Origin: Escherichia coli | GTDB lineage: Bacteria > Pseudomonadota > Gammaproteobacteria > Enterobacterales > Enterobacteriaceae | DNA length: 64,000 nucleotides | Assembly: GCF_030384885.1 (NCBI RefSeq) | Contig: NZ_CP128613.1 | Strand: one strand, 5' to 3' | Shown here: positions 1 to 64,000 of the stretch, one piece after another | Numbering within the stretch: position 1 is the stretch's first letter | How the letters are laid out: each line of letters begins with the position of its first letter | Program-made: the position numbers and the translations under genes | Notes under the pieces: model-generated | Databases searched by the model: none | Told to the model about the DNA's origin: nothing | The model's input: only the letters and a program-made list of their open reading frames with translations

Positions 1-915
1 TTCGACCAGCGGCTCTGCATATTGTGTCCGCGTGTAGTGCACCAGCCGGTGCCGGCTGTCGTAATGGTACCGGTGAGTCCGCTCATCATCCGTGCGGATA
101 ACCCCTTCCGGGATGAGGTCGGTTTTCTCCGTCAGCCTGCCGTGACGGTCATACCGGTAAAGATAGTGCGCGTCACGTGTTATACGGTTATCCGGCCACA
201 TGCTGAGGGTGCTGTCCGGGTGCAGCTCCGGGTCAGGCAGGCGGTTACCTGCCGGGTCCGTGGCATACGGGATGCGGATATCCAGATTTGAGGTGGTGGT
301 GTGGACGCCGGTCAGCCTGCCGGTGGTGCTGTAGCTGTAACTCCGGGTCTGGCGCGGGCTGCTGATGCGGATGAGTTCGCCGTTGTCGTTCCAGGTGTAA
401 TCGCGGTCATACTGCAGGCTGTTCAGGTGCTGGCTCTGTAACTGCCCGGCAGGGGTATAAGCGGTGGTGAGTTCATAACGGCCGAAGCTGCGCAGCGTTT
501 CCCGGTGCAGGCGGTCGCGGGTGAAATCCACCAGCGGTGTGTCGCCGAGTTTCATCCCTGCCAGGTAACCACTGCCATAAGTCAGCCATTCCACGGCGGG
601 CAGGCTGTCCGGTATACAGCGGTTCGCCAGCCCCTGCGCGTTGTACGCATGTCTGGTTTCATGCTGCCAGAGCAGTTCATTCGTCTGCGGGTGATGCACC
701 GTCTGGCGCTCACCGGTCAGGGCAAGGTCGGTTTCGCCGGGAAGGACCTTTGCACCGAGCAACGGATTGACCGGATGACCGGACGTCACCCCGCCGGGGC
801 ACACCGAACAGGCCACGCTGGTGGGGGCACCAATACGTACCCCGGCTGAACCCTGAACAATGCTACCGCCATACTGCGTCATGTCGCCCTGACGCGCCGC
901 CGGTTTTCCGCTCAT
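1..915 (-). CDS. Rhs-family core protein, N-terminal part (start codon at 915-913; 3' end runs off window start). N-terminal ~67 aa fused in frame to late-core YD-repeat sequence
   Basis: Manual reverse-strand translation gives [68 protein letters not shown] then [31 protein letters not shown]... with no stop through position 1; matches Rhs N-terminus and YD-repeat core from memory; divergent from yibF as in K-12 rhsA. Confidence 0.75.
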
Positions 916-1143
916 CTGCTCATCCTTGTTTTATCGGGTTATTTGTCTGCTGACAGGCGAAACCCTACAGATTTATAAGAAAGCCTTAAGTGAGATATCT
1001 GTCAGATAAGAACAATTAGGAAAATATTTATATCACCATGATAAATATGTGATTTATTGGGAGGTAACAAACCATCAACATTTTCTGCCCTTTTTCCCAT
1101 CACCAGGCCATACTGATATTTTTCCTCGCACAAAGGACTCGGC

Positions 1144-1752
1144 ATGAAACTCGTCGGTAGCTACACCAGCCCGTTTGTACGCAAACTTTCTATTCTGTTG
1201 TTAGAAAAGGGCATAACTTTCGAATTTATTAATGAACTGCCCTATAACGCGGACAACGGCGTGGCGCAATTTAACCCGTTAGGGAAAGTGCCGGTGCTGG
1301 TGACTGAAGAGGGCGAATGTTGGTTTGATTCGCCGATCATCGCTGAATATATTGAATTAATGAATGTCGCTCCGGCGATGTTGCCGCGCGATCCGCTGGA
1401 GTCGTTGCGAGTGCGCAAAATTGAGGCGCTGGCGGATGGCATTATGGATGCCGGGCTGGTATCGGTGCGTGAACAGGCACGTCCGGCGGCGCAGCAGTCT
1501 GAAGATGAATTGTTACGCCAGCGGGAGAAAATCAACCGCAGTCTGGATGTGCTGGAAGGATATCTGGTCGATGGCACGCTCAAAACCGATATGGTCAACC
1601 TGGCGACTATCGCCATTGCCTGTGCCGTCGGATATCTCAATTTCCGCCGCGTTGCGCCAGGCTGGTGTGTCGACCGCCCACACTTAGTCAAACTGGTCGA
1701 AAACCTGTTTAGCCGCGAAAGTTTTGCCCGCACCGAACCGCCAAAGGCTTGA
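1144..1752 (+). CDS. yibF: Glutathione S-transferase-like protein YibF
   Basis: 202-aa ORF, recognised sequence, expected position next to selA. Confidence 0.9.
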
Positions 1753-1849
1753 TGCGCGATATGTCCTCCTGACCCATCTCACGTTACAATCCGTGGTTAT
1801 GTTAAACGCCCTTCTCCGTGTGAGAGGGCCTTGATCAACCAGGTTTCCT

Positions 1850-3241
1850 ATGACAACCGAAACGCGTTCCCTCTATAGTCAACTTCCGGCTATTGATCGC
1901 TTATTGCGCGATAGCTCTTTCCTTTCTTTGCGTGATACCTATGGTCACACCCGCGTGGTGGAGTTGCTGCGTCAGATGCTTGACGAAGCGCGAGAAGTGA
2001 TTCGTGACAACCAGACGCTGCCCGCATGGTGTGAAAACTGGGCGCAAGAAGTCGATGCCCGGCTGACGAAGGAGGCGCAGAGCGCGCTGCGTCCGGTGAT
2101 CAACCTGACGGGAACCGTGCTGCATACCAATCTTGGGCGAGCTTTACAGGCAGAAGCCGCGGTGGAAGCCGTTGCGCAGGCTATGCGTTCGCCAGTGACC
2201 CTCGAGTACGATCTGGACGACGCCGGACGCGGACATCGCGATCGGGCGCTGGCACAGCTGCTGTGCCGCATTACGGGGGCGGAAGATGCCTGTATCGTTA
2301 ATAACAATGCGGCGGCGGTATTGTTGATGTTGGCGGCCACTGCCAGTGGGAAAGAGGTGGTGGTATCTCGCGGCGAACTGGTGGAGATTGGCGGCGCGTT
2401 TCGTATTCCTGATGTCATGCGTCAGGCAGGCTGCACCCTACACGAAGTGGGGACCACCAATCGCACGCACGCTAATGATTATCGCCAGGCGGTGAATGAA
2501 AATACCGCTCTGTTGATGAAAGTACATACCAGTAACTACAGCATTCAGGGGTTCACCAAAGCGATAGATGAAGCTGAACTGGTGGCGCTCGGCAAAGAGC
2601 TGGATGTTCCAGTGGTGACGGATTTAGGCAGTGGCTCGCTAGTCGATCTTAGCCAGTACGGTTTGCCGAAAGAGCCAATGCCGCAGGAGTTGATTGCGGC
2701 GGGCGTCAGTCTGGTGAGCTTCTCCGGCGACAAGCTGTTAGGCGGGCCGCAGGCAGGAATTATTGTTGGTAAAAAAGAGATGATCGCCCGCCTGCAAAGC
2801 CATCCACTGAAGCGTGCATTACGCGCGGATAAAATGACCCTCGCGGCGCTGGAAGCCACGTTGCGTCTTTATTTACACCCTGAGGCGCTGAGTGAAAAAT
2901 TACCGACCCTGCGTCTGCTTACCCGCAGCGCAGAGGTCATTCAAATCCAGGCACAACGTTTACAGGCCCCCCTTGCCGCACATTACGGCGCGGAGTTCGC
3001 GGTACAGGTTATGCCATGTCTTTCGCAGATTGGCAGTGGTTCGCTGCCGGTTGATCGCCTGCCGAGCGCGGCATTAACGTTTACACCCCATGATGGACGC
3101 GGTAGCCACCTTGAGTCATTAGCCGCCCGCTGGCGTGAATTGCCAGTGCCGGTGATTGGTCGTATTTATGACGGACGATTGTGGCTGGATTTACGCTGCC
3201 TTGAAGATGAGCAACGGTTTTTGGAGATGTTGTTGAAATGA
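1850..3241 (+). CDS. selA: L-seryl-tRNA(Sec) selenium transferase (selenocysteine synthase)
   Basis: 463-aa ORF, recognised; 4-bp ATGA overlap with selB. Confidence 0.93.
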
Positions 3242-5082
3242 TTATTGCGACTGCCGGACACGTTGACCACGGCAAAACAACCTTATTGCAGGCGATTACT
3301 GGCGTAAATGCCGACCGTCTGCCGGAAGAAAAAAAGCGCGGTATGACCATCGATCTCGGCTATGCCTACTGGCCGCAGTCAGATGGTCGCGTGCCTGGTT
3401 TTATCGACGTTCCCGGCCATGAAAAATTTCTTTCCAACATGCTGGCGGGCGTCGGGGGAATCGATCACGCGCTGTTGGTGGTGGCGTGCGATGACGGCGT
3501 GATGGCACAGACTCGTGAGCATCTGGCGATTTTGCAGCTGACCGGTAACCCGATGCTGACAGTGGCGCTGACCAAAGCCGATCGCGTGGACGAAGCGCGT
3601 GTTGATGAGGTTGAACGCCAGGTAAAGGAGGTGCTGCGGGAATACGGTTTTGCTGAGGCAAAACTGTTTATCACCGCAGCAACCGAAGGCCGGGGAATTG
3701 ATGCCCTGCGCGAGCATCTGCTTCAGTTACCAGAACGTGAACACGCCAGCCAACATAGCTTCCGCCTCGCTATCGACCGTGCTTTTACCGTAAAAGGTGC
3801 CGGGCTGGTCGTCACCGGTACGGCGTTAAGTGGGGAAGTGAAGGTAGGCGATTCACTCTGGCTGACTGGTGTAAATAAACCGATGCGCGTGCGTGCGCTA
3901 CATGCGCAAAATCAGCCAACAGAAACTGCCCATGCCGGGCAGCGTATCGCGCTTAACATCGCGGGTGATGCGGAAAAAGAGCAGATTAACCGTGGCGACT
4001 GGCTGCTTGCCGATGCGCCGCCGGAGCCGTTCACACGGGTGATTGTCGAGCTTCAAACCCATACACCGCTGACCCAGTGGCAGCCGCTGCATATTCACCA
4101 CGCCGCCAGCCACGTCACGGGACGCGTTTCGCTGCTGGAAGATAACCTTGCCGAGTTGGTGTTCGACACGCCGCTGTGGCTGGCAGATAACGATCGCTTA
4201 GTGCTACGCGATATCTCGGCCCGCAACACGCTGGCGGGGGCGCGCGTGGTGATGCTTAACCCGCCGCGTCGCGGTAAACGTAAGCCGGAATATCTGCAAT
4301 GGCTGGCGTCTCTTGCACAGGCGCAGAGCGATGCCGATGCGTTAGCTATTCATCTGGAACGCGGAGCGGTTAACCTTGCTGATTTCGCCTGGGCGCGCCA
4401 GCTCAACGGCGAAGGGATGCGTGAACTGCTGCAGCAACCGGGCTATATTCAGGCCGGTTATAGCTTGTTGAATGCGCCGGTTGCCGCTCGTTGGCAGCGT
4501 AAAATTCTCGATACCCTGGCGACTTATCATGAGCAGCATCGCGATGAACCAGGTCCTGGGCGCGAGCGTCTGCGGCGCATGGCGTTGCCAATGGAAGATG
4601 AAGCGCTGGTGCTGTTGCTGATTGAAAAGATGCGCGAAAGCGGCGACATCCTCAGTCATCACGGTTGGCTGCATCTGCCGGATCATAAAGCGGGATTCAG
4701 CGAAGAGCAGCAGGCTATCTGGCAAAAAGCGGAGCCGCTGTTTGGTGACGAGCCGTGGTGGGTGCGTGACCTGGCAAAAGAGACGGGAACCGACGAGCAG
4801 GCAATGCGTTTGACGCTACGCCAGGCGGCCCAACAGGGGATAATTACCGCGATCGTTAAAGATCGTTATTACCGTAACGATCGGATTGTCGAGTTTGCCA
4901 ATATGATCCGCGATCTCGATCAGGAATGTGGTTCAACCTGCGCGGCGGATTTCCGCGATCGCTTAGGTGTAGGCCGAAAGCTGGCAATTCAAATTCTGGA
5001 ATATTTTGACCGTATTGGCTTTACGCGTCGCCGTGGAAATGATCATTTATTGCGCGACGCATTATTATTTCCCGAAAAATAA
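3238..5082 (+). CDS. selB: Selenocysteine-specific translation elongation factor
   Basis: 614-aa ORF with N-terminal GTPase motif [11 protein letters not shown], recognised. Confidence 0.93.
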
Positions 5083-5139
5083 GGGAACGATTAATTCATA
5101 ATAAATATGAATTAATACAAAGTTCTTATTAATGTTAAG

Positions 5140-5177
5140 GAAGCACGTTATTTGATGAATGTAACGTGCTTTTTATT
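5140..5177 (+). terminator. Rho-independent terminator downstream of selB
   Basis: Inverted repeat agcacgtta / taacgtgct followed by T-run. Confidence 0.6.
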
Positions 5178-5271
5178 AAAAATATTTTAATAAACGGTAA
5201 TGTTGATCATATTTTCAAATGAAAATCCTCAGTAAGCTGCCCGCCCTTTTTTACACTTTCAGGAGTGTGTT

Positions 5272-6423
5272 ATGGCAGCTTCAACCTTTTTTATTCCTTC
5301 CGTGAATGTTATTGGTGCTGATTCATTGAATGATGCAATGAATATGATGGCAGATTATGGATTTACCCGTACCTTAATTGTCACCGACAATATGTTAACG
5401 AAATTGGGTATGGCGGGTGATGTGCAAAAAGCACTGGAAGAACGCAATATTTTTAGCGTTATTTATGATGGCACCCAACCTAACCCCACCACGGAAAACG
5501 TCGCTGCAGGTTTGAAATTACTTAAAGAAAATAATTGCGATAGCGTAATCTCCCTGGGCGGTGGTTCTCCGCACGACTGTGCAAAAGGTATTGCGCTGGT
5601 TGCAGCCAACGGCGGTGACATCCGCGATTATGAAGGCGTTGACCGCTCTGCAAAACCGCAGTTGCCGATGATCGCCATCAACACCACGGCGGGTACGGCA
5701 TCAGAAATGACCCGTTTTTGCATCATCACCGATGAAGCACGTCACATCAAAATGGCGATTGTGGATAAGCACGTCACTCCGCTGCTTTCTGTCAATGACT
5801 CCTCGCTGATGATCGGTATGCCGAAGTCACTGACCGCTGCAACGGGTATGGATGCCTTAACGCACGCTATCGAAGCGTATGTGTCTATTGCCGCCACGCC
5901 GATCACCGACGCTTGCGCACTGAAAGCGGTGACTATGATTGCTGAAAACCTGCCCTTAGCCGTTGAAGATGGCAGCAATGAGAAAGCGCGCGAAGCAATG
6001 GCTTACGCTCAGTTCCTCGCGGGTATGGCGTTCAACAATGCGTCTCTGGGTTATGTTCATGCGATGGCGCACCAGCTGGGCGGTTTCTACAACCTGCCAC
6101 ACGGTGTATGTAATGCTGTTCTGCTGCCACACGTTCAGGTGTTCAACAGCAAAGTCGCTGCTGCACGTTTGCGTGACTGCGCTGCTGCGATGGGTGTTAA
6201 CGTGACAGGTAAAAACGATGCGGAAGGTGCAGAAGCCTGCATCAATGCCATCCGTGAACTGGCGAAGAAAGTGAATATCCCGGCAGGCTTGCGTGACCTG
6301 AACGTGAAAGAAGAAGATTTCGCGGTACTGGCGACCAATGCCCTGAAAGATGCCTGCGGCTTTACTAACCCGATTCAGGCAACTCACGAAGAAATTGTGG
6401 CGATTTATCGCGCGGCGATGTAA
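5272..6423 (+). CDS. yiaY: Iron-containing (group III) alcohol dehydrogenase
   Basis: 383-aa ORF, Fe-ADH family features, recognised. Confidence 0.9.
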
Positions 6424-6623
6424 TCATCATTCCCATAATGGCTGGCTAATTGTCAGCCATTTTTTCAACTCTCTCAAAATTTGCGATTTTTGAGAGAGTT
6501 TTAGTTATCTCTGTAATCCTTGCCCGTAAATTCGTGATAGCCGTCGTAAAGCTATCACCAGCTGGCGAAGATTTCGCCAGTCACGTCTACCCTTGTTATA
6601 CCTCACACCGCAAGGAGACGATC

Positions 6624-8162
6624 ATGACCAACAATCCCCCTTCAGCACAGATTAAGCCCGGCGAGTATGGCTTCCCCCTCAAGTTAAAAGCCCGCTACGA
6701 CAACTTTATTGGCGGCGAATGGGTAGCCCCTGCCGACGGCGAGTATTACCAGAACCTGACGCCGGTGACCGGGCAGCTACTGTGCGAAGTGGCGTCTTCG
6801 GGCAAACGAGATATCGATCTGGCGCTGGATGCTGCGCATAAAGTGAAAGATAAATGGGCGCATACTTCGGTGCAGGATCGCGCGGCGATTCTGTTTAAGA
6901 TTGCCGATCGAATGGAGCAGAACCTCGAACTTTTAGCGACGGCTGAAACCTGGGATAACGGCAAACCCATTCGCGAAACCAGTGCTGCTGATGTACCGCT
7001 GGCGATTGACCACTTCCGCTATTTCGCCTCGTGTATTCGGGCGCAGGAAGGCGGTATTAGCGAAGTGGATAGCGAAACCGTGGCTTATCACTTCCACGAA
7101 CCGTTAGGCGTGGTGGGGCAGATTATCCCGTGGAACTTCCCGCTGTTGATGGCGAGCTGGAAAATGGCTCCCGCGCTGGCGGCGGGCAACTGTGTGGTGC
7201 TGAAACCCGCACGTCTTACCCCGCTTTCTGTACTGCTGCTAATGGAAATCGTTGGTGATTTACTGCCGCCGGGCGTGGTGAACGTGGTTAACGGCGCTGG
7301 TGGGGAAATTGGCGAATATCTGGCGACCTCGAAACGCATCGCCAAAGTGGCGTTTACCGGCTCAACGGAAGTGGGCCAACAAGTTATGCAGTACGCCACG
7401 CAAAATATTATTCCGGTAACCCTGGAACTGGGCGGCAAGTCGCCAAATATCTTCTTTGCTGATGTGATGGATGAAGAAGATGCCTTTTTCGATAAAGCGC
7501 TGGAAGGCTTTGCACTGTTTGCTTTTAACCAGGGCGAAGTTTGCACCTGTCCAAGTCGTGCCTTAGTGCAGGAGTCTATCTACGAACGCTTTATGGAACG
7601 CGCCATCCGCCGTGTCGAAAGCATTCGTAGCGGTAACCCGCTCGACAGCGTGACGCAAATGGGGGCGCAGGTTTCTCACGGGCAATTGGAAACCATCCTC
7701 AACTACATTGATATTGGTAAAAAAGAGGGCGCAGACGTGCTCACCGGCGGGCGGCGCAAGCTGCTGGAAGGCGAACTGAAAGACGGCTACTACCTCGAAC
7801 CGACGATTCTGTTTGGTCAGAACAATATGCGCGTTTTCCAGGAAGAAATTTTTGGCCCGGTGCTGGCGGTAACCACCTTCAAAACGATGGACGAGGCGCT
7901 GGAGCTGGCGAACGACACGCAATATGGTCTGGGCGCAGGTGTCTGGAGTCGTAACGGCAATCTGGCCTATAAGATGGGGCGCGGCATTCAGGCCGGACGC
8001 GTATGGACCAACTGTTATCATGCCTACCCGGCACACGCAGCATTTGGCGGCTATAAGCAGTCGGGCATCGGGCGCGAAACCCATAAGATGATGCTGGAGC
8101 ATTATCAGCAAACCAAGTGCTTGCTGGTGAGCTACTCGGATAAACCATTGGGGCTGTTCTGA
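6624..8162 (+). CDS. aldB: Aldehyde dehydrogenase B
   Basis: Start chosen at ATG 6624 ([18 protein letters not shown] aaggag upstream) giving 512 aa; the track ORF from 6450 is an upstream in-frame extension. Confidence 0.9.
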
Positions 8163-8193
8163 TGTAAGAAGCTGGTCGCATCGGGAGGTCATT

Positions 8194-8295
8194 GCCTGAT
8201 GCGACGCTTTCGCGTCTTATCATGCCTGGGGGGGCATATATTTACGCCTGACTCCTGACCGTAGGCCGGATAAGGCGTTCACGCCGCATCCGGCA
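8194..8295. repeat. REP/BIME palindromic units
   Basis: gcctgatgcgacgc...cgtcttatcatgcc and taggccggataaggcgttcacgccgcatccggca consensus REP sequences. Confidence 0.85.
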
Positions 8296-8411
8296 TAAAC
8301 AAAGCGCACGTTGTTACAATTTGCGTTTTAAACCTACATGCGCAATAACCCAGACTACGCCAACAGAAGTGCGTTTCTGGCGGAAGCTGCCCGGCGTGTA
8401 TTGCCGGGCGT

Positions 8412-8747
8412 TTAATCTCGCGTTTCGATGGTGAGCGGGCGGACCAGGCTGTACAGCCACAGACCAAAACAAGCGATGGTGCCAATCACCACGGTGAGGA
8501 ACACACTGACTGACAGGCCTGCAAGCAATCCCGCAGGCAGGGCCAGCAGGCCGTGGATCACGGTGTCGTTCCATCTCACCAGATCGTAGCCAAACATGCC
8601 TAAAACGCCGCAAACCAGACCGTAAATCACCATTGGTGTTCCGAGGCCAATCAGCAATAAACGGTAGATAATTGAAGGTTTAATACGCTTTATCTGTACT
8701 GTGGATGTTTTACTGGGGTTATTCATTAGTTTGGTCAATAGTTCCAT
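8412..8747 (-). CDS. Hypothetical small membrane protein (three hydrophobic segments); may be spurious
   Basis: Open frame in otherwise intergenic DNA; strongly hydrophobic helix-like segments; start uncertain (ATG 8747 or track start 8795). Confidence 0.3.
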   Translation of the reverse strand: MELLTKLMNNPSKTSTVQIKRIKPSIIYRLLLIGLGTPMVIYGLVCGVLGMFGYDLVRWNDTVIHGLLALPAGLLAGLSVSVFLTVVIGTIACFGLWLYSLVRPLTIETRD

Positions 8748-8908
8748 TATTTCAATATGATAAACCTCGACCTGTTGAAAAGCCAGGTAGCACACTTCAG
8801 AAAGTATATAAAAAACAATATGTCGTTATATAAATAAGGAAATTGCACTGCATCATGGCATTTCATAATATGCGTTAATTGTTCTTTTTTATATTCTCTG
8901 AGGGAAAT

Positions 8909-9232
8909 ATGTTCCTGGACTATTTTGCACTGGGAGTGCTTATTTTTGTATTTCTGGTGATATTCTATGGGATTATTATTTTACATGATATTCCCTACCT
9001 GATTGCTAAAAAACGTAATCATCCTCATGCCGACGCCATTCATGTTGCTGGTTGGGTGAGTCTTTTTACGCTGCATGTTATCTGGCCATTTTTGTGGATT
9101 TGGGCCACGCTTTACCGCCCGGAGCGGGGATGGGGAATGCAAAACTATGACTCCTCCGTTGTGCAACTACAACAGCGTATTGCCGGGCTGGAGAAACAGC
9201 TCGCCGACATCAAATCCTCTTCTGCCGAGTAA
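8909..9232 (+). CDS. yiaW: Inner membrane protein YiaW (DUF3302)
   Basis: 107 aa from ATG 8909 ([11 protein letters not shown]), RBS gagggaaa; 6 bp upstream of yiaV. Confidence 0.85.
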
Positions 9233-9237
9233 TACTT

Positions 9238-10374
9238 ATGGATTTACTGATTATTTTGACCTATGTGGCTTTCGCATGGGCAATGTTTAAGATCTTCAAA
9301 ATTCCTGTAAATAAATGGACCATTCCCACCGCGGCCCTGGGTGGCATATTTATTGTCAGCGGTCTAATTCTGTTAATGAACTATAACCATCCGTATACCT
9401 TTAAAGCGCAAAAAGCGGTTATTTCTATTCCTGTTGTCCCGCAGGTGACAGGCGTGGTGATCGAAGTGACGGACAAGAAAAATACGCTGATTAAAAAAGG
9501 TGAGGTGCTATTTCGACTGGACCCGACGCGTTATCAGGCGCGGGTGGATCGGCTGATGGCGGATATCGTTACCGCAGAACATAAACAGCGGGCGTTGGGC
9601 GCAGAGTTAGATGAGATGGCGGCGAATACTCAGCAGGCAAAGGCCACGCGGGATAAATTCGCTAAAGAGTACCAGCGTTACGCACGCGGCAGCCAGGCGA
9701 AAGTAAACCCGTTTTCAGAACGCGATATTGATGTGGCGCGGCAAAATTATCTGGCGCAGGAAGCCTCCGTAAAGTCATCGGCGGCGGAACAAAAACAGAT
9801 CCAGAGCCAGCTGGATAGCCTGGTGTTGGGTGAACATTCTCAAATCGCCAGCCTGAAAGCGCAGCTCGCGGAAGCAAAATATAACCTTGAGCAGACGATA
9901 GTGCGTGCGCCGAGCGATGGTTATGTGACCCAAGTGCTGATTCGTCCGGGTACCTATGCCGCATCGCTGCCGCTACGTCCTGTGATGGTGTTTATACCCG
10001 ATCAGAAACGACAAATTGTGGCGCAGTTCCGTCAGAACTCCTTGCTGCGACTGGCTCCCGGCGATGATGCGGAAGTGGTGTTTAATGCTCTGCCAGGTAA
10101 GGTATTCAGCGGTAAGCTGGCAGCCATTAGTCCAGCTGTTCCCGGCGGAGCTTATCAGTCGACCGGCACCTTACAGACGTTAAACACAGCACCGGGTTCA
10201 GATGGCGTTATAGCGACCATTGAACTGGATGAGCACACTGAGTTGAGCGCTTTACCAGACGGTATTTACGCCCAGGTGGCGGTTTACTCTGATCATTTCA
10301 GCCATGTCTCGGTGATGCGCAAAGTGCTGTTACGCATGACCAGTTGGGTGCATTACCTTTATCTCGATCATTAA
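9238..10374 (+). CDS. yiaV: HlyD-like membrane fusion-type inner membrane protein YiaV
   Basis: 378-aa ORF, N-terminal TM segment and coiled-coil region, recognised. Confidence 0.88.
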
Positions 10375-11345
10375 TCTTCGCTTTCCGCCGCTTGTTCAGG
10401 CCGCAGTTGCTGCGACTGAGCAAGCTGGTGGCGAATTTCACGCAGCATTTCATCCAGCACATACTGGACCCGCCAGGGCTGGTATTCCCGTTTACGGAAG
10501 ATAGCCACCAGATCCAGCCACCATTCATACGGTTGCTGAAAGCAGGGCACCAGCGTGCCGTCTTGCAGGTCGCTCTGCACACTTTTGTCTGGCGCAAACA
10601 CAATCCCCAGGTGATTTCGTGCCAGCTCCAGCGCCGATTGCGTGTTGTCGCAAACGTAATTTCCCTTCACGCGATAATCCCGCACCTCTTTACTCCCGGC
10701 GACGTTGAAGCGCCAGATATTCGCGTCGTCGATCATCATCGAGTCGATCAAAATACAGGAGTGATGTTCGAGTTCGTCAGGACGGCTAATGGGATGTTTC
10801 TCAAGATAGCGCTGACTGGCATAAGCGGTTACGGCATATTGCGTAATAAAACTGGCAACCAGCGATTCATCTTTTGGTGGAGCATAGCTGATTAAAACAT
10901 CACAATCATCGGGAAATTCGACACCTTCATAAAAGGCATTACGCTCAAGATTGCAGGTTTTTAGCGATAAGGTGATATCACCGATATCTTTAATTTTATC
11001 GATAACATGTTTGGATAAATAGGTAATTATGCCGGTTGGGGCGTAGATGGTGACCCGACCACGCTTCTCATGCTTATAATCTGCAATAAAATTATTAAGT
11101 TGCTCGTTTCTGTCCAGCATGTCGTTGATGTACGGTAACAGCGCGGTACCAAAAGGTGTGAGCATCAGCTGCCGGGTGGTTCGGTCAAAGACTTTTAAAC
11201 CTACTTTTGATTCAAAATCAGCAAGATATTTGCTGACGTTGGCCTGTGCGAATCCAAGTACAGTCGCGGCATGGCTGATATTTTCACTGGCAGCGATTAC
11301 CGAGATAATTTTTAACTCCCGGTACTTAAGTTGTAATTTTGTCAT
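10371..11345 (-). CDS. yiaU: LysR-family transcriptional regulator
   Basis: 324-aa ORF with N-terminal LysR HTH; divergent from yiaT. Confidence 0.9.
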
Positions 11346-11468
11346 CGCAACAGCCCAATTATATATAATTTTATATATTACTATATAAATATGAATCTTG
11401 CACCGGAGAAATTGTAAGCATTATTATGCCGACTCTTTTTTATCTTATTTTAAAATGGAATACCGGAC

Positions 11469-12209
11469 ATGTTAATTAACCGCAATATTGTGGCGTTATT
11501 TGCGTTACCTTTTATGGCAAGCGCAACTGCTTCTGAATTATCCATTGGTGCTGGTGCAGCTTATAATGAATCGCCTTATCGTGGTTATAATGAAAATACA
11601 AAGGCAATTCCGCTGATTAGTTATGAAGGTGATTCATTTTATGTTCGTCAGACCACGTTAGGTTTTATTCTGTCGCAAAGTGAAAAAAATGAACTTAGTC
11701 TGACCGCATCCTGGATGCCGCTGGAATTTGACCCTGCAGATAATGACGATCATGCCATGCAACAGCTTGATAAGCGTGATAGTACGGCTATGGCGGGGGT
11801 TGCCTGGTATCACCACGAGCGTTGGGGAACCGTGAAAGCCTCTGCGGCTGCGGACGTTCTGGATAACAGCAACGGCTGGGTGGGGGAGCTATCGGTATTT
11901 CACAAAATGCAGATAGGTCGCCTGTCGCTGACACCTGCACTGGGCGTTCTCTATTATGACGAGAATTTCAGTGACTATTACTATGGCATTTCAGAGAGTG
12001 AGTCCCGTCGTAGCGGTCTGGCAAGTTATTCCGCGCAGGATGCCTGGGTGCCCTATGTCAGCCTGACGGCAAAATACCCGATAGGAGAGCACATCGTATT
12101 GATGGCGAGTGCCGGATACAGCGAGCTGCCGGAAGAGATTACCGACAGCCCGATGATTGATCGTAATGAGAGTTTTACCTTTGTCACCGGCGTGAGCTGG
12201 CGTTTTTAA
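11469..12209 (+). CDS. yiaT: Outer membrane protein YiaT (MipA/OmpV family)
   Basis: 246-aa ORF with signal peptide, recognised. Confidence 0.88.
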   Translation: MLINRNIVALFALPFMASATASELSIGAGAAYNESPYRGYNENTKAIPLISYEGDSFYVRQTTLGFILSQSEKNELSLTASWMPLEFDPADNDDHAMQQLDKRDSTAMAGVAWYHHERWGTVKASAAADVLDNSNGWVGELSVFHKMQIGRLSLTPALGVLYYDENFSDYYYGISESESRRSGLASYSAQDAWVPYVSLTAKYPIGEHIVLMASAGYSELPEEITDSPMIDRNESFTFVTGVSWRF

Positions 12210-12218
12210 TTTACCGGT

Positions 12219-12338
12219 GGATGTCGGTGCGGCTGGCCTACGCTCTCGCACTGACCTTCAGGCTTGATAAGACGCGTTAAGCGTCGCATCAGGCAATGTG
12301 CACCCTACGTTGGATGCGGCGCGAGCGCCTTATCCAAC
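12219..12338. repeat. REP/BIME palindromic units directly abutting the stop codon of the GH127 gene
   Basis: ggcttgataagacgcgttaagcgtcgcatcaggc and ggatgcggcgcgagcgccttatccaacctac REP-type palindromes. Confidence 0.8.
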
Positions 12339-14309
12339 CTACGGATGGCAATGCTTTTCCTCATTCACCCAGATCCGCATTTCGCCTTCACCCCGGTTAG
12401 CCCAGCTAAACCACGGGATAAATGTCAGAGTTTGCGGCTGGCGTTTGGCTGGCGCGCTGTCGTAATGCCACAGCGGTTGCTGCTCTGGATAGCTCTGTTC
12501 ATACCGGTAACCCGGTGCCTGGATTAAGATCTTATGGCTGAACAATCCCTTACCTTCAAATGTCGTAAATGGCGCATCGGTGGGCAGCCACAGATTATGC
12601 AGTGACTCGCCGTTGTCGGCCTGTTCCAGGCAATACACCAGCGGGCCGCGCTGAATCGCCACTTTTCCGGCGACGTGACGCACCAGCGGGTTACCGTAAA
12701 CGCGACGTACCGGCATTGGCAACGTCAGATTCAGCGTGTCGCCCTCCTGCCATTCGCGGGTAATGTGCAAATACCCTTTACGAATATCCTGCTCGACCTC
12801 TTCCCCATTCAATGTAATCTGCGGCTGTGTGCACCAGTCCGGCAGACGTAAAGCCAGCGTATGACGCACCGGCTGGGGCGATTCAACCGCAATTGTCACC
12901 TGTTCCTGCCACGGATAGTTTCCGCTAACCCGCAGACGCAGCGTGCCATTTTCTACCGGCACTTCCATGCTGTTTCCTGCGTAGATGTTGATATACAACG
13001 CATCTTCACGCGGCGTGTAGAGATAATGACCAATCGAGGTTAGCACGCGGGCGATATTTGGCGGACAACAAGCGCAACCAAACCAACGCTGGCGGATCGG
13101 CTTAACGTGATCGTAGATATGGTTGAATTTCAGCGATTTTGGATGTACTTCCAGCGGATTCACATAGAAGAAATGTTTGCCATCCAGCGCCATGCCGCCG
13201 AGCACGGTGTTGTACAGTGCGCGCTCCATCACATCGGCATAGTGACTGTCGCCTTCCATTTCCAGCATTCGCCGGGCGAACATCATCAGGCCGATGGAAG
13301 CACAGCTTTCGGCGTATACCGTGTCATTCGGCAGATCGTAATCGCTGCTGAACGCTTCGCCGCTGCTTTGTGAGCCAATGCCGCCGGTAATATATAACTG
13401 ACGCTGGGCCATATTGTTCCACAGCCGCAGGCAGTCCTGACGCTTGCTTTCATCGTGACTTAAACGCGCGAGATGCGCGACGCCGGTCATCAGGTAGACA
13501 AAACGTACCGCGTGACCAATGGCGGTTTGCTGCTGTGCGATGGGCAAATGTGCCTGGCTGTAGGCTTTGTCTTTCACCATCCACGCCGGGCCGTAGGTGT
13601 GCCAGTGCGAGGTCTGTCCGCGCTTTTCATATTCCTGGTCGTAATAGTGCGGTTGCGCACCACGCTGTTCGACAAAATAGTTCGTCAGCGCCAGGTAGCG
13701 CGGCTCTTCGGTCACTTCATACAGGCGCATTAGTGCCAGTTCAATTTCCGGGTGACCAGGATAACCGTGTAACTTACTTTCACCTGGACCAAATACGCTG
13801 TCGATATGATCGGCCAGACGGCAAACCACTTCCAGCAAGCGCCGCTTGCCCGTGGCCTGGAAGAAGGCGACTCCGGCTTCAATCAGATGACCGGCGCAGT
13901 AAAGTTCATGACACTCCGCCAGATTGCTCCAGCGTTCTTCGGGCGCTTTTACCGTAAAGTAAGTATTGAGATAGCCATCTTCGCACTGGGCGGAAGCGAC
14001 CAGTTCGATTACCTCGTCAGCAGTTTTTTCCAGTTCGGCATCCGGCTTCTGGCACAGCGACCAGGCTACCGCTTCCAGCCATTTGGCGACGTCGCTGTCC
14101 TGAAACACCATCCCGTAAAATTCACCGTCTTGCAGTCCTGCGGCAATGCGAAAGTTTTCAATCGCATGGCTGGGTTCCGCTTCTGGGATACGATCGTTCA
14201 AGGCATCCCACTGATAAGGAATCACCACGTCGCGGACCAGTTGTTGGTACTGACCGAGGAACGGATCGCTGACCGTCAGTTTATGCAGATCGACTTCCGA
14301 AATGTTCAT
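12339..14309 (-). CDS. Glycoside hydrolase family 127 (DUF1680; beta-L-arabinofuranosidase-like)
   Basis: Start chosen at ATG 14309 (MNISEVDL) with AAGGAG RBS, about 656 aa; contains E-S-C (codons near 13298-13310) and C-A-C-C (near 13065-13076) matching the Zn/Cys catalytic motifs of GH127; 10 bp after the transporter stop. Confidence 0.8.
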   Translation of the reverse strand: MNISEVDLHKLTVSDPFLGQYQQLVRDVVIPYQWDALNDRIPEAEPSHAIENFRIAAGLQDGEFYGMVFQDSDVAKWLEAVAWSLCQKPDAELEKTADEVIELVASAQCEDGYLNTYFTVKAPEERWSNLAECHELYCAGHLIEAGVAFFQATGKRRLLEVVCRLADHIDSVFGPGESKLHGYPGHPEIELALMRLYEVTEEPRYLALTNYFVEQRGAQPHYYDQEYEKRGQTSHWHTYGPAWMVKDKAYSQAHLPIAQQQTAIGHAVRFVYLMTGVAHLARLSHDESKRQDCLRLWNNMAQRQLYITGGIGSQSSGEAFSSDYDLPNDTVYAESCASIGLMMFARRMLEMEGDSHYADVMERALYNTVLGGMALDGKHFFYVNPLEVHPKSLKFNHIYDHVKPIRQRWFGCACCPPNIARVLTSIGHYLYTPREDALYINIYAGNSMEVPVENGTLRLRVSGNYPWQEQVTIAVESPQPVRHTLALRLPDWCTQPQITLNGEEVEQDIRKGYLHITREWQEGDTLNLTLPMPVRRVYGNPLVRHVAGKVAIQRGPLVYCLEQADNGESLHNLWLPTDAPFTTFEGKGLFSHKILIQAPGYRYEQSYPEQQPLWHYDSAPAKRQPQTLTFIPWFSWANRGEGEMRIWVNEEKHCHP

Positions 14310-14319
14310 CTTGTGCTCC

Positions 14320-15720
14320 TTAAGGCTGTACATGACGCTGACGCAGGTCGCTAGCAATGCGTGACATCATAGGGTTATTGAGTTTGCAAAAGCGGATCGC
14401 CATCGCCAGCAGCAGGTGGAACAGCGCAGGCAGCAATGTTTCCATCGCCGCGATCCCGCCAAGCGAACTGGCGGTCTGGTTTTCCACGCCTGGCTGGTAG
14501 GCGACAAAAATAAACAGCAGGCTGATGATCCCGGCGCTGGAGGCCCAGGCCAGCTTGATGAAAAACAGATTGAAGGCGAAGTTCATGCCGGAAGAACGTA
14601 CGCGGGTTTTCCACTCGCCGTAGTCATCGGCAAAGGCCATCAATGAGAAGTGCAATGGCAATGTGAAGCCAAGAATCACGCCATTACCAAGGATCACCGC
14701 CAGCCACAGCGTTTGATAAGCCGGGCCAGAAGGCAGGAACCACATCAACACCGCCAGCGCGGCGAGGAGCAGGTTGGTGTAGTAGTAAATTTTGACGGTA
14801 TCGAAACGTCGCGTTAACGGGCTGACAATCACCGAGCCGATAATGGAGGCGAAGGTGACCATAGTGAAGAACAGCGACGTGTAGCCCGTACTGCCTTGTA
14901 AGACGTAGGTAATGAAGTACATATACCCACCGCCGCGAATATTAAAGACGTTAATCAGCAGGAAAGACATGACCAGCATCAGCAGCAGTTGGTCGTTGTT
15001 TCGCAGCCCGGCAAGATGTTCGCGCAGGGTAAATTTCCCCATTGTGGAGAGTGGCACCCGTTCACGAACCCAGAAGAAACAGCACAGGAACATCACCACA
15101 GCGATGGCGCACAGCACGCCGACGCCCAGTTGATAGCCGCGCGCGGCATTACCCTGACCGAAGAGATCTACCATCCACGGCAGGCCAACCGAAACCAGAA
15201 ATCCCGCTACGCCGCAGAGAACGAATCGCCAGGACTGGCAGGAGATCACTTCATTGTGGCGGGTGGTCATGGTGTTGATCAGCGCGCAGTACGGCACGTT
15301 GATGGCGGTATAACCGACTGAAAGGAGCAGGTAAGTGCCGAACGCCCAGGCGATTTTTACTCCCATGCTGGCATCTGGCACGGTGAACGTCAGGATGCCG
15401 ATAATGCCGATGGGAATGGCAATCCACAACTGCCACGGACGAAAGCGCCCCCAGCGACTTTGCGTCCGGTCGGCAATGACGCCCATCACCGGGTCGGAGA
15501 TGGCATCAAACACGCGCAGTGCAATAAACAGCGTGCCGACCAGCGCCGGAGTTAAGCCAAAAACGTCGGTGTAGAAAAAGGTGAGAAAGTTCATGATCAG
15601 GCAGGTTATGACGGTGCCGCCAGCGTCACCCAGGCCGTAGCCTATTTTTTCCCGTACAGATAACGCGTCGTCAATTTTACCTTTAGCGATATCAGCGGTA
15701 GTAATCGGTGTAGAGGTCAT
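14320..15720 (-). CDS. GPH-family (glycoside-pentoside-hexuronide) cation symporter, MFS superfamily
   Basis: About 466 aa from ATG 15720 ([16 protein letters not shown]); multi-TM; GPH signature [13 protein letters not shown]; track start at 15735 is TTG. Confidence 0.8.
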
Positions 15721-15945
15721 AGATATTCCTCGCAAATAGAGAGCATTTTTTTGTTTTATTGCAATGACCTGATTAATTTCGCCGTTATCTGGAATATCAA
15801 CAAGGCGAGAAAAGAGTAAAAAAAGGTGACGATTCCGACCTGAATTTAAAAGTGTGAATTGGATCAGGTGAAATTAATGTTTTTGATTAATAATCAAAAG
15901 GTAATGTGTTTAATCATTAATGAATAAGCGGGAAATTACATATCA
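15721..15945. promoter_or_regulatory. AT-rich divergent promoter region between GPH/GH127 operon and AraC gene, with palindromes
   Basis: 225-bp intergenic; palindromes ttttgattaataatcaaaa (15881-15899) and tcattaatga (15914-15923). Confidence 0.45.
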
Positions 15946-16761
15946 ATGCTCGAATTATCCATGACGTTACCGATTAAAGTGCAAAATGGTGGATTATTTA
16001 TTTCCCGTGGCGTAGGGAGGCATCCGGCAAGGCGGCTGGAGTCATGGGAAATTATCTTTGTCGAAAAAGGTCGATTAGCGATTCAGGAAGAAGAGCGGAT
16101 ATTTCTGGTCGATGCGGGAGAGAGTTTATTACTCTGGCCGAACCGACAGCATGTTGGGGTAGAGGATTTTCCCGCCGATCTCAAATTTTACTGGCTGCAT
16201 TTTGAGGTTAAAGCGCCGGATAGCGACCCGCGCTGGCTCACTCATCTTAGCGTGCCGCAACAAACGAAGGTTGCCGATCCGCAGGCGCTGGTGGCCCTGT
16301 TTCGCCAGTTCTTAAGCGAACAGGAAAAGCATCAACGCACTCCGGCGCTGGAGTTTATTGTGCTGCTGATTTTGCAGCAACTCACCCGTGACGCGCGTCT
16401 TGATGAACAGGCCGATGCCGCAGGTACCACGCTTGCCTGGAAAGCGCAGAAACTGATCCGCACGCAATATCATCGCCCGCTTTCCACTGCGCTTTTAGCC
16501 CGCGAGCTGTACTGCAATGCCGATTATCTTGGGCGCGTCTATCGGCGGGTGTTTCATCTGACGTTAACAGAAGCAATCCACCGCCAGCGGGTGCGCGAAG
16601 CCGAAAAGCTGTTAATTAGCGACGCGCGCTCGCTCACGGAAGTGGCGGCGTTGTGCGGGTTTAATGACGTTGGCTATTTCCGGCAGATTTTTCGCAAACA
16701 CACCGGATTAACGCCAGCTGCGTGGAAGCGACGTTACAGCAAGGAACATATCAATTCGTAG
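15946..16761 (+). CDS. AraC/XylS-family transcriptional regulator
   Basis: 271-aa ORF; C-terminal dual HTH (LTEVAALCGFNDVGYFRQIFRKHTGLTPAAWK); N-terminal sugar-binding-type domain. Confidence 0.8.
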   Translation: MLELSMTLPIKVQNGGLFISRGVGRHPARRLESWEIIFVEKGRLAIQEEERIFLVDAGESLLLWPNRQHVGVEDFPADLKFYWLHFEVKAPDSDPRWLTHLSVPQQTKVADPQALVALFRQFLSEQEKHQRTPALEFIVLLILQQLTRDARLDEQADAAGTTLAWKAQKLIRTQYHRPLSTALLARELYCNADYLGRVYRRVFHLTLTEAIHRQRVREAEKLLISDARSLTEVAALCGFNDVGYFRQIFRKHTGLTPAAWKRRYSKEHINS

Positions 16762-16792
16762 TGTCGGGGCAATGAAGCCCCGGCGTGAGAGA

Positions 16793-17488
16793 TTACTGCC
16801 CGTAATAGGCATTGGCCCCATGCTTACGCAGGTAGTGCTTATCCAGCAGTTCGTTTTGCATGGCAGGGAGCTGTGGTGCAAGCTGGCGCGAGAACAGGCC
16901 CATATAGGCGCACTCTTCCAGCACTACGGCATTATGCACCGCATCGGCGGCATTTTTTCCCCAGGCGAACGGGCCGTGAGAATGCACCAGTACCGCCGGG
17001 ATTTGTGCCGGACTCCTGCCACGTTCTTCGAAGGTTTCAATGATCACTTTGCCGGTCTGGTATTCATACTCGCCGTTAATCTCCGCTGCGGTCATCTGTC
17101 GCGTGCAGGGGATTGCGCCATAGAAATAATCGGCGTGAGTGGTGCCCCAGGCGGGGAGATCCAGCCCGGCCTGCGACCAGATGGTGGCGTGGCGCGAGTG
17201 GGTATGCACAATACCACCGATTTCGGCATAGCGACGGTAAAGCGCCAGATGCGTTGGCGTATCGGACGAGGGCTTTTTGCTACCTTCCACCACCTTGCCG
17301 CTGGCTATCTCAACCACCACCATATCGTCGGCGGTCATCACGTCGTACTCGACGCCGGAAGGTTTGATTACCATCCATTGCCGCGTTTCGTCTACCGCGC
17401 TGACATTGCCCCAGGTAAACGTCATCAGATGGTGAGCGGGAAGCGCCAGATTTGCCGCCAGCACGTCGGCTTTCAGTTGCTCTAACAT
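16793..17488 (-). CDS. sgbE: L-ribulose-5-phosphate 4-epimerase
   Basis: 231-aa ORF, AraD-like class II aldolase fold, recognised. Confidence 0.9.
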
Positions 17489-18342
17489 ATAAAACCTGCC
17501 TCCTGCATACGCGCTTCAATCCAGCGCCGCGCCTGAATAATCTCCAGCACCGGCTCTTTGGCTTTTTCGGTCCACATCTCAATCAGAAATGATCCGCGAT
17601 AGTTCAGTTCATGCAGCGTTTTGAAGATACCAACGAAATCGACGCAGCCTTCGCCAAACGGCACGTCGCGGAACTGTCCGGGGCTATGCTCGGTCACTGG
17701 CTGGGTATCTTTCAGGTGGATGGCGGCGATACGGTCAATGCCCAGTTTCAGTTCAGCGGGAACATCATTGCCCCAGGCGCTAAGGTTACCGACGTCCGGG
17801 TAGACGGTGAACCACGGCGAGGCGAGTATCTCGTCCCACTTTTTCCATTTGCTGATGGAGTTCATAAACGCGGTATCCATAATCTCCACCGCCAGCATTA
17901 CTTGTGATGCCGCCGCCTGTTCGACAGCCCACGTCAGCCCTTCAGCAAAACGTTGCCGGGTACCTTCGTCATGGTCTTCGTAATAGACGTCGTAGCCCGC
18001 CAGTTGAATGGTGCGAATACCGAGATCGCGCGCCAGATGAATTGCTTTGCTCATGATCTCCAGTGCTCGCTGGCGTACCGCGTCGTCACGGCTACCAAAG
18101 GGAAAACGACGATGTGCGGACAGGCACATCGACGGGATCCCAACACCCGTTTCGATCATCGCGGCAACCAGCGAAGTCCTTTGTGCGGCGCTCCAGTCAA
18201 GGCGCGACAGACGCTCGTCAGTTTCATCCACCGACATTTCGACAAAATCAAAGCCACAGCTTTTCGCCAGCACCAGCCGCTCCGGCCAGGAGAGATCTTT
18301 CGCCAGCGCTTTTTCATAAATCCCTAACGGATGATTACGCAC
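17482..18342 (-). CDS. sgbU: L-xylulose-5-phosphate 3-epimerase
   Basis: Recognised; start set at GTG 18342 (286 aa); alternative ATG at 18375 would overlap sgbH by 41 bp. Confidence 0.85.
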
Positions 18343-18997
18343 GTGCGCCTCCCCAGATAGCGTCGATTTGCGCATGGAAGTCGGCAGCTACCTGTGCCGG
18401 ATTTGCTGCGCCTGCCAGCGCCCGCCCGGCAATAAACGCTTTCACGCGGATATCTTTAAACAGCGGCAGGTCAGCAGGCGTAATCCCGCCGGTAATGGAA
18501 AGCTCAAGGCCGATATCGGAAAGCGCCTTCATGCGTGCCAGATCGGCTTCGCCCCACTGTTGCCCGCTGGCCTGCGCGTCACGACCACGATGATAAATCG
18601 CCTGCCGCACGCCAATACGATGCCAGTCGTGGGCGTCGTCCAGCGTCCAGTTACCAAAAAGCTCTATCTGGATTTCACCACCGCAGCGTTGCGCCATTGC
18701 GTGGCCTTTTTCTACCGTCGCGAGCGGCGCAGCGCAGATGATGGTCATCCAGTTAGCGCCTGCGCCAAACGCCTGTTGCGCGAGCGTTTCACCAGCATCG
18801 GCGACCTTCCAGTCAGCAACGATGATTTTGTCCGGGCACTGTTCGCGCAAGGTTTTCACCGCGCCAAGCCCTTCGTTTAAACAGAGAATGGTGCCCGCTT
18901 CGACGATATCGACGCTGTCTTTTAACAGCGTAACGTCGCGCTGTGCGGCTTCAAGTGATGAGTGGTCGAGGGCCAGTTGCAGAAGTGGTCTGCTCAT
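18335..18997 (-). CDS. sgbH: 3-keto-L-gulonate-6-phosphate decarboxylase
   Basis: 220-aa ORF, recognised. Confidence 0.9.
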
Positions 18998-20490
18998 AAT
19001 GTGTTCTCCTTAACGCGGGCATGAAAGCCCTGTAGTGCGGCAATGAGGTGCTGATAGCGTTGGTATTTTTGTTGGTAAAGCTGATGGGCGGTCATATCCG
19101 GTAACAGGGTGCGCACCGGGTGCTGTTGATCGCGCTGGGCTTCGCTGAAATCGCGATAAACACCGGTGCCGACGCGGGCAGCAAGCGCCGCGCCAAAACA
19201 GCCGGTTTCTTCCACCTGTGGCAGCTCGATACGTAAGCCGCTAACGTCCGCCAGCATTTGCATCCAGACATCGGAGTGCGCCGGGCCGCCAGTCACGCGC
19301 AGGGTGTGCACATCAGTAAAACGTTCGCGCATCCGGTTGAGGTGGGTCATATGGCTGAACACCACGCCTTCATAAATGGCCTGCAACAGGTGTGCGCGGG
19401 TGTGAATGGCCTGCATCCCGTAGAAACCGCTGGTCATCTCGAGTCCGGCGTTGCTGCCGTACAGGAACGGCAGGAAAAAGAGATCGCCACCGGCTTTCGG
19501 TAAGCTGGCAACAGCCTGGTTGATCTCAGCAAACGAGATTTCTCCCCACTGCGCGGTAAACCATTCGAGATTGCCGGAAGAGGTAGGGCTGGCTTCGTGA
19601 ACGATAAATTCACCGTCGTTAACGTAGCGGCCATAGACATACGGATGCGCTTCACCGCCACCTAAACCGCAGGTTATGCCGCTGGTCACCGCCCAGGTCC
19701 CCATCACCGCATTGAGGGTAAATTCGTCTTCGATTCCGGCGCAGAGTGCGGTAGAAACCACATCAAACAGGCCGCCGACAACGGGCGTACCCGCTTTCAG
19801 ACCGGTCAGTACGGCTGTCTGAGCGGTGATTTCCCCGCAGATTTCGGCAGATCCGACAACAGGCGGCAGGGCGTGATTGATTTCACTGATCCCCAGCCAG
19901 TCGGTGAGGCACGGGTCATATTCCCCAAGACTCATGTTGTAGAGATTGGACTCAGAAATATTGCTCTCTTCACAACCTTTGACACCGGTTAAACACCAGC
20001 GCAGGTAGTCGTGCGTCATCATCACGCAGCCAATTTGCGCGTAGCGTTCTGGTTCGTGTTCTTTCAGCCAGCGTAACAGCGACACCGGATGCCCGGTCCA
20101 CAAGGTTTGTCGGGTCAGCGGGTAGAGTTTTTCCGGGATGCTATCTTCCTGCCAGCGACGAACGATTTCCATCGCCCGGCGATCCGAGGACAAAATGGCG
20201 TTACCGAGCGGCTTGTCGTTTTTATCCAGCAAAAACAAGCCCTTTCCCTGTGCGGAGATACCGATGCCGACAATTTGCTCCCCGCTAACGCTGGAATGGG
20301 TAAGCAGGGAGCGAATGACAGCCATGCAGCATTGCCACAGTTCTGCCATATCGCGCTCTGCCCAGCCTGGCTGCGGGCTTAATGCGCACAGCGGCAGGCG
20401 CTGCACGCCTGCCTCCCGGCCTTCGCGGTCATACAGGCCGGCTTTCAGCCAGCTACCGCCACAATCTAACCCCAGCCAGTATTGCGTCAT
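18994..20490 (-). CDS. lyxK: L-xylulose/3-keto-L-gulonate kinase
   Basis: 498-aa ORF, FGGY kinase family, recognised. Confidence 0.9.
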   Translation of the reverse strand: MTQYWLGLDCGGSWLKAGLYDREGREAGVQRLPLCALSPQPGWAERDMAELWQCCMAVIRSLLTHSSVSGEQIVGIGISAQGKGLFLLDKNDKPLGNAILSSDRRAMEIVRRWQEDSIPEKLYPLTRQTLWTGHPVSLLRWLKEHEPERYAQIGCVMMTHDYLRWCLTGVKGCEESNISESNLYNMSLGEYDPCLTDWLGISEINHALPPVVGSAEICGEITAQTAVLTGLKAGTPVVGGLFDVVSTALCAGIEDEFTLNAVMGTWAVTSGITCGLGGGEAHPYVYGRYVNDGEFIVHEASPTSSGNLEWFTAQWGEISFAEINQAVASLPKAGGDLFFLPFLYGSNAGLEMTSGFYGMQAIHTRAHLLQAIYEGVVFSHMTHLNRMRERFTDVHTLRVTGGPAHSDVWMQMLADVSGLRIELPQVEETGCFGAALAARVGTGVYRDFSEAQRDQQHPVRTLLPDMTAHQLYQQKYQRYQHLIAALQGFHARVKENTL

Positions 20491-20493
20491 GGC

Positions 20494-21480
20494 TTATTGC
20501 ACCTCATCCACGGCTTTCAGCAGTTCATCGCCCTGCGGAACATCTTTTACAAACATGTCGCGGACCTGAGTACCCAGTACGTCGCTAAAGGCTTTGCGAT
20601 CAAGTTCGGTGATGACTTCCACGCCAGCGTCTTTCATGCCGTCGATGATTTTTTGCTGATTTTCGGCGACCAATTTGCGCTGGTAATTACCCGCTTCTTG
20701 CGCAGATGAAATTAGCGCTTGCTGGAACTCCGGGCTTAAGCCATCAAACTTCGCTTTGTTGATCACCACCAAAAGCGGGGAATAGGCATGGTGCGTCAGA
20801 GAAAGGTACTTCTGCACTTCATAAAATTTGGCTGACCAGACGACGTTGATCGGGTGTTCCTGAGCGTCGATAGTGCGCGTTTCCAGCCCGGTATAGACTT
20901 CGGCAAACGGCATCGGGATCGGGTTAGCGCCAAAGACTTTGAATGCGGCGATATTCATCGGGCTATTGTTGGTGCGTATTTTCAGCCCTTTCAGGTCGGC
21001 AGGTGTTTTAACTGGCTGGCGTGAGTTGGTGACATCGCGCCAGCCGTTTTCCCAGTAGGCCAGTACTTTCAGTCCCTTACCTTCAAGGGAGGCCTTCAGT
21101 TCATCGCCGACTTTGCCGTCGAGTGTTTTATGCGCGTGGGCGGTATCGCGGAACAGGAAAGGAACATCAAGCAGGTTCATCACAGGTGATAACCCGGCAA
21201 AGTTATTCGAGCCGGACATTTCCATATCGATGGTGCCGCCACGTACGCCGCTGATCATCGCCTGCGCGTTACCGAGAGTGCTGTCCGGGAACAGTTTTAA
21301 TTTCAGCTCGCCTTTGGTTCTCTCCTGCAATAAATCATTAAATTTTTTCGCCGCAATATGTTGAGAGTCGGTTTGTGAGGTTTCATAACCGAAACGTAAT
21401 GATTGTGCCGCCAGAGAAGATGTGCTGAACGCCGCCACTCCGGCAATTAATAAAGCGTAGGTTACAGAGCGTAATTTCAT
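20494..21480 (-). CDS. yiaO: TRAP transporter periplasmic solute-binding protein (2,3-diketo-L-gulonate)
   Basis: 328-aa ORF with signal peptide, recognised. Confidence 0.9.
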   Translation of the reverse strand: MKLRSVTYALLIAGVAAFSTSSLAAQSLRFGYETSQTDSQHIAAKKFNDLLQERTKGELKLKLFPDSTLGNAQAMISGVRGGTIDMEMSGSNNFAGLSPVMNLLDVPFLFRDTAHAHKTLDGKVGDELKASLEGKGLKVLAYWENGWRDVTNSRQPVKTPADLKGLKIRTNNSPMNIAAFKVFGANPIPMPFAEVYTGLETRTIDAQEHPINVVWSAKFYEVQKYLSLTHHAYSPLLVVINKAKFDGLSPEFQQALISSAQEAGNYQRKLVAENQQKIIDGMKDAGVEVITELDRKAFSDVLGTQVRDMFVKDVPQGDELLKAVDEVQ

Positions 21481-21492
21481 TATATTTTCCTT

Positions 21493-22770
21493 TTAATTAA
21501 TCCATTTCAACGGGAGGATGATGAGATCGGGAATAAAAACAAATAAGGCTAATAAGGAATATAAAACCAGGACGTAAGGGAAAACGCCTCTGACTGCATC
21601 ATCGAATTTGAGTTTAGCCACCCCTGAAATAACGTTAAGCACATTACCGATAGGCGGTGTAATTAAGCCGATTGAGCAGTTGATGATAAACATGACTCCG
21701 AAGTAAATCGGATCGATTCCTGCCTCTTTAACTAAAGGCATTAATACCGGGGTAAGAATTAACACCGTCGGCGTTAAATCCATTACCATACCGACTATCA
21801 AAATCGCCAGCATAATAACGATAAACAGCAGACGCGGTGATTCCACTAACGGTTGCAGTAAATCAGAAACCATCATTGGCAGTTCAGCAATGGTAATTAG
21901 CCAGGCGGAAACTTGTGCCGAAGCCACCAGAAACATTACCACTGAGGTGGTTTTCGCCGCGCCAATAAGTACATGCCAAAGTGTGGCGAATGTCATTTCA
22001 CGGTAAATAACCGTGGCGACAAATAACGCATAGAAAGCAGCAACGGCCCCGGCTTCGGTAGGGGTAAACAGACCGGAGCGAAAGCCGCCAATAATAATGA
22101 CCGGAAGAAATAGCGCCCAGATACCGGAAACAAAAGAGTGCCAGATTTCTCGTTTCGTTGCTTTTTGCTGACGGGGTAAATTAAGACGACTGGCCTGCCA
22201 CCACCATGTGAGCATCAGCGTTGCGCCCATCATAATGCCTGGGGCAATGCCCGCCATAAACAACTTACTGATGGATAATCCGCTGGAAACACCGAAGATA
22301 ATAAATGGAATGGAAGGGGGAATAATTGGCGCGATAATCCCGCCAGAGGCAATCAGCCCCGCAGCACGGTTGACCGGGTAGTTAGCGCTGCGCATCATCG
22401 GCACCAGTAGCGCGGCAACGGCGGCGGTATCCGCAACAGCAGAACCGGAAAGGCTCGCCATAATCATTGCCGCCAGCACGCCTACGTAGCCCAACCCGCC
22501 TGGTTTATGCCCGACCAGTTTCATCGGCAGGTCAACAATGCGTTTTGATAAGCCGCCCGCATTCATGATTTCACCCGCCAGTACAAAGAACGGAATCGCC
22601 AGCAGGGAGAAGCTATCAGCACCGTTTACCAGCGTTTGCGCCATGATCTGGACATCAAACATATCCAGCCAGAACATAAGCGCCGCCCCGCACAACAGTA
22701 GCGACCAGGCAATAGGCAAACCGATAGCAATGCCACCCAACAGGCAGCCCAGAAAAATCAGCACAGCCAT
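21493..22770 (-). CDS. yiaN: TRAP transporter large permease
   Basis: 425-aa polytopic membrane ORF, recognised. Confidence 0.9.
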   Translation of the reverse strand: MAVLIFLGCLLGGIAIGLPIAWSLLLCGAALMFWLDMFDVQIMAQTLVNGADSFSLLAIPFFVLAGEIMNAGGLSKRIVDLPMKLVGHKPGGLGYVGVLAAMIMASLSGSAVADTAAVAALLVPMMRSANYPVNRAAGLIASGGIIAPIIPPSIPFIIFGVSSGLSISKLFMAGIAPGIMMGATLMLTWWWQASRLNLPRQQKATKREIWHSFVSGIWALFLPVIIIGGFRSGLFTPTEAGAVAAFYALFVATVIYREMTFATLWHVLIGAAKTTSVVMFLVASAQVSAWLITIAELPMMVSDLLQPLVESPRLLFIVIMLAILIVGMVMDLTPTVLILTPVLMPLVKEAGIDPIYFGVMFIINCSIGLITPPIGNVLNVISGVAKLKFDDAVRGVFPYVLVLYSLLALFVFIPDLIILPLKWIN

Positions 22771-22772
22771 GA

Positions 22773-23246
22773 TTAAGCTCCTTGCGGTGGCGGCGTTAGA
22801 GAATTGCTACGCGTGATGAGTTGATATAAAAGGCGCAGCTCAAAGAATGCGATAACGAGGCTGGTGGGCAGACAAGCGGCATACATCAGGCCGATGGGCA
22901 AGCCGAGGATCGGTGAATAATCGCTCCAGTCCTGAATTGTTTTTAGCGTTGCGCCCCAGGCCAGAGCGCCACAAATAAATAAGATTAAGGAATGGGTAAC
23001 CAGAGCGACTCGCCGCTGCCACGCGGGGGAGAGTTTCTCCACCAGAAAGGTAACCTGAACGTGGGCGTTATCCATAAAAGCCACAATCGCGCCAATAAAG
23101 GTTAACCAGACAAATAAATAACGCGACAATTCATCTACAGATAAAATACTTGTCTGAAAACCATATCTTAAAATAATGTTTATAAACACAATACAGGAAA
23201 GTACGGCGAGATTAATCGCCAGTATTGCTTCAAGTATTTTTTTCAT
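22773..23246 (-). CDS. yiaM: TRAP transporter small permease
   Basis: 157-aa membrane ORF, recognised. Confidence 0.9.
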
Positions 23247-23363
23247 AGCTATTCCTTGAGGCTATGTTTGTCATAATTCAAGTTGCATGTGCAGCAACCT
23301 GAATTATTAATATAGTTAGAGCAATAACATTACCCAGGCGTTCTGGCGTAGACGATTATTCGA

Positions 23364-23834
<471 letters not shown>

Positions 23835-23842
23835 TTATCTCC

Positions 23843-24841
23843 TTATAACGCCTGGATTTTTGCCCATACGCTGTCATCAACGGTAATACCGTTACGGCGG
23901 TTTTCTGCCAGCAGGGTGGTAAATTCGTGGCCGGGTAAGCGAATGGCCTGGTTTTCATCGGCGCGTTCAGCGGTGGTAATGTAATCCATGATACGTTGTA
24001 GCTTGGCATCGCGGGTGGCGCCGTCGATAAGCTTGTCCACTTCAACGGCGATAAAGATTTGCGAAACGCCATATTCGTCGCTGTTATCCTGGGTGACTTC
24101 GGCAACGGATGCGCCGTCGGAAAGGAGAGTAGCGATCATATCCAGCACGATCGACATACCAGAACCTTTCCAGTAGCCCATCGGCAAAATGCGGCGATTT
24201 TTTTCGATAATGCCAGGTTCTTTGGTCAAATTGCCCTTATCATCAAAGCCACCATCGACCGGGAGCTGACGACCTGCAAGGCGGTTAACTTCTAACATGC
24301 CGTAGGAAAACATCGACATCGACATATCGACCATAGTGATCGGCGTGGAAGGAATCGCGACGATCAGCGGGTTAGTGCCGATACGACACTCTTTTGCGCC
24401 CCACGGCGGCATTACGGCGATGGAGTTGGTCCAGCAAATGCCAATATAGCCTTTTTCCGCCGCCTGCCAGCCGTAGCTGCCGCCGCGCATCCAGTGGTTG
24501 GCATTACGCAACGCCACCAGACCAATACCGTGATCGGCAGCCAGTTCAATGGCGCGATCCATCATCTTTTTCGCTGTCAGGTTACCGATCGAACGCTGGG
24601 CGTCCCACTGTTCAATTGCGCCGAGGCTGGTTATACGTTTGGCTTGGGCATCAGGAATGATATCGCCGTTTTCCAGTTGTTGAATGAAACGAGGGAAACG
24701 GTTGACGCCGTGAGAATAAACGCCGGATTCGGTGGTGCGGGCGAACATTTCGGCACAGGCATCAGCCGTTTCGCTGTCAACGCCGCGTGAAATTAAGACT
24801 CGATTAAAGGCTGCTTTTAACTGCTCAAATGTCACTTTCAT
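23843..24841 (-). CDS. yiaK: 2,3-diketo-L-gulonate reductase
   Basis: 332-aa ORF, first gene of the yiaK-sgbE operon, recognised. Confidence 0.9.
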
Positions 24842-25041
24842 CCCTGGCTTCCTTGTTTTTTTGATCGCTTTTTTGGCTTAAAATTTCAATATGCGAAATC
24901 TGATTTCAAATATATCGATCGCTTTTTAACAAAGCAATCTGATTAATGAATTTCAAAAGACTTAAAAATCAATTGGTTATAAATTATCTGTCGAGATCGT
25001 GAACTACGGCACACTTTGCGCTACCATCAGGACGCGACAAA
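24842..25041. promoter_or_regulatory. Divergent yiaK / yiaJ promoter-operator region
   Basis: AT-rich 200 bp; repeated gatcgcttttt and atttcaa motifs; IclR-type regulator encoded adjacently. Confidence 0.5.
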
Positions 25042-25890
25042 ATGGGGAAAGAAGTGATGGGAAAAAAAGAGAACGAGATGGCGCAGGAAAAAGAGCGTCC
25101 AGCCGGAAGCCAGAGTCTGTTTCGCGGGTTGATGCTGATTGAGATTTTGAGCAACTATCCAAACGGTTGTCCGTTGGCGCATCTTTCGGAGCTGGCTGGT
25201 TTAAATAAGAGTACCGTCCATCGCTTATTGCAGGGATTACAATCCTGCGGCTATGTGACCACCGCGCCCGCCGCAGGGAGTTACCGCCTGACTACCAAAT
25301 TTATTGCCGTCGGGCAGAAGGCGCTGTCTTCGCTGAATATCATTCATATCGCCGCTCCGCATCTTGAGGCACTGAACATCGCCACTGGTGAAACCATTAA
25401 CTTCTCCAGCCGCGAAGACGATCACGCTATTTTGATTTATAAGCTGGAACCTACAACCGGGATGCTGCGAACCCGAGCTTATATAGGCCAGCATATGCCG
25501 CTCTACTGTTCCGCAATGGGCAAGATCTACATGGCGTTTGGTCACCCGGACTACGTGAAGTCATACTGGGAAAGCCATCAGCATGAGATCCAGCCGTTAA
25601 CCCGCAATACCATTACCGAGCTGCCCGCGATGTTCGACGAACTGGCGCACATTCGTGAAAGCGGAGCGGCGATGGACAGAGAAGAAAACGAACTCGGCGT
25701 CTCCTGTATTGCTGTTCCGGTGTTTGATATTCATGGGCGGGTGCCGTACGCCGTGTCGATTTCTCTTTCGACATCACGTCTGAAACAGGTGGGGGAGAAA
25801 AATCTCCTGAAACCACTGCGTGAAACCGCGCAGGCTATTTCTAATGAACTGGGATTTACTGTCAGGGACGACCAGGGCGCGATCACATAA
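25042..25890 (+). CDS. yiaJ: IclR-family transcriptional repressor of the yiaK-sgbE operon
   Basis: 282-aa ORF with IclR HTH, recognised. Confidence 0.9.
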   Translation: MGKEVMGKKENEMAQEKERPAGSQSLFRGLMLIEILSNYPNGCPLAHLSELAGLNKSTVHRLLQGLQSCGYVTTAPAAGSYRLTTKFIAVGQKALSSLNIIHIAAPHLEALNIATGETINFSSREDDHAILIYKLEPTTGMLRTRAYIGQHMPLYCSAMGKIYMAFGHPDYVKSYWESHQHEIQPLTRNTITELPAMFDELAHIRESGAAMDREENELGVSCIAVPVFDIHGRVPYAVSISLSTSRLKQVGEKNLLKPLRETAQAISNELGFTVRDDQGAIT

Positions 25891-25991
25891 CGCTCTGGAC
25901 AAGTGCCAAAACTTTAACATTTCCTTCGTTGGATCAAAGCAGTAGAGACGCGCTCTCTGGCACTCTGCTGTTTTAGTGCAAAGGAGTGATC

Positions 25992-26465
25992 ATGAACCGG
26001 TTTATTATTGCGGATGCGACGAAATGTATCGGTTGCCGTACCTGTGAAGTGGCTTGCGCAGTGTCGCATCAGGAGAATCAGGATTGCGCTGCGTTGTCAC
26101 CCGGTGAGTTTATTTCGCGTATTCGTGTCATTAAAGATCATACTTACACCACGGCAGTAGCCTGTCATCAGTGTGAAGATGCACCGTGCGCAAATGTGTG
26201 CCCTGTTGACGCGATAAGTCGCGAACATGGGCATATTTTCGTTGAACAATCACGTTGTATTGGCTGTAAAAGCTGTATGCTGGCTTGCCCGTTTGGTGCG
26301 ATGGAGGTCGTTTCTTCACGCACAAAGGCGAGGGCGATAAAGTGCGATCTGTGCTGGCATCGGGCGACGGGACCGGCTTGTGTTGAAGCTTGCCCAACAC
26401 AAGCGTTGCAATGCATGGATGTCGAGAAAGTGCAGCGGCATCGGCTACGGCAGCAGTCTGTTTGA
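25992..26465 (+). CDS. ysaA: 4Fe-4S ferredoxin-type protein
   Basis: 157 aa from ATG 25992 (MNRFIIADATKCIGCRTCEVAC); multiple CxxCxxC cluster motifs. Confidence 0.88.
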   Translation: MNRFIIADATKCIGCRTCEVACAVSHQENQDCAALSPGEFISRIRVIKDHTYTTAVACHQCEDAPCANVCPVDAISREHGHIFVEQSRCIGCKSCMLACPFGAMEVVSSRTKARAIKCDLCWHRATGPACVEACPTQALQCMDVEKVQRHRLRQQSV

Positions 26466-26512
26466 AACGTTTTTCCGGCGTTTTTTAACGCAGGAATAGT
26501 GCGCTTTGTTTA

Positions 26513-26613
26513 TGCCGGATGCGGCTTAAACGCCTTATCCGGCCTACAAATTCTTCCAAATTCAATATATTGCAGAAATGATGTAGGCCTGATAAGCGTA
26601 GCGCATCAGGCAA
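26513..26613. repeat. REP/BIME palindromic units
   Basis: gccggatgcggcttaaacgccttatccggcctac and gtaggcctgataagcgtagcgcatcaggc. Confidence 0.85.
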
Positions 26614-26616
26614 TTT

Positions 26617-27870
26617 TTAATGACTTTCAGCCCAGGCGCGTTCAATCTCTTCCGCCAGAATCTTCACCCCCGCTTCAATTTTATCCGGCTCCGGCACGTA
26701 GTTCATACGCATACATTGATGTGTATGTGGCCACGGTTTATCCAGCCCTGGGAAGAAGTTGTGCCCCGGCACCATCAGCACGCCCCGTGCTTTCAGGCGC
26801 TGGTAGAGCTGCTCGGTCGTAATTGGCAAATCCTTAAACCATAGCCAGAGGAAAATGGCTCCTTCCGGTTTATGAATCAGGCAGCGATCTTCCGGTAAAT
26901 AGCGGCGAATGATAGCGATAGTTTCCTGAACACGCTGGTAGTAAAACGGTTTGATGACTGTTTCAGACAGGCGCAGCAGATCGTTACGCTTAATCATTTC
27001 ACACATCATCGCTGGACCAATACCGCCAGGTGCCAGGCTGATAATGCCGTTCATATTGGTGATGGCGGTGATGATTTTTTCATTGGCGATGATAATGCCG
27101 CAGCGCGAACCCGGTAGTCCCAGCTTGGAAAGACTCATGCACAGTACAATATTCGGATTCCACAGCGGGCGCGCTTCGCTGAAGATGATGCCTGGGAACG
27201 GGACGCCATAAGCGTTATCAATCACCAGCGGAATACCGTGCTGATTCGCCAGTGCGTCCAGTTTCAATAATTCTTCGTCAGTAATCACATTGCCTGTTGG
27301 ATTCGTCGGTCGGGAGACGCAAATCATCCCGGTCTCTTCGCCAATATGCAGATGCTCAAAATCGACGTGGTATTTAAACTGGCCTTCCGGCAGCAGTTCA
27401 ATATTCGGACGCGCAGAGACAAACAGATCTTCTTCCAGTCCGGCGTCAGCGTAGCCAATGTATTCCGGTGCCAGCGGAAACAGCACTTTTTTGATCCGAC
27501 CATCGGCACGGCGTCCGGCGAACAGATTAAATAAGTAGAAAAACGCGCTCTGGCTGCCGTTTGTTAGTGCAATATTCTGTGGTTCGATATCCCAACCCAA
27601 CTTCTCGCGTAGCATTCCGGCAAGCAGTGTGAGTAGCTCCGTTTTCCCCTGTGGACCGTCGTAATTGCACAGTGCATCAGTCGCTTTGCCACTTTCCAGC
27701 ATGTCGGTCAGTAGCGTCTGGAAGTAGTCCTGCATTTCCGGGATCTGCGCTGGATTACCGCCGCCGAGCATAATCGCGCCAGGCGTGCGTAAACCGTCGT
27801 TCAGATCTTCCATCAGCAGCGTAATGCCGGAGTGGCGGGTAAATTTGTCACCAAAAAGGGAGAATGTCAT
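26617..27870 (-). CDS. avtA: Valine-pyruvate aminotransferase
   Basis: Start chosen at ATG 27870 (MTFSLFGDKF) giving 417 aa; track ORF from 27975 is an upstream extension. Confidence 0.9.
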   Translation of the reverse strand: MTFSLFGDKFTRHSGITLLMEDLNDGLRTPGAIMLGGGNPAQIPEMQDYFQTLLTDMLESGKATDALCNYDGPQGKTELLTLLAGMLREKLGWDIEPQNIALTNGSQSAFFYLFNLFAGRRADGRIKKVLFPLAPEYIGYADAGLEEDLFVSARPNIELLPEGQFKYHVDFEHLHIGEETGMICVSRPTNPTGNVITDEELLKLDALANQHGIPLVIDNAYGVPFPGIIFSEARPLWNPNIVLCMSLSKLGLPGSRCGIIIANEKIITAITNMNGIISLAPGGIGPAMMCEMIKRNDLLRLSETVIKPFYYQRVQETIAIIRRYLPEDRCLIHKPEGAIFLWLWFKDLPITTEQLYQRLKARGVLMVPGHNFFPGLDKPWPHTHQCMRMNYVPEPDKIEAGVKILAEEIERAWAESH

Positions 27871-28047
27871 AGCGGGATATCTGTCGAACTCTGTAGCAAG
27901 GAAGGTAACAATAACGCTACATTTGCTGGGGTGCAAATCGCTCTGTTGAAGTGGGAGCGGTGCTTTATCCTGCAACTCTGATTAGGGCTGACATTTTATC
28001 CTGGTTGGCGGCTTCCCGAGGTACTGACGAACGGGAAGCCGAAAACG

Positions 28048-30078
28048 TTACTGTTGCCCCGCCCAGACGACCAGCACTTTATCGTCGTCATGCTCACGAA
28101 CAAAGCCGTAGCCCTGCTTCAGCGAAAGTGTCGTTTGTTTGCCCGCGCCAATTGCGGGATGGCGGGCGCGGAACTGGCTGATTTTCTGCCAGTGCGCGAC
28201 GCTAGCGGCAGATTTACCGTTAACATCCTGCCAGTTCATATCCGAACGCGTGCCTTGCAGCGGATCAGAACCGGTAGGACCGAACGGACGAGAGGATTCA
28301 TCACCATAAAAGATTTGTACTGCACCTGGCGCTAATAACAATAACTCTGCTGCTTTGTCGCCCCCTTCACGGAACAGGCGGGTATCATGCGACGAAAGAT
28401 AGCTCAACACGTTGAAATCCTGCAATTTCTCTGCCATTTGCTGCCAGGTCGTATCCATCTGCGCCAGACAATCGACCGCTTTCGCCGCCTGCTCCTGATA
28501 ATCGAAATTGATCATCGCATCGAAGCCGTGGCGATAGTAGTCACTTTGCATCACGCCGTGGCCCCAGGCTTCACCGGTCATCCAGAAAGGTTTGTCATCT
28601 AATGCTTTGTCGGGATTCGCTTTTTTCCATTCGCGAAGTGCGGCGCTGGCTTCGGTTTTCAGTTGCTGCCAGGCGGGCAACTCAACATGCCTGGCGGTAT
28701 CGACCCGAAAACCATCAATTCCGTAGTCACGGACCCACTGGCTTAACCAATGGGTTAAGTAATCTCGAGGGGTAAAGCCGTCAATGGCTTTAGCGTGGGT
28801 ATCCGTTTTGTTGTTATAGAACACTGGCAGGCCAGAAGCGGTCGTTGATTCGGTTTTGATATCCGGTAAAAAGGCCAGCGACATGGTGAGATCGTCAAAT
28901 CCAGGATTGTCGTAGTCGCCGATATCCGTTCTGATCCAGTTTTTTCCCCACCATTTATCCCAGCCTGTTTTGTCGCTGAAATTAATGTAATCGTTAAAGC
29001 TATGCCAGGTTTGCCCGGCGGCGGGCTTCCAGTCGCTCCAACGGTCACCTAACGTTTTTTTCAGCTCATCACCAGAAAGGTATAACGCGCCAAACTGATA
29101 CTCCTGCATATCCGCCAGCGTGGCATAACCGGAGTGGTTCATCACTACATCAAAGAGAATACGAATACCGCGCTGATGCGCGCTATCAACCAGCGTCCGG
29201 AGATCGGCTTCGTTGCCCATATTGGCATCCAGATTCGTCCAGTCCTGGGTGTAGTAACCGTGGTAGGCATAATGCGGGAAATCGCCTTTTGTTCCGCCGC
29301 CGACCCAGCCGTGAATTTGCTCAAATGGGGCGCTTATCCATAAAGCATTGACGCCCAGCTGCTGGAGATAATCCAGTTTGTTGGTCAGGCCGCGTAAATC
29401 GCCGCCGTGAAAAGTGCCAATTTCTGCCATACCGTCTTTATGACGTCCGTAACTCTGGTCATTACTGGGATCGCCGTTTTCGAAACGATCTGTCAGCACA
29501 AAGTAAACTGTGGCGTTATGCCAGTCGAAAGGGGCGGATGTGTCAGTTTCTGCCCGTTCCAGCAGGAGTAAACCCTTGCTGGTGGCAGCGGGTTGTAACG
29601 TTATTTGACCGTTCTTCACTATCGCAATTTGCTGGCTGTAATAATCCCGGACTGCGGCTCCCTCCGGAAAAGTGGCGCTGACATCCAGAGTGAGCGGTAA
29701 TCCATCCCATTTCGGGCATTCACGGACCAGGTTTGCTACCGGTTCGACGGCGTTCTGGATGGAAATCATCAATGTTGGTGTACCGGAGCGGGTGTCTAGT
29801 TGCAGCTTATATTCGCCGTCCCTGAACAATCGCCATTGAGGTGGCGTGTTGCTACAAGGTTGCAGGGAAAGCATCTGATTGAGTTTTATCGCATCCGCAG
29901 GCTGCCAGCACTGTTGGTCAAAATTTAGCGTGAGTGGACGCGTACCTTTGGGCAACTGCGCGTGGCTGACAAATGTTCCCGTTCCCTGTTCGCTAAAGGC
30001 AGGGAACCCCGGAGAAGTCCAACTGGCGGCAACGGCGAAGCCAGGAAGGAGTGTCAGAAAACAGGCGGCGAGTTTCAT
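28048..30078 (-). CDS. malS: Periplasmic alpha-amylase
   Basis: 676-aa ORF with signal peptide and GH13 motifs, recognised. Confidence 0.92.
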   Translation of the reverse strand: MKLAACFLTLLPGFAVAASWTSPGFPAFSEQGTGTFVSHAQLPKGTRPLTLNFDQQCWQPADAIKLNQMLSLQPCSNTPPQWRLFRDGEYKLQLDTRSGTPTLMISIQNAVEPVANLVRECPKWDGLPLTLDVSATFPEGAAVRDYYSQQIAIVKNGQITLQPAATSKGLLLLERAETDTSAPFDWHNATVYFVLTDRFENGDPSNDQSYGRHKDGMAEIGTFHGGDLRGLTNKLDYLQQLGVNALWISAPFEQIHGWVGGGTKGDFPHYAYHGYYTQDWTNLDANMGNEADLRTLVDSAHQRGIRILFDVVMNHSGYATLADMQEYQFGALYLSGDELKKTLGDRWSDWKPAAGQTWHSFNDYINFSDKTGWDKWWGKNWIRTDIGDYDNPGFDDLTMSLAFLPDIKTESTTASGLPVFYNNKTDTHAKAIDGFTPRDYLTHWLSQWVRDYGIDGFRVDTARHVELPAWQQLKTEASAALREWKKANPDKALDDKPFWMTGEAWGHGVMQSDYYRHGFDAMINFDYQEQAAKAVDCLAQMDTTWQQMAEKLQDFNVLSYLSSHDTRLFREGGDKAAELLLLAPGAVQIFYGDESSRPFGPTGSDPLQGTRSDMNWQDVNGKSAASVAHWQKISQFRARHPAIGAGKQTTLSLKQGYGFVREHDDDKVLVVWAGQQ

Positions 30079-30397
30079 GGCGGATGAGTCCTTATTGCTG
30101 CGATTTCAGACAGTTTGCCAGCGATAAGCCAGACAAAACTCATCCCTGAGCGGTAAGTCCACAGGATGAGAAGCAAGGGTGAGCGATCGCGCGCAAAAAA
30201 CGGCTGAATTTTGCGATAAACCCCACATTTTCTGCGATTTAGAGCCAATCTGAATCGTTAACACGTGACATAGTTTCAGATTTGGACTATTCCTTGGGGT
30301 GCTCTTGACGGCTATTTTTGATATGATTTGAGATTCAACTCTCAAATTTGTGAAAAATATAAGGTGTTGGAATGATTAAATCCGACCAGGAGACCTG

Positions 30398-31222
30398 ATG
30401 ATTTTGACTCCCATACGACGATATGGGGCGATGATTCTTATGTTACTCACTCTGGTGTTTTCGAGTGAGGTGTTAGCGAAGACGCACACAACAACAGCGA
30501 GTCAAAAGTCCCACTTAACTAAAGCTAGTAATAAACAGGTAAGCAGTAAACAAGAGTATTCTCGCAATAGTGCAAAGAGTAGTTCACTTCCTGATTTGCG
30601 AAAATACCCTTCCGGAACACCAAGGAAAAAAGCGTTTCTCCGGACCGTAATGCCTTACATTACCAGCCAAAATGCGGCCATTACTGCGGAACGTAACTGG
30701 CTCATTTCAAAACAGTATCAGGGCCAATGGTCACCTGCTGAGCGTGCGCGTCTTAAAGACATCGCCAAACGCTACAAGGTGAAGTGGTCCGGTAATACGC
30801 GAAAAATCCCGTGGAATACCTTGCTGGAACGCGTAGACATTATTCCTACCAGTATGGTGGCGACGATGGCTGCAGCAGAAAGCGGTTGGGGAACGTCGAA
30901 GCTGGCGCGTAGCAACAACAACCTATTCGGCATGAAGTGCATGAAAGGACGTTGTACCAATGCGCCGGGTAAAGTGAAGGGGTACTCACAGTTCAGTTCT
31001 GTCAAAGAATCGGTGAGCGCCTATGTCACTAACCTGAATACTCACCCGGCTTACTCTTCGTTCCGTAAATCGCGTGCACAACTGCGTAAAGCGGATCAGG
31101 AAGTGACTGCCACAGCGATGATTCACAAGCTGAAGGGCTACTCGACCAAAGGGAAGAGTTATAACAACTACCTGTTCGCAATGTACCAGGATAACCAACG
31201 GTTAATCGCGGCGCATATGTAA
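30398..31222 (+). CDS. bax: Bax protein (putative glucosaminidase-domain protein)
   Basis: 274-aa ORF, recognised. Confidence 0.88.
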   Translation: MILTPIRRYGAMILMLLTLVFSSEVLAKTHTTTASQKSHLTKASNKQVSSKQEYSRNSAKSSSLPDLRKYPSGTPRKKAFLRTVMPYITSQNAAITAERNWLISKQYQGQWSPAERARLKDIAKRYKVKWSGNTRKIPWNTLLERVDIIPTSMVATMAAAESGWGTSKLARSNNNLFGMKCMKGRCTNAPGKVKGYSQFSSVKESVSAYVTNLNTHPAYSSFRKSRAQLRKADQEVTATAMIHKLKGYSTKGKSYNNYLFAMYQDNQRLIAAHM

Positions 31223-31237
31223 TTGTATTCCCTGAAG

Positions 31238-31315
31238 CCTTATCCGACTTGTTGGTCGGATAAGGCGTTCACGCCGCATGCGACAACCACGCAGCGTTGC
31301 CTGATGCGACGCCGA
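31238..31315. repeat. REP palindromic units
   Basis: gccttatccgacttgttggtcggataaggcgttcacgccgcatgcgac. Confidence 0.85.
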
Positions 31316-31330
31316 CAATTCTCATCATCG

Positions 31331-32509
31331 CTACAACATGACCTCGCTATTTACATCGCGATACTCTTTTGGCGTCGTGTCATATGCTTTTTTAAAAACA
31401 GAGTAGAAATATTGCAGCGATGGATAACCGCACATTTGCGATATCTCATTGATCGACAAGGTGGTTGAAATCAGCAGACTGCGCGCTTTCTCCAACTTCT
31501 CGGCATGAATCATGGCATGGATGGTTTCACCCACCTCTTCTTTAAAACGCTTCTCAAGATTGGAGCGAGAGATCCCGACGGCATCGAGTACCTGATCCAC
31601 TTTAATCCCTTTACAGGCGTGATTACGAATGTAATGCATGGCCTGAATAACGGCGGGATCGGTCAGCGAGCGGTAATCTGTTGAGCGCCGTTCAATGACG
31701 CGAACTGGTGGGACCAAAATCCGCTGTAGCGGCATTTCTTCTTTATCTAATAATCGATGCAACAGTTTTGCCGCCTGATAGCCCATTTGCCGTGCGCCCT
31801 GAGCGACCGAAGAAAGGGCGACACGCGACAGATAGCGGGTCAGTTCTTCGTTATCGATGCCAATCACGCATAATTTTTCCGGTACGGGAATGTGTAGATG
31901 TTCACATACTTGCAGAATATGCCGTGCCCGGGCGTCAGTAACGGCAATAATCCCGGTTTGCGGTGGCAGCGTTTGTAGCCAGTCTGCCAGCCGATTTTGC
32001 GCGTGTTGCCAGTTCTCTGGCGCGGTTTCTAACCCCTGATAAACCACTCCGCGATACTTTTCTTCGGCGACAAGCTGACGAAATGCATATTCGCGTTCAG
32101 TGGCCCAACGTTTGCCGCTGGATTCCGGAAGACCATAAAAAGCAAAGCGGTTAACGCCTTTCTCTTTTAAATGCAAAAATGCGCTTTCAACCAGTGCATA
32201 GTTATCGGTGGCAATGTAATGAACGGGTGGGTAACTTTCGGCAAGGTGATACGAGCCACCAACCCCAACAATGGGGACGTCGACATCAGCTAGCGCTTGC
32301 TCGATTTGTTTGTCGTCGAAGTCGGCAATGACGCCATCTCCTAACCAGTCCTTGATTTTATCAATGCGGGCGCGGAAATCTTCTTCAATGAAAATATCCC
32401 ATTCCGATTGTGACGCCTGTAAATATTCCCCTACGCCTTCTACTACCTGACGGTCATAGGCTTTATTAGCATTGAACAGCAATGTGATGCGGTGACGTTT
32501 AGTAAACAT
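31331..32509 (-). CDS. xylR: Xylose operon regulator (AraC family with periplasmic-binding-protein-like domain)
   Basis: 392-aa ORF, recognised. Confidence 0.92.
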   Translation of the reverse strand: MFTKRHRITLLFNANKAYDRQVVEGVGEYLQASQSEWDIFIEEDFRARIDKIKDWLGDGVIADFDDKQIEQALADVDVPIVGVGGSYHLAESYPPVHYIATDNYALVESAFLHLKEKGVNRFAFYGLPESSGKRWATEREYAFRQLVAEEKYRGVVYQGLETAPENWQHAQNRLADWLQTLPPQTGIIAVTDARARHILQVCEHLHIPVPEKLCVIGIDNEELTRYLSRVALSSVAQGARQMGYQAAKLLHRLLDKEEMPLQRILVPPVRVIERRSTDYRSLTDPAVIQAMHYIRNHACKGIKVDQVLDAVGISRSNLEKRFKEEVGETIHAMIHAEKLEKARSLLISTTLSINEISQMCGYPSLQYFYSVFKKAYDTTPKEYRDVNSEVML

Positions 32510-32544
32510 GGTTCTTTTCCTGCTGAATCATGCAAAAACTCAAA

Positions 32545-32577
32545 ACCGGTAATAAGTTACCGGTTTTGAGAAAATTT
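32545..32577 (-). terminator. Rho-independent terminator after xylH
   Basis: Perfect hairpin aaccggtaa-taag-ttaccggtt flanked by A/T runs. Confidence 0.6.
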
Positions 32578-32586
32578 TTATCAAAA

Positions 32587-33768
32587 TCAAGAACGGCGTT
32601 TGGTTGCGGAGTCCATCCATACTGCCAGCAACAGAATCGCACCTTTAACGATATACTGCCAGAAGGTCGGTACATCCATCATACTCATGCCGTTATCCAG
32701 TGAAGCCATGATGAATGCCCCCATTACCGCTCCAGCCACGCTCCCGACGCCGCCTGCCAGACTGGTGCCGCCAATCACACATGCTGCAATTGCGTCCAGC
32801 TCGGCGATATTTCCCGCAGAAGGTGAACCAGCGCCAAGTCGAGAACTGAGGATTAATCCGGCGATGGCTACCATTAATCCGTTAATAGCGAACACGGCAA
32901 GTTTGGTGCGTTCAACGTTAATCCCGGAGAGCCGTGCTGCTTCCAGATTGCCGCCGATGGCATAAATGCGTCTTCCAAATGCCGTCCGCGTTGCCATAAA
33001 CATTCCGCCGAGTAACAGCAACGTCAGCAGCAGAACAGGAGTGGGAACGCCACGGTAATCATTCAAAAGCCAGATTGCGCCTAAGACGATAATCGCCGTT
33101 AATGCCTGGCGGCCGACAACTGCGGTAGAGGCCGGAGACTGCAAACCCAAAGCCTGACGGCGCATTCTTCCGCGCCATTGCCAGCCAACAAAAGCCATTA
33201 AGCCAAGCGCGCCAATGATGAAGCCGGTGCTTGCAGGTAGATAGCTTTGCCCAATTTGTGACATCGCGGCACTGGTGGGGGAAACCGTCGTGCCGTTGGT
33301 GATGCCAATGAGTATGCCGCGAAATGCCAACATGCCCGCAAGGGTGACAATAAATGAAGGGACTTTGCGGTACGCGACCCACCATCCGTTCCAGGCACCG
33401 AGAAGCAGTCCCAGAACCAACGTCACAATGATGGTAAGTGGCAAAGGCCAGCCTAGCCAGACGTCACAAATCGCCGCGACGCCACCTAATAGCCCCATCA
33501 TTGAGCCGACGGAAAGGTCGATTTCAGCAGAAATTATGACGAACACCATTCCTACCGCGAGGATGCCGGTAATCGCGGTCTGGCGTAACAGGTTGGAGAC
33601 GTTACGGGCGCTTAAGTAGGCACCATCGGTGGTCCAGGTAAAGAACAGCATGATTGCGATGATAGCTGCAATCATCACGAAGACCTGCAAATTCAGTGAC
33701 TTCAGCCCGGAAAAGCCACCGGATGTCGGTACGGCCAATTTCACTTCAGACGGATTGCTTTTCGACAT
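32587..33768 (-). CDS. xylH: D-xylose ABC transporter permease
   Basis: 393-aa membrane ORF, recognised. Confidence 0.92.
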
Positions 33769-35287
33769 GATGTTCGCTCCTCAATGCGGCTTCCATCACC
33801 TGCTCCTGAGTCAGGTTATGATTTATCAGGTTGGCTTTTAGTTTCCCTTCATGCATCACCAGTACACGATCGCTAAGGCCGAGCACTTCAGGTAATTCGG
33901 AAGAGATGACAATAACGGCAATACCCTGCTGGACGAGTTGGTTAATTAATTTGTAGATCTCGTATTTCGCGCCAATATCGATACCCCTGGTAGGTTCATC
34001 AAGAATGAGAATGCGCGGGTTGAGTAACAGACAGCGAGCGAGGATCGCTTTTTGCTGATTGCCGCCGCTCAAACGTCCAATAGCAAGGTCGGGGGACGAC
34101 GTTTTAACTTTGAGTTGCTGGATTGATTCCAGAATACATTTTTGCTCTGCCGCGTCATCAAGCTGGCTAATACCGCCGGTAAATTTATTGAGTGCGGCGA
34201 GGGTAATATTTTTACCAACCGCCATTACCGGAACGATGCCGTCGCGCTTTCTGTCTTCGGGTACCATCGCAATCCCCTGGGCGATGGCTTGCTGACAGTT
34301 ACGAATATCTACCTGTTTGCCATCAATATAAATTTTTCCTTCCCATTGTCCGGGCCACACGCCAAACAGGCACTGAATGGTCTCGGTACGTCCGGCACCA
34401 ACGAGTCCGGCAATACCCAGTATTTCGCCACGTTTCAGGGAAAACGAGACATCATTAACTCGTTTAATATGACGATTAACCGGATGCCATGCCGTCAGAT
34501 GTTCAATACGTAATATTTCATCTCCGGTGGTATGTGGTTCATTAGGGTAAAGCGCGGTTAACTCTCGCCCGACCATCATGGTGATAATATCGTCTTCACT
34601 CATTCCGGCAGCATCACGCGTACCAATGTGCTGACCGTCGCGAATAACGCAAATCGTATCGGAAATCGCTTTGACTTCGTTGAGCTTGTGCGAAATATAA
34701 ATACAGGCGATACCGTGCTGTTGTAGATCGCGAATAATATCCAGTAAAACCGACGTTTCCTGCTCAGTTAATGAGGCTGTCGGCTCATCGAGAATTAACA
34801 AGCGCACCTGTTTATTAAGTGCCTTAGCAATTTCAACCAGTTGTTGTTGCCCTAGCCCTAAATCGCCAACGCGGGTATCTGGTGAAATAAGTAAACTGAC
34901 CTGTGCGAGCAGCTTCTGACAGCGTAGCGTCATCAGATCATAGTCCATAATACCATTGTGGGTTATTTCGTTACCCAGGAAAATATTTTCCAGTACGGTC
35001 AATTCTTTCACCAGGGCCAATTCCTGGTGAATGATAGCGATACCTTTGCGTTCGGTATCGCGGATGTGACTCGCCTGAATCTCTTCTCCCGCAAAAATAA
35101 TGTCGCCTTCGTAGGAGCCATGGGGATAAATACCACACAGCACTTTCATCAGCGTTGATTTACCAGACCCATTTTCCCCGCAGAGTGAGACGATTTCGCC
35201 GGCATTCAACCGCAAGCTAACGTTATCAATTGCCTTCACACTGCCGAAGGTTTTGGTAATGTTCTTCATTTCAAGTAGATAAGGCAT
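33746..35287 (-). CDS. xylG: D-xylose ABC transporter ATP-binding protein
   Basis: Start at ATG 35287 ([12 protein letters not shown]) giving 513 aa; duplicated Walker A motifs. Confidence 0.92.
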
Positions 35288-35363
35288 AACGACTCCACCT
35301 AAGCCAATTAATTTACACGGCATGGAGAGAAATCACGCCCCGCTCTGTGCCGGGGCGTAACGC

Positions 35364-36356
35364 TTACAGCTCGCTCTCTTTGTGGAATCCGTCTTTAACT
35401 ACCGTATCTTTGATGTTGTTTTTATTCACATCGATCGGTGTCAGCAGGCGGGAGGGAACATCTTTCAGACCATTATTCAGTGTGGTATCTGCTTTTGGTT
35501 CCTGACCATTGCCCAACTCAACGGCAATTTCTGCGGCAGTATTTGCCAACAATGTAATAGGTTTATACACCGTCATAGTTTGCGTACCGGCAGCAATACG
35601 TTTAATACCTGCGAGATCCGCATCCTGGCCGGATATTGCTACTTTCCCTGATAAACCTTGCGCACTTAATGCCTGAATTGCCCCACCTGCGGTGGCATCG
35701 TTTGAGGCAACTACAGCATCAATTTTGTTATTATTGGCGGTTAGCGCGTTTTCCATAATTTTCAATGCGTTTTCCGGTAACCAGCCATCAACCCATTGGT
35801 CACCAACGACTTTAATTTTTCCGGAATCAACGTAAGGTTTTAACACTTTCATTTGTCCGGCGCGGAACAGCTTAGCGTTGTTATCTACCGGCGAACCGCC
35901 CATCAGGAAGTAATTACCTTGCGGAACAATATCGACCAGGGCTTTTGCCTGCAGTTCACCGACTTTTTCATTATCGAAAGAAATATAAAAATCGATATCC
36001 GCATCGTTAATCATACGGTCGTAAGCTAATACTTTAATACCTTCTTGTTTGGCTTCTTTTACAACGTTACTTAATACCTGACCGTTATACGGAATAATGA
36101 CAAGAACATCGACACCCCGGTTAATCATGTTTTCAATCTGCGACATTTGTGTTTCTTCATTGCCATTTGCAGACTGTACAAATACTTTCGCGCCGAGAGA
36201 TTCTGCCTTTTTCACAAAGATATCTCGATCTTTTTGCCAGCGTTCAAGACGGAGATCATCAATCGCCATACCTATTTTGACTTCTTTGGCGTGCGCCGCA
36301 ACGTTGGTAAGCAGAAGTGAGGTGCAAAGGGTGAGTAGAATGTTCTTTATTTTCAT
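35364..36356 (-). CDS. xylF: D-xylose ABC transporter periplasmic binding protein
   Basis: Start at ATG 36356 (MKIKNILLTL) giving 330 aa; signal peptide. Confidence 0.92.
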   Translation of the reverse strand: MKIKNILLTLCTSLLLTNVAAHAKEVKIGMAIDDLRLERWQKDRDIFVKKAESLGAKVFVQSANGNEETQMSQIENMINRGVDVLVIIPYNGQVLSNVVKEAKQEGIKVLAYDRMINDADIDFYISFDNEKVGELQAKALVDIVPQGNYFLMGGSPVDNNAKLFRAGQMKVLKPYVDSGKIKVVGDQWVDGWLPENALKIMENALTANNNKIDAVVASNDATAGGAIQALSAQGLSGKVAISGQDADLAGIKRIAAGTQTMTVYKPITLLANTAAEIAVELGNGQEPKADTTLNNGLKDVPSRLLTPIDVNKNNIKDTVVKDGFHKESEL

Positions 36357-36721
36357 GGTGTAGGGCCTTCTGTAGTTAGAGGACAGCTTTAATAAGTAAC
36401 AATCACCGCGATAAACGTAACCAATTTTTAGCAACTAAACAGGGGAAAACAATTACAGATTTTTATCTTTCGATTACGATTTTTGGTTTATTTCTTGATT
36501 TATGACAGAGATCTTACTTTTGTTGCGCAATTGTACTTATTGCATTTTTCTCTTCGAGGAATTACCCAGTTTCATCATCCCATTTTATTTTGCGAGCGAG
36601 CGCACACTTGTGAATTATCTCAATAGCAGTGTGAAATAACATAATTGAGCAACTGAAAGGGAGTGCCCAATATTACGACATCATCCATCACCCGCGGCAT
36701 TACCTGATTATGGAGTTCAAT
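36357..36721. promoter_or_regulatory. Divergent xylF / xylA promoter region (XylR and CRP control)
   Basis: Intergenic position between divergent xylFGH and xylAB; regulation known from E. coli literature; individual sites not mapped here. Confidence 0.6.
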
Positions 36722-38044
36722 ATGCAAGCCTATTTTGACCAGCTCGATCGCGTTCGTTATGAAGGCTCAAAATCCTCTAACCCGTTAGCATTCCGTCACT
36801 ACAATCCCGACGAACTGGTGTTGGGCAAGCGTATGGAAGAGCACTTGCGTTTTGCCGCCTGCTACTGGCACACCTTCTGCTGGAACGGGGCGGACATGTT
36901 TGGTGTGGGGGCGTTTAATCGTCCGTGGCAGCAGCCTGGTGAGGCACTGTCGTTGGCGAAGCGTAAAGCAGATGTCGCATTTGAGTTTTTCCACAAATTA
37001 CATGTGCCATTTTATTGCTTCCACGATGTGGATGTTTCCCCTGAGGGCGCGTCGTTAAAAGAGTACATCAATAATTTTGCGCAAATGGTTGATGTTCTGG
37101 CAGGCAAGCAAGAAGAGAGCGGCGTGAAGCTGCTGTGGGGAACCGCTAACTGCTTTACAAACCCTCGCTACGGCGCGGGCGCAGCGACGAACCCAGATCC
37201 TGAAGTCTTCAGTTGGGCGGCGACGCAAGTCGTTACGGCGATGGAAGCAACCCATAAATTGGGCGGTGAAAACTATGTTCTGTGGGGCGGTCGTGAAGGT
37301 TACGAAACGCTGTTAAATACCGACTTGCGTCAGGAGCGTGAACAACTGGGCCGCTTTATGCAGATGGTGGTTGAGCATAAACATAAAATCGGTTTCCAGG
37401 GCACGTTGCTTATCGAACCGAAACCGCAAGAACCGACCAAACATCAATATGATTACGATGCTGCGACAGTCTATGGCTTCCTGAAACAGTTTGGTCTGGA
37501 AAAAGAGATTAAACTGAACATTGAAGCTAACCACGCGACGCTGGCAGGTCACTCTTTCCATCATGAAATTGCCACCGCCATTGCGCTTGGCCTGTTCGGT
37601 TCTGTCGACGCCAACCGTGGCGATGCACAACTGGGCTGGGACACCGACCAGTTCCCGAACAGTGTGGAAGAGAATGCGCTGGTGATGTATGAAATTCTCA
37701 AAGCAGGCGGTTTCACCACCGGCGGTCTGAACTTCGATGCCAAAGTACGTCGTCAAAGTACTGATAAATATGATCTGTTTTACGGTCATATCGGTGCGAT
37801 GGATACGATGGCGTTGGCGCTGAAAATTGCAGCGCGCATGATTGAAGATGGCGAGCTGGATAAACGCATCGCGAAGCGTTATTCCGGCTGGAATAGCGAA
37901 TTAGGCCAGCAAATCCTGAAAGGCCAAATGTCACTGGCAGATTTAGCCAAATATGCTCAGGAACATAATTTGTCTCCGGTGCATCAGAGTGGTCGCCAGG
38001 AGCAACTGGAAAATCTGGTAAACCATTATCTGTTCGACAAATAA
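36722..38044 (+). CDS. xylA: Xylose isomerase
   Basis: Start at ATG 36722 ([16 protein letters not shown]) giving 440 aa, recognised. Confidence 0.95.
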
Positions 38045-38115
38045 CGGCTAACTGTGCAGTCCGTTGGCCCGGTTATCGGTAGCGATACCGGGCATTTTTT
38101 TAAGGAACGATCGAT

Positions 38116-39570
38116 ATGTATATCGGGATAGATCTTGGCACCTCGGGCGTAAAAGTTATTTTGCTCAACGAGCAGGGTGAGGTGGTTGCTTCGCAAACGG
38201 AAAAGCTGACCGTTTCGCGCCCGCATCCACTCTGGTCGGAACAAGACCCGGAACAGTGGTGGCAGGCAACTGATCGCGCAATGAAAGCTCTGGGCGATCA
38301 GCATTCTCTGCAGGACGTTAAAGCATTGGGTATTGCCGGCCAGATGCACGGTGCAACCTTACTGGATGCCCAGCAACGGGTATTACGCCCTGCCATTTTG
38401 TGGAACGACGGGCGCTGTGCGCAAGAGTGTACTTTGCTGGAAGCGCGAGTTCCGCAATCACGGGTGATTACCGGTAACCTGATGATGCCCGGATTTACTG
38501 CGCCTAAATTGCTATGGGTTCAGCGGCATGAGCCGGAGATATTCCGTCAAATCGACAAAGTATTATTACCGAAAGATTACTTGCGTCTGCGTATGACGGG
38601 GGAGTTTGCCAGCGATATGTCTGACGCAGCTGGCACCATGTGGCTGGATGTCGCAAAGCGTGGCTGGAGTGACGTCATGCTGCAGGCTTGCCACTTATCT
38701 CGTGACCAGATGCCCGCATTATACGAAGGCAGCGAAATTACTGGTGCTTTGCTACCTGAAGTTGCGAAAGCATGGGGTATGGCGGCAGTGCCAGTTGTCG
38801 CAGGCGGTGGTGATAATGCAGCTGGTGCGATTGGTGTGGGAATGGTTGATGCTAATCAGGCAATGTTATCGCTGGGGACGTCGGGGGTCTATTTTGCTGT
38901 CAGCGAAGGGTTCTTAAGCAAGCCAGAAAGCGCCGTACACAGCTTTTGCCATGCGCTACCGCAGCGTTGGCATTTAATGTCTGTGATGCTGAGTGCAGCG
39001 TCGTGTCTGGATTGGGCCGCGAAATTAACGGGCCTGAACAATGTCCCAGCTTTAATCGCGGCTGCTCAACAGGCTGATGAAAGTGCCGAGCCAGTTTGGT
39101 TTCTGCCTTATCTTTCCGGCGAGCGTACACCACACAATAATCCCCAGGCGAAGGGGGTTTTCTTTGGTTTGACTCATCAACATGGCCCCAATGAACTGGC
39201 GCGAGCAGTGCTGGAAGGCGTGGGTTATGCGCTGGCAGATGGCATGGATGTCGTGCATGCCTGCGGCATTAAACCGCAAAGTGTTACGTTGATTGGTGGC
39301 GGGGCGCGTAGTGAGTACTGGCGTCAGATGCTGGCGGATATCAGCGGTCAGCAACTCGATTACCGCACGGGGGGGGATGTGGGGCCAGCACTGGGCGCAG
39401 CAAGGCTGGCGCAGATTGCGGCGAATCCAGAGAAATCGCTCATTGAGTTGTTGCCACAACTGCCGTTAGAACAGTCGCATTTACCAGATGCGCAGCGTTA
39501 TGCCACTTATCAGCCACGACGTGAAACGTTCCGTCGCCTCTATCAGCAACTTCTGCCATTAATGGCGTAA
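38116..39570 (+). CDS. xylB: Xylulokinase
   Basis: 484-aa ORF, FGGY kinase, recognised. Confidence 0.95.
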   Translation: MYIGIDLGTSGVKVILLNEQGEVVASQTEKLTVSRPHPLWSEQDPEQWWQATDRAMKALGDQHSLQDVKALGIAGQMHGATLLDAQQRVLRPAILWNDGRCAQECTLLEARVPQSRVITGNLMMPGFTAPKLLWVQRHEPEIFRQIDKVLLPKDYLRLRMTGEFASDMSDAAGTMWLDVAKRGWSDVMLQACHLSRDQMPALYEGSEITGALLPEVAKAWGMAAVPVVAGGGDNAAGAIGVGMVDANQAMLSLGTSGVYFAVSEGFLSKPESAVHSFCHALPQRWHLMSVMLSAASCLDWAAKLTGLNNVPALIAAAQQADESAEPVWFLPYLSGERTPHNNPQAKGVFFGLTHQHGPNELARAVLEGVGYALADGMDVVHACGIKPQSVTLIGGGARSEYWRQMLADISGQQLDYRTGGDVGPALGAARLAQIAANPEKSLIELLPQLPLEQSHLPDAQRYATYQPRRETFRRLYQQLLPLMA

Positions 39571-39737
39571 ACGTTATCCCCTGCCTGACCGGGTGGGGGA
39601 TAATTCACATCTATATATATCAGTAATTAATTAATATTTAGTATGAATTTATTCTGAAATCATTTGTTAATGGCATTTTTCAGTTTTGTCTTTCGTTGGT
39701 TACTCGTAATGTATCGCTGGTAGATATGGAGATCGTT

Positions 39738-40079
39738 ATGAAAACCTCAAAGACTGTGGCAAAACTATTATTTGTTGTCGGGGCGCTGGTTTATCTGCTT
39801 GGGCTATGGATCTCATGCCCATTGTTAAGTGGAAAAGGCTATTTTCTTGGCGTGTTAATGACGGCAACTTTTGGCAACTATGCATATCTTCGTGCTGAAA
39901 AACTCGGGCAACTGGATGATTTTTTTATCCATGTCTGCCAGTTGGTAGCGTTAATCACAATCGGTCTCTTGTTTATCGGTGTTTTAAATGCGCCTATCAA
40001 TGCTTATGAAATGGTGATTTATCCCATCGCCTTTTTTGTTTGCTTGTTTGGTCAAATGCGTTTGTTTCGCTCGGCATGA
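39738..40079 (+). CDS. yiaB: Inner membrane protein YiaB (YiaA/YiaB family)
   Basis: 113 aa from ATG 39738 (MKTSKTVAKLLFVVG); paralogous to the next ORF. Confidence 0.8.
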   Translation: MKTSKTVAKLLFVVGALVYLLGLWISCPLLSGKGYFLGVLMTATFGNYAYLRAEKLGQLDDFFIHVCQLVALITIGLLFIGVLNAPINAYEMVIYPIAFFVCLFGQMRLFRSA

Positions 40080-40124
40080 GCAACATAAAGCTCTTACACA
40101 TTCAGGAATGAAAGGAATACTGTG

Positions 40125-40562
40125 ATGGACAACAAAATATCAACCTATTCTCCGGCATTTAGTATTGTGTCATGGATAGCTCTTGTTGGTGGTATCGTTA
40201 CCTATCTATTAGGGCTATGGAATGCAGAGATGCAGTTAAATGAAAAAGGATATTATTTTGCCGTGCTGGTGCTAGGACTGTTTTCTGCGGCATCTTATCA
40301 AAAGACCGTTCGGGACAAGTATGAAGGCATACCGACCACCTCCATTTATTATATGACCTGCCTGACTGTCTTTATTATCTCTGTTGCGTTATTGATGGTA
40401 GGTCTGTGGAATGCGACGTTATTACTCAGCGAAAAAGGTTTTTATGGGCTGGCTTTCTTCTTAAGCTTGTTTGGTGCAGTAGCGGTGCAGAAGAATATTC
40501 GTGATGCCGGAATAAACCCACCAAAAGAAACACAGGTTACCCAGGAAGAATACAGCGAATAA
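40125..40562 (+). CDS. yiaA: Inner membrane protein YiaA (YiaA/YiaB family)
   Basis: 145 aa from second ATG ([10 protein letters not shown]); duplicated two-TM modules; terminator hairpin gcccggtca/tgaccgggc at about 40571-40604. Confidence 0.82.
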
Positions 40563-40603
40563 TTCACATAAGCCCGGTCAGTCCAATGTGACCGGGCTTT
40601 TAT

Positions 40604-41599
40604 TTAACTCACTAGTCTGTTTCTGTCGATTCGTTGTACCAGCATAGAAAGTAACAAACTCGCTGCCAACGTCGCGCAAAAGAGCCAAATAATATCGAGT
40701 ATTGGCCAGTTTTTAAGCTCAATCCCCCGGGTACGCAGTGCATGGATAATCAAGGCGTGGAATCCGTATATACCCAACGAATGGCGGGAGATTAAGCCAA
40801 GTCCGCGAATGGTACGCGTATCCAGCATGTTTTTAACCAGAGTCAATAGCGTGATTGCGCAGATAAAAACCATCGGCCCACAGTAAAGATACCAGGTATC
40901 GGCAAAATTTCCGCGCCACTGCAATTCATATAATGTCCCGCGAGAGATAATAAAAACCCCCGTCGCAAACAGTGCGGCGCACACCCACGACAGTGCTTTA
41001 TGCTGTGTGTCCATCATGCCAACGGCGCGCCCCAACATGCCATACAGGATGTAGTAAAAAGTATCGCCATTGATATATAAGTTAATTGGCAGCCATTCAA
41101 AACCGTCAATTTTCTGCGGCACTGTGTTTGGGTTAGCGATAATACCAATCACCACCATTAGTACCAGCAACATTTTTCCGCCGACGTTCTTCACCTGAAT
41201 CAGCGGTGAAACCAGATAAATCACCGCAATCGCGAAGAAAAACCATAAGTGGTAAAACACTGGCTTTTGCAGCAGGTTTTTCAGCGCTAACTCCACATTG
41301 ATGGAGGTAAACAGCGCAATGTAGAGCAGTGCGATTGCGCTATAAAAAAGCAGACATAAGCCGATACGTAAGAAATGGCGCGGCTGGGCGCTGCGTTCGC
41401 CAAAAAAGAGATAGCCGGAAATCATGAAAAATAGCGGCACGCTGACACGAGAGGCAGAATTCAGAACATTGGCGATATCCCAGGTGACGGGGCTAACACT
41501 ATGAGCATTGGTCACATACCAGGTAGTGGTGTGAATCATCACCACCATTAAACACGCTATACCTCGCAGGTTATCAATCCAGTAAATTTTGGGCTGCAT
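40604..41599 (-). CDS. wecH: Membrane O-acetyltransferase (acyltransferase family 3)
   Basis: 331-aa polytopic ORF, recognised (yiaH). Confidence 0.88.
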
Positions 41600-41773
41600 C
41601 TGTGTCTCTGTATCTGGTTAAAAAAAGTCTGACCGATAAATCATTCGGTTGGCGCACTGGAATAATCTGAGTTTTATCACTACAGCTTATAGAGGCTTAA
41701 GGAAATTCGTAAGATATCAGCCACTATACCGATATAAATAATAAGACTCACCTGCAAACCAGACGGTAATTTA

Positions 41774-42073
41774 ATGATGATGAACTCTTTCTTTCTGGCA
41801 ATGGCGCTTGTAGTGTTAGTGGGATGCTCGACACCGCCACCCGTGCAGAAAGCACAACGGGTAAAGGTTGATCCTCTGCGTTCGTTGAATATGGAAGCGT
41901 TATGCAAGGATCAGGCGGCAAAACGTTATAACACCGGCGAGCAAAAAATCGACGTCACCGCCTTCGAACAGTTCCAGGGAAGCTACGAAATGCGCGGTTA
42001 TACCTTCCGGAAAGAGCAGTTTGTCTGTTCTTTTGACGCGGATGGCCATTTTTTGCATCTTTCCATGCGTTAA
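41774..42073 (+). CDS. ysaB: Lipoprotein YsaB
   Basis: 99-aa ORF with lipobox LVGC. Confidence 0.85.
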   Translation: MMMNSFFLAMALVVLVGCSTPPPVQKAQRVKVDPLRSLNMEALCKDQAAKRYNTGEQKIDVTAFEQFQGSYEMRGYTFRKEQFVCSFDADGHFLHLSMR

Positions 42074-42167
42074 GCCCTGCTTTTTCCCGTTTCGTACTGT
42101 ATATCTTCCATCCAGCGGGTATACTGATCCCTTCCTTTAAATCCACACGTATCCAGCACGAAATAAT

Positions 42168-43079
42168 ATGCAAAAGTTTGATACCAGGACCTTCCAGGGC
42201 TTGATCCTGACCTTACAGGATTACTGGGCTCGCCAGGGCTGCACCATTGTTCAACCATTGGACATGGAAGTCGGCGCGGGAACCTCTCACCCAATGACCT
42301 GTCTGCGCGCGCTGGGGCCAGAACCGATGGCGGCTGCTTATGTTCAGCCTTCTCGTCGCCCGACCGATGGTCGCTACGGCGAAAACCCCAACCGCTTACA
42401 GCACTACTATCAGTTCCAGGTGGTCATTAAGCCATCGCCGGACAATATTCAGGAGCTGTACCTCGGTTCCCTGAAAGAGCTGGGCATGGATCCGACTATC
42501 CACGATATCCGTTTCGTGGAAGATAACTGGGAAAACCCGACTTTGGGTGCCTGGGGGCTGGGCTGGGAAGTGTGGCTGAACGGCATGGAAGTGACGCAGT
42601 TCACTTACTTCCAGCAGGTTGGTGGTCTGGAGTGTAAACCGGTTACCGGCGAGATCACCTACGGTCTGGAACGTCTGGCCATGTACATTCAGGGCGTAGA
42701 CAGCGTTTACGACCTGGTCTGGAGCGACGGTCCGCTGGGTAAAACCACCTACGGCGACGTGTTCCATCAGAACGAAGTGGAGCAGTCCACTTACAACTTC
42801 GAATACGCGGATGTGGACTTCCTGTTCACCTGCTTCGAGCAATACGAGAAAGAAGCGCAGCAGCTGCTGGCGCTGGAAAATCCGCTGCCGTTGCCAGCCT
42901 ACGAGCGTATTCTGAAAGCCGCCCACAGCTTCAACCTGCTGGATGCGCGTAAAGCCATCTCCGTCACTGAGCGTCAGCGCTATATTCTGCGCATTCGCAC
43001 CCTGACCAAAGCAGTGGCAGAAGCATACTACGCTTCCCGTGAAGCCCTCGGCTTCCCGATGTGCAACAAAGATAAGTAA
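42168..43079 (+). CDS. glyQ: Glycine--tRNA ligase alpha subunit
   Basis: 303-aa ORF, recognised. Confidence 0.95.
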
Positions 43080-43088
43080 GAGGCGGCT

Positions 43089-45158
43089 ATGTCTGAGAAA
43101 ACTTTTCTGGTGGAAATCGGCACTGAAGAGCTGCCACCAAAAGCACTGCGCAGCCTGGCTGAGTCCTTTGCTGCGAACTTTACTGCGGAGCTGGATAACG
43201 CTGGCCTCGCACACGGCACCGTTCAATGGTTTGCTGCTCCGCGTCGTCTGGCGCTGAAAGTAGCTAACCTGGCGGAAGCGCAACCGGATCGTGAAATCGA
43301 AAAACGTGGCCCGGCAATTGCTCAGGCGTTCGATGCTGAAGGTAAACCGAGTAAAGCGGCAGAAGGTTGGGCGCGTGGTTGCGGTATTACCGTTGACCAG
43401 GCTGAGCGTCTGACTACCGATAAAGGCGAATGGCTGCTGTATCGCGCCCACGTGAAGGGCGAAAGCACTGAAGCACTGCTGCCGAATATGGTCGCCACTT
43501 CGCTGGCGAAGCTGCCGATCCCGAAACTGATGCGTTGGGGCGCAAGCGACGTGCACTTCGTGCGTCCGGTTCACACCGTGACCCTGCTGCTGGGCGACAA
43601 AGTCATTCCGGCAACCATTCTGGGCATTCAGTCCGATCGCGTGATTCGCGGCCACCGCTTTATGGGCGAGCCGGAATTTACTATCGACAATGCCGATCAG
43701 TATCCGGAAATTCTGCGCGAGCGCGGGAAAGTTATCGCCGATTACGAAGAACGTAAGGCGAAGATTAAAGCCGATGCCGAAGAAGCCGCGCGTAAGATTG
43801 GCGGTAACGCTGACTTAAGCGAAAGCCTGTTGGAAGAAGTCGCTTCGCTGGTGGAATGGCCGGTTGTGCTGACCGCAAAATTCGAAGAGAAATTCCTCGC
43901 GGTGCCGTCTGAAGCGCTGGTTTACACCATGAAAGGTGACCAGAAATACTTCCCGGTGTATGCGAACGACGGCAAACTGCTGCCGAACTTTATCTTCGTT
44001 GCCAATATCGAATCGAAAGATCCGCAGCAAATTATCTCTGGTAACGAGAAAGTCGTTCGTCCACGTCTGGCGGATGCCGAGTTCTTCTTCAACACCGACC
44101 GTAAAAAACGTCTGGAAGATAATCTGCCGCGCCTGCAAACCGTGTTGTTCCAGCAACAGCTGGGTACACTACGCGACAAAACTGACCGCATCCAGGCGCT
44201 GGCTGGCTGGATTGCTGAACAGATTGGCGCTGACGTTAACCACGCAACCCGTGCGGGCCTGCTGTCTAAGTGTGACCTGATGACTAACATGGTCTTCGAG
44301 TTCACCGACACTCAGGGCGTTATGGGTATGCACTACGCGCGTCACGATGGTGAAGCGGAAGATGTCGCAGTGGCGCTGAACGAGCAGTATCAGCCGCGCT
44401 TTGCCGGTGATGACCTGCCGTCTAACCCGGTAGCCTGTGCGCTGGCGATAGCTGACAAGATGGATACTCTGGCGGGTATCTTCGGTATCGGCCAGCATCC
44501 GAAAGGCGACAAAGACCCGTTTGCGTTGCGTCGTGCCGCACTTGGCGTGCTGCGTATTATCGTTGAGAAGAACCTCAATCTTGACCTGCAAACCCTGACC
44601 GAAGAAGCAGTGCGTCTGTATGGCGATAAGCTGACTAATGCCAACGTGGTTGATGATGTTATCGACTTTATGCTCGGTCGCTTCCGCGCCTGGTATCAGG
44701 ACGAAGGTTACACCGTTGACACCATCCAGGCGGTACTGGCGCGTCGTCCGACTCGTCCGGCTGATTTCGATGCCCGAATGAAAGCGGTATCGCACTTCCG
44801 TACCCTGGATGCAGCTGCAGCACTGGCGGCGGCGAACAAGCGTGTATCTAACATTCTGGCGAAATCTGACGAAGTGCTGAGCGACCGCGTGAATGCCTCT
44901 ACTCTGAAAGAGCCGGAAGAAATTAAACTGGCGATGCAGGTTGTGGTGCTACGTGACAAGCTAGAGCCGTACTTTGCTGAAGGTCGTTACCAGGATGCGC
45001 TGGTCGAACTGGCTGAGCTGCGTGAACCGGTTGATGCCTTCTTCGATAAAGTGATGGTCATGGTTGATGACAAAGAATTGCGAATCAACCGTCTTACCAT
45101 GCTGGAGAAACTGCGCGAATTATTCCTGCGAGTTGCGGATATTTCGCTGTTGCAGTAA
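43089..45158 (+). CDS. glyS: Glycine--tRNA ligase beta subunit
   Basis: 689-aa ORF, recognised. Confidence 0.95.
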
Positions 45159-45174
45159 TAACGTCGTTATTAAA

Positions 45175-45203
45175 AAGCCTGCCATCTGGCAGGCTTTTTT
45201 ATC
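45175..45203 (+). terminator. Rho-independent terminator of glyQS
   Basis: aaaaagcctgccatctggcaggctttttt hairpin plus T-run. Confidence 0.75.
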
Positions 45204-45419
45204 GCTAAATAATAGAGCAACCTTTAATAATCTTCTGATGAATAAAGATTGTCTCATATATTAATTTTATGAGATTTTTTTAGGATTATATCAAGGAGAA
45301 GAAAAGAACTTATTAAGCTAGAATAGCTGCGGGTGCTTGAGACTGTTTGTCTCAGGTATTCACCGAAAGGCAGACAGAGAAAAGCCCCACCTGACTATAA
45401 ATCAAAGTGAGGCTACCCT

Positions 45420-45632
45420 ATGCCTGAACACCATAAGGTTAGCCTCTTACTCGTTAGAAATCAACACAGGAGGCTGGGAATGCCGCAGAAATATAGATTA
45501 CTTTCTTTAATAGTGATTTGTTGCACGCTTTTATTTTTCACCTGGATGATAAGAGATTCACTGTGTGAATTGCATATTAAACAGGGGAGTTATGAGCTGG
45601 CGGCATTTTTAGCCTGCAATTTGAAAGAGTAA
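45420..45632 (+). CDS. hokA: Hok-family type I toxin locus: mokA reading frame (45420-45632) with nested hokA toxin ORF (45480-45632, 50 aa)
   Basis: MPQKYRLLSLIVICCTLLFFTWMIRDSLCELHIKQGSYELAAFLACNLKE is a Hok-family small TM toxin; AGGAGG RBS before the hok ATG; overlapping upstream mok frame. Confidence 0.8.
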   Translation: MPEHHKVSLLLVRNQHRRLGMPQKYRLLSLIVICCTLLFFTWMIRDSLCELHIKQGSYELAAFLACNLKE

Positions 45633-45820
45633 GAGTCTTCGGCGGGAAGTTATTCCCGCCTTTCTTACGGCGTTGCGCATTCTCATTGCACCCAAATTTA
45701 TTCTTCACAAAAATAATAATAGATTTTATTACGCGAACGATTATTTATTTCCTGAATAAACAAATAAAAAAATCCCCGCCATTTGGCAGGGATCTTAGAT
45801 TCTGTGCTTTTAAGCAGAGA

Positions 45821-46033
45821 TTACAGGCTGGTTACGTTACCAGCTGCCGGGCCTTTAGCGCCGCTTTCGATGGTGAAGGACACTTTCTGACCTTCGTCCA
45901 GAGATTTGTAACCATCGTTCTGGATAGCAGAGAAGTGTACGAACACGTCTTTAGAGCCATCGTCAGGAGTGATGAAGCCGAAGCCTTTGTCAGCGTTGAA
46001 CCATTTTACGATACCAGTCATTTTACCGGACAT
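45821..46033 (-). CDS. cspA: Major cold shock protein CspA
   Basis: 70-aa [24 protein letters not shown], recognised; terminator hairpin at about 45784-45812. Confidence 0.95.
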
Positions 46034-46193
46034 AGTGTATTACCTTTAATAATTAAGTGTGCCTTTCGGCGATATGGCGTGCTTTACAGATTTTGAAGCG
46101 TTAAAGGAATGTGCACTACGAGGGGTATCAACGATAACTCTTGAAGGGACTTGCCTTACTACACTGCTTTAATGGTCTGTACGTCAAACCGTT
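46034..46193 (-). promoter_or_regulatory. cspA long 5' untranslated leader (cold-box region) and promoter
   Basis: About 160 bp upstream of the cspA ATG; the long structured leader is known from the literature; boundaries approximate. Confidence 0.55.
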
Positions 46194-46313
46194 GATGTGC
46201 ATTAAGCCACGCATTGGCGGGTGATGCAACAATTATTTTTCATATTTATGATTAATCGGTTGGAAAACGGTCCTGTCATCAGGACCGTAAACAGCAATAA
46301 AGTGGATAAAAGT

Positions 46314-46604
46314 CTATTCCATCAACTGCTTACTTAACGCTGGGTTAGCTTGAATCAGACGCATCAATTTTAGTTCGGCACTTGAAGGCTTAACGCGTCG
46401 GGATTCCCATTCCTTTACCATGGCGACGGAAACGCCCAAAACCCGAGCGAAATCATCGATTTTTAACCCCGTACCTTTACGTAACTGCTCAATCTCGGTA
46501 CAGGACGTTGTTCTATGCGTCAGAGTAATCTTCTGCGTTTCATCTTTAAAAACAATCTGTTCCAGGCTGCTCAACAGCTCATGCATGGGATCTTTATATT
46601 CCAT
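46314..46604 (-). CDS. yiaG: XRE-family HTH transcriptional regulator YiaG
   Basis: 96-aa ORF with HTH (IDDFARVLGVSVAMVKEWE). Confidence 0.85.
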   Translation of the reverse strand: MEYKDPMHELLSSLEQIVFKDETQKITLTHRTTSCTEIEQLRKGTGLKIDDFARVLGVSVAMVKEWESRRVKPSSAELKLMRLIQANPALSKQLME

Positions 46605-47037
46605 TGAAAACTCCTCAAATCACACTGCGGGATCGTGAATTGCATCGAAGCTCATTAAGAATAGTCGGGAAAAGCAGACACAGCGGGAGTAAGGCAGGGC
46701 ATGCTCTGCCTGTGATTCGATTCAGCCTGACACTTAGCGTGACTTATAGCGACCTAACGATCTGATAAATGCCGATATATCTTTTACCACTCCGGGATTG
46801 TAAAGATTTCGAAAATATGGCGTTCTGTAAAGACGTAAATCTCTGGCTAGAAAAAAGGCAACTGCAATGTCATTTTTTATCAATGAAACAACAAATTAAC
46901 CTTGTTTCGTTTTCTCCATTATTTTACCAGGAAGATTACGTAGAAAGGGTATCCTGCAAGCCTGTCCTGGACTATCCTTGTCACGTCAGACACGCGTGTG
47001 TCGTTGTGCGCTTTTTTTGGGTGAAAGGAGTAAGAAA

Positions 47038-47748
47038 ATGGCGACAGGAAAGTCCTGCTCTCGCTGGTTTGCGCCTCTTGCGGCGTTATTAATGGTAGTT
47101 AGCCTGAGTGGGTGTTTTGATAAAGAAGGCGATCAGCGTAAAGCGTTTATCGACTTCCTGCAGAATACAGTGATGCGTAGCGGTGAACGTCTACCAACCC
47201 TGACTGCCGATCAGAAAAAACAGTTTGGTCCTTTTGTCTCTGATTACGCGATTCTGTATGGTTATTCACAGCAGGTGAATCAGGCGATGGATTCCGGTCT
47301 GCGCCCGGTTGTAGACAGCGTTAACGCAATTCGCGTACCGCAGGATTACGTTACGCAAAGCGGCCCACTGCGTGAAATGAACGGTTCTCTGGGTGTGCTG
47401 GCGCAACAGCTGCAAAATGCGAAGTTGCAGGCCGATGCTGCGCACTCTGCGCTAAAACAGAGCGATGACCTGAAACCGGTCTTTGATCAGGCATTCACCA
47501 AAGTGGTAACGACGCCAGCTGATGCTTTGCAACCGTTGATTCCGGCGGCACAAACTTTCACGCAACAACTGGTGATGGTTGGAGATTACATTGCTCAGCA
47601 AGGTACTCAGGTGAGTTTTGTCGCAAATGGCATCCAGTTCCCGACTTCGCAGCAGGCAAGTGAATATAACAAACTGATTGCGCCATTACCGGCACAGCAT
47701 CAGGCGTTTAATCAGGCCTGGACTACAGCAGTCACTGCAACCCAATAA
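47038..47748 (+). CDS. yiaF: Lipoprotein YiaF (DUF3053)
   Basis: Start at ATG 47038 (MATGKSCSRWFAPLAALLMVVSLSGC, RBS aaaggag) giving 236 aa; lipobox. Confidence 0.88.
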   Translation: MATGKSCSRWFAPLAALLMVVSLSGCFDKEGDQRKAFIDFLQNTVMRSGERLPTLTADQKKQFGPFVSDYAILYGYSQQVNQAMDSGLRPVVDSVNAIRVPQDYVTQSGPLREMNGSLGVLAQQLQNAKLQADAAHSALKQSDDLKPVFDQAFTKVVTTPADALQPLIPAAQTFTQQLVMVGDYIAQQGTQVSFVANGIQFPTSQQASEYNKLIAPLPAQHQAFNQAWTTAVTATQ

Positions 47749-47796
47749 AGAGTAAAAGCCCGAGCGATTATCGGGCTTTACTTCCCGCAGTCGCGG

Positions 47797-48771
47797 TTAT
47801 TCCGCGACGTGCGGATTCACACAGTTCTTCTCAACTTTTCCCTGTAACGCATTAATCAAATTATCCACGGCGCAGGCGGCCATGCCATAACGCGTCTCAT
47901 GAGTGGCTGAACCAATATGCGGTACCGCGACGACATTTGCCATTGAGAGCAACGGCGAATCTACAGACAGTGGCTCTTGTTCGAATACATCCAGCCCGGC
48001 AGCGTGAATTTCCCCTTTCTGCAATGCTGCAATCAGTGCATTTTCGTCAACCACTGGACCACGTCCGGCATTAATGAAAATGGCGGAGGATTTCATTTTG
48101 GCGAATTGTTCTGCGCCAAACAGATGATGCGTTTCATCAGTTAACGGCAGGATCAGGCAAACGAAATCTGACTCTTGTAACAGTGTATCCAAATCGCAGT
48201 AGCGGGCGTTGAAGCGTTCTTCTGCTTCTTTATGGTGGCGGCGCGCGTTATAGAGGATGGGCATATTGAAGCCAAAGTGCGCACGTTGTGCCAGCGCCAT
48301 GCCGATCCGTCCCATCCCGATAATGCCCAGTGTTTTATGGTGAACGTCAGTGCCGTACCAGTCCGGGCCTATGCTCGCGGTCCATTCGCCTGCTTTTACC
48401 CGTTCTGCTACCTCCACAACCCGACGAGCGGTAGACAACACCAGCGCCATCAGCGTATCGGCGACGGTTTCCGTTAATACGGTTGGCGTGTGCATCAGCA
48501 GGATTTTTCGAGCATTAAGGGCATCGACATCAAAATTGTCATAGCCTACGGAGATCGTTGATGTGGCCCGCAGTTTCGGCATTTTTTCCAGCAATGCGGC
48601 ATCAACATTCTCATTTGAACCCAGTAAACCTTCAGCTTCGGCAAAAATTGCTGCATTTTGTTCGATGGTTTGTGGGCTGAGGTTTGCCACCTGATGAACG
48701 GTGAAATGCTCTTGCAGGCGTTGCAGTAAATCATCAGGTAAGGCTTTGTAGAGGATAACGGACGGCTTCAT
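47797..48771 (-). CDS. ghrB: Glyoxylate/hydroxypyruvate reductase B (2-ketoaldonate reductase)
   Basis: Start at ATG 48771 (MKPSVILYK) giving 324 aa; D-isomer 2-hydroxyacid dehydrogenase family. Confidence 0.9.
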
Positions 48772-48874
48772 TCTTCTCTCCATTCACTGATAAGGCGATC
48801 ACCTTAGCCTGAAATATGATGAAGGAAAACTGAAGAATGCCAGGTGATTTTTGCATCACCTGGCATGAAAGGGA

Positions 48875-49534
48875 TTACAGCGGGCTTAAGGTAATTTCTA
48901 CACGGCGGTTTTGCGCCTTACCTTCTGCGGTGCTGTTGCTGGCGATTGGGTTAGCCGGGCCAAGGCCCTGAGTACGGATGCGGCTGGCGTCCACGCCCTG
49001 GGTGATCAACGCGCTGGCAACGGAATCCGCACGCTGCTGGGAGAGACGCATGTTCAGGTCGTGACCACCCGTGCTGTCGGTATAACCAATCACGTTAACC
49101 GCCGTTTTCGGATACTCTTTCAGCACCATTGCCACGCCGGTTAGGGTGTTAGCGCCTGCCGGTTTCAGGGTCGCGCTGCTGCTGTCGAAGGTTACATTGT
49201 TCGGCATATTGAGGATAATGTTATCCCCGCTGCGGGTTACGCTAACACCAGTGCCGCGCATTTTGTCACGTAGCTTCGCTTCCTGCACATCCATGTAATA
49301 ACCAACGCCGCCGCCCAGAGCTGCACCCGCTGCTGCGCCAATCAGCGCGCCTTTACCGCGATCTTTCTTCGAAGAAGAGAGCGCACCAATACCCGCGCCA
49401 ACGAGAGAGCCCAGACCTGCACCGATAGCAGATTTACCTGCTTCGCGTTCACCTGTGTAAGGGTTAGTGGTGCAGCCAGATACCGCCAGAGCGCCACTCA
49501 CTACGGCGGCAATAAGATAAACACGTTTCTTCAT
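48875..49534 (-). CDS. yiaD: OmpA-domain outer membrane lipoprotein YiaD
   Basis: 219-aa ORF, lipobox AVSGC, C-terminal OmpA-like domain. Confidence 0.9.
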   Translation of the reverse strand: MKKRVYLIAAVVSGALAVSGCTTNPYTGEREAGKSAIGAGLGSLVGAGIGALSSSKKDRGKGALIGAAAGAALGGGVGYYMDVQEAKLRDKMRGTGVSVTRSGDNIILNMPNNVTFDSSSATLKPAGANTLTGVAMVLKEYPKTAVNVIGYTDSTGGHDLNMRLSQQRADSVASALITQGVDASRIRTQGLGPANPIASNSTAEGKAQNRRVEITLSPL

Positions 49535-49686
49535 TGTTAATCCTTAATAACCTTTTTATTCTTTGCCACGGGTTCCGTGGCGGGAGATTATGCCGCGTGA
49601 ACATGAAGATTATTCCTGGGAATACTCGGAAATTTGTAAGTAATATTTAACTGCTCAATACATCTAACCTTTCAGGAGCCTTCGGT

Positions 49687-52020
49687 TTGGCCAACTCATC
49701 CTCACGATATTCCGTTCTGACTGCCGCTCACTGGGGGCCCATGCTGGTTGAAACCGACGGCGAAACCGTGCTTAGCTCGCGTGGCGCGTTAGCCACAGGA
49801 ATGGAAAACTCCTTGCAGAGCGCGGTTCGCGACCAGGTTCACAGTAATACGCGGGTACGATTTCCAATGGTGCGCAAAGGCTTTCTTGCGTCACCGGAAA
49901 ACCCGCAAGGCATTCGTGGGCAGGATGAATTTGTTCGTGTGAGTTGGGATGAGGCGCTGGAGCTTATTCACCAACAACATAAACGTATTCGTGAGGCTTA
50001 TGGTCCGGCATCGATTTTTGCTGGTTCCTACGGCTGGCGTTCAAACGGCGTGCTGCATAAGGCCTCGACATTATTACAACGCTATATGGCGCTGGCAGGC
50101 GGTTATACCGGGCATCTGGGGGATTATTCGACCGGTGCAGCACAGGCGATCATGCCGTATGTCGTGGGGGGCAGCGAAGTTTATCAACAGCAAACCAGTT
50201 GGCCGTTGGTATTGGAACATAGCGATGTCGTGGTGCTATGGAGTGCTAACCCACTCAATACGCTGAAAATTGCGTGGAATGCATCCGATGAGCAGGGGCT
50301 TTCTTACTTTTCCGCACTGCGTGACAGCGGGAAAAAGCTGATCTGCATTGATCCAATGCGATCGGAAACCGTCGATTTCTTTGGCGATAAAATGGAGTGG
50401 GTGGCACCGCACATGGGCACCGATGTTGCGCTGATGCTGGGGATCGCCCATACGCTGGTGGAAAATGGCTGGCACGACGAAGCGTTTCTGGCGCGTTGCA
50501 CCACAGGTTATGACGTCTTCGCCTCTTATTTGCTGGGCGAGAGTGACGGAATAGCGAAAAATGCCGAATGGGCGGCAGAGATTTGTGGGATTAACGCAGA
50601 GAAAATCCGCGAACTGGCGGCTATTTTTCATCAAAATACCACCATGCTGATGGCTGGCTGGGGAATGCAGCGCCAGCAGTTTGGTGAGCAAAAACACTGG
50701 ATGATCGTCACCCTGGCAGCAATGTTAGGGCAAATCGGCACGCCTGGCGGGGGCTTTGGTCTTTCTTACCATTTTGCCAATGGTGGTAACCCTACGCGCC
50801 GCGCTGCGGTGCTTTCATCTATGCAGGGCAGCTTGCCAGGTGGCACCGATGCGGTAGATAAAATCCCTGTAGCCCGTATGGTTGAAGCTCTGGAAAACCC
50901 TGGCGGTGCATACCAACACAATGGCATGAACCGTCACTTCCCGGATATTCGTTTTATCTGGTGGGCGGGCGGCGCCAACTTTACTCATCATCAGGATACC
51001 AATCGCCTGATTCGTGCCTGGCAAAAACCGGAGCTGGTGGTGATCTCCGAATGCTTCTGGACGGCAGCGGCGAAACACGCCGATATCGTCCTCCCTGCAA
51101 CCACCTCGTTTGAGCGTAATGACCTCACCATGACCGGCGATTACAGTAATCAGCATCTGGTGCCGATGAAGCAAGTGGTGCCTCCACGTGATGAAGCGCG
51201 TAATGATTTTGCTGTCTTTGCCGAGTTGAGTGAACGTTGGGAGAAGGGCGGCTATGCGCGGTTTACGGAAGGAAAAAGTGAGCTGCAATGGCTGGAAACG
51301 TTTTATAACGTTGCACGGCAGCGCGGGGCAAGCCAGCAGGTTGAATTGCCGCCATTTGCTGAGTTCTGGGAAGCCAACCAGTTAATTGAGATGCCGGAAA
51401 ACCCGGACAGCGAGCGGTTTATTCGCTTCGCCGATTTTCGCCGCGATCCGCAGGCGCATCCATTAAAAACCGCCAGCGGCAAGATTGAAATCTTCTCGCA
51501 GCGTATTGCCGATTACGCTTATCCGGATTGCCCTGGGCATCCAATGTGGCTGGAGCCGGACGAATGGCAGGGCAATGCCGAACCGGAACAGTTGCAGGTA
51601 CTTTCTGCTCATCCGGCACATCGTCTGCACAGCCAGCTGAATTACAGTTCTCTGCGCGAATTGTACGCGGTGGCAAATCGTGAGCCTGTCACCATTCATC
51701 CTGACGATGCCCAGGCGCGCGGCATACAAGATGGCGATATTGTTCGGTTGTGGAACGCACGCGGGCAAATTCTTGCCGGAGCGGTCATTAGCGAGGGAAT
51801 TAAACCTGGCGTGATTTGCATTCATGAAGGGGCATGGCCGGATCTGGATTTAACCGCTGACGGTATTTGTAAAAACGGCGCGGTGAACGTTCTGACCAAA
51901 GATCTCCCCAGCTCGCGGCTGGGGAATGGCTGTGCGGGTAATACGGCGCTGGCATGGCTGGAAAAATACAACGGTCCGGAACTGACACTTACAGCGTTTG
52001 AACCACCGGCCAGCTCATAA
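49687..52020 (+). CDS. bisC: Biotin sulfoxide reductase (molybdopterin oxidoreductase)
   Basis: 777-aa ORF beginning at TTG 49687 with AGGAG about 10 nt upstream; recognised. Confidence 0.88.
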
Positions 52021-52429
52021 TCCAGGTGGGTAGTTGGGTTTCATCCTGCCATGCGCAGTCGACAATGTGAAAACCCTGCGCATGGTAAAAATCTATCGCC
52101 GGTTGATTTTTTTGATAAACCTCCAGCATCAGATGGGGATGGCGCTGCTGCACATACTGCATTAGCGCCTTACCAATACCGCGTCTGACGGCCTTCGGTG
52201 CGACAAACATTGCAGCCAGAAATCGGCCTTCCATAATGCTGACAAAACCGAGAAGCTTACCGTCTTCTTCCCAGACCCAGTTTTGCGCGTTGGCAAGATA
52301 GGCATCCCGCACCAGCGGAATGCAATCACGCCAGTAATTCGCTTTTATAAAGGGATGCCCCCAGGTTGTACTTTCCAGCCACAATTCGAGGATCGCGGGG
52401 AGTTCTGAACGTTGCGCTTCCCGAATCAT
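51989..52429 (-). CDS. yiaC: GNAT-family N-acetyltransferase YiaC
   Basis: 146-aa ORF; 3' end overlaps the bisC 3' end by 32 bp (convergent). Confidence 0.88.
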
Positions 52430-52989
52430 GGTTTATTTCCCGGATAGCAACAGCAGCCAACCACATGATCATTCACCAGCCCACATGCCTGCATAAAGGA
52501 GTAACAGATTGTGGTACCAACAAACTTAAAACCACGCTTTTTCAGGGCTTTAGATAGAGCGTCGGAGGCGGGCGTAGATGTAGGGATTTCGCTCAACGTT
52601 GTGGCTTGTGTCACCTGTGGTTGATGATTGACAAACGACCAAACAAAGTCGGCAAACGGTTCGCCGTTCTGTTCCATTTGCAGGTACGCTCGCGCATTGC
52701 CAATAATTGCCTGAATTTTCCCGCGATGGCGGATAATCCCGGCGTCCTGTACCAGTCTTTCGACGTCCTCTTCCTGCATTGCAGCCACCTTCACCGGATC
52801 GAACTGATGAAAGCTGGCGCGATAGTTTTCGCGTTTTTTGAGGACGGTGATCCACGATAATCCAGCCTGCTGCCCTTCAAGGCAGATCATTTCGAACAGT
52901 TTTTTACTGTCAGTTTCAGGCACGCCCCATTCATTATCATGGTAGGCAATATAAAGCGGGTCCTGACTCACCCAGCCGCAACGTTCCAT
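52426..52989 (-). CDS. tag: DNA-3-methyladenine glycosylase I
   Basis: Start at ATG 52989 (MERCGWVSQDPLYIAYHDNEWG, RBS agggaa) giving 187 aa. Confidence 0.92.
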   Translation of the reverse strand: MERCGWVSQDPLYIAYHDNEWGVPETDSKKLFEMICLEGQQAGLSWITVLKKRENYRASFHQFDPVKVAAMQEEDVERLVQDAGIIRHRGKIQAIIGNARAYLQMEQNGEPFADFVWSFVNHQPQVTQATTLSEIPTSTPASDALSKALKKRGFKFVGTTICYSFMQACGLVNDHVVGCCCYPGNKP

Positions 52990-53146
52990 ACTTTCCCTCG
53001 CTATGTACCCGATCGTAAAAATTTCAGCCGCTTTTCTTGACGCATCGGTGAAAAAGTCAATATTTAATACAGGGCTACTATGCCCGATATCCTTCATACA
53101 ATGACAATAATATTGCCGAATTCGGCTCTTCCCTGGAGTCGTGTTA

Positions 53147-53845
53147 ATGATCATAAAAAAAAGCGGTGGTCGCTGACAGTTAAGCCTGCTGGCGAGCGTG
53201 GTAATCAGTGCCTTTTTTCTCAACACAGCTTACGCCTGGCAACAAGAATATATCGTTGATACGCAACCCGGACATTCCACAGAGCGCTACACCTGGGATA
53301 GCGATCATCAACCTGATTACAACGATATTCTGTCGCAACGTATTCAAAGTAGCCAAAGGGCGCTGGGACTGGAAGTCAATCTGGCGGAAGAAACCCCTGT
53401 GGATGTGACCAGCAGTATGAGTATGGGCTGGAATTTTCCTTTATATGAACAGGTTACAACCGGCCCGGTCGCGGCATTACATTACGATGGTACAACCACC
53501 TCGATGTATAACGAGTTTGGCGACAGTACTACTACACTGACTGATCCGTTATGGCATGCCAGTGTGAGTACCTTAGGCTGGCGTGTTGACTCCCGGCTTG
53601 GCGATCTCCGACCCTGGGCGCAAATCAGCTATAACCAGCAATTTGGCGAGAATATCTGGAAGGCGCAATCAGGCTTAAGCCGGATGACGGCGACAAACCA
53701 GAACGGCAACTGGCTGGATGTCACGGTAGGTGCTGATATGTTGCTCAATCAAAATATTGCCGCCTACGCTGCGTTATCTCAGGCAGAAAATACCACGAAC
53801 AATAATGACTATCTGTATACGATGGGGGTTAGTGCCAGATTTTAA
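53147..53845 (+). pseudogene. yhjY: yhjY (autotransporter beta-domain protein) with in-frame TGA at codon 10 (53174-53176); possible pseudogene or reinitiation at GTG 53198
   Basis: ATG 53147 to stop 53845 is 232 codons in one frame except the TGA; reading TGA as a sense codon restores a canonical signal peptide MIIKKSGGR-x-QLSLLASVVISAFFLNTAYA. Confidence 0.65.
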
Positions 53846-54073
53846 CGTTATAGAAACAATTGAAACCCATAAATAACAACTAATGTGGCGATAGTGGGGA
53901 CTAACTTACTAAATAATAAATTTGGTGAATAATTGTCGAGTCATTCATTCCTGAACTAATGCATTTCATTCCGTTCTGATGGCATTTCATGCCGTTTTTC
54001 CCCAGGCATAAAGTGCACTTCGTTATGGTTGTCAGCAGAGATTTTTCCTTTTTATTACTGCAGGAATACTGCC

Positions 54074-55282
54074 ATGACACCTTCAAATTATCAGCGTACT
54101 CGCTGGCTGACACTCATCGGTACTATCATTACCCAGTTTGCCCTGGGGTCGGTTTATACCTGGAGTCTGTTTAACGGCGCGCTTTCTGCCAAGCTGGGGG
54201 CTCCGGTAAGCCAGGTTGCTTTCTCTTTCGGCTTGTTAAGTCTGGGGCTGGCAATTTCGTCTTCTGTTGCGGGCAAATTGCAAGAACGTTTTGGTGTTAA
54301 ACGCGTCACTATGGCTTCCGGCATTTTGCTGGGATTAGGTTTCTTCCTGACAGCACATTCCAACAACCTGATGATGCTGTGGTTAAGCGCCGGTGTGTTG
54401 GTTGGTCTGGCGGATGGTGCGGGTTACCTGTTGACGCTCTCTAACTGCGTGAAGTGGTTCCCGGAGCGTAAGGGACTCATCTCTGCTTTCGCTATTGGTT
54501 CTTATGGACTTGGTAGTCTGGGTTTCAAATTTATCGATACGCAACTGTTGGAAACGGTCGGTCTGGAAAAAACCTTTGTTATTTGGGGCGCGATTGTACT
54601 GGTGATGATTATCTTTGGCGCAACGTTAATGAAAGATGCGCCGAAACAGGAAGTGAAAACCAGCAATGGTGTGGTGGAGAAGGATTACACGCTGGCAGAG
54701 TCGATGCGTAAACCGCAGTACTGGATGTTAGCAGTTATGTTCCTGACTGCCTGCATGAGTGGCCTGTATGTGATTGGCGTGGCGAAAGATATCGCTCAAA
54801 GTCTGGCGCATCTTGATGCAATTTCCGCAGCCAATGCTGTGACGGTTATTTCCATCGCCAACCTTTCTGGTCGTCTGGTGCTGGGCATTCTGTCTGACAA
54901 AATCGCCCGTATCCGTGTTATCACCATTGGTCAGGTCATTTCGCTGGTGGGCATGGCGGCCCTGCTGTTTGCACCATTGAATGCAGTGACGTTCTTTGCA
55001 GCGATTGCCTGCGTGGCATTTAACTTCGGCGGCACTATCACGGTGTTCCCGTCACTGGTCAGTGAGTTCTTCGGCCTAAATAATCTGGCAAAAAACTACG
55101 GTGTGATTTACCTCGGTTTCGGAATCGGCAGCATTTGTGGTTCGATTATCGCTTCACTGTTTGGCGGATTCTATGTGACATTCTACGTGATTTTCGCCCT
55201 GCTGATTCTGTCACTGGCGCTTTCTACGACGATTCGCCAGCCAGAGCAGAAAATGTTGCGTGAGGCGCATGGCTCCCTTTAA
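54074..55282 (+). CDS. yhjX: MFS transporter YhjX (oxalate/formate antiporter family)
   Basis: Start at ATG 54074 (MTPSNYQRTRWLTL) giving 402 aa. Confidence 0.9.
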   Translation: MTPSNYQRTRWLTLIGTIITQFALGSVYTWSLFNGALSAKLGAPVSQVAFSFGLLSLGLAISSSVAGKLQERFGVKRVTMASGILLGLGFFLTAHSNNLMMLWLSAGVLVGLADGAGYLLTLSNCVKWFPERKGLISAFAIGSYGLGSLGFKFIDTQLLETVGLEKTFVIWGAIVLVMIIFGATLMKDAPKQEVKTSNGVVEKDYTLAESMRKPQYWMLAVMFLTACMSGLYVIGVAKDIAQSLAHLDAISAANAVTVISIANLSGRLVLGILSDKIARIRVITIGQVISLVGMAALLFAPLNAVTFFAAIACVAFNFGGTITVFPSLVSEFFGLNNLAKNYGVIYLGFGIGSICGSIIASLFGGFYVTFYVIFALLILSLALSTTIRQPEQKMLREAHGSL

Positions 55283-55605
55283 TGACCTGCCGCGAGCTAC
55301 TGGGCTTTAGCCTTAGTGTGAATCAAACGCTTCAACGCAATGTATAAACAATGACGCGTAAAATTTGGGCCAGTGAACTGGCCCTTTTTACTGCTTTTTG
55401 TAACGCTAAAGTCTCTTTTCAAACTTGCATTTTTGTAAATTTGTGCTTCATGCACACTCTTTCCCCACACTTTTTCCCTTTGCTGTGGTCTACTTATTCG
55501 CGCGTGTAGATTTTACTTATCTGACTACCTCCGCACTTTTCCCCTGCCGGGCCTGAAAAGCCACTAAGCAGGGTGTTATCACCTGTTTGTCCAGGGTTTG
55601 TTTGC

Positions 55606-57297
55606 ATGAGATACATCAAATCGATTACACAGCAGAAGCTGAGCTTTTTGCTTGCAATCTATATTGGCCTTTTTATGAATGGCGCGGTTTTTTACCGCCG
55701 CTTCGGCAGCTATGCGCACGATTTTACCGTCTGGAAAGGCGTTTCTGCTGTTGTTGAACTGGTCGCTACCGTACTGGTGACCTTCTTTTTACTGCGTCTG
55801 CTTTCGCTGTTTGGCCGCCGCAGCTGGCGAATTCTGGCATCGCTGGTGGTGCTCTTTTCTGCAGGTGCCAGCTATTACATGACTTTCCTTAATGTGGTCA
55901 TTGGTTATGGCATCATCGCATCCGTCATGACCACCGATATCGACCTGTCAAAAGAAGTTGTTGGTCTGAACTTTATTCTCTGGTTAATCGCCGTAAGCGC
56001 ATTGCCTCTTATCCTTATCTGGAATAACCGCTGTCGCTACACCTTGCTCCGACAACTGCGAACCCCAGGGCAACGTATTCGGAGTCTGGCGGTCGTCGTA
56101 CTGGCAGGTATTATGGTTTGGGCACCGATTCGTTTGCTGGATATCCAGCAGAAGAAAGTGGAGAGGGCGACAGGTGTTGATTTGCCGAGTTATGGTGGCG
56201 TTGTCGCGAACTCTTATCTGCCATCAAACTGGCTTTCGGCGTTAGGTCTTTATGCCTGGGCGCGGGTCGATGAATCTTCCGATAACAATTCTCTCCTTAA
56301 CCCTGCGAAGAAGTTTACGTACCAGGCTCCACAAAACGTTGATGATACATATGTCGTTTTCATTATTGGTGAAACCACGCGCTGGGATCATATGGGCATT
56401 TTCGGCTATGAACGCAATACCACACCGAAACTGGCTCAGGAGAAAAATCTGGCGGCGTTTCGTGGCTATTCTTGTGACACGGCGACCAAACTTTCTCTGC
56501 GTTGCATGTTTGTGCGTCAGGGTGGAGCAGAAGATAATCCGCAGCGCACATTAAAAGAACAGAACATTTTCGCGGTATTGAAGCAGTTAGGATTCAGTTC
56601 TGATCTCTACGCTATGCAAAGCGAAATGTGGTTCTACAGCAATACGATGGCGGACAATATTGCTTATCGTGAGCAGATTGGTGCGGAACCGCGTAACCGC
56701 GGCAAGCCGGTAGATGATATGTTGCTGGTAGACGAAATGCAGCAATCGCTGGGGCGTAACCCGGATGGTAAGCATCTGATCATTCTGCATACCAAGGGGT
56801 CGCACTTTAACTACACCCAGCGTTACCCGCGCAGCTTTGCGCAGTGGAAGCCAGAATGTATTGGTGTTGATAGCGGCTGTACCAAAGCGCAGATGATCAA
56901 CTCCTACGACAACTCGGTGACCTATGTGGATCACTTTATTTCCAGCGTGATTGATCAGGTTCGCGATAAGAAAGCGATTGTGTTCTACGCAGCTGACCAC
57001 GGTGAGTCAATTAATGAACGCGAGCACCTGCACGGCACACCGCGTGAACTGGCACCGCCGGAGCAGTTCCGCGTACCGATGATGGTCTGGATGTCGGATA
57101 AATATCTGGAAAATCCAGCCAACGCGCAGGCATTTGCGCAGCTGAAAAAAGAAGCCGACATGAAAGTGCCACGCCGTCACGTAGAGCTGTACGACACCAT
57201 CATGGGTTGTCTTGGCTATACTTCACCGGACGGTGGTATTAACGAAAACAACAACTGGTGCCACATCCCGCAGGCAAAAGAGGCAGCGGCTAACTAA
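55606..57297 (+). CDS. eptB: Kdo(2)-lipid A phosphoethanolamine transferase
   Basis: Start at ATG 55606 ([10 protein letters not shown]) giving 563 aa; N-terminal TM domain plus sulfatase-like domain. Confidence 0.9.
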
Positions 57298-57388
57298 GAA
57301 GCCTGCTGACTTTCTCGCCGATCAAAAGGCATTTTGCTATTAAGGGATTGACGAGGGCGTATCTGCGCAGTAAGATGCGCCCCGCATT

Positions 57389-57465
<77 letters not shown>

Positions 57466-57471
57466 AATTCG

Positions 57472-57500
57472 AAAAGCCTGCTCAGCGAGCAGGCTTTTTT
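57472..57500 (+). terminator. Rho-independent terminator of proK
   Basis: aaaagcctgctcagcgagcaggctttttt. Confidence 0.8.
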
Positions 57501-57515
57501 GCATTTGAAGCCCAT

Positions 57516-57787
57516 GAGGATGAGAACCTCCGGGGGCGGGGAGGTTCGACTCGAGCGAAGCGAGAGAACGTTGCGCCAGCAACGGCCCGCAGGGCGAGCC
57601 ACGAAGTGGCGAGTAATCCTCTATCACCGACCAATTTAGAAAAACCAGCCTACGGGCTGGTTTTTTGCTTTCTGCGACCTGAAGAGGATAAGAACCTCCG
57701 GGGGCAGGGAGGTTCGACTCGAGCAAAGCGAGAGAACGTTGTGGCAGCAACGGCCCGCAGTGGCGAGTAATCCTCTGGCACCGACCA
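57516..57787 (+). repeat. Two tandem degenerate repeat units (57516-57633 and 57681-57787), each ending in a tRNA-Pro 3'-end-like sequence, separated by a terminator-like hairpin (57640-57668)
   Basis: Units share gagaacctccggggg(c/a)ggggaggttcgactcgagc...gcgagagaacgttg...cagcaacggcccgcag...tggcgagtaatcctct(a/g)(t/g)caccgacca; final 19 nt resemble the proK 3' end. Confidence 0.7.
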
Positions 57788-58414
57788 AAACGGCCCCGCA
57801 TTCATTGTCGGATACAGCGTACCTGTCTTATCCGATCTAAACGGCAACACACCACATATTTCCCTGCCAAATTTGCGCCCCACATCTCACTATCCATTAA
57901 CGGATTTGTGACAGAATCCATTGTCTTTTTTTATATTTGCTTAAATCTTTTTTTGCGTTACTTATGGCTGGCGCTGGCATTTTCCGCTGTGCGTTTTAGC
58001 GTTCATGGTATTAATCGCTCAGATATCCATCTTTTCCTCAGATTTTTTTCATTAAATGCATAAAACTTAATCACCAAATGTTGCTAAATATTAAGCTGAT
58101 TGTTCTGGTTATGTTGGCGTAGCACAAATTTCTCTGCTGCAAATAGCTGTTTGAAGTTTTTTTAATCTTTGTTTGTGGATTCTCACCGTTGGTGTAAATC
58201 CCGGTTGGCTGTATTGACGTTTTCACATTCTGTTGACAGATTGTAGGTCACGAGGGGCATTTTATGGAGGATCCGCACTGTTACACTGATGTTAATTAGT
58301 ACGGCATCCCCACCTCATAACGTTGACCCGACCGGGTAAAAAACAAAAAAGGTCAGGCAGCGACAACCCACTGCAAAGGGTTAAAACAACAAACATCACA
58401 ATTGGAGCAGAATA

Positions 58415-60022
58415 ATGCGTATTTCCTTGAAAAAGTCAGGGATGCTGAAGCTTGGTCTCAGCCTGGTGGCTATGACCGTCGCAGCAAGTGTTCAGGCTAA
58501 AACTCTGGTTTATTGCTCAGAAGGATCTCCGGAAGGGTTTAACCCGCAGCTGTTTACCTCCGGCACCACCTATGACGCCTCTTCCGTACCGCTTTATAAC
58601 CGCCTGGTTGAATTTAAAATCGGCACCACTGAAGTGATTCCGGGCCTCGCTGAAAAGTGGGAAGTCAGCGAAGACGGTAAAACCTATACCTTCCATCTGC
58701 GTAAAGGTGTGAAGTGGCATAACAACAAAGAATTCAAACCGACGCGCGAACTGAATGCCGATGACGTGGTGTTCTCGTTCGATCGTCAGAAAAACGCACA
58801 AAACCCGTACCATAAAGTTTCTGGCGGCAGCTACGAATACTTCGAAGGTATGGGCTTGCCGGAGCTGATCAGCGAAGTGAAAAAGGTGGACGACAACACC
58901 GTTCAGTTCGTGCTGACTCGCCCGGAAGCGCCGTTCCTTGCTGACCTGGCAATGGACTTCGCCTCTATTCTGTCAAAAGAATATGCTGACGCGATGATGA
59001 AAGCCGGTACGCCGGAAAAACTGGACCTCAACCCAATCGGCACCGGCCCGTTCCAGTTACAGCAATATCAAAAAGATTCCCGTATTCGCTACAAAGCGTT
59101 TGATGGCTACTGGGGCACCAAACCGCAGATCGATACGCTGGTCTTCTCTATTACTCCTGACGCTTCCGTGCGTTACGCTAAATTGCAGAAGAACGAATGC
59201 CAGGTGATGCCGTACCCGAACCCGGCAGACATCGCTCGCATGAAGCAGGATAAATCCATCAACCTGATGGAAATGCCGGGGCTGAACGTCGGCTATCTCT
59301 CGTATAACGTGCAGAAAAAACCACTGGATGACGTGAAAGTTCGCCAGGCACTGACCTATGCGGTGAACAAAGACGCGATTATCAAAGCGGTGTATCAGGG
59401 CGCTGGCGTATCAGCGAAAAACCTGATCCCGCCAACCATGTGGGGCTATAACGATGATGTTCAGGACTACACCTACGATCCTGAAAAAGCGAAAGCCTTG
59501 CTGAAAGAAGCGGGTCTGGAAAAAGGCTTCTCTATCGACCTGTGGGCAATGCCGGTACAACGTCCGTATAACCCGAACGCTCGTCGCATGGCAGAGATGA
59601 TTCAGGCAGACTGGGCGAAAGTCGGCGTACAAGCGAAAATCGTTACCTACGAATGGGGTGAGTACCTCAAGCGTGCAAAAGATGGCGAGCACCAGACGGT
59701 AATGATGGGCTGGACTGGCGATAACGGGGATCCGGATAACTTCTTCGCTACCCTGTTTAGCTGCGCTGCCTCTGAACAAGGCTCCAACTACTCAAAATGG
59801 TGCTACAAACCGTTTGAAGATCTGATTCAACCGGCGCGTGCTACCGACGACCACAACAAGCGTGTTGAACTGTACAAACAAGCACAGGTCGTGATGCACG
59901 ATCAGGCTCCGGCACTGATCATCGCTCACTCCACCGTGTTTGAACCGGTACGCAAAGAAGTTAAAGGCTATGTGGTTGATCCATTAGGCAAACATCACTT
60001 CGAAAACGTCTCTATCGAATAA
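58415..60022 (+). CDS. dppA: Dipeptide ABC transporter periplasmic binding protein
   Basis: 535-aa ORF with signal peptide, recognised. Confidence 0.95.
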   Translation: MRISLKKSGMLKLGLSLVAMTVAASVQAKTLVYCSEGSPEGFNPQLFTSGTTYDASSVPLYNRLVEFKIGTTEVIPGLAEKWEVSEDGKTYTFHLRKGVKWHNNKEFKPTRELNADDVVFSFDRQKNAQNPYHKVSGGSYEYFEGMGLPELISEVKKVDDNTVQFVLTRPEAPFLADLAMDFASILSKEYADAMMKAGTPEKLDLNPIGTGPFQLQQYQKDSRIRYKAFDGYWGTKPQIDTLVFSITPDASVRYAKLQKNECQVMPYPNPADIARMKQDKSINLMEMPGLNVGYLSYNVQKKPLDDVKVRQALTYAVNKDAIIKAVYQGAGVSAKNLIPPTMWGYNDDVQDYTYDPEKAKALLKEAGLEKGFSIDLWAMPVQRPYNPNARRMAEMIQADWAKVGVQAKIVTYEWGEYLKRAKDGEHQTVMMGWTGDNGDPDNFFATLFSCAASEQGSNYSKWCYKPFEDLIQPARATDDHNKRVELYKQAQVVMHDQAPALIIAHSTVFEPVRKEVKGYVVDPLGKHHFENVSIE

Positions 60023-60057
60023 TTAAAAGCCATACAAGGTTGATGGCAAACGCAAAA

Positions 60058-60158
<101 letters not shown>

Positions 60159-60329
60159 TGACCAAAGCGTACTTTGTCAACAATCTGCATACCCGGTGGT
60201 GCTGTGCCTTTAAGTGCAGCGCCATCCGGCAGCAATACTTAATTCCTTGTCCTATAAGGGCGGGAATTGATTTGTGAGCAATACAGACTCGCAGTTCCAG
60301 GCTGCGGGTCACTACAGAGAATCCGGGTT

Positions 60330-61349
60330 ATGTTGCAGTTTATTCTCCGACGTTTGGGACTCGTCATCCCCACGTTTATCGGTATTACCCTTCTCACATT
60401 TGCCTTTGTCCACATGATCCCGGGCGATCCGGTGATGATCATGGCGGGTGAACGTGGGATCTCCCCAGAGCGTCACGCACAATTGCTGGCAGAACTCGGC
60501 TTGGATAAACCGATGTGGCAGCAGTATCTCCATTACATTTGGGGTGTAATGCACGGTGATTTAGGCATTTCGATGAAAAGCCGCATCCCGGTTTGGGAAG
60601 AGTTCGTGCCGCGCTTCCAGGCCACGCTGGAACTTGGCGTCTGCGCGATGATTTTTGCGACCGCGGTCGGTATTCCGGTTGGTGTGCTGGCTGCGGTTAA
60701 ACGCGGTTCTATTTTCGATCACACGGCGGTTGGTCTGGCGCTGACCGGCTACTCCATGCCGATCTTCTGGTGGGGCATGATGTTGATCATGCTGGTTTCG
60801 GTGCACTGGAACCTGACGCCTGTCTCCGGTCGCGTGAGCGACATGGTGTTCCTCGATGACTCCAATCCGTTAACCGGTTTTATGCTAATCGACACCGCCA
60901 TCTGGGGTGAAGACGGTAACTTTATCGATGCCGTCGCCCATATGATCCTGCCCGCCATTGTGCTGGGTACTATCCCGCTGGCGGTCATTGTACGTATGAC
61001 GCGCTCCTCGATGCTGGAAGTGCTGGGCGAGGATTACATCCGCACCGCGCGTGCCAAAGGGCTGACCCGCCTTAGGGTGATTATCGTCCATGCGCTGCGT
61101 AATGCCATGCTGCCGGTGGTGACCGTTATCGGCCTGCAGGTGGGAACATTGCTGGCAGGCGCGATTCTGACCGAAACCATCTTCTCGTGGCCAGGTCTGG
61201 GGCGCTGGTTGATTGACGCGCTGCAACGCCGCGATTATCCGGTAGTGCAGGGAGGCGTATTACTGGTGGCGACGATGATTATCCTCGTCAACCTGCTGGT
61301 CGATCTGCTGTACGGCGTGGTGAACCCGCGTATTCGTCATAAGAAGTAA
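60330..61349 (+). CDS. dppB: Dipeptide ABC transporter permease
   Basis: Start at ATG 60330 (MLQFILRRLGLVIPTFIG) giving 339 aa. Confidence 0.92.
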   Translation: MLQFILRRLGLVIPTFIGITLLTFAFVHMIPGDPVMIMAGERGISPERHAQLLAELGLDKPMWQQYLHYIWGVMHGDLGISMKSRIPVWEEFVPRFQATLELGVCAMIFATAVGIPVGVLAAVKRGSIFDHTAVGLALTGYSMPIFWWGMMLIMLVSVHWNLTPVSGRVSDMVFLDDSNPLTGFMLIDTAIWGEDGNFIDAVAHMILPAIVLGTIPLAVIVRMTRSSMLEVLGEDYIRTARAKGLTRLRVIIVHALRNAMLPVVTVIGLQVGTLLAGAILTETIFSWPGLGRWLIDALQRRDYPVVQGGVLLVATMIILVNLLVDLLYGVVNPRIRHKK

Positions 61350-61358
61350 GGGGACATC

Positions 61359-62261
61359 ATGTCACAGGTTACTGAAAATAAAGTGATTAGCGCACCGGTG
61401 CCGATGACCCCGTTACAGGAGTTCTGGCACTATTTTAAACGCAACAAAGGCGCGGTTGTCGGGCTGGTTTACGTCGTCATCGTGCTGTTTATCGCGATCT
61501 TTGCCAACTGGATTGCACCCTATAACCCAGCGGAACAGTTCCGCGATGCACTGCTCGCCCCGCCAGCCTGGCAAGAAGGCGGCAGTATGGCGCACTTGCT
61601 GGGCACCGATGACGTAGGTCGTGATGTGCTGTCGCGGCTGATGTACGGCGCGCGCTTGTCGCTGCTGGTTGGCTGTCTGGTAGTGGTGTTATCGCTGATT
61701 ATGGGCGTTATTCTCGGCCTGATCGCTGGTTACTTTGGCGGCCTGGTCGATAACATCATCATGCGCGTGGTCGATATCATGCTGGCGCTGCCAAGTCTGC
61801 TGCTGGCGCTGGTGCTGGTGGCGATTTTCGGCCCGTCGATTGGTAACGCCGCGCTGGCGCTAACCTTCGTTGCGCTGCCGCACTATGTGCGCTTAACCCG
61901 CGCCGCCGTGCTGGTGGAGGTGAATCGCGATTACGTCACCGCGTCTCGCGTGGCGGGGGCCGGGGCGATGCGTCAGATGTTTATTAACATCTTCCCGAAC
62001 TGCCTTGCGCCGCTGATTGTTCAGGCGTCGCTCGGTTTCTCTAACGCCATTCTCGATATGGCTGCTCTTGGTTTCCTCGGCATGGGAGCGCAGCCGCCAA
62101 CACCGGAGTGGGGCACCATGCTCTCCGATGTGTTGCAGTTCGCGCAAAGCGCCTGGTGGGTCGTAACCTTCCCCGGTCTGGCGATCCTGCTGACGGTGCT
62201 GGCATTTAACCTGATGGGTGACGGTCTGCGTGACGCGCTCGATCCCAAACTGAAGCAGTAA
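61359..62261 (+). CDS. dppC: Dipeptide ABC transporter permease
   Basis: 300-aa membrane ORF, recognised. Confidence 0.93.
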
Positions 62262-62271
62262 GAGGTTCGAG

Positions 62272-63255
62272 ATGGCGTTATTAAATGTAGATAAATTATC
62301 GGTGCATTTCGGCGACGAAAGCGCACCGTTCCGCGCCGTAGACCGTATCAGCTACAGCGTAAAACAGGGCGAAGTGGTCGGAATTGTGGGTGAGTCTGGC
62401 TCCGGTAAGTCGGTCAGTTCACTGGCGATTATGGGGCTGATTGATTATCCGGGCCGCGTGATGGCAGAAAAGCTGGAGTTTAACGGCCAGGATTTGCAGC
62501 GTATCTCGGAAAAAGAGCGCCGCAACCTGGTGGGTGCCGAAGTGGCGATGATCTTTCAGGACCCGATGACCAGCCTCAACCCGTGTTACACCGTAGGTTT
62601 CCAGATTATGGAAGCAATTAAAGTGCATCAGGGCGGTAATAAGAGCACTCGCCGTCAGCGGGCGATTGATCTGCTGAATCAGGTCGGTATTCCCGATCCG
62701 GCATCGCGTCTGGATGTTTACCCGCATCAGCTTTCTGGCGGCATGAGCCAGCGTGTGATGATCGCCATGGCGATTGCCTGTCGGCCAAAACTGCTGATTG
62801 CTGATGAGCCGACCACCGCGCTGGACGTGACCATTCAGGCACAAATCATCGAACTGCTGCTGGAGCTGCAGCAGAAAGAGAACATGGCGCTGGTGTTGAT
62901 TACCCATGACCTGGCGCTGGTGGCGGAAGCGGCGCATAAAATCATCGTCATGTATGCAGGCCAGGTGGTGGAAACGGGCGATGCCCACGCCATCTTCCAT
63001 GCACCGCGTCATCCGTATACTCAGGCATTGCTGCGCGCGCTGCCGGAATTTGCCCAGGACAAAGAACGTCTGGCGTCATTGCCTGGCGTCGTTCCTGGCA
63101 AATACGACCGACCGAATGGCTGCCTGCTTAACCCGCGTTGCCCCTATGCCACTGACAGATGCCGTGCTGAAGAACCGGCGCTGAATATGCTCGCTGACGG
63201 GCGTCAGTCCAAATGCCATTACCCACTTGATGATGCCGGGAGGCCCACACTATGA
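62272..63255 (+). CDS. dppD: Dipeptide ABC transporter ATP-binding protein
   Basis: 327-aa ORF with Walker A GESGSGKS, recognised. Confidence 0.93.
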
Positions 63256-64000
63256 GTACGCAAGAGGCCACCCTGCAACAACCGCTGTTGCAGGCTATCG
63301 ACCTGAAAAAACATTATCCGGTGAAGAAAGGCATGTTCGCGCCGGAACGTCTTGTAAAGGCGCTGGATGGCGTTTCGTTTAATCTTGAACGTGGCAAAAC
63401 GCTGGCAGTAGTGGGTGAATCTGGCTGCGGTAAGTCGACCCTCGGTCGGTTGCTGACGATGATTGAAACGCCCACCGGCGGCGAACTGTATTACCAGGGG
63501 CAGGATCTGCTCAAGCACGATCCGCAGGCGCAGAAGTTGCGTCGGCAGAAAATCCAGATCGTCTTTCAGAATCCCTATGGCTCGCTGAATCCGCGTAAAA
63601 AAGTCGGGCAAATTCTTGAAGAGCCGCTGCTTATTAACACCAGTTTAAGCAAAGAACAGCGTCGGGAAAAAGCGTTGTCGATGATGGCAAAAGTTGGCCT
63701 AAAAACCGAGCATTACGACCGCTACCCGCATATGTTCTCCGGCGGTCAGCGTCAGCGTATCGCCATTGCCCGTGGTCTGATGCTCGACCCGGATGTGGTG
63801 ATTGCCGATGAACCGGTTTCCGCGCTGGACGTTTCAGTGCGTGCGCAGGTGCTGAATCTGATGATGGATTTGCAGCAGGAGTTGGGGCTGTCTTATGTCT
63901 TTATCTCGCACGACCTGTCGGTGGTGGAGCACATTGCTGATGAAGTGATGGTGATGTACCTGGGCCGCTGCGTGGAGAAGGGAACGAAGGACCAAATCTT
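63252..64000 (+). CDS. dppF: Dipeptide ABC transporter ATP-binding protein, 5' part (runs off window end)
   Basis: ATG 63252 overlapping the dppD stop (ATGA); Walker [10 protein letters not shown]; open to the window end. Confidence 0.9.

Follow-up and report, generated by a model that had tools for sequence, protein, structure and literature searches.

A recent in-frame internal deletion in a clade-I rhs gene at the rhsA position of Escherichia coli, probably an early-stage pseudogene

Introduction

Tse5 of Pseudomonas aeruginosa is a T6SS Rhs effector of described structure (PDB 8cp6). It has a PAAR-like N-terminal fragment of 47 residues, which is cleaved between K47 and P48 just before the motif PVNPMLG, and a shell of 40 beta-hairpins that is closed by a C-terminal aspartyl-protease plug (PMC10684867; see also PMC8636562). 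In this structure the N-terminal plug at residues 48-124 (DUF6531) holds the N-terminal fragment in place, and residues 326-363 of the shell are arranged around the cleavage site (PMC10684867). Among the rhs genes, pseudogenes and relics with a high turnover are documented (PMC2935791; PMC3032704). In NCBIfam, the RHS element core protein is the equivalog family NF041261, which has a profile of 1261 positions and a curated cutoff of 2000 bits.

The gene described here lies at one end of a 64,000-nucleotide stretch of E. coli DNA (contig NZ_CP128613.1, assembly GCF_030384885.1), which is referred to below as the window. An initial annotation had read a minus-strand frame from the ATG at 915-913 as an Rhs N-terminus fused in frame to late YD-repeat core sequence, apparently through an internal deletion. 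The gene is compared below with an intact counterpart from a near-identical genome, with other internally deleted rhs alleles of E. coli, and with Tse5.

Results

Locus and intact counterpart

The visible part of the rhs gene is an open frame of 305 codons on the minus strand (window 915-1), and the gene continues past the window start (Table 1). Since the window ends inside the gene, the toxin tip and the immunity gene lie beyond the window start and are known only from relatives. The neighbours of the gene are yibF, selA, selB, yiaY and aldB, according to the list of open reading frames and the annotation of matching genomes; therefore, the gene sits at the chromosomal rhsA position of E. 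coli K-12. Several complete E. coli genomes match window positions 916-9000 at 100% identity, and at the rhsA position they carry a full-length rhs gene of ~4.2 kb. The intact counterpart is a 1389-aa protein annotated as "RHS element core protein" (WP_106907706.1) in strain 2013C-4282, which is encoded at the same locus adjoining yibF and has the same start codon. The 228-nt upstream region and the ribosome-binding site of the deleted gene are the same as those of the intact gene.

Table 1. Features of the rhs region in the window
Feature	Position	Strand	Basis
Internally deleted clade-I rhs gene, 5' part (305 codons)	1..915	-	Translation, blastn, NCBIfam RHS_core in two stretches
Codons 67-305, equal to intact residues 751-989, late YD-repeat shell	1..717	-	100% identical to 2013C-4282 rhs nt 2247-2967
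Deletion junction: microhomology CCTG (721-718), A (717), CCGG (716-713)	713..721	-	Base-by-base three-way comparison
Codons 48-66, start of the DUF6531 N-terminal plug (19 residues)	718..774	-	Aligns to Tse5 48-68; remaining plug deleted
Codons 1-47, PAAR-like N-terminal fragment; the PVNPLLG N-terminal autocleavage motif follows directly	775..915	-	Identical to intact relative; layout as Tse5-NT 1-47
yibF-rhs divergent intergenic region, native RBS (AAGGA) and upstream signals	916..1143		No mismatches to 2013C-4282
yibF (glutathione S-transferase), conserved flank marking the rhsA position	1144..1752	+	ORF list, annotation of matching genomes

The window is colinear with the 2013C-4282 genome from position 713 to 50084, with no gaps and six mismatches. 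One of the six, at window position 717, is the junction base itself and the sole apparent mismatch within the rhs gene, which leaves five true SNPs and no indels in 49 kb. General decay of the genome, as in a Shigella-like background, is ruled out by this low divergence from an intact relative.

The last 14 kb of the window are also colinear with 2013C-4282 but are about 1% divergent from 52.6 kb on. Positions 52642-63617 contain 107 mismatches in ~11 kb (~1%) and no indels, compared with five SNPs in the preceding 49 kb. This pattern suggests that a recombination tract begins or ends near 52.6 kb, in the yiaC/tag/yhjY-to-dpp region.

The deletion and its junction

Alignment of the gene to the intact 2013C-4282 rhs by blastn gives two colinear blocks, each at 100% identity: nt 1-203 match nt 1-203, and nt 195-915 match nt 2247-2967. 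The missing block is 2052 nt long, which corresponds to 684 codons (67-750 of the intact protein) and is lost in frame; the rest of the visible gene is identical to the 2013C-4282 gene. At the protein level residue 66 (L) is fused to intact residue 751, so that LALPG and GRLTG become LALTG. The gene differs from that of a near-identical genome by a real deletion and not by a chance resemblance. The two-block match at 100% identity, together with five SNPs per 49 kb without indels, indicates that the deletion is a recent and isolated event. These alignments bear out the main reading of the initial annotation: the first 66 residues of the minus-strand frame are those of the intact Rhs protein, they are joined in frame to the late YD-repeat core, a block is missing where a full-length gene would align colinearly throughout, and no stop codon interrupts the 305 codons up to the window edge.

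The left site in the intact gene is CCTGCCCGG (nt 195-203) and the right site is CCTGACCGG (nt 2247-2255), of which the junction retains CCTGACCGG. The parental contexts are ...TTGCCCTGCCCGGCCCG... and ...GGCCGCCTGACCGGTGAGCG..., and the context in the window is ...TTGCCCTGACCGGTGAGCG.... Exact homology at the junction amounts to 4 nt (CCTG) inside an imperfect 9-mer with 8 of 9 nt matching, CCTG(C/A)CCGG. The three-way comparison with the intact gene found no further similarity between the flanks of the two joined sites and no inserted sequence at the junction. The marks of a microhomology-mediated (illegitimate) deletion are present, namely a short direct repeat at both parental ends and a single hybrid copy left, with no IS element or long homology. 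Since the exact homology is only 4 nt, within the imperfect 9-mer, the deletion is attributed to microhomology-mediated illegitimate recombination; homologous recombination between YD repeats is ruled out, as the joined flanks share nothing longer. A homology of 4 nt is far below the length needed by RecA. The earlier proposal of recombination between short internal repeats at a shared L-T-G motif is therefore correct as to the short repeat, but not if taken as homologous recombination between YD repeats, and the motif is L-T-G on the core side only, the N-terminal side being L-P-G.

Domains kept and lost

The intact protein matches the NCBIfam RHS_core profile over residues 1-1247 (2637 bits, profile positions 1-1261). 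In Pfam it contains DUF6531 at 46-123 (E=1.4e-17), RHS repeats at 318-981, PF03527 at 1143-1179 and the Rhs-associated core at 1170-1247. The deleted product falls below the RHS_core cutoff: its visible part scores 608 bits and the reconstructed product of 705 aa scores 1173 bits, and in each case the two matching stretches skip profile positions ~67-757. Codons 67-305 match profile positions 758-1003 and positions 672-915 of Tse5 chain B.

At the N-terminus, the PAAR-like fragment followed by a PVxxxxG cleavage motif is present, and residues 48-68 align to the start of the Tse5 shell chain. The match of this fragment to the Pfam PAAR_motif is weak and not significant (E=0.35-0.39). A Pfam profile search did not detect DUF6531 in the deleted product, in which 19-21 of the ~78 plug residues are left; otherwise, the equivalents of the Tse5 plug and of shell residues 326-363 all fall within the deleted block. 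A complete YD shell has ~40 hairpins, and the deletion takes away residues 124-750, or ~60% of the shell. The remainder still matches YD-repeat models (TIGR01643, 27.5 bits against a cutoff of 15.8, and PF05593).

The reconstructed 705-aa product still matches the Rhs-associated core (the aspartyl-protease plug) and a Tlde1-like toxin domain. The 2013C-4282 relative carries TIGR03696, the Rhs-associated core with its DPxGL aspartyl protease, and a Tlde1-like domain (PF10908), followed by an Imm57-family immunity gene (L005:7063-11232 and 6537-7058). Strain EC26, whose flank is equally identical to the window, has instead an rhsC-type tip with ybfB and an orphan fragment. Therefore, the C-terminal tip at this locus varies even among very close relatives.

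The same junction in CP8-3

The rhsA gene of strain CP8-3_Sichuan (HP430_RS20160) has the identical 203/2248 junction and the identical in-frame loss of 2052 nt. PGAP calls this gene a pseudogene, yet its open reading frame is uninterrupted for 693 aa to the natural stop; its toxin tip is of type 34 and its immunity gene is yibA. The CP8-3 allele is of the K-12 type, with 99.5-99.8% identity to K-12 rhsA on both sides of the join and 95.7% identity to the window. The two backgrounds differ at 46 of 1151 positions (4%), among them allele-specific SNPs 6 and 8 nt to the left and 12 nt to the right of the join. Each allele is ~100% identical to its own full-length relative. The SNPs at 6-12 nt from the join indicate that the two deletions are of independent origin; an ancestral deletion passed from one allele to the other is ruled out by the presence of these SNPs on both sides and by the match of each allele to its own intact relative.

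The junction is rare. When the CP8-3 junction was used as a megablast query, it was found in one piece in one of 5426 complete genomes, CP8-3 itself. A 120-nt megablast query across the window's junction found the exact allele in none of the 5426 complete E. coli genomes, and CP8-3 was missed there because of the nearby SNPs. The junction pattern is absent from the metagenome contigs scanned. A protein search found no junction-spanning protein among the best 120 matches of the 305-aa product, for which the best coverage was 79-80%, and an exact-sequence lookup of the reconstructed 705-aa protein gave no match.

Other internal rhs deletions in E. coli

Internal deletions at the rhsA, rhsB, rhsC and rhsF loci are common across complete E. 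coli genomes, and most of the internally deleted alleles are flagged as pseudogenes by PGAP. A total of 17 distinct intragenic junction types was mapped in K-12 rhsA coordinates (loci L001, L002, L006-L011, L015-L027), in a sample ascertained by queries that required the 5' end and nt 2248-2967 within ~1 kb. All 17 have 1-4 nt of exact microhomology, and they join 5' nt 40-720 to core nt 1376-2380. The number of in-frame types (4/17) is no different from the one third expected by chance (p=0.45). The gene in the window is a new allele of this known and common type of rhs deletion.

At least 8 complete genomes, of human, river and sea origin, share the in-frame AZ147-type deletion in rhsA (398/1652, 1257 nt; L002), the most widespread deletion allele seen; its 958-aa product is annotated as intact. 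An identical out-of-frame 198/1380 junction, with the same small product of the leftover open reading frame (WP_047613179.1), is present at the rhsC locus of MLI023K1 (L019) and at the rhsB locus of 2017-03-3CC (L026); this may be either recurrence or transfer between paralogs. At the rhsC locus of 11899A_LBHALD (L014:2700-5400), core nt 1448-2703 are followed directly by nt 1-1287, an arrangement of rhs fragments that is permuted or duplicated rather than simply deleted.

Breakpoint clustering

The ends of the mapped deletions are clustered. Left ends occur around nt 140-142, 198-203, 395-399, 576 and 721, and right ends at 1376-1385, 2000 and 2241-2249. There are 12 pairs of left ends at most 5 nt apart, compared with 2.0 expected (P=4e-5), and six such pairs of right ends, compared with 1.35 expected (P=0.004). 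The break after GCCCTG (nt 198) has three partners, nt 1380, 2248 and 2380, and the one before ACCGGTGAG likewise has three, nt 198, 308 and 721. The intact gene holds 2366 9-mer pairs at least as similar as the pair that was used, as well as exact repeats of up to 14 nt, and none of these was used; the longest direct repeats are therefore ruled out as the cause of the clustering. Proximity to CCGG is not enriched at the breakpoints (8/21, against a background of 30%), and hairpin stability at the breakpoints is not significantly greater (P=0.08). The clustering, which includes the same junction in two backgrounds 4% apart, is left unexplained by homology length or hairpin stability.

These observations could mean that rhs cores break recurrently at a few fragile or targeted sites and are then end-joined, so that the same junction arises repeatedly. 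The presence of the 203/2248 junction in both the window and CP8-3 backgrounds, the clustering of both ends with the same break joined to different partners, and the many equal or better repeats left unused are all in favor of such an origin. However, no motif shared by the breakpoints was found, neither CCGG nor hairpins set them apart, the sample was ascertained by queries that needed the 5' end near nt 2248-2967, and some of the shared ends could be nested secondary deletions or the result of transfer between paralogs. Site-preferred breakage is therefore a possible but somewhat unlikely origin of the deletion. The wider proposal is rather doubtful: that rhs cores hold a few preferred breakage sites (~nt 140, 198-203, 395-399, 576, 721, 1376-1385, 2000 and 2241-2249) which are joined with almost no homology, and that the same deletions, including the 2052-bp deletion in the window, recur across alleles and paralogs. 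If it were true, an unrecognised sequence- or structure-directed process of breakage and end joining would act on rhs genes, and the name "rearrangement hot spot" would apply literally within these genes, with Rhs toxins disarmed again and again and the immunity genes spared. Recurrent breakpoints could help to explain how strains shed costly toxins yet keep immunity. If the recurrence were confirmed by an unbiased survey, rhs genes would offer a natural, easily scored system for homology-independent deletion in E. coli. Site-preferred breakage concerns the origin of the deletion and is compatible with reading the gene as a pseudogene.

Discussion

The rhs gene in the window is likely to be an early-stage pseudogene produced by a single recent microhomology deletion. 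The clade-I rhs gene of the yibF/rhsA locus was once full-length and lost 2052 bp in one very recent intragenic deletion, in which microhomology-mediated joining linked CCTGCCCGG to CCTGACCGG. The 4-nt homology suggests that the pathway was probably RecA-independent, either replication slippage or end joining. The in-frame outcome is probably due to chance, and the native ATG and the native upstream region are kept.

By analogy with the structures of Tse5 and Rhs1, the deletion is predicted to abolish both the closure of the cocoon and the anchoring and cleavage of the N-terminal fragment. Since the N-terminal plug and ~60% of the shell are missing, the product would be unable to close the cocoon around the C-terminal toxin, or to anchor or cleave the N-terminal fragment as an intact Rhs protein does. 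The loss of function is thus a probable one, judged from homologue structures. Against decay it can be said that, with an open frame and intact expression signals, the 705-aa protein may well be made. The suggestion in the initial annotation that a shortened Rhs protein could still be produced stands to this extent; however, a product without the N-terminal plug and most of its shell is best read as the output of gene decay, given that the 17 comparable types include no more in-frame deletions than chance predicts.

The alternative is that the in-frame product, with its PAAR-like tip, partial shell, C-terminal plug and toxin, works as a "mini-Rhs", for example by carrying an un-encapsulated toxin on the PAAR-like tip, or that the gene is kept for transcription or translation into the downstream immunity gene. 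The open frame with its native start and upstream region is consistent with this idea, as are the complete 693-aa frame in CP8-3, the Rhs-associated core and Tlde1-like toxin domain retained in the reconstructed product, and the occurrence of the in-frame AZ147-type allele in several genomes. However, the plug and the part of the shell that are gone are required for cocoon closure and for retention of the N-terminal fragment (PMC10684867, PMC8636562), each deletion allele is rare, and the CP8-3 allele with the identical deletion is called a pseudogene by PGAP. The in-frame fraction of 4/17, the rarity of each allele and the documented turnover of rhs genes together point to neutral decay and not to a selected product; a working shortened protein seems improbable.

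It is extremely unlikely that the source genome has a full-length rhs gene and that the deletion was created by mis-assembly across the rhs repeats, which are 95-99% identical between E. coli paralogs, with a median of 8 matching places per genome, and notoriously hard to assemble: although none of 5426 complete genomes has the exact allele, the joined sites share 4-9 nt, far below the overlap or k-mer length of an assembler, repeat collapse joins similar and not dissimilar sequences, an independent complete genome carries the same junction, and other complete genomes contain many analogous microhomology deletions, several of them common to unrelated submissions.

Read as a decaying gene, the locus represents one more step in the known rapid turnover of rhs toxin genes and in itself matters little. 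It does call for caution in annotation, since a remnant without half of its shell can still present an open Rhs-like reading frame and a proper start.

Comparison with known systems

The gene in the window is closest to the intact clade-I Rhs genes of E. coli (RhsA, RhsB, RhsC and RhsF; WP_106907706.1). The codons for residues 1-66 and 751-989 do not differ from those of the intact gene, and the locus, upstream region and start codon are the same. It differs from WP_106907706.1 in the absence of residues 67-750, in a score below the RHS_core cutoff and in an undetectable DUF6531. The layout of the intact gene is that of Tse5, with a PAAR-like fragment, a PVNP(L/M)LG site, a DUF6531 plug, a YD shell, an aspartyl-protease plug and a toxin. 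Unlike Tse5, which has a complete closed shell of 40 beta-hairpins, the product in the window has no equivalent of approximately Tse5 residues 69-704.

Orphan rhs C-terminal tips or "relics" (Jackson et al. 2009, PMC2935791) are similar in that they are partial cores left by rearrangement and form part of the high turnover of the family. Orphan tips lack a native 5' end, lie downstream of a main gene and come from C-terminal displacement by homologous recombination, whereas the gene in the window has an internal loss through microhomology and keeps its native 5' end. It has the ATG, the ribosome-binding site and all of the yibF-rhs intergenic region of the intact main gene without any change, so it is not an orphan or dissociated tip. 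As in the classical deletions between short direct repeats (Bzymek & Lovett 2001, as cited in PMC5426353), the sequence between the repeats is lost and one hybrid copy is left. Classical deletion hot spots follow the longest available repeats, while the rhs deletions use 1-4 nt of exact homology and leave repeats of up to 14 nt unused. The gene shares its kind of microhomology deletion with the other rhs alleles that PGAP flags as pseudogenes. One of these is the rhsA pseudogene of CP8-3, which has the identical junction and the identical 2052-nt loss but in a K-12-type allele, while the allele in the window is of the 2013C-4282 type.

Follow-up and report, generated by a model that had tools for sequence, protein, structure and literature searches.

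The spacer between selB and yiaY of Escherichia coli contains an inverted repeat, or dyad, that is real and non-random, and whose outer arms are under constraint. The reading that we tentatively prefer, with somewhat less than even confidence, is that the two arms are paired, inverted docking sites for proteins of the H-NS family, which help to silence an FNR-dependent promoter of yiaY. The window, by which we mean the whole 64-kb stretch of DNA analysed, carries the dyad at positions 5090 to 5116 (no strand can be assigned), where the left arm ATTAATTCATA (5090-5100) and the right arm TATGAATTAAT (5106-5116) are fully complementary over 11 bp on either side of a 5-nt spacer, ATAAA. Pairing cannot be extended in either direction, since G at 5089 is opposite A at 5117 on the outside and A at 5101 is opposite A at 5105 on the inside. 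The dyad begins 8 nt after the stop codon (5080-5082) of selB, a gene of 614 codons for amino acids on the plus strand (3238-5082). Downstream, also on the plus strand, is yiaY (5272-6423), encoding an iron-type alcohol dehydrogenase annotated as L-threonine dehydrogenase, which is the gene most likely to be under the control of the dyad; its ATG at 5272 follows the right end of the dyad by 156 bp and the left end by 182 bp. Between the two lie the intrinsic terminator of selB (5141-5178, plus strand), with the stem AAGCACGTTA/TAACGTGCTT at 5141-5171 followed by TTTATT, and a second perfect palindrome made of A and T only, TTTATTAAAA-ATA-TTTTAATAAA (5172-5194, no strand), located between the terminator and the predicted promoter.

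A preliminary description, made from the sequence of the window, had reported a perfect 11-bp inverted repeat with a 5-bp spacer, placed after the selB stop codon, before the terminator and about 160 bp 5' of yiaY, and the letters at 5090-5116 and the distances given above bear out both statements. It had also considered the repeat too A/T-rich for a stable terminator. We agree: a single one of its 11 pairs is C-G, the letters that come next are ACAAAG rather than a run of T, and a terminator scan of 4900-5400 returned nothing; an intrinsic terminator at the dyad was rejected. A scan for sigma-70 promoters at the dyad was empty on both strands. An antisense extended -10 element, TGTATTAAT, was found at the dyad by hand, with a -35 element present only in the window allele.

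The rarity of such repeats was assessed by counting perfectly paired inverted repeats with arms of at least 10 and a spacer of at most 12 across the whole 64-kb window. There were 12, and three of them fell within the 189-bp selB-yiaY spacer. When this spacer (28.6% G+C) was shuffled 5000 times with its dinucleotide composition kept, an arm of at least 11 appeared in 0.32% of the shuffles and three repeats of at least 10 appeared in none. The dyad is therefore not an artefact of composition.

Of 5426 complete E. coli genomes, 5425 had the selB-yiaY locus, and the 351-bp region used to find it occupied a median of one place, and a maximum of two, per genome; over these 351 bp, K-12 is only 88% identical to the window. 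The selB-yiaY region of the window differs from that of K-12 by 7.7% over 1.55 kb, and the first 150 bp of the spacer differ by ~20%. The dyad reads ATTAATTAAGTTTTAAAATAAATTAAT in K-12 and ATTAATTAATTTTTAAAATAAATTAAT in both O157 and EPEC E2348/69. Every E. coli allele retains a span of 27 bp and, in each arm, the outermost 7 bp, and varies in the inner part; these 7 bp are all that K-12 has kept of each arm. Two 50-mers across the dyad, one for each allele, were used to count alleles among complete E. coli genomes; they identified 1262 genomes (~23%) with the window-type allele and 1665 with the K-12 allele, and each occurred at one place per genome in every genome that matched it. The perfect 11-bp form is allele-specific. 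A dispersed repeat of the REP/BIME or ERIC kind was rejected, since those are multicopy, G+C-rich imperfect palindromes and the dyad is A/T-rich and occupies a single place per genome.

The inner parts of the arms are self-complementary in ways that differ by lineage: CATA pairs with TATG in the window, ATTTT with AAAAT in O157, and ATG with CAT in E. albertii. One Kluyvera-like contig has at the same place a wholly different perfect 10-bp repeat, AATTGATATA-GAAAA-TATATCAATT, which is imperfect in its relatives. The perfect 11 bp of the window is a recent elaboration of an older dyad with arms of 7-9 bp, and the perfection of the inner arms looks like the result of quasi-palindrome template switching or of selection for symmetry. 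Quasi-palindromes are said, from the work of Ripley and Lovett, to be hotspots for template switching, by which an imperfect repeat is made perfect. Like such hotspots, the dyad shows several coordinated changes that arose independently and with different sequences per lineage. Template switching would account for the perfection of the inner arms, but not for the long-term invariance of the outer ones.

Conservation in orthologous regions, on which the preliminary description had made its proposal depend, was found for the outer arms and their spacing across genera. Loci were gathered by a scan with YiaY, by two SelB look-ups and by a scan of metagenomes with a degenerate pattern for the 3' end of selB. 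The core of the left arm, ATTAATT (5090-5096, with AATT at 5093-5096; no strand), is identical in all E. coli alleles, in E. albertii, and in four C. freundii-group and two Pseudocitrobacter sequences. The core of the right arm is AATTAAT (5110-5116, with AATT at 5110-5113; no strand), and no other block of the selB 3' flank is as conserved as the one that it forms with its own flanks, AATGAATTAATACAAA (5105-5120); the best 7-column window of that flank is ATGAATT. Both cores and the 27-bp span are the same in the three E. coli alleles, E. albertii (ATTAATTAATGTTAATCATGAATTAAT), the C. freundii group (ATTAATTCAG(A/G)(G/A)AT(T/C)AAATGAATTAAT) and Pseudocitrobacter (ATTAATTTAAATAT(T/C)AAATGAATTAAT), and the 13 central bases vary among these lineages with identical arms. 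ACAAA or ATAAA directly follows the dyad in E. albertii, the C. freundii group and Pseudocitrobacter.

Column conservation was measured with one representative from each of 10 lineages, those with decayed dyads included. It was 91% for the arms, 69% for the centre, 63-69% for the flanks and 82.5% for the terminator stem, with values of 0.6-1.0 for single columns of the left core. Random sets of 14 spacer columns rarely reached the conservation of the arms (permutation, p = 5e-5). The spacing of the dyad is invariant despite indels elsewhere in the spacer. Five lineages, namely C. farmeri, C. amalonaticus, Kluyvera and two others, have a partly decayed dyad, and it is absent from three further selB-yiaY lineages and from Pluralibacter, in which aldB is inserted between the two genes; yiaY and the GATCAT promoter box are still kept in C. 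farmeri, C. amalonaticus, Kluyvera and three other selB-yiaY lineages in which the dyad is decayed or missing. The dyad was never found in Klebsiella- and Enterobacter-like metagenome flanks in which selB is not followed by yiaY, indicating that it belongs to the selB-yiaY junction and not to selB. It was also absent upstream of yiaY homologues that do not adjoin selB, among them those of other orders (Serratia, Hafnia, Proteus, Vibrio and others), whose promoters have only an FNR-like box in common.

Published data place the dyad within DNA bound by H-NS. The H-NS regions reported from ChIP-chip by Myers et al. (2013) extend over 3755039-3757215 (anaerobic) and 3755059-3756664 (aerobic). We mapped these coordinates to the K-12 record with selA and the yibF/rhsA peaks as anchors (offset ~3884-3892), and the K-12 dyad, at ~3756013-3756047, then fell near the middle of both regions. 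The data concern the K-12 allele and not that of the window, and they do not single out the dyad, because their resolution is 1.6-2.2 kb. In Table S11 of the same study, which lists genes with oxygen-dependent expression only in the Δhns ΔstpA strain, yiaY has a +O2/-O2 ratio of 0.153, that is, a 6.5-fold anaerobic/aerobic ratio listed for that strain only. In standard K-12 cultures yiaY is not transcribed, and in EPEC E2348/69 it is activated 5-fold and 9-fold by Ler, a paralogue of H-NS; other core genes, outside mobile elements, that are Ler-activated in the same tables include leuO and pagP. A dependence of the Ler response on allele type was rejected, EPEC E2348/69 having the O157-type allele. 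From the ChIP-chip occupancy, the unmasking in the Δhns ΔstpA strain, the silence in K-12 and the activation by Ler, we conclude that the yiaY control region is silenced by H-NS/StpA. The supplementary tables of Myers et al. (2013), FNR peak tables included, contain no peak labelled yiaY or selB, yiaY appearing in Table S11 only, and masking of an FNR site at yiaY by H-NS is for this reason something that we infer. Neither yiaY nor selB is named in the IPOD-HR supplements. A 2025 preprint reports unexplained protein occupancy at the 3' end of selB.

The promoter that would be masked is predicted. An FNR-type box, GTAATGTTGATCAT (5197-5210, no strand), has a conserved right half and a degenerate left half, and GATCAT is invariant in every selB-yiaY spacer. 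A candidate -10 hexamer, TAAGCT (5233-5238, plus strand), contains a T and an A that are invariant among these spacers. With the box centred at -41.5, transcription would start near ~5245, placing the centre of the dyad (5103) ~140 bp before that position, on the far side of the terminator. Good matches to an FNR box are found at the orthologous position in Proteus (TTGATGATGATCAA), Rahnella (TTGCGCCAGATCAA) and Serratia (TTGTGATAGATCAT). In Shigella flexneri, yiaY changes by log2 +3.18 without oxygen and by -2.73 in a Δfnr strain, an FNR-dependent anaerobic induction with which the layout predicted from sequence agrees. An FNR/CRP-family site at the dyad itself was rejected, since TTCAT-N7-ATGAA differs from both TTGAT-N4-ATCAA and TGTGA-N6-TCACA, and the FNR-like box lies elsewhere (5197-5210).

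The arms were also compared with the H-NS consensus, tCG(t/a)T(a/t)AATT (Lang et al. [quoted passage not shown] An H-NS-like site, ACGATTAATT, lies at 5087-5096 on the plus strand (9/10 positions), and a second, TGTATTAATT, at 5110-5119 on the minus strand (8/10), inverted relative to the left copy. The fit was 7-9/10 where the dyad is kept and 5-8/10 where it has decayed. At the composition of the spacer, a fit of at least 8 occurs at 0.6% of positions, so that about two would turn up in it by chance, and the window shows no enrichment of the motif. A match this close to chance proves nothing by itself, and the case for H-NS therefore rests on conservation and on the published occupancy and expression data. 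The arms resemble H-NS nucleation sites in their AATT cores and consensus fits, in the binding of H-NS to the K-12 region, and in the behaviour of yiaY as an H-NS/StpA-silenced, Ler-activated gene. They differ in that a strict dyad, fixed spacing and conservation across genera have not been described for H-NS sites.

The arrangement can be compared with that of nir. The E. coli nir promoter has FNR at -41.5 and repressing Fis, IHF and H-NS sites upstream. H-NS acts there together with FIS and IHF (PMC2094087). Both nir and yiaY would combine an FNR-dependent promoter of class II type with A/T-rich DNA further upstream, ~140 bp away in the case of yiaY, where bound nucleoid proteins hold the promoter down. 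At yiaY, however, the promoter and start are predicted, the element is separated from the promoter by an intrinsic terminator, and the left half of the FNR box is degenerate.

According to the mechanism that we propose, the two arms would form a paired, high-affinity docking (nucleation) site for the H-NS family, namely H-NS and StpA, and Ler in EPEC, with the arms themselves as putative contact points. A filament of H-NS would spread from them over the 3' end of selB, the spacer and the start of yiaY, and would mask the class II-type FNR-dependent promoter (box at 5197-5210, -10 at 5233-5238). The gene would then stay off unless FNR is active and silencing is relieved, either by Ler or by loss of H-NS/StpA. 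This docking model does not require the perfect 11-bp form.

As a rule, the sites of nucleoid proteins do not stay identical from one genus to another, and the base-for-base conservation of the dyad is a better fit to a sequence-specific factor. An operator for a dedicated regulator, which would modulate yiaY from upstream, for instance as an anti-silencer or a distal operator, is in our judgement unlikely. Such a regulator would bind as a dimer of dimers, or as a dimer spanning two helical turns, on ATTAATT(C)A-N9-T(G)AATTAAT. Half-sites that are both conserved at an invariant spacing around a free centre are the classical signature of an operator, and if the factor were restricted to certain lineages, its loss would fit those that still have yiaY but no longer the dyad. 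ArsR-type winged-helix proteins (HlyU, SqrR/YgaV) have sites similar to the half-site TAATTCA. The V. cholerae HlyU site, TAATTCAGACTAAATTA, is located at -173, and the SqrR/YgaV motif is ATTC-N8-GAAT. The operators of the ArsR-family proteins HlyU, BigR, SqrR and YgaV share with the dyad an A/T-rich symmetry and TAATTC/GAATTA half-sites, the HlyU site is likewise far upstream, and nine bases, TAATTCAGA, are identical between that site and the C. freundii-group dyad. The spacer of the dyad is, however, 3-6 bp longer (ATTC-N11-GAAT and TAATT-N13-AATTA, as against N8 and N7), which puts the half-sites out of reach of a single HlyU/SqrR-type dimer. Moreover, the C and G of the motif are missing from the K-12 and O157 alleles, and the operator region of ygaV is dissimilar; a HlyU/SqrR/YgaV operator was accordingly rejected.

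Other known E. coli motifs do not fit the dyad either. Comparison by hand with consensus sequences for ArgR, ArcA, Fur, NsrR, Fis and IHF gave no convincing fit; the K-12 allele agrees with ArcA at 12 of 15 positions, but both key G residues are missing, and the window allele has no such match. A scan of the 64 kb found one further match to the 27-bp pattern, at 39626-39652 upstream of yiaB, where 0.03 were expected. It lies within another H-NS region, and both yiaB and yiaA are in Table S11 of Myers et al. (2013). In E. albertii, E. fergusonii and Citrobacter the right part of this match is conserved and the left arm is not, so that it does not establish an operator shared with yiaB. A literature search found no regulator of this kind tied to yiaY. 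The preliminary description had attributed to the repeat the geometry of a binding site for a dimeric regulator. This holds in part: a DNA site for a symmetric protein fits the conservation of arms and spacing, the free centre and the lack of covariation. Against the remainder of that proposal, the arms are perfect in one allele only, the conserved half-sites are ~20 bp apart, centre to centre, the dyad is distant from the promoter, neither a matching E. coli factor motif nor, in the 64 kb, a second conserved copy was found, and the published data point to H-NS/StpA, with Ler, rather than to a specific regulator, as occupying and silencing the region.

It is also improbable, in our view, that the dyad is a neutral quasi-palindrome in a spacer that is merely A/T-rich, its conservation coming from composition, shared ancestry and alignment of low-complexity sequence and its perfection from template switching. 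The lineage-specific self-complementarity of the inner arms is as expected from such a history. So is the second A/T-only palindrome (5172-5194), which is likewise perfect in the window allele only, being imperfect in K-12, and whose position is taken by different A/T palindromes in other lineages. The ~20% divergence of the spacer between E. coli alleles is about the neutral expectation from a coding divergence of ~6%, and several lineages without the dyad have yiaY. The outer arms, on the other hand, surpass the centre, the flanks and even the terminator stem in conservation, a significant difference that was measured over lineages with saturated silent sites. Neutral drift also fits poorly with their invariant spacing next to the indels of the surrounding spacer, and with three perfect repeats in 189 bp.

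Since the dyad is transcribed and lies upstream of the terminator, we also considered an RNA stem-loop in the 3' UTR of selB, which would affect mRNA stability or processing, or would make read-through into yiaY depend on the end of selB translation. We regard this as the least probable of the readings weighed here. The window allele folds with -8.3 kcal/mol (z = -7), the C. freundii group with -6.0 and C. farmeri with -6.2, the last by way of a shifted stem that includes G-U pairs. Most of the one-sided changes in the arms turn U-A into U-G, and the Kluyvera-like contig described above has its own perfect stem at the same place. In Escherichia only, TTCTTA (5123-5128) and the stop-codon region (5080-5085) form an outer helix, and one G-C to U-A double change in this helix, between E. 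coli and E. albertii, is weak evidence for a structured RNA. The K-12 allele, however, barely folds (-0.9 kcal/mol, z = +0.3), the O157 allele reaches -2.5, and the perfect allele occurs in no more than about one in four complete genomes of E. coli. In an alignment of 23 sequences, with the neighbouring terminator as an internal positive control for covariation, compensatory changes were found at 5 of 10 pairs of the terminator and at none of the 7 outer pairs of the dyad. Changes in the arms were losses, never compensatory pairs, and RNAalifold retained the terminator only, dropping the stem of the dyad. The sequence is invariant where a structural constraint would permit change, and a stem of almost exclusively A and U would be a weak barrier to nucleases. 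Rfam gave no credible match even at E <= 10, and a literature search for a small RNA from the 3' end of selB found none. A conserved RNA hairpin at the dyad is unlikely, because its arms, unlike those of the terminator, lack compensatory changes and because the K-12 allele barely folds. On balance, with invariant arms and spacing around a free centre, the pattern is one of sequence-specific recognition of duplex DNA.

The dyad is a useful detail rather than a surprise. The gene that it precedes is a conserved, normally silent iron-type alcohol dehydrogenase, whose regulation is known from genome-wide lists only, namely those for Shigella FNR, K-12 Δhns ΔstpA and EPEC Ler. There is a small chance that a lineage-restricted regulator, bound to ATTAATTCA-N9-TGAATTAAT over two helical turns, gates both the silencing of yiaY by H-NS and its activation by FNR, or that an RNA stem at the selB stop ties read-through into yiaY to the completed translation of selB; an undescribed regulator or a read-through RNA stem, if true, would be a new control input for yiaY. 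The dyad may explain the protein occupancy at the 3' end of selB in the 2025 preprint. Under the H-NS docking reading, a short conserved element inside H-NS-covered DNA would offer a mutable handle on the silencing and un-silencing of a core-genome promoter, and the contrast among E. coli alleles between perfect 11-bp and 7-bp arms provides a natural experiment. More generally, the dyad bears on whether purifying selection across genera can act on the nucleation sites of H-NS.

The selB-yiaY region of the window (about positions 4380-5930; loci L001-L004 in the comparison) differed from its K-12 counterpart at 7.7% of positions over 1.55 kb, and the initial 150 bp of the selB-yiaY spacer diverged by about 20%. 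The xylB-yiaB region, also in the window, was 99.2% identical to K-12. The selB-yiaY region represents a deep allelic split inside E. coli. Strain FDAARGOS_1290 carries a spacer of the K-12 type and yet a yiaY start identical to that of the window, and from its sequence looks recombinant here.

The dyad with 11-bp arms in this spacer (5090-5116) was followed through relatives. A right-arm change from AATTAAT to AATTGAT, which converts a T-A pair to T-G, was seen both in a sub-allele of E. coli (metagenome loci L113, L130, L164 and L165) and in Citrobacter farmeri (L086), and arose independently in the two. The sequence around the selB stop codon in Escherichia, TAAGGR (5080-5085), is able to pair with TTCTTA on the 3' side of the dyad (5123-5128), which would enclose the dyad within a longer stem; E. 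albertii has TAATAG and TTATTA at these positions, a double change from G-C to U-A, and no such pairing was seen in Citrobacter. In two Pseudocitrobacter loci (L010 and L154) the SelB frame is extended and the left arm contains its TAA stop (GAT TAA TTT), so that translation terminates within the dyad in these species. A Kluyvera-like metagenome contig (Ga0256408_1000015, L098) carries a 10-bp perfect palindrome, AATTGATATA-GAAAA-TATATCAATT, directly after the selB stop, in the same position as the dyad but with a different sequence; it is imperfect in two related Kluyvera sequences (L011 and L105).

A second perfect palindrome of A and T only, TTTATTAAAA-ATA-TTTTAATAAA (5172-5194), adjoins the T-run of the selB terminator. 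Its K-12 counterpart is imperfect and includes TAGATTAATT, a 9/10 match to the H-NS consensus, for which about two fits of at least 8/10 are expected by chance in the spacer. The Citrobacter freundii group has TGTTATT-AA-AATAACA at this position, and Pseudocitrobacter has TATTTTT-N8-AAAAATA.

A match to the dyad, ATTAATTAATATTTAGTATGAATTTAT, sharing its 27-bp geometry with two mismatches, lies 86 nt 5' of the yiaB ATG (39626-39652), inside a further published H-NS region separate from that at yiaY. As for yiaY, it is only in the Δhns ΔstpA strain that yiaB and yiaA are regulated by oxygen. Of this match, the right part, ATGAATTTATTCTGAAA, is conserved as far as Citrobacter, and the left arm is not.

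We compared the yiaY promoter, including the predicted FNR-type box (5197-5210) and a candidate -10 hexamer (5233-5238), with loci L012-L030. In Proteus, Serratia, Rahnella, Hafnia, Xenorhabdus and Aliivibrio a good box of the FNR type precedes the yiaY ATG by about 65 nt, and in Escherichia and Citrobacter the box is reduced to its right half, GATCAT. Downstream, between yiaY and aldB, a perfect inverted repeat with 13-bp arms, AACTCTCTCAAAA-TTTGCGAT-TTTTGAGAGAGTT (6467-6500), is probably the yiaY terminator or a control element of aldB.

GATC (Dam) sites are densely clustered at about 4850-5045, in the final 230 bp or so of selB. A 2025 preprint (PMC11741368) describes a cluster of seven such sites at the K-12 selB 3' end, where the occupancy of RNA polymerase and of total protein changes in a dam-dependent way, and states that no protein is known to bind there. 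An H-NS region covers this stretch, and an IHF peak lies at 3756423-3756791, about 4346-4714 in the window (Myers 2013, Table S3); H-NS and IHF may be the proteins that are missing.

Finally, E. coli ETEC1701 (L005) carries an IS1 insertion at the extreme end of selB and a deletion from yiaY into part of yiaN; the dyad and yiaY are both dispensable in this strain.

Follow-up and report, generated by a model that had tools for sequence, protein, structure and literature searches.

The question raised by this locus is whether a small open reading frame (ORF) on the minus strand between aldB and the divergent yiaW is a gene and, if so, what kind of protein it would encode and how it relates to Escherichia coli K-12, in whose reference sequence (NC_000913.3) nothing is annotated between yiaW and aldB. 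The frame is located in the window, by which we mean the whole stretch of 64,000 nucleotides of E. coli contig NZ_CP128613.1 (assembly GCF_030384885.1) that was analyzed. The original prediction, made from the letters of the window, described an unannotated frame of 111–127 codons that may be spurious and that encodes a small membrane protein with three hydrophobic, helix-like segments. As detailed below, the frame has the properties of a conserved gene that most E. coli genomes carry in an internally deleted form or have lost, and its product is predicted to form a membrane hairpin. We consider it likely that these three elements (gene status, deletion history, and hairpin architecture) are jointly correct.

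Reading frame, start codon, and flanking sequences

The ORF is present at 8412..8795, between aldB and yiaW, and the hydrophobic segments quoted in the original prediction are found in its translation (Kyte-Doolittle means over 19 residues reach peaks of ∼2.1 at residues 23–42 and ∼2.3 at residues 67–91). Three start codons are available in this frame, giving lengths of 127 codons (GTG at 8795), 111 codons (ATG at 8747), and 104 codons (ATG at 8726). Sequence comparison indicates that the last of these is most likely the true start, because all orthologues begin there, with N-termini that align with M24 of the ORF (i.e. ATG 8726), and because stop codons break the upstream extension in three of the eight diverged short E. 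coli alleles examined (L029, L030, and L031). In the orthologues from outside Escherichia, in-frame stops are located just upstream of the start. The length of 111–127 codons given originally is therefore most likely to be revised to 104 codons, and the upstream extension is probably an untranslated leader or promoter DNA and not coding sequence. The resulting protein of 104 amino acids (aa) has the sequence MNNPSK...TIETRD, and its frame is closed by a TAA stop codon at 8414–8412. The features of the locus are collected in Table 1.

Table 1. Features of the aldB–yiaW region in window coordinates
Feature	Position	Strand	Basis
Two REP-like elements, from the aldB stop to the 3′ end of the small gene; context, outside the gene	8156..8330 (8156–8226, 8264–8330)	.	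Sub-threshold naRNA4 matches
GC-rich hairpin, 7-bp stem, directly 3′ of the stop codon	8388..8410	-	Terminator-like scan, RNA fold
Coding sequence of the predicted 104-aa inner-membrane protein	8412..8726	-	PGAP call, intact orthologues with the same start, dN/dS, AlphaFold2
Segment that K-12 and ∼70% of E. coli genomes lack, 171 bp (57 codons)	8442..8612	-	Window aligned to K-12
In-frame upstream extension of the longer, mechanically called ORF (GTG 8795, ATG 8747)	8727..8795	-	Not in non-Escherichia orthologues; 37.7% GC
AT-rich divergent control region common to the small gene and yiaW	8727..8908	.	182 bp, 30.8% GC

The gene turned out to be annotated already. The window is identical, over the 748 bases compared, to the chromosome of E. 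coli 2013C-4282 (NZ_CP027579.1), in which PGAP calls a 104-aa hypothetical protein (WP_001064340.1) at the minus-strand equivalent of 8412..8726. This is the same protein at the same coordinates, with no point of difference, so the ORF is an already-annotated hypothetical protein, contrary to the description of the frame as unannotated. Its RefSeq orthologues, which are named ‘hypothetical protein’ or ‘inner membrane protein’, are 52–93% identical, have the same length, and lie in the same neighborhood, and their entries are without an assigned function, a family model, or literature.

The length of the ORF is insufficient as evidence for a gene when taken alone, because 95 of 2000 dinucleotide-preserving shuffles of the 746-bp aldB–yiaW spacer (4.8%) reached an ORF length of 127 codons or more, and 312 (15.6%) reached 104 codons or more. 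The case for more than a chance ORF comes from conservation and not from length. In agreement with the AT-rich 5′ half pointed out in the original prediction, the first 40 codons of the 127-codon ORF have a GC content of 41.7% (GC3 of 0.45), compared with 56.9% for the rest (GC3 of 0.69). Scoring of GC by codon position gave a coding-like GC1/2/3 pattern for the small gene, the GC3 of which (0.60) is similar to that of aldB (0.63).

The REP-like elements on the aldB side score 42.1 and 33.9 bits against naRNA4, an Rfam family derived from REP sequences, and so stay below its gathering score of 59.5, and the REP-like stretch has a median of 36 copies per E. coli genome. The stop codon of the small gene is 82 bp from the nearer element, so the reported proximity of the 3′ end to a REP cluster is real. 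These sub-threshold matches were the only ones obtained in the Rfam search of 8000–9300, in which no known sRNA or antitoxin/antisense RNA family was found. The hairpin that follows the stop codon has a folding energy of −16.3 kcal/mol (z = −2.1) and no U-tract on the strand of the small gene, and a 12-bp deletion in K-12 takes away part of it. It is a weak or atypical terminator at best. On the other side of the gene, the K-12 aldB–yiaW spacer contains a constitutive yiaWV promoter (CAGACA-17-TATAAA) that was reported by genomic SELEX (PMC3946193), and its hexamers map to 8784–8789 and 8807–8812 on the plus strand of the window, in or next to the upstream extension of the ORF. The same genomic SELEX study lists H-NS for the K-12 spacer that holds this promoter (PMC3946193), so the small gene may be silenced under laboratory conditions. 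A strict consensus scan found no sigma-70 promoter on the strand of the small gene. A Shine-Dalgarno sequence is not recognizable before ATG 8726 in the Escherichia genes, whereas the Enterobacter-like and Citrobacter orthologues do carry one.

Conservation of the gene and its internal deletion in E. coli

A search of 5.8 billion proteins identified full-length relatives in E. coli and Escherichia sp. E1V33 that are 91–99% identical, as well as relatives of 103–105 aa with 56–58% identity on Enterobacter-like metagenome contigs. Escherichia whittamii, two Pseudocitrobacter species, Citrobacter amalonaticus, and Enterobacter sp. kpr-6 were added by a scan of one genome per species. The homologues fall at 92–93% identity in E. 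whittamii and Escherichia sp. E1V33 and at 52–59% in Citrobacter amalonaticus/farmeri, Pseudocitrobacter, Enterobacter sp., and metagenomes. According to a cluster look-up, hundreds of C. amalonaticus/farmeri assemblies carry the Citrobacter form, and every one of them labels it as hypothetical. The orthologous ORFs are intact in all cases (9/9), with 103–105 codons and a common start position in five genera; loss of the frame and frame-disrupting indels, which the original prediction had named as signs against a gene, were not found among them.

Substitution patterns are in agreement with a coding function. The dN/dS ratios were calculated by the Nei-Gojobori method and are reported where dS is measurable (not saturated); they lie at 0.045–0.36 in all such pairs, well below 1. 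The ratio is 0.11 for E. coli and E. whittamii (19 synonymous and 7 non-synonymous differences), 0.15 for E. coli and Escherichia sp. E1V33, and 0.045 for the two Pseudocitrobacter species, and in comparisons between genera, in which synonymous sites are near saturation, it is 0.10–0.36 where dS is unsaturated. Synteny with aldB, yiaY, and yiaUVW is also kept. In Escherichia, in Citrobacter, and on the Enterobacter-like contigs, the small gene and aldB converge tail-to-tail, and in Pseudocitrobacter the small gene is located on the far side of yiaUVW. Judged by these comparisons, the frame at 8412..8726 is a genuine, intact, monocistronic gene under purifying selection, and the gene is shown to be ancestral to the aldB/yiaUVW neighborhood in Escherichia and related genera.

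When the window is aligned with K-12, it is apparent that the K-12 copy has a gap of 57 codons that keeps the frame. No K-12 gene is known at this locus, in agreement with the original prediction, because K-12 keeps only a 47-codon remnant after this in-frame deletion; in the PGAP-annotated K-12 copy, the remnant is listed as a 47-aa hypothetical protein in the aldB–yiaW spacer. The 47-aa protein found in K-12 and across E. coli (WP_001066080.1 and variants) starts at the same codon as the full-length gene and shares with it the first ∼40 and the last 7 codons. The deleted segment encodes residues ∼41–97, which in the predicted structure described below cover the latter half of helix 1 together with the conserved loop and the whole of helix 2, and its removal takes out every motif that defines the family. 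The deletion is bounded by an imperfect direct repeat, CTGGTYYGC (CTGGTTTGC on the left and CTGGTCCGC on the right), which leaves an uncertainty of a few bases in the position of the breakpoints.

Among 5426 complete E. coli genomes, the deleted segment is present in 27 (∼0.5%), each time with at least 99% identity. A probe for the K-12 junction is nearly complete in 3803 genomes (∼70%), a count to which the 27 full-length genomes may contribute through joined pieces, and the remaining ∼1600 genomes (∼30%) have other arrangements in which the locus is replaced or lost. The intact gene has been internally deleted or lost in >99% of the complete E. coli genomes searched.

In one of the replaced arrangements, aldB is followed by a restriction-endonuclease gene, hicAB, and genes for GH127 and MFS proteins, and all that is left of the small gene is its final ∼29 bp. 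Other losses in E. coli are associated with IS1.

The 47-codon frame is kept in all of the diverged short alleles examined (8/8). These alleles have two types of junction, GLV-R-PLT and GLV-C-PLT, which could have arisen through one deletion and a subsequent T/C transition or through two independent events. In most of the pairs of short alleles that give a ratio, pN/pS is ∼0.2–1.4 (with at most 10 amino-acid changes over 47 codons), compared with a dN/dS of 0.05–0.15 for close full-length orthologues and up to 0.36 for more distant full-length pairs. This handful of substitutions suggests that the remnant is under relaxed constraint. In the supplementary file searched from a K-12 small-ORF ribosome-profiling study, there is no entry for yiaW, aldB, or coordinates beginning 37546/37547 (ten kilobases around the locus), and the main text of the ribosome-profiling preprint has no mention of yiaW, aldB, or any ‘ysa’ name. 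A full-text literature search by K-12 coordinates or WP accessions returned unrelated papers only. Papers on yiaW in macrophage adaptation do not concern the ORF, as they describe an IS1 insertion inside yiaW. The identification of the K-12 remnant as YsaE was considered and rejected, as ysaE pairs with hokA and is not located at aldB/yiaW.

Two other readings of the locus have to be weighed against that of a conserved gene with a decayed K-12 allele. One is that the frame is open by chance in AT-rich, REP-flanked intergenic DNA and that its hydrophobicity is an artefact of composition, which would be consistent with its non-significant length, the lack of a Pfam or NCBIfam match, the weak initiation and promoter signals in Escherichia, and the empty site in the K-12 reference. 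A chance frame is, however, difficult to reconcile with ORFs that stay intact in five genera at 52–59% amino-acid identity with a dN/dS of 0.05–0.36, with end-to-end matches to 295 family representatives, with a confident AlphaFold2 model once a deep alignment is given, and with the coding-like codon-position pattern. The conservation, the intact orthologues, the dN/dS ratios, the family matches, and the kept neighborhood effectively refute it, so that its probability is very low and the earlier suspicion of a spurious frame can be put aside. The other reading accepts the gene and proposes that the 47-aa single-helix remnant is the relevant E. coli product, kept by selection, with the full-length form as a relic. 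The deletion is indeed in frame, the allele is found in ∼70% of genomes, the ORF has survived in every diverged short allele examined, and many genomes have a PGAP annotation for it. However, an open frame of 47 codons is expected by chance at 5–9% divergence, and the pN/pS values are high, the conserved family motifs are all gone, and ∼30% of genomes are without the remnant entirely. It also has no entry in the ribosome-profiling supplementary file mentioned above, and the literature searched does not name it as a validated new small protein. A selected role for the remnant is thus improbable.

Protein family, predicted membrane architecture, and possible role

A family profile was built from five orthologues and searched against 1.84 billion cluster representatives, which yielded 295 proteins at E ≤ 1e-3, of which 79 reached E ≤ 1e-10. 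The family members are mostly 95–125 aa long and match nearly always from end to end, and most of the distant ones are metagenomic and without a name. Across 128 members, G27, G46, G59, G88, and L89 are near-invariant, N53, W90, and S93 are strongly conserved, and the loop contains a conserved motif, F-G-x-x-T/x-V-x-W-N ... G. A few members have N-terminal extensions, one of which resembles a zinc ribbon, and a single protein of 261 aa matches the profile in two stretches. In the scan of one genome per species, a match in a Thermoleophilia MAG was set aside as too short, with only 16 residues matched.

The family is uncharacterized and has no model in the domain libraries searched. The protein has no match in Pfam, to which 73 family members give only scattered sub-threshold matches (MgtE, VMA21, and others), and the best NCBIfam matches have E-values of at least 0.008, far below the cutoffs. 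No match was obtained to PADLOC models with seven family members, to PHROG families with eight, or to PDB sequences with the family profile. A sub-threshold match to SLATT_4 was found for one orthologue only (E = 0.08, 12.8 bits, with a cutoff of 55). No phage copy was detected by tblastn in 50,697 phage records, and the neighbors of the locus are chromosomal housekeeping genes. Genuine plasmid records contained no copy either; the plasmid matches were two mislabelled chromosomes carrying the short allele. The neighborhoods of six distant homologues share no recurring partner gene, so guilt by association yields nothing. The neighboring YiaW (DUF3302, PF11742) is likewise an inner-membrane protein of ∼107 aa and of unknown function, and the AT-rich control region is common to both genes. 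However, YiaW belongs to an unrelated sequence family (PF11742 matches YiaW at 2.4e-43 and has no match at E ≤ 1 to the small protein), and yiaW shares a transcript with yiaV, a gene of the HlyD family, whereas the small gene stands alone. The two genes are also unlinked in Citrobacter and Enterobacter-like genomes.

The structure of the protein was predicted with AlphaFold2. With an alignment of 128 sequences, the model reached a pLDDT of 86.6 and a pTM of 0.66, and it superseded a poor model that was based on five sequences (pLDDT of 62.7). It comprises a helix at residues 17–44, a small β-hairpin at residues 51–56, and one continuous helix at residues 62–95, so the predicted layout is that of a basic N-terminal tail (residues 1–16), helix 1, a loop with the β-hairpin (residues 45–61), helix 2, and a short C-terminal tail. 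The mean pLDDT values for consecutive blocks of residues 61–100 are 93, 95, 93, and 83. The second hydrophobic block is 34 residues long in every one of the 128 members and contains neither indels nor a polar turn, and this argues for two spans rather than three, because two spans and the turn between them would not fit into such a block. The protein probably consists of two long transmembrane helices with both termini on the cytoplasmic side (N-in/C-in). This orientation is favored because the N- and C-terminal tails are net positive and the loop is net negative (family-wide net charges of +1.65, +0.66, and −0.43, respectively); an additional K/R is found at position 22 family-wide. The same model and charge distribution give good support to a periplasmic location of the conserved loop. 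G27 and G88 are positioned at a similar depth, near the cytoplasmic ends of helix 1 and helix 2, and they may form a tight helix-helix contact. Therefore, the part of the original prediction that concerned a small membrane protein with a coherent transmembrane pattern holds, but its three helices do not, as the second and third segments form one 34-residue helix in the AlphaFold2 model.

The general architecture of the protein, in which a short loop connects two hydrophobic helices with glycine-rich packing faces within a length of ∼70–110 aa, is common to class II holins, SLATT pore domains, YiaA/YiaB-type domains, and subunit c of F-type ATPases. As a tentative proposal, which we consider possible but short of probable, the small gene product could be a stand-alone membrane protein that binds to copies of itself or to another membrane protein. 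Such association would be mediated by glycine-dependent helix packing and by the conserved periplasmic loop, and the protein would then act as an accessory or modulatory subunit rather than as an enzyme or transporter. It may also be dispensable under most conditions, as is weakly indicated by the loss of the gene in most E. coli.

Other interpretations were considered both for the topology and for the role. A three-span protein with N-in/C-out orientation, in which the block at residues 58–95 would form two short transmembrane helices, could be derived from the broad Kyte-Doolittle plateau from 55 to 95, which can be read as two segments, and from the conserved G70, T78, and G82, which could mark a tight turn. 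This topology is doubtful, however, since residues 62–95 are modelled as an uninterrupted helix with high pLDDT, the 34-residue block is too short for it in 128/128 members, and the C-terminal tail is net positive like the N-terminal tail whereas the loop is net negative. Regarding the role, the protein could instead permeabilize membranes, in the manner of holins, type I toxins, or SLATT proteins, or confer immunity against a membrane-targeting toxin, and it could have been lost from a variable hot spot as costly or conditionally useless. This would be in line with a small two-helix hydrophobic hairpin with glycine-rich helices, with the sub-threshold SLATT_4 match, and with the absence of the intact gene from >99% of E. 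coli genomes. The genomic surroundings also offer some points in its favor: the site is a rearrangement hot spot and is located beside hicAB in E1V33, on an Enterobacter-like contig, and in some E. coli; a Buttiauxella homologue adjoins an Rhs/VgrG locus with small orphan ORFs, and another homologue adjoins IS elements and a group II intron. However, the gene is convergent with the hicB or Rhs genes and not co-transcribed with them, and no operon that joins it to a toxin, lysis, or defence gene was seen in the loci examined. The searches of PADLOC, PHROGs, phage records, and true plasmid records speak against such a role as well. Type I toxins (Hok, Ldr, Ibs, TisB) have fewer than ∼60 aa, one helix, and an antisense RNA, whereas the small protein has 104 aa, two helices, and a conserved periplasmic loop, and no antisense RNA gene was detected by Rfam. 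A membrane-permeabilizing or immunity function is thus unlikely, and the two-span accessory protein remains our preferred, if tentative, reading.

Meaning for E. coli and for the family

The result is an ordinary one. The ORF is an annotated hypothetical protein, the practical value of the analysis is modest and related to annotation, and current understanding stands. The ORF is to be kept as a real gene that starts at 8726, and not as the longer ORF that results from mechanical calling. The family to which it belongs, composed of membrane proteins of ∼100 residues that come mostly from uncultured bacteria, could receive a Pfam or NCBIfam model. There is a slim chance that this family represents a new class of stand-alone two-helix membrane proteins with a role in the envelope exerted through the loop, and that the near-fixed deletion in E. 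coli is adaptive. If this were true, the deletion would be either the loss of a costly gene or the source of a new 47-aa single-span protein that K-12 still expresses from ‘intergenic’ DNA.

In K-12, the seemingly empty aldB–yiaW spacer holds an unannotated remnant of an in-frame deletion, which is relevant to those who mine K-12 intergenic regions for small proteins and sRNAs. The locus is also a single site at which full-length, internally deleted, and replaced alleles are found within one species.

Haplotype of the small-gene region

Compared with K-12, the window has a mosaic structure. The stretch from yiaY to aldB is just 88–97% identical to its K-12 counterpart (yiaY ∼91–93%), whereas yiaV-yiaU, from ∼9200 on, reaches 96–99.5%. 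The 3′ end of aldB is nearer to Escherichia whittamii (94% identity) than to K-12 (88–89%). The drop in identity in yiaY-aldB relative to yiaV-yiaU suggests that the full-length allele of the small gene, which encodes a 104-aa predicted inner-membrane protein between aldB and yiaW, belongs to a haplotype that is divergent or was imported and that has its breakpoint close to yiaW. At the left edge, window positions 1–720 match an internal part of K-12 rhsA, ∼2 kb away from the place predicted by collinearity with the K-12 alignment of window positions 713–6475. Given this offset, the rhs gene at the edge differs from K-12 rhsA, either in its core or by an internal gap of ∼2 kb.

Elements and rearrangements downstream of aldB

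The GC-rich hairpin with a 7-bp stem begins 2 bp past the stop codon of the small gene. It is followed by TTTAAT on the plus strand, no U-tract follows it on the strand of the small gene, and one of its arms is removed in K-12 by a 12-bp deletion. Two REP-like palindromic elements score 42.1 and 33.9 bits against the Rfam family naRNA4, below its gathering score of 59.5, and 19 bp between them are absent from K-12. Where the window has REP elements, Escherichia sp. E1V33 and an Enterobacter-like contig have hicB, which adjoins the small gene at its 3′ end or overlaps it there. In some E. coli, the small gene and yiaWV are missing, and their place is taken by a type I restriction endonuclease gene together with hicA-hicB and with GH127 and MFS genes. 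The site 3′ of aldB is a rearrangement hot spot.

Insertions of IS1 are also found at the locus in other strains. In one of T28R and PSS-16, IS1A truncates yiaW, and in the other it stands in place of everything from the remnant of the small gene through yiaL/yiaK. A macrophage-evolved K-12 lineage is likewise reported to have an IS1 insertion in yiaW (PMC5495878).

Features of the window, comparison loci (L) and distant relatives (P)
Feature	Sequence	Positions	Length
Mosaic relative to K-12	window	5700–9200	
GC-rich hairpin	window	8388–8410	
REP-like element	window	8156–8226	
REP-like element	window	8264–8330	
Remnant, unannotated by PGAP	L029, L031	418–561	
Replaced aldB-downstream site	L024 (E. 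coli 500111)	900–5200	
hicB at small-gene 3′ end	L010 (E1V33)	4381–4992	
hicB at small-gene 3′ end	L004 (Enterobacter-like contig)	6352–6762	
IS1 insertion	L026 (T28R)	743–981	
IS1 insertion	L032 (PSS-16)	1587–2284	
Distant family member	P0045		160 aa
Distant family member	P0058		261 aa
Distant family member	P0132		244 aa

Remnant annotation and distant relatives

Annotation of the 47-codon remnant of the small gene is inconsistent between genomes, because the same DNA is labeled as a hypothetical protein in some strains and skipped in O157:H7 and strain 95-3192 (L029 and L031), in which the frame is nevertheless open.

Some distant relatives of the small-gene protein (P0045, P0051, P0058, and P0132) contain extra parts. 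In one distant family member, two separate stretches match, which may reflect a tandem duplication. A Cys-rich, zinc-ribbon-like N-terminal segment (CPVC...CSSCGC) is present in one member and is consistent with a cytoplasmic N-terminus.

Follow-up and report, generated by a model that had tools for sequence, protein, structure and literature searches.

Our analysis of a 64,000-nucleotide stretch of Escherichia coli DNA (the window) indicates, with a probability that we put at roughly 90%, that the three genes spanning 12339-16761 have come down by vertical descent as an ancestral enterobacterial module, predicted to be a sugar-utilisation locus, that K-12-like strains lost it through two internal deletions, and that the REP pair on its left and the hairpin on its right are ordinary 3'-end elements. 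The first-pass annotation had taken a REP cluster and this hairpin for the boundaries of an island, and had offered as explanations an old acquisition or a lineage-specific deletion in K-12-like strains. Deletion is the correct alternative, as both the K-12 breakpoints and remnants of the module were found, and these breakpoints (12236/12447 and 12636/16658) lie elsewhere than at the proposed boundaries. The finding is an ordinary one and already known, the remnants standing annotated as the pseudogenes ysaD and ysaC.

Gene content and predicted function

According to Pfam and to the PGAP annotation of strain 2013C-4282, which is 100% identical to the window, yiaT and sgbE have just three genes between them. 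The left neighbour, yiaT (11469-12209, plus strand), encodes a MipA/OmpV-family outer-membrane protein (Pfam MipA, 1.4e-52; PGAP). The minus strand then carries an apparently intact GH127 beta-L-arabinofuranosidase-like gene (12339-14309; 656 aa; Pfam) and, upstream of it across a 10 bp gap, the gene for a 466-aa transporter (14320-15720; Pfam MFS_2, 2.8e-73). An AraC-family regulator gene (271 aa; Pfam HTH_18 and AraC_binding) follows on the plus strand at 15946-16761, and the right neighbour, sgbE, encoding L-ribulose-5-phosphate 4-epimerase (Pfam Aldolase_II; annotation), occupies 16793-17488 on the minus strand. The GC profile and the gene orientations mark the AT-rich stretch at 15721-15945, which separates the divergent transporter and regulator genes, as a putative control region; in the window profile, GC drops to 0.42 at 15600-16199.

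The GH127 protein contains the catalytic (PF07944, 1.7e-111), middle (PF20736, 2.4e-24) and C-terminal (PF20737, 1.8e-25) domains of its family, and it aligns over its full length with PDB 4QJY (1.9e-236), presumably the enzyme of Geobacillus stearothermophilus, and with HypBA1 (about 1e-152). The catalytic and zinc residues are identical to those of HypBA1 (window = HypBA1): E318=E322, E334=E338, C336=C340, C414=C417 and C415=C418. In HypBA1 we take E322 to be the glutamate acid/base, C417 the cysteine nucleophile, and E338, C340 and C418 to be among the zinc ligands of a Glu/Cys3 site. Because these residues are kept, the enzyme looks intact. NCBIfam provided no equivalog-level name for it, the best match, aceric acid hydrolase, falling far below the cut-off. 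The transporter belongs to the GPH (glycoside-pentoside-hexuronide):cation symporter family, scoring 333.2 bits against TIGR00792 (cut-off 231.35).

The GH127 homologues suggest that the substrate would be a beta-L-arabinofuranoside. Inspection by eye revealed no signal-peptide-like sequence at the N-terminus of the GH127 protein, so the enzyme is probably cytoplasmic. The symporter would thus be predicted to import the beta-L-arabinofuranoside, for example as a plant-derived beta-Araf oligosaccharide, which the cysteine/zinc glycosidase would cut intracellularly, and the freed L-arabinose would enter the ara pathway. The AraC-family protein, transcribed divergently from the two-gene symporter/GH127 unit, would have a regulatory role.

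Conservation across enterobacterial genera

The order sgbE-AraC-MFS-GH127-yiaT-yiaU-(yiaV-yiaW)-aldB-yiaY is kept across several enterobacterial genera. It is found in five Citrobacter loci, in one Pseudocitrobacter locus and in eight loci of Enterobacter, Lelliottia and Huaxiibacter; a partial locus of Salmonella diarizonae reads sgbE-AraC-MFS-GH127-aldB, and Klebsiella keeps parts of the locus. GH127 is 97% identical to that of the window in cryptic Escherichia and 78-88% identical in the other genera, and neither E. albertii nor E. fergusonii was among the 80 best loci. The arrangement of the aldB-yiaJ region in the window is the most complete and ancestral one. Since GH127 adjoins aldB without yiaT-yiaU in Salmonella diarizonae, Klebsiella indica and one E. 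cloacae, we are less sure where yiaTU/yiaVW lay ancestrally than where the module did.

The composition of the module is native. Its genes have a GC content of 0.53-0.55, GC3 of 0.57-0.70 and window-based CAI of 0.64-0.74, which fall within the window background (CAI 0.70 +/- 0.05, GC3 0.58 +/- 0.06), so that comparison with the flanks gives no foreign signal. No mobility genes were detected inside or beside the module among the ORFs, Pfam hits and PGAP annotation, and a direct-repeat search returned no family bracketing 12210-12340 and 16760-16800. The earlier view that no integrase, transposase or direct repeats flank the module, and that it is no recent mobile insertion, therefore agrees with Pfam, PGAP and the repeat search; target-site duplications were likewise not found.

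Deletions and remnants in K-12

The module is absent from K-12, as the first-pass annotation had supposed, though remnants exist. By BLAST, the K-12-type locus matches the window in three collinear pieces (9900-12236, 12447-12636 and 16658 onward), and the junction sequences define two deletions. Deletion 1 (12237-12452, 216 bp) lies between copies of GGCTGG at 12231-12236 and 12447-12452, the left of which is in the left half of a hairpin next to yiaT, and takes out the two REPs together with 36 codons at the 3' end of GH127. Deletion 2 (12637-16657, 4,021 bp) has a blunt junction without microhomology and removes most of GH127, the transporter gene entirely and, from the AraC-family gene, about 237 codons. 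Of the four breakpoints, three fall within coding sequence and one 27 bp past the yiaT stop; the K-12 deletions are bounded neither by the REP pair nor by the spacer hairpin. We attribute the absence of the module from K-12-like strains to two illegitimate-recombination deletions inside it, although the loss may instead have been one complex event.

MG1655 annotates ysaD (b4649) and ysaC (b4648) exactly at the remnant positions, and PGAP calls both fragments partial, ysaD with both termini missing. The ysaD remnant (12447-12636, minus strand, 190 bp) is 88.9% identical to the window and corresponds to GH127 codons ~558-621, and the ysaC remnant (16658-16761, plus strand, 104 bp), 93% identical, comprises the last 34 codons and the stop of the AraC-family gene. 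Of the six substitutions that only the remnant has, five affect the first or second codon position, which fits decay after inactivation; among intact GH127 alleles, position 3 accounts for 27 of 40 polymorphic sites. ysaD differs by about 11% from each of the intact alleles, mostly at sites where other deep alleles differ in the same way. The K-12 haplotype is therefore old, and its history may involve recombination. In the strain table of PMC12361893, the ysaC/ysaD junction serves as the insertion site for a reporter cassette in engineered K-12.

The REP pair and the spacer hairpin

The REP core GATGCGRCG-N4-14-CGYCTTATC matches the window five times, against 0.00 expected from shuffles. On the module side, cores at 12266-12290 (minus) and 12313-12334 (plus) belong to a BIME-like pair at 12261-12344 (minus strand), whose members, inverted relative to each other and closely spaced, extend over ~12262-12295 and ~12303-12344. 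The second is an imperfect palindrome with 20-nt arms (12303-12322 and 12325-12344), and naRNA4 (Rfam RF02564), an RNA family based on a REP/BIME unit, matches at full length at 12261-12339 on the minus strand (67.8 bits; gathering threshold 59.5). REP-containing probes match two to five places per E. coli genome. The pair has both marks of a REP/BIME element, an imperfect consensus palindrome of about 35 nt in many genomic copies and two closely linked, inverted REPs. The segment 12219-12260, previously counted as part of the REP cluster, belongs to a separate, non-REP hairpin directly after the yiaT stop (12218-12260; RNA fold of 12205-12350, plus strand).

The minus-strand GH127 ORF ends at 12339 with the codons ...K-H-C-H-P-TAG. 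Its stop (cta on the plus strand, 12339-12341) falls within the tail of the REP (...ccaacctac), so that REP and stop codon overlap. The first-pass annotation, in which the REP cluster ran up to this stop, was right about the contact and the final residues; the relation is one of overlap, however, and not abutment. We propose that the GH127 mRNA has the REP pair as its 3' UTR, an ordinary 3'-end element. As a separate observation, Escherichia GH127 proteins have a C-terminal extension of 4-8 residues, absent from the other genera and from 4QJY: the ancestral stop was lost and variable tails now read into REP sequence.

On the other side, 31 bp separate the stop of the AraC-family gene (16759-16761) from that of sgbE (16793-16795). 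They contain, as had been noted, the hairpin cggggc-aatgaa-gccccg, which we place at 16765-16782 rather than about 16765-16785, and which extends to nine pairs including one G-U (16763-16784 in the fold). RNA folding gave a centroid energy of -17.3 kcal/mol and a z-score of -2.7 for 16765-16782, but such a palindrome is not unlikely by chance, at least one occurring in 17 of 100 shuffles. We considered a rho-independent terminator and rejected it: the GC-rich stem-loop is present, the U-rich tract 3' of the stem is not, neither strand has a T/U run, and a terminator scan left the hairpin uncalled. Comparison of AraC-sgbE junctions across genera shows it to be specific to Escherichia. Where the junction is short (Enterobacter, Lelliottia, Huaxiibacter, Citrobacter, Salmonella diarizonae and Pseudocitrobacter), the two stops are only a few bp apart and no such hairpin is present; other genera have longer, unrelated spacers. 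The two convergent genes probably share the hairpin as a 3' stem-loop, again an ordinary 3'-end element.

Distribution in E. coli and alternative explanations

In a census of 5,426 complete E. coli genomes, the module interior was present in 2,313, a figure with which the sum of the three module-bearing junction types agrees (2,311: 1,254 with yiaT-REP-GH127, 567 with aldB-REP-GH127 and 490 with aldB-hicAB-GH127). The K-12 junction, counted at 80% or greater coverage of a 471-bp probe spanning both junctions, was found in 2,461, the direct aldB-sgbE junction in 481 and the O157 junction in 427. Two of these states involve the elements flanking the module. The genomes in which aldB adjoins GH127 through a REP carry a hybrid REP, formed from the aldB-side REP (core 8269-8290, the second core of a BIME downstream of aldB at 8198-8296, identified by core matches) and the REP at 12266-12290. 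REP-REP recombination thus removed yiaWVUT (4.0 kb) in 567 genomes, with the module-side REP as crossover site. In the O157:H7 lineage (427 genomes), a deletion with CGAT microhomology, one end of which lies in the hairpin loop, removed the yiaK-sgbE operon. It so happens that the REP pair and the hairpin are both breakpoints, each in a separate deletion.

Could the module instead be an old horizontal acquisition, inserted at a yiaT-sgbE junction in the ancestry of certain E. coli lineages, with K-12 preserving the empty site? Its presence in only 43% of complete genomes would fit, as would a REP cluster on one side, because REPs often mark variable intergenic regions. However, the K-12 site is not empty but holds fragments of GH127 and the AraC-family gene, the same genes occupy the same place in many genera, and the composition is not atypical and target-site duplications are missing. 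Moreover, in outgroups with a short junction the stops of the AraC-family gene and sgbE are so close together that an insertion site would not fit between them. We regard acquisition as extremely unlikely; the remnants and the conserved gene order, together with native GC, GC3 and codon usage, refute the earlier suggestion of it.

As the origin of the K-12 state, excision by recombination or RAYT-type activity at the REP pair, with the REP cluster as the true left border, could be invoked given that deletion 1 takes both REPs and has its left end 25 bp from the first, and that REP-REP recombination did occur at the same REP in the aldB-GH127 genomes. Yet deletion 1 begins and ends at GGCTGG copies that belong to neither REP, one in the hairpin next to yiaT and the other within GH127. 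Deletion 2 starts and stops within genes and shows no repeat, and no REP is left at the K-12 junction. We consider this route highly improbable. We give equally little credence to recurrent, independent loss, in which K-12-type absence arose many times. The locus clearly has a tendency to repeated loss of DNA, with at least five further deletion haplotypes, some of them sporadic and associated with IS1, and both states occur among classical laboratory strains, BL21(DE3) having the module and K-12 lacking it. But nearly all of the 2,461 genomes match the probe across both K-12 junctions at 97% identity or more, and the K-12-type rows among the matches listed all have the same span of exactly 1,964 bp. 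Two breakpoints, one of which is blunt, would not be expected to recur identically, and descent and homologous recombination are a more economical explanation of their spread. That so many genomes have the same junction argues for a single origin of this now common deletion haplotype.

Comparison with known systems

The module resembles genomic islands and integrative elements in being a variably present multi-gene block beside repeats. It differs from them in having no integrase, transposase, att repeats or tRNA, in its native composition, in that K-12 offers no scar-free empty site, and in that relatives such as Citrobacter, Enterobacter, Klebsiella and Salmonella diarizonae, among others, have the orthologous site filled.

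The REP pair shares with REP325-derived naRNA4 two inverted REPs, a short linker and the core consensus. REP325 is a tandem array, whereas the pair in the window is a single unit overlapping a stop codon, and the likeness is one of sequence. Liang, Rudd and Deutscher (Mol Cell, 2015) are said to have found that REPs near stop codons reduce translation of the upstream gene, a REP starting within ~15 nt of the stop reportedly leading to ribosome stalling, mRNA cleavage and tmRNA rescue. By comparison, the REP in the window starts at the GH127 stop codon itself, and by analogy a REP-linked reduction of GH127 translation may be a lead.

HypBA1 of Bifidobacterium longum (PDB 3WKW/3WRE) and 4QJY have the same three-domain architecture as the GH127 protein of the window; the genetic context differs, with a hypBA cluster in Bifidobacterium and a GPH symporter and AraC-family regulator here. 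The counterparts in K-12, ysaD and ysaC, lie in a locus that lacks the two REPs and correspond to segments of genes whose intact parents the window keeps.

Results

K-12 carries a doubly deleted form of the locus

The module consists of genes for a GH127 protein (12339-14309, minus strand), an MFS_2 transporter (14320-15720, minus) and an AraC-family regulator (15946-16761, plus), and lies between yiaT (11469-12209, plus) and sgbE (16793-17488, minus). The K-12-type locus aligns with the window in three collinear pieces, which run to 12236, from 12447 to 12636 (88.9% identity) and from 16658 onward. The first deletion spans 216 bp between GGCTGG copies at 12231-12236 and 12447-12452 and removes both REPs together with the final 36 GH127 codons; the second removes 4,021 bp (12637-16657) and leaves a blunt junction. 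What survives corresponds exactly to the MG1655 pseudogenes ysaD (b4649) and ysaC (b4648), both annotated as partial by PGAP, and these two pseudogenes are now explained as remnants of the module. Of the six K-12-unique substitutions in the ysaD fragment, five fall at codon positions 1 or 2, as predicted by decay after inactivation; among intact alleles, position 3 accounts for 27 of 40 variable sites. The analysis as a whole establishes that the K-12 form of the locus is derived.

The first-pass annotation had read the REP cluster and the hairpin on the other side as the borders of an island. None of the four K-12 breakpoints falls within either element, which disposes of that reading and also of a single REP-mediated event as the source of the K-12 state. 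The literature recovered for yiaT, sgbE, ysaD and ysaC amounted to one table of strains with an insertion at the site, and matches for ysaC and ysaD were mostly irrelevant.

The module is ancestral at this position

Whether the block was instead an old acquisition can be judged from other genera. We scanned one genome per species with the GH127 protein and mapped the window proteins onto the best 80 loci. Several Citrobacter species and Pseudocitrobacter have the order sgbE-AraC-MFS-GH127-yiaT-yiaU-yiaV-yiaW-aldB-yiaY; Enterobacter, Lelliottia and Huaxiibacter have sgbE-AraC-MFS-GH127-yiaT-yiaU-aldB; Salmonella enterica subsp. diarizonae has sgbE-AraC-MFS-GH127-aldB; and Klebsiella, Raoultella, Kosakonia and Phytobacter keep sgbE-AraC-MFS-GH127. 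The more distant the taxon, the lower the protein identity: 97% in cryptic Escherichia and 78-88% in other genera. The GC, GC3 and codon usage of the three module genes, which we compared with the flanks, are indistinguishable from them. Conserved gene order across genera and native composition together argue that the module is ancestral at this position, and on these comparisons its acquisition at this site is excluded. The same evidence bears on the haplotype that joins aldB directly to sgbE, as in Nissle 1917. It could be taken as the ancestor into which the rest was inserted, but the outgroups hold the module and yiaTU at the site, and we reject it.

The earlier interpretation was thus half right. 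A deletion in K-12 stands; the island, its boundary elements and the old acquisition do not. Its observation that mobility genes and flanking direct repeats are absent was accurate: the block is three genes with no target duplication bracketing it, and a search for such duplications or flanking repeats around it found only short chance families.

Two loci from the wider comparison deserve mention. In the one titled Chryseobacterium sp. 18061 (L030), GH127 is enterobacterial (85%), the gene order is again AraC-MFS-GH127 and aldB is 93% identical; the assembly is probably mislabelled or contaminated. In Escherichia whittamii (L009 6657-8590), no sgbE was detected and sgbU appears to adjoin the AraC-family gene, which makes this a further independent loss at the AraC-sgbE junction.

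REPs and hairpin at the module edges

The window, a piece of E. coli chromosome, matches strain 2013C-4282 at 100% identity over 11400-17600 and has the local gene order yiaY, aldB, yiaW, yiaV, yiaU (minus), yiaT (plus), GH127 (minus), MFS (minus), AraC-family (plus), sgbE (minus), sgbU, sgbH, lyxK, yiaO and onward. The REP core motif occurs five times in it against zero expected. Motif search placed two cores by GH127, at 12266-12290 (minus) and 12313-12334 (plus), the second REP (12303-12344) forming a 20-nt imperfect palindrome. Above its gathering threshold, Rfam assigns the pair (12261-12339, minus) to naRNA4, whose model derives from a REP/BIME unit and which is the only family to match at that threshold within 8000-18000. 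By direct reading, the GH127 ORF ends at 12339 with the tail ...KHCHP and then TAG. This stop (12339-12341, minus) lies within the ...CCTAC tail of the REP, so that the REP overlaps the stop codon, and the cluster does reach the GH127 stop as first described.

Equally correct was the description of a 31-bp spacer containing a hairpin between the stops of the AraC-family gene (16759-16761) and sgbE (16793-16795). The hairpin (16765-16782) has nine pairs including one G-U, with a folding energy of -17.3 kcal/mol and a z-score of -2.7. It lacks a U-tract, and the terminator/promoter scan made no terminator call there and returned no convincing promoter. Most likely it is the shared 3' stem-loop of two convergent transcripts. 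In Enterobacter, Lelliottia, Huaxiibacter, Citrobacter, Salmonella diarizonae and Pseudocitrobacter, the AraC-sgbE junction is short, with stops a few base pairs apart and no hairpin, and the spacers of other genera are longer and unrelated. The 31-bp spacer and its hairpin are therefore specific to Escherichia, where they were added.

REPs and hairpin mark the breakpoints of other deletions. In genomes of the aldB-REP-GH127 type, the REP adjoining GH127 is a hybrid (L005 3985-4075), whose 5' half resembles the aldB-side REP of the window (core 8269-8290) and which from CGCATC onward resembles the yiaT-side REP (12266-12290). This is the signature that recombination between two same-orientation REPs would leave, with a deletion of 4,000 bp (8291-12290) taking yiaW, yiaV, yiaU and yiaT. 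That this state also arose by deletion follows from the outgroups, which have yiaT-yiaU beside GH127. In strain KP63, of this type, the GH127 gene is also annotated as frameshifted. In O157:H7, the left arm and loop of the hairpin (...ccggggcgat) run directly into the 3' part of yiaJ (L004 8340-8520). There is CGAT microhomology at the join, and the left endpoint is in the loop of hairpin 16765-16782. About 8.99 kb (16774-25760) is missing, which takes out the entire yiaK-sgbE operon and the 5' portion of yiaJ; the GH127 module is kept.

Further variation touches the aldB side. A hicA/hicB toxin-antitoxin pair replaces yiaWVUT between aldB and GH127 in 490 genomes (L006 3306-3918), where the GH127 C-terminus reads ...VNEETSA and a single REP adjoins the stop. 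In the 481 aldB-sgbE genomes (L007 4953-5000), a 46-bp join keeps the hairpin gcccggcgtgtattgccgggc (window 8391-8411), and their sgbE-yiaN segment (L007 5001-10806) is 90% identical to the window over 5.8 kb, strikingly divergent within a species. Between aldB and yiaW, the PGAP annotation of the identical strain has a gene for a small hypothetical protein, WP_001064340.1 (window 8412-8726, minus); hairpin 8391-8411 lies directly downstream of its stop. Some haplotypes carry a Fic-family protein gene between yiaY and aldB (L005 949-2244; L007 2012-3307), which the window lacks (6501/6520 adjacent).

Distribution among E. coli genomes

Junction probes against 5,426 complete E. coli genomes found the module interior in 2,313, including BL21(DE3). 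The yiaT-REP-GH127 junction of the window occurs in 1,254, 427 of which form the O157:H7-type subset; the aldB-REP-GH127 junction without yiaWVUT occurs in 567 and the aldB-hicAB-GH127 junction in 490. These three types total 2,311, consistent with the number of module-bearing genomes. The K-12 double-deletion junction is present in 2,461 genomes and, at probe resolution, is identical in all of them, which argues for a single origin. The direct aldB-sgbE junction accounts for 481. About 171 genomes fall outside these classes, including sporadic IS1-associated deletions (L088 2788-3628; L089 1271-2950). ETEC4071 has selB-IS1-AraC and has lost everything from yiaY to the transporter gene, and an O121 strain has IS1 in place of parts of yiaU and yiaT in a K-12-type background.

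Predicted function of the module

All three GH127 domains are present in the 656-aa GH127 protein, which aligns over its full length with GH127 beta-L-arabinofuranosidases of known structure (4QJY, 1.9e-236; HypBA1, ~1e-152). Its residues E318, C414, E334, C336 and C415 align with, and are identical to, E322, C417, E338, C340 and C418 of HypBA1, which serve as the acid/base glutamate, the nucleophilic cysteine and the zinc ligands. No equivalog-level NCBIfam name applies (aceric acid hydrolase, 454 bits against a cut-off of 950), and a literature search for GH127 in an E. coli context found nothing relevant. A GPH-family glycoside:cation symporter gene lies upstream on the same strand after a 10-bp gap, and the divergent gene encodes the AraC-family regulator. 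From homology and gene arrangement, we infer that the module would serve uptake of beta-L-arabinofuranosides and their cleavage inside the cell.

GH127 proteins 71-72% identical to that of E. coli also occur in Bradyrhizobium (L078-L082, L084, L087) without transporter or regulator neighbours; these matches and the strong match to 4QJY suggest inter-phylum transfer of this GH127 subfamily.

Outside Escherichia, GH127 in most genera, as in 4QJY, stops one or two residues after ...RIW(V/I)(N/D)E. The Escherichia ORF has four to eight extra codons and a tail that varies by lineage: KHCHP in the window and O157, TSA in the hicAB type, TSAIRR in the aldB-REP type, and NRRHP or NRRHPQVG in cryptic clades. 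The stop lies in REP or REP-like sequence in the four E. coli haplotypes and Escherichia sp. E1V33. This is most simply read as loss of the ancestral stop, with the end of translation now set by REP rearrangements and the final codons and stop of GH127 provided by the REP pair. A REP within ~15 nt of a stop codon reportedly lowers translation of the upstream gene; the REP that overlaps the GH127 stop might also reduce synthesis of this protein, through stalled ribosomes and their rescue by tmRNA.

Discussion

Six haplotypes, each at 8-45% frequency, segregate at this locus, and its allelic lineages are unusually deep, the ysaD remnant being ~11% diverged from every intact allele and the sgb operon of the aldB-sgbE haplotype only 90% identical to the window. 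That the aldB-yiaJ interval is a long-lived structural polymorphism with many alleles, to which REP turnover possibly contributes, strikes us as unlikely. Were both states maintained by selection acting for or against plant beta-L-arabinofuranoside use, the locus would exemplify balanced gene loss linked to niche.

In practice, the junctions of the census can serve as simple structural markers with which to type the locus. BL21(DE3) and O157:H7 keep an apparently functional GH127/GPH/AraC module, whereas K-12 lacks it, a difference relevant to comparisons of carbohydrate phenotypes. The locus also cautions that a variable block next to REPs need not be an island.

Taken together, the haplotype census and breakpoint map are tidy and unsurprising, and of little importance beyond housekeeping. 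The finding is ordinary because the K-12 remnants were already annotated and all the components are of known kinds.

Follow-up and report, generated by a model that had tools for sequence, protein, structure and literature searches.

Which sugar is served by the three genes, for a glycoside hydrolase, a transporter, and a regulator, that lie between yiaT and sgbE in this Escherichia coli genome, and how did they come to be there when E. coli K-12 has no intact copies? In the window, the 64,000-nucleotide stretch analysed here, the open reading frame listing gives 12339-14357(-), 14320-15735(-), and 15946-16761(+), with annotated ATG starts at 14309 and 15720 for the first two. The same sequence, at 100% identity, occurs in the RefSeq record of E. 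coli 2013C-4282 (NZ_CP027579.1), where, converted to window coordinates, 12339-14309 is annotated as a GH127 protein, 14320-15720 as an MFS transporter, and 15946-16761 as an AraC-type regulator. The three reading frames set out in the preliminary description, which was made from the sequence alone, are thus real and correctly placed (Table 1).

Table 1. Features of the three-gene module and its surroundings, in window coordinates.
Feature	Position	Strand	Details and basis
yiaT	11469-12209		Module flank; RefSeq annotation in NZ_CP027579.1
First segment absent from K-12-type genomes, 210 bp	12237-12446		REP-like palindromes and hydrolase gene 3' end
GH127 glycoside hydrolase, 656 aa	12339-14309	-	Predicted cytoplasmic zinc/cysteine retaining beta-L-arabinofuranosidase; Pfam, PDB alignments, RefSeq
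Second segment absent from K-12-type genomes, 4,021 bp	12637-16657		BLAST
Shine-Dalgarno AAGGAG of hydrolase gene	14316-14321	-	Overlaps transporter TAA stop (14320-14322); read from sequence
GPH (glycoside-pentoside-hexuronide):cation symporter, 466 aa	14320-15720	-	TIGR00792, MelB alignment
Divergent control region, 225 bp, AT-rich	15721-15945		Between transporter and regulator genes; GC about 0.40
Putative transporter-hydrolase promoter	15772-15805	-	Predicted from sequence, spacing, conservation
Putative AraC-family regulator site, 35-bp block TCAGGTCGGAATCGTCACCTTTTTTTACTCTTTTC	15809-15843	-	Directly upstream of -35 region
CRP-like site cCTGAtccaatTCACAcTTT	15849-15868	-	At least 85% conserved in 70 species
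Palindrome TTTTGATTA-T-TAATCAAAA	15881-15899		Contains conserved TGATTAT (15890-15896)
AraC/XylS-family regulator, 271 aa	15946-16761	+	N-terminal cupin ligand-binding domain, C-terminal double HTH; Pfam
GC-rich hairpin GGGGCAATGAAGCCCC	16766-16781		In 31-bp gap between convergent regulator gene and sgbE; from sequence
sgbE orthologue, labelled araD	16793-17488		Other module flank; RefSeq annotation in NZ_CP027579.1

The hydrolase (WP_001026869.1, "glycoside hydrolase family 127 protein") matches PF07944 (2.1e-111), PF20736, and PF20737, all three GH127 domains, which bears out its preliminary assignment to this family. Its closest solved structure is the collinear Ara127N of Geobacillus stearothermophilus T6 (araN, PDB 4QJY/4QK0; E=1.9e-236, 790 bits, and ~55% identity over 630 aligned residues against 4qjy). 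HypBA1 of Bifidobacterium longum (Bll1HypBA1, BLLJ_0211; PDB 3wkw) belongs to the same three-domain fold family and scores E=9e-153 and 513 bits, with only about 45-48% identity over the catalytic domain in a hand-transcribed alignment; the aceric acid hydrolase structure 5mqo scores far lower, at 321 bits. The E-x-C and C-x-C-C motifs described earlier are present as E-S-C (E334, C336) and C-A-C-C (C412, C414, C415), and E318/E334/C336/C414/C415 align to HypBA1 E322/E338/C340/C417/C418, as do H134/Y137/H186/R269 to H142/Y145/H194/R273. In HypBA1, C417 is the nucleophile, C340 and C418 are zinc ligands, and H142/Y145/H194/R273 bind substrate (PMC10728902, PMC10850190). The Cys nucleophile, the acid/base Glu, the Cys3-Glu zinc site, and the -1 subsite and substrate-binding residues are all conserved in the E. 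coli enzyme. Like Ara127N, however, it is 12 residues shorter in the segment that corresponds to "loop A" (aa 35-49) of HypBA1, which caps the HypBA1 active site (PMC10850190), so its aglycone or chain-length preference may differ. Cytoplasmic hydrolysis, as previously proposed, is to be expected, because by our own reading the N-terminus MNISEVDLHKLTVSDPF has no signal-peptide-like hydrophobic stretch and B. longum HypBA1 is intracellular, where it splits imported beta-Ara2 into two L-arabinose (PMC7263609).

The transporter passes the TIGR00792 (gph) cut-off (333.2 bits against 231.35), which upholds its placement in the GPH family, and its 13-letter signature motif aligns to MelB NATRSRWGKFKPW; its nearest subfamilies, YagG-type (357 bits) and PRK11462 (325 bits), both fall under their own cut-offs. 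In an end-to-end alignment with MelB (4m64), R52, D55, and D59 are kept, and D19, N58, D124, and W128 are replaced; the cation-site residues are conserved, unlike the sugar-contacting residues of MelB. A gap of 10 bp separates the hydrolase ATG from the stop codon of the transporter, as described before, and the hydrolase gene has its own Shine-Dalgarno sequence, AAGGAG. Since this AAGGAG overlaps the transporter TAA stop, a single transcript with possible translational coupling is suggested, and the earlier view that the two genes are co-transcribed is probably right. The transporter gene, with GAGGAA ahead of its ATG, is probably the first and the hydrolase gene the second gene of a two-gene operon.

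The reading that we favour, with a probability of about 0.62, is uptake of a beta-L-arabinofuranosyl sugar, its cleavage by GH127 in the cytoplasm, and delivery of L-arabinose to AraBAD, all by a self-contained and vertically inherited Enterobacterales unit. When substrate or product is present, the AraC-family regulator and cAMP-CRP would activate the two-gene operon, and the symporter would import a small beta-L-arabinofuranosyl sugar able to pass porins, most likely beta-1,2-L-arabinobiose or another short oligosaccharide or glycoside of this kind. The hydrolase would then remove terminal beta-L-arabinofuranose by a retaining mechanism, with zinc-bound Cys414 as the predicted nucleophile and Glu318 as the acid/base, and free L-arabinose would enter the core AraA/AraB/AraD pathway. 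No gene for an extracellular GH121, GH146, or GH43 releasing enzyme accompanies the module, and therefore the supply of substrate would depend on other organisms, whose extracellular enzymes may free it from plant extensins, arabinogalactan proteins, or arabinan. The literature searched contained no biochemical characterisation of the module, neither enzyme assays nor growth tests nor expression data for any enterobacterial member, and no account of it as a characterised locus with a different function.

For this scheme there are two precedents, B. longum HypBA1 and the GH127-GPH pairing of other bifidobacteria. Ara127N reportedly is cytoplasmic (Lansky et al. 2014). Its gene closes a large cluster for arabinan utilisation in which uptake relies on ABC transporters, whereas the E. 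coli enzyme is encoded in a minimal unit of three genes, one of them for a GPH symporter; the specificity of Ara127N, as far as is known, rests largely on homology. HypBA1 goes with an ABC importer, a LacI-type regulator, and extracellular GH121 and GH43 enzymes, in contrast to the symporter and AraC-type regulator found here. Other bifidobacteria combine a HypBA1 orthologue with the GPH symporter BauT, with predicted uptake of beta-arabino-oligosaccharides (PMC5928203). In this BauR2 regulon, which was predicted by comparative genomics, a cytoplasmic GH127 enzyme and a symporter of the GPH family have a regulator of their own, as in the module, though of the LacI rather than the AraC type; both systems are predictions, compared here at the level of gene family. 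The melR/melAB system of E. coli also has a divergent AraC-family regulator and an operon of cytoplasmic glycosidase and GPH symporter, and melAB is co-dependent on MelR and CRP (PMC13304739). It differs from the module in gene order (here transporter, then hydrolase), in its enzyme (GH4 instead of GH127), and in its substrate, and the regulator sites and CRP dependence of the module, unlike those of melAB, are putative.

It is improbable, but would leave the architecture unchanged, that the enzyme and symporter act on another glycoside whose product is not L-arabinose, for example a different furanoside, a secondary-metabolite glycoside from plants or microbes, or, as with other GH127 members, a rare sugar of acidic or anhydro type. 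GH127 is polyspecific, with aceric acid hydrolase and 3,6-anhydro-D-galactosidase known besides beta-L-arabinofuranosidase; the aceric acid hydrolase model NF049879 gives our enzyme 454 bits, but this is less than half its cut-off, and the beta-L-arabinofuranosidase structures (513-790 bits) outscore that of the aceric acid hydrolase. Owing to the shortened loop A, the active site is more open than that of HypBA1, and the sugar-contacting positions of MelB are replaced; against this stands the conservation of every HypBA1 -1 subsite and catalytic residue. Carrageenan-related GH127 enzymes are described in PMC5698469. A Salmonella GH127 gene is reportedly up-regulated on lactulose, in transcriptome data only (PMC13304739), a response that CRP derepression could explain.

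The AraC-family assignment of the divergent regulator holds, with a cupin domain and AraC HTH matched by PF12833 (3.9e-19), PF02311 (1.5e-08), and PF00165. AraC itself is ruled out as its identity, at 61 bits against an AraC equivalog cut-off of 208. The regulator is kept in divergent orientation in about 70 species, and a 70-species alignment of the spacer shows sharply conserved blocks amid variable sequence. The conserved columns GATC-N4-TCACA-N-TTT of the CRP-like site, centred roughly at -95 from the predicted start, coincide by our own reading with the CRP consensus TGTGA-N6-TCACA, making this a putative site. By analogy with araI at P_BAD, the 35-bp block may be the binding site of the regulator; its region contains the sub-blocks GTCGGAAT, CTTTTT, and TACTTTT, each at least 85% conserved across 70 species. 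The arrangement, in which a putative activator site abuts the -35 and a putative CRP site lies further upstream, resembles both melR/melAB and P_BAD. The putative promoter itself, predicted like the other elements of this region from consensus and conservation, consists of -35 TTGATA (15795-15800), overlapped by the conserved CCTTGTTG (15798-15805), a 17-bp spacer, and -10 ATTAAT (15772-15777), with a predicted start near 15765. A generic promoter scanner did not call it, because its -10 model demands an A in the second position. On the + strand, ATAATCA within the palindrome may be the -10 of the regulator gene or else an operator. At the far end of the regulator gene, the hairpin is a probable bidirectional terminator dividing the module from the yiaK-sgbE operon; a scanner based on T-runs did not call it.

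It appears unlikely that E. coli keeps the module in an intact yet cryptic or decaying state, rarely or never expressed, heading for loss, and without a current role. More than half of the complete genomes have lost it through one shared deletion pattern, the transporter of O157:H7 ATCC 43888 carries a W164-to-stop change, and no phenotype is on record. Nevertheless, the window, BL21, and a further O157:H7 strain have all three reading frames intact, the promoter motifs are kept in 70 species, and dN/dS against three genera is 0.03-0.12 overall (hydrolase 0.03-0.06, transporter 0.06-0.10, regulator about 0.10-0.12). The unit is under strong purifying selection.

Order and spacing of the regulator/GPH/GH127 unit are constant in about 70 Enterobacterales species, whatever the neighbouring genes, and its carriers include many plant-associated genera, among them Pantoea, Kosakonia, Phytobacter, and Enterobacter. 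This bears on a metabolic tie to sgbE, offered in the preliminary description as speculation, in which SgbE would epimerise L-ribulose-5-P derived from the imported sugar. SgbE is paralogous to AraD, and in roughly 30 of 80 loci, spread over several genera, its gene lies beside that of the regulator, an adjacency that reflects inherited synteny. Yet the two are separate transcription units, which run toward each other with the hairpin between them, and the core AraBAD pathway suffices for L-arabinose. In O157:H7 the module is intact although the entire yiaK-sgbE operon is deleted, K-12 has the operon without the module, and no sgbE adjoins the module in Pantoea (where the neighbours are unrelated genes), Kluyvera, Buttiauxella, or Leclercia. 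The coupling is largely refuted by these presence and absence patterns, and we consider it very improbable.

The K-12 locus was mapped by BLAST of MG1655 and LY180 against the window. The earlier statement that sgbE immediately follows yiaT in K-12 needs a small correction, since the annotated pseudogenes ysaD and ysaC intervene. At the same chromosomal position as the intact ancestral genes of the window, these non-functional fragments represent an internal 190 bp of the hydrolase gene (ysaD, b4649; 12447-12636, 89% identical) and the last about 104 bp of the regulator gene (ysaC, b4648; 16658-16761). The larger missing segment is present in 2,313-2,324 of 5,426 complete E. coli genomes (~43%). 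The order yiaT–module–sgbE is common to Citrobacter, Enterobacter, Lelliottia, Huaxiibacter, and Pseudocitrobacter, and thus the window shows the ancestral state; the genes once regarded as extra are those that K-12 lost by deletion. A horizontally acquired islet inserted between yiaT and sgbE is hardly credible: its presence in a minority of genomes and a 72%-identical GH127 gene in Bradyrhizobium, which hints at a past move of the hydrolase gene between phyla, are outweighed by the remnants at two deletion junctions in K-12 (that of the 210-bp deletion at GGCTGG microhomology), coding GC (0.52-0.59) in line with that of the flanks, module borders free of integrase, IS, or tRNA features, and copies that are always chromosomal, single, and 95-99% identical, and insertion in E. 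coli is ruled out by the K-12 scar together with the cross-genus synteny.

The module is thus an already annotated and ordinary three-gene sugar-scavenging unit, composed of a regulator, a sugar/cation symporter, and a GH127 glycosidase.

Comparing the interval between yiaT and sgbE across E. coli genomes, we found that the module of GH127 hydrolase, GPH symporter, and AraC-type regulator genes was lost from K-12, not gained, so the preliminary description, which had treated the three as extra genes relative to K-12, has to be inverted. MG1655 carries two annotated pseudogenes, ysaC (b4648) and ysaD (b4649), between sgbE and yiaT. When MG1655 and the K-12-like strain LY180 were compared with the window by BLAST, the K-12-type match followed the flank up to 12236, continued as a 190-bp piece equivalent to 12447-12636, which is internal to the hydrolase gene and 89% identical, and resumed at 16658 with the 3'-terminal ~104 bp of the regulator gene. 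It follows from these pieces that K-12 is without 12237-12446, with the junction at a GGCTGG microhomology, and without 12637-16657 (4,021 bp). When the ranking was sampled at even intervals, the module-negative genomes showed the same three-piece pattern over about 1,964 bp, suggesting one old deletion pattern that has spread. The 4,021-bp segment itself is present in 2,313-2,324 of 5,426 complete E. coli genomes, including BL21 and O157:H7, and is always chromosomal, single-copy, and 95-99% identical. A horizontally acquired island or insertion is rejected by the internal remnants in K-12, the two deletion junctions, and the synteny across genera. Moreover, the module does not look like a genomic island, since its coding GC (0.52-0.59) is like that of its flanks, the annotation of the region places no mobility genes at its borders, and the "empty" K-12 site holds remnants.

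The yiaT-hydrolase intergenic region (12210-12338) contains two REP-like imperfect palindromes on the reverse strand, GCCTGATGCGACGCTTAACGCGTCTTATCAAGCC and GTTGGATAAGGCGCTCGCGCCGCATCCAAC, and most of it, from 12237 on, falls within the 210-bp deletion of K-12-type genomes. A sizeable group of E. coli genomes (H6 and H9-H13) matches only from query base about 862-957 onward, with module and sgbE present and no match to the window yiaT, so yiaT was deleted or replaced in these lineages, and a few genomes (H28 and H29) match on the sgbE side only. Farther upstream, the window begins within an RHS element core protein gene (1-915), and a 104-aa "hypothetical protein" is annotated between aldB and yiaW (8412-8726, minus strand), with a shorter open reading frame (ORF) at the matching place in LY180.

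Scanning one genome per species, we found 263 relatives and examined the best 80, where identity is 97% in Escherichia, about 88% in Citrobacter, and 72% in Bradyrhizobium. A group at 78-86% among these 80 comprises Kluyvera, Klebsiella, Raoultella, Enterobacter, Kosakonia, Phytobacter, Pantoea, Leclercia, Lelliottia, Buttiauxella, Salmonella diarizonae, and others. At about 70 of the best 80 loci, tblastn places the symporter gene directly upstream and the regulator gene divergent, with near-identical spacing. The whole yiaT-module-sgbE order is also seen in Citrobacter, Enterobacter, Lelliottia, Huaxiibacter, and Pseudocitrobacter, and thus the window shows the ancestral arrangement of the family. 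The neighbors of the module in Pantoea are unrelated (diguanylate cyclase, AI-2E transporter, phosphodiesterase, ABC ATPase, and GcvR), and Bradyrhizobium has the hydrolase gene alone, next to genes for a histidine kinase and a peptidase-like protein. No partner gene, such as other glycoside hydrolase or arabinose genes, travels with the module at the loci with differing neighbors. All three genes are under purifying selection, with Nei-Gojobori dN/dS against Citrobacter, Enterobacter, and Pantoea of 0.03-0.06 (hydrolase), 0.06-0.10 (symporter), and 0.10-0.12 (regulator), ratios that are approximate because dS is near saturation.

The GH127 enzymes of several Bradyrhizobium species (L075-L079, L081, and L084), which come without symporter or regulator, have 71-72% protein identity to the enterobacterial one, and identity so unusually high across classes points to an old horizontal transfer that involved only the hydrolase gene. 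The gut isolate Enterobacteriaceae bacterium MGYG-HGUT-00110 has two copies (L032 and L083), namely, a standard module (GH127, 84%) and a divergent GH127 (71%)/GPH (70%) pair without an AraC-type regulator.

Within the window, the module appears as three long ORFs at 12339-14357 (-), 14320-15735 (-), and 15946-16761 (+), and annotation was taken from E. coli 2013C-4282 (NZ_CP027579.1), a RefSeq chromosome 100% identical over the region. The transporter and hydrolase genes are 10 bp apart, the hydrolase ribosome-binding site AAGGAG overlaps the TAA stop of the transporter gene, and GAGGAA sits ahead of the transporter ATG. The gene coordinates, the 10-bp spacing, and the assignment to GH127, GPH, and AraC-type families in the preliminary description all agree with the ORFs, the RefSeq annotation, the sequence itself, and the Pfam and TIGR00792 matches.

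Genes and putative control elements of the module and its flanks, in window coordinates
Feature	Position	Strand	Basis or remark
yiaT, one flank of the module	11469-12209		annotation in NZ_CP027579.1
"glycoside hydrolase family 127 protein"	12339-14309	-	RefSeq annotation in NZ_CP027579.1
"MFS transporter"	14320-15720	-	RefSeq annotation in NZ_CP027579.1
Putative -10 ATTAAT	15772-15777	operon strand	17 bp after TTGATA
CCTTGTTG	15798-15805	operon strand	overlaps -35-like TTGATA
35-bp conserved block TCAGGTCGGAATCGTCACCTTTTTTTACTCTTTTC	15809-15843	operon strand	conservation
CRP-like site cCTGAtccaatTCACAcTTT	15849-15868	operon strand	conserved columns GATC-N4-TCACA-N-TTT coincide with CRP consensus
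Palindrome with conserved TGATTAT (15890-15896)	regulator side of spacer		conservation
Helix-turn-helix (AraC-type) protein	15946-16761	+	RefSeq annotation in NZ_CP027579.1
sgbE orthologue, other flank of the module; PGAP label araD	16793-17488		annotation in NZ_CP027579.1

The hydrolase has the catalytic, middle, and C-terminal domains of GH127 (clan GH-P), with Pfam matches to PF07944 (2.1e-111, residues 12-427), PF20736 (4.3e-24), and PF20737 (3.4e-25). Its best match among solved structures is the Geobacillus stearothermophilus enzyme Ara127N (4qjy; E=1.9e-236), collinear over residues 11-650 with 55% identity as counted on the printed alignment, followed by the Bifidobacterium longum beta-L-arabinofuranosidase HypBA1 (3wkw; E=9e-153). 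Aligned to HypBA1, residues E318, E334, C336, C414, and C415 correspond to E322, E338, C340, C417, and C418, giving the Cys3-Glu zinc site, cysteine nucleophile, and acid/base glutamate of GH127, and the E-x-C and C-x-C-C motifs earlier likened to the HypBA1 active site indeed fall there. E322 and E338 of HypBA1 follow the numbering of Ito et al. 2014, with E322 the acid/base and E338 a zinc ligand. The same alignment pairs H134, Y137, H186, and R269 with the substrate-binding residues H142, Y145, H194, and R273. In HypBA1, experiment has established C417 as the nucleophile, the zinc ligands C340 and C418 are conserved, and the neighboring residue C415 is not (PMC10728902); the Cys3-Glu zinc site and the binding residues R273, H194, H142, and Y145 are set out in PMC10850190. 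Twelve residues of loop A (HypBA1 aa 35-49), the loop lying over the HypBA1 active site (PMC10850190), are absent from both the E. coli hydrolase and Ara127N, and this deletion may alter aglycone or chain-length preference. Since manual reading of the N terminus (MNISEVDLHKLTVSDPF...) finds no signal-peptide-like hydrophobic stretch, the hydrolase is by our reading probably cytoplasmic, as is HypBA1 (PMC7263609). The hydrolase does not score as an aceric acid hydrolase of the BT1003 type, falling far short of the NF049879 equivalog cutoff (454.3 bits versus 950), and the Bacteroides aceric-acid hydrolase structure 5mqo scores 321 bits versus 513-790 bits for arabinofuranosidase structures. Taken from these alignments, the most likely assignment of the hydrolase is a predicted beta-L-arabinofuranosidase (EC 3.2.1.185).

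The transporter matches the GPH model TIGR00792 (TC 2.A.2) with 333.2 bits (cutoff, 231.35) over residues 25-462 and the full model (1-437 of 437). Its closest subfamily models are the YagG type and PRK11462, with MelB and the glucuronide transporter more distant, and it scores below the cutoffs of all four (357 versus 610 for YagG, 325 versus 836 for PRK11462, 209 versus 456 for MelB, and 194 versus 528 for the glucuronide transporter), so no substrate can be transferred by orthology. Salmonella MelB (4m64) can be aligned with the protein over its whole length, and the loop 2-3 motif RVFDAISDP... of the transporter then matches MelB RIWDAINDP...NATRSRWGKFKPW. The MelB cation-site residues R52, D55, and D59 are conserved, and D19, N58, D124, and W128 are replaced. 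This pattern supports GPH membership and cation coupling, and it leaves sugar specificity not transferable.

The regulator combines a C-terminal double helix-turn-helix (HTH) region (PF12833, 3.9e-19; PF00165, 4.8e-08) with an N-terminal AraC-type cupin (PF02311, 1.5e-08). With 61.2 bits against a cutoff of 208 for the equivalog NF007860, it is not AraC itself and is a distinct AraC/XylS family member. PGAP names it only "helix-turn-helix domain-containing protein" in this strain and "AraC family transcriptional regulator" in other E. coli genomes. Pfam detects both the cupin and the HTH domains, so the difference reflects a naming threshold and the protein is not truncated. When the transporter-regulator spacer was aligned from 70 species (215-383 bp), conserved blocks stood out amid otherwise variable sequence. 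With a transcription start near 15765, the 35-bp block would span roughly positions -78 to -44, and the center of the CRP-like site would fall near -95, a layout like that of P_BAD and melAB, with a putative activator site abutting the -35 and a putative CRP site upstream. A generic promoter scanner made no call in this intergenic region, and we therefore infer the P_BAD/melAB-like promoter from conservation, consensus, and manual reading.

The preliminary description had also, speculatively, linked the module metabolically to sgbE, a coupling that the gene organization and the presence/absence patterns do not support. The regulator gene and sgbE are convergent, and the 31 bp between them contain a GC-rich hairpin, so module and sgbE are separate units. 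O157:H7 has an intact module and has lost the entire yiaK-sgbE operon except for a yiaJ fragment, whereas K-12 kept the operon and lost the module. Functional coupling is rejected on these presence/absence patterns, and an inherited gene order is the best explanation for finding the two side by side. At both O157:H7 loci, the C-terminal fragment of yiaJ, whose product is an IclR-type regulator, lies within 2 bp of the regulator gene and is followed by ysaA (L003, ATCC 43888, 11364-11504; L085, strain 2159, 4627-4767). The ATCC 43888 symporter gene (L003, 8921-10321) is an annotated pseudogene with a TGG-to-TGA change at codon 164; a lineage-wide O157:H7 stop codon is rejected, as the gene of strain 2159 is intact and the lesion is specific to ATCC 43888.

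Together, we propose that the regulator and cAMP-CRP would switch on the symporter-hydrolase operon, that the symporter would import a small beta-L-arabinofuranosyl sugar, and that the GH127 enzyme would remove the terminal beta-L-Araf through zinc-bound Cys414 and Glu318, freeing L-arabinose in the cytoplasm for the core AraBAD pathway. The closest parallel comes from B. longum: its extracellular HypBA2 frees beta-1,2-arabinobiose from extensin-type glycoproteins and, after uptake by an importer, intracellular HypBA1 yields two L-arabinose molecules (PMC7263609). In other bifidobacteria, a HypBA1 orthologue is paired with the GPH symporter BauT, predicted for beta-arabino-oligosaccharides (PMC5928203). 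Unlike the B. longum route, the enterobacterial unit has no releasing enzyme and would for that reason scavenge products of other microbes or plants, a role in line with the many plant- and gut-associated genera that carry it. Our tentative reading, to which we give a probability of about 0.4, is that the module is a strain-variable cross-feeding determinant. It would enable about 43% of E. coli strains (BL21 and O157:H7 among them, K-12 not) and many Enterobacterales associated with plants and the gut to scavenge di- and oligosaccharides of beta-L-arabinofuranose. Bifidobacteria, Bacteroides, or plant enzymes would release such sugars from extensins, AGPs, and arabinan of the diet or the plant wall. 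More boldly, open-loop Ara127N-type enzymes may favor a class of beta-L-arabinofuranosides new to GH127.

In the literature searched, we found no experiment on enzyme activity, transport, growth, or regulation for any enterobacterial member, only annotation-level mentions for yiaT/GH127, nothing relevant for ysaC/ysaD, one citing review for Ara127N, and no mention of the module locus in an O157:H7 arabinose paper. A Salmonella GH127 gene is up-regulated on lactulose in a transcriptome (PMC13304739). Two genomic studies related to inflammatory bowel disease (IBD) report that E. coli GH127 is variable, with clade-dependent prevalence (bioRxiv 10.1101/2021.10.19.464957), and that it cosegregates with invasiveness (PMC11879602); a niche advantage from the module might lie behind the latter association. 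Annotation of the genes is routine, and names exist for the K-12 remnants. The module is an uncharacterized example of a familiar combination of enzyme, transporter, and regulator, a small but useful point of annotation and ecology without surprise, and since the three families, the mechanism, and the operon logic were known before, its significance is incremental. A practical point is that BL21, the usual expression host for recombinant beta-L-arabinofuranosidases, has a GH127 gene of its own. If the proposal is true, the K-12 pseudogenes ysaC and ysaD would be explained, BL21 would offer a genetically tractable proteobacterial model for a cysteine-nucleophile GH127 enzyme and a GPH beta-arabino-oligosaccharide transporter, and plant-glycan-derived beta-L-arabinofuranosyl sugars would join the strain-variable carbon sources of E. 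coli.
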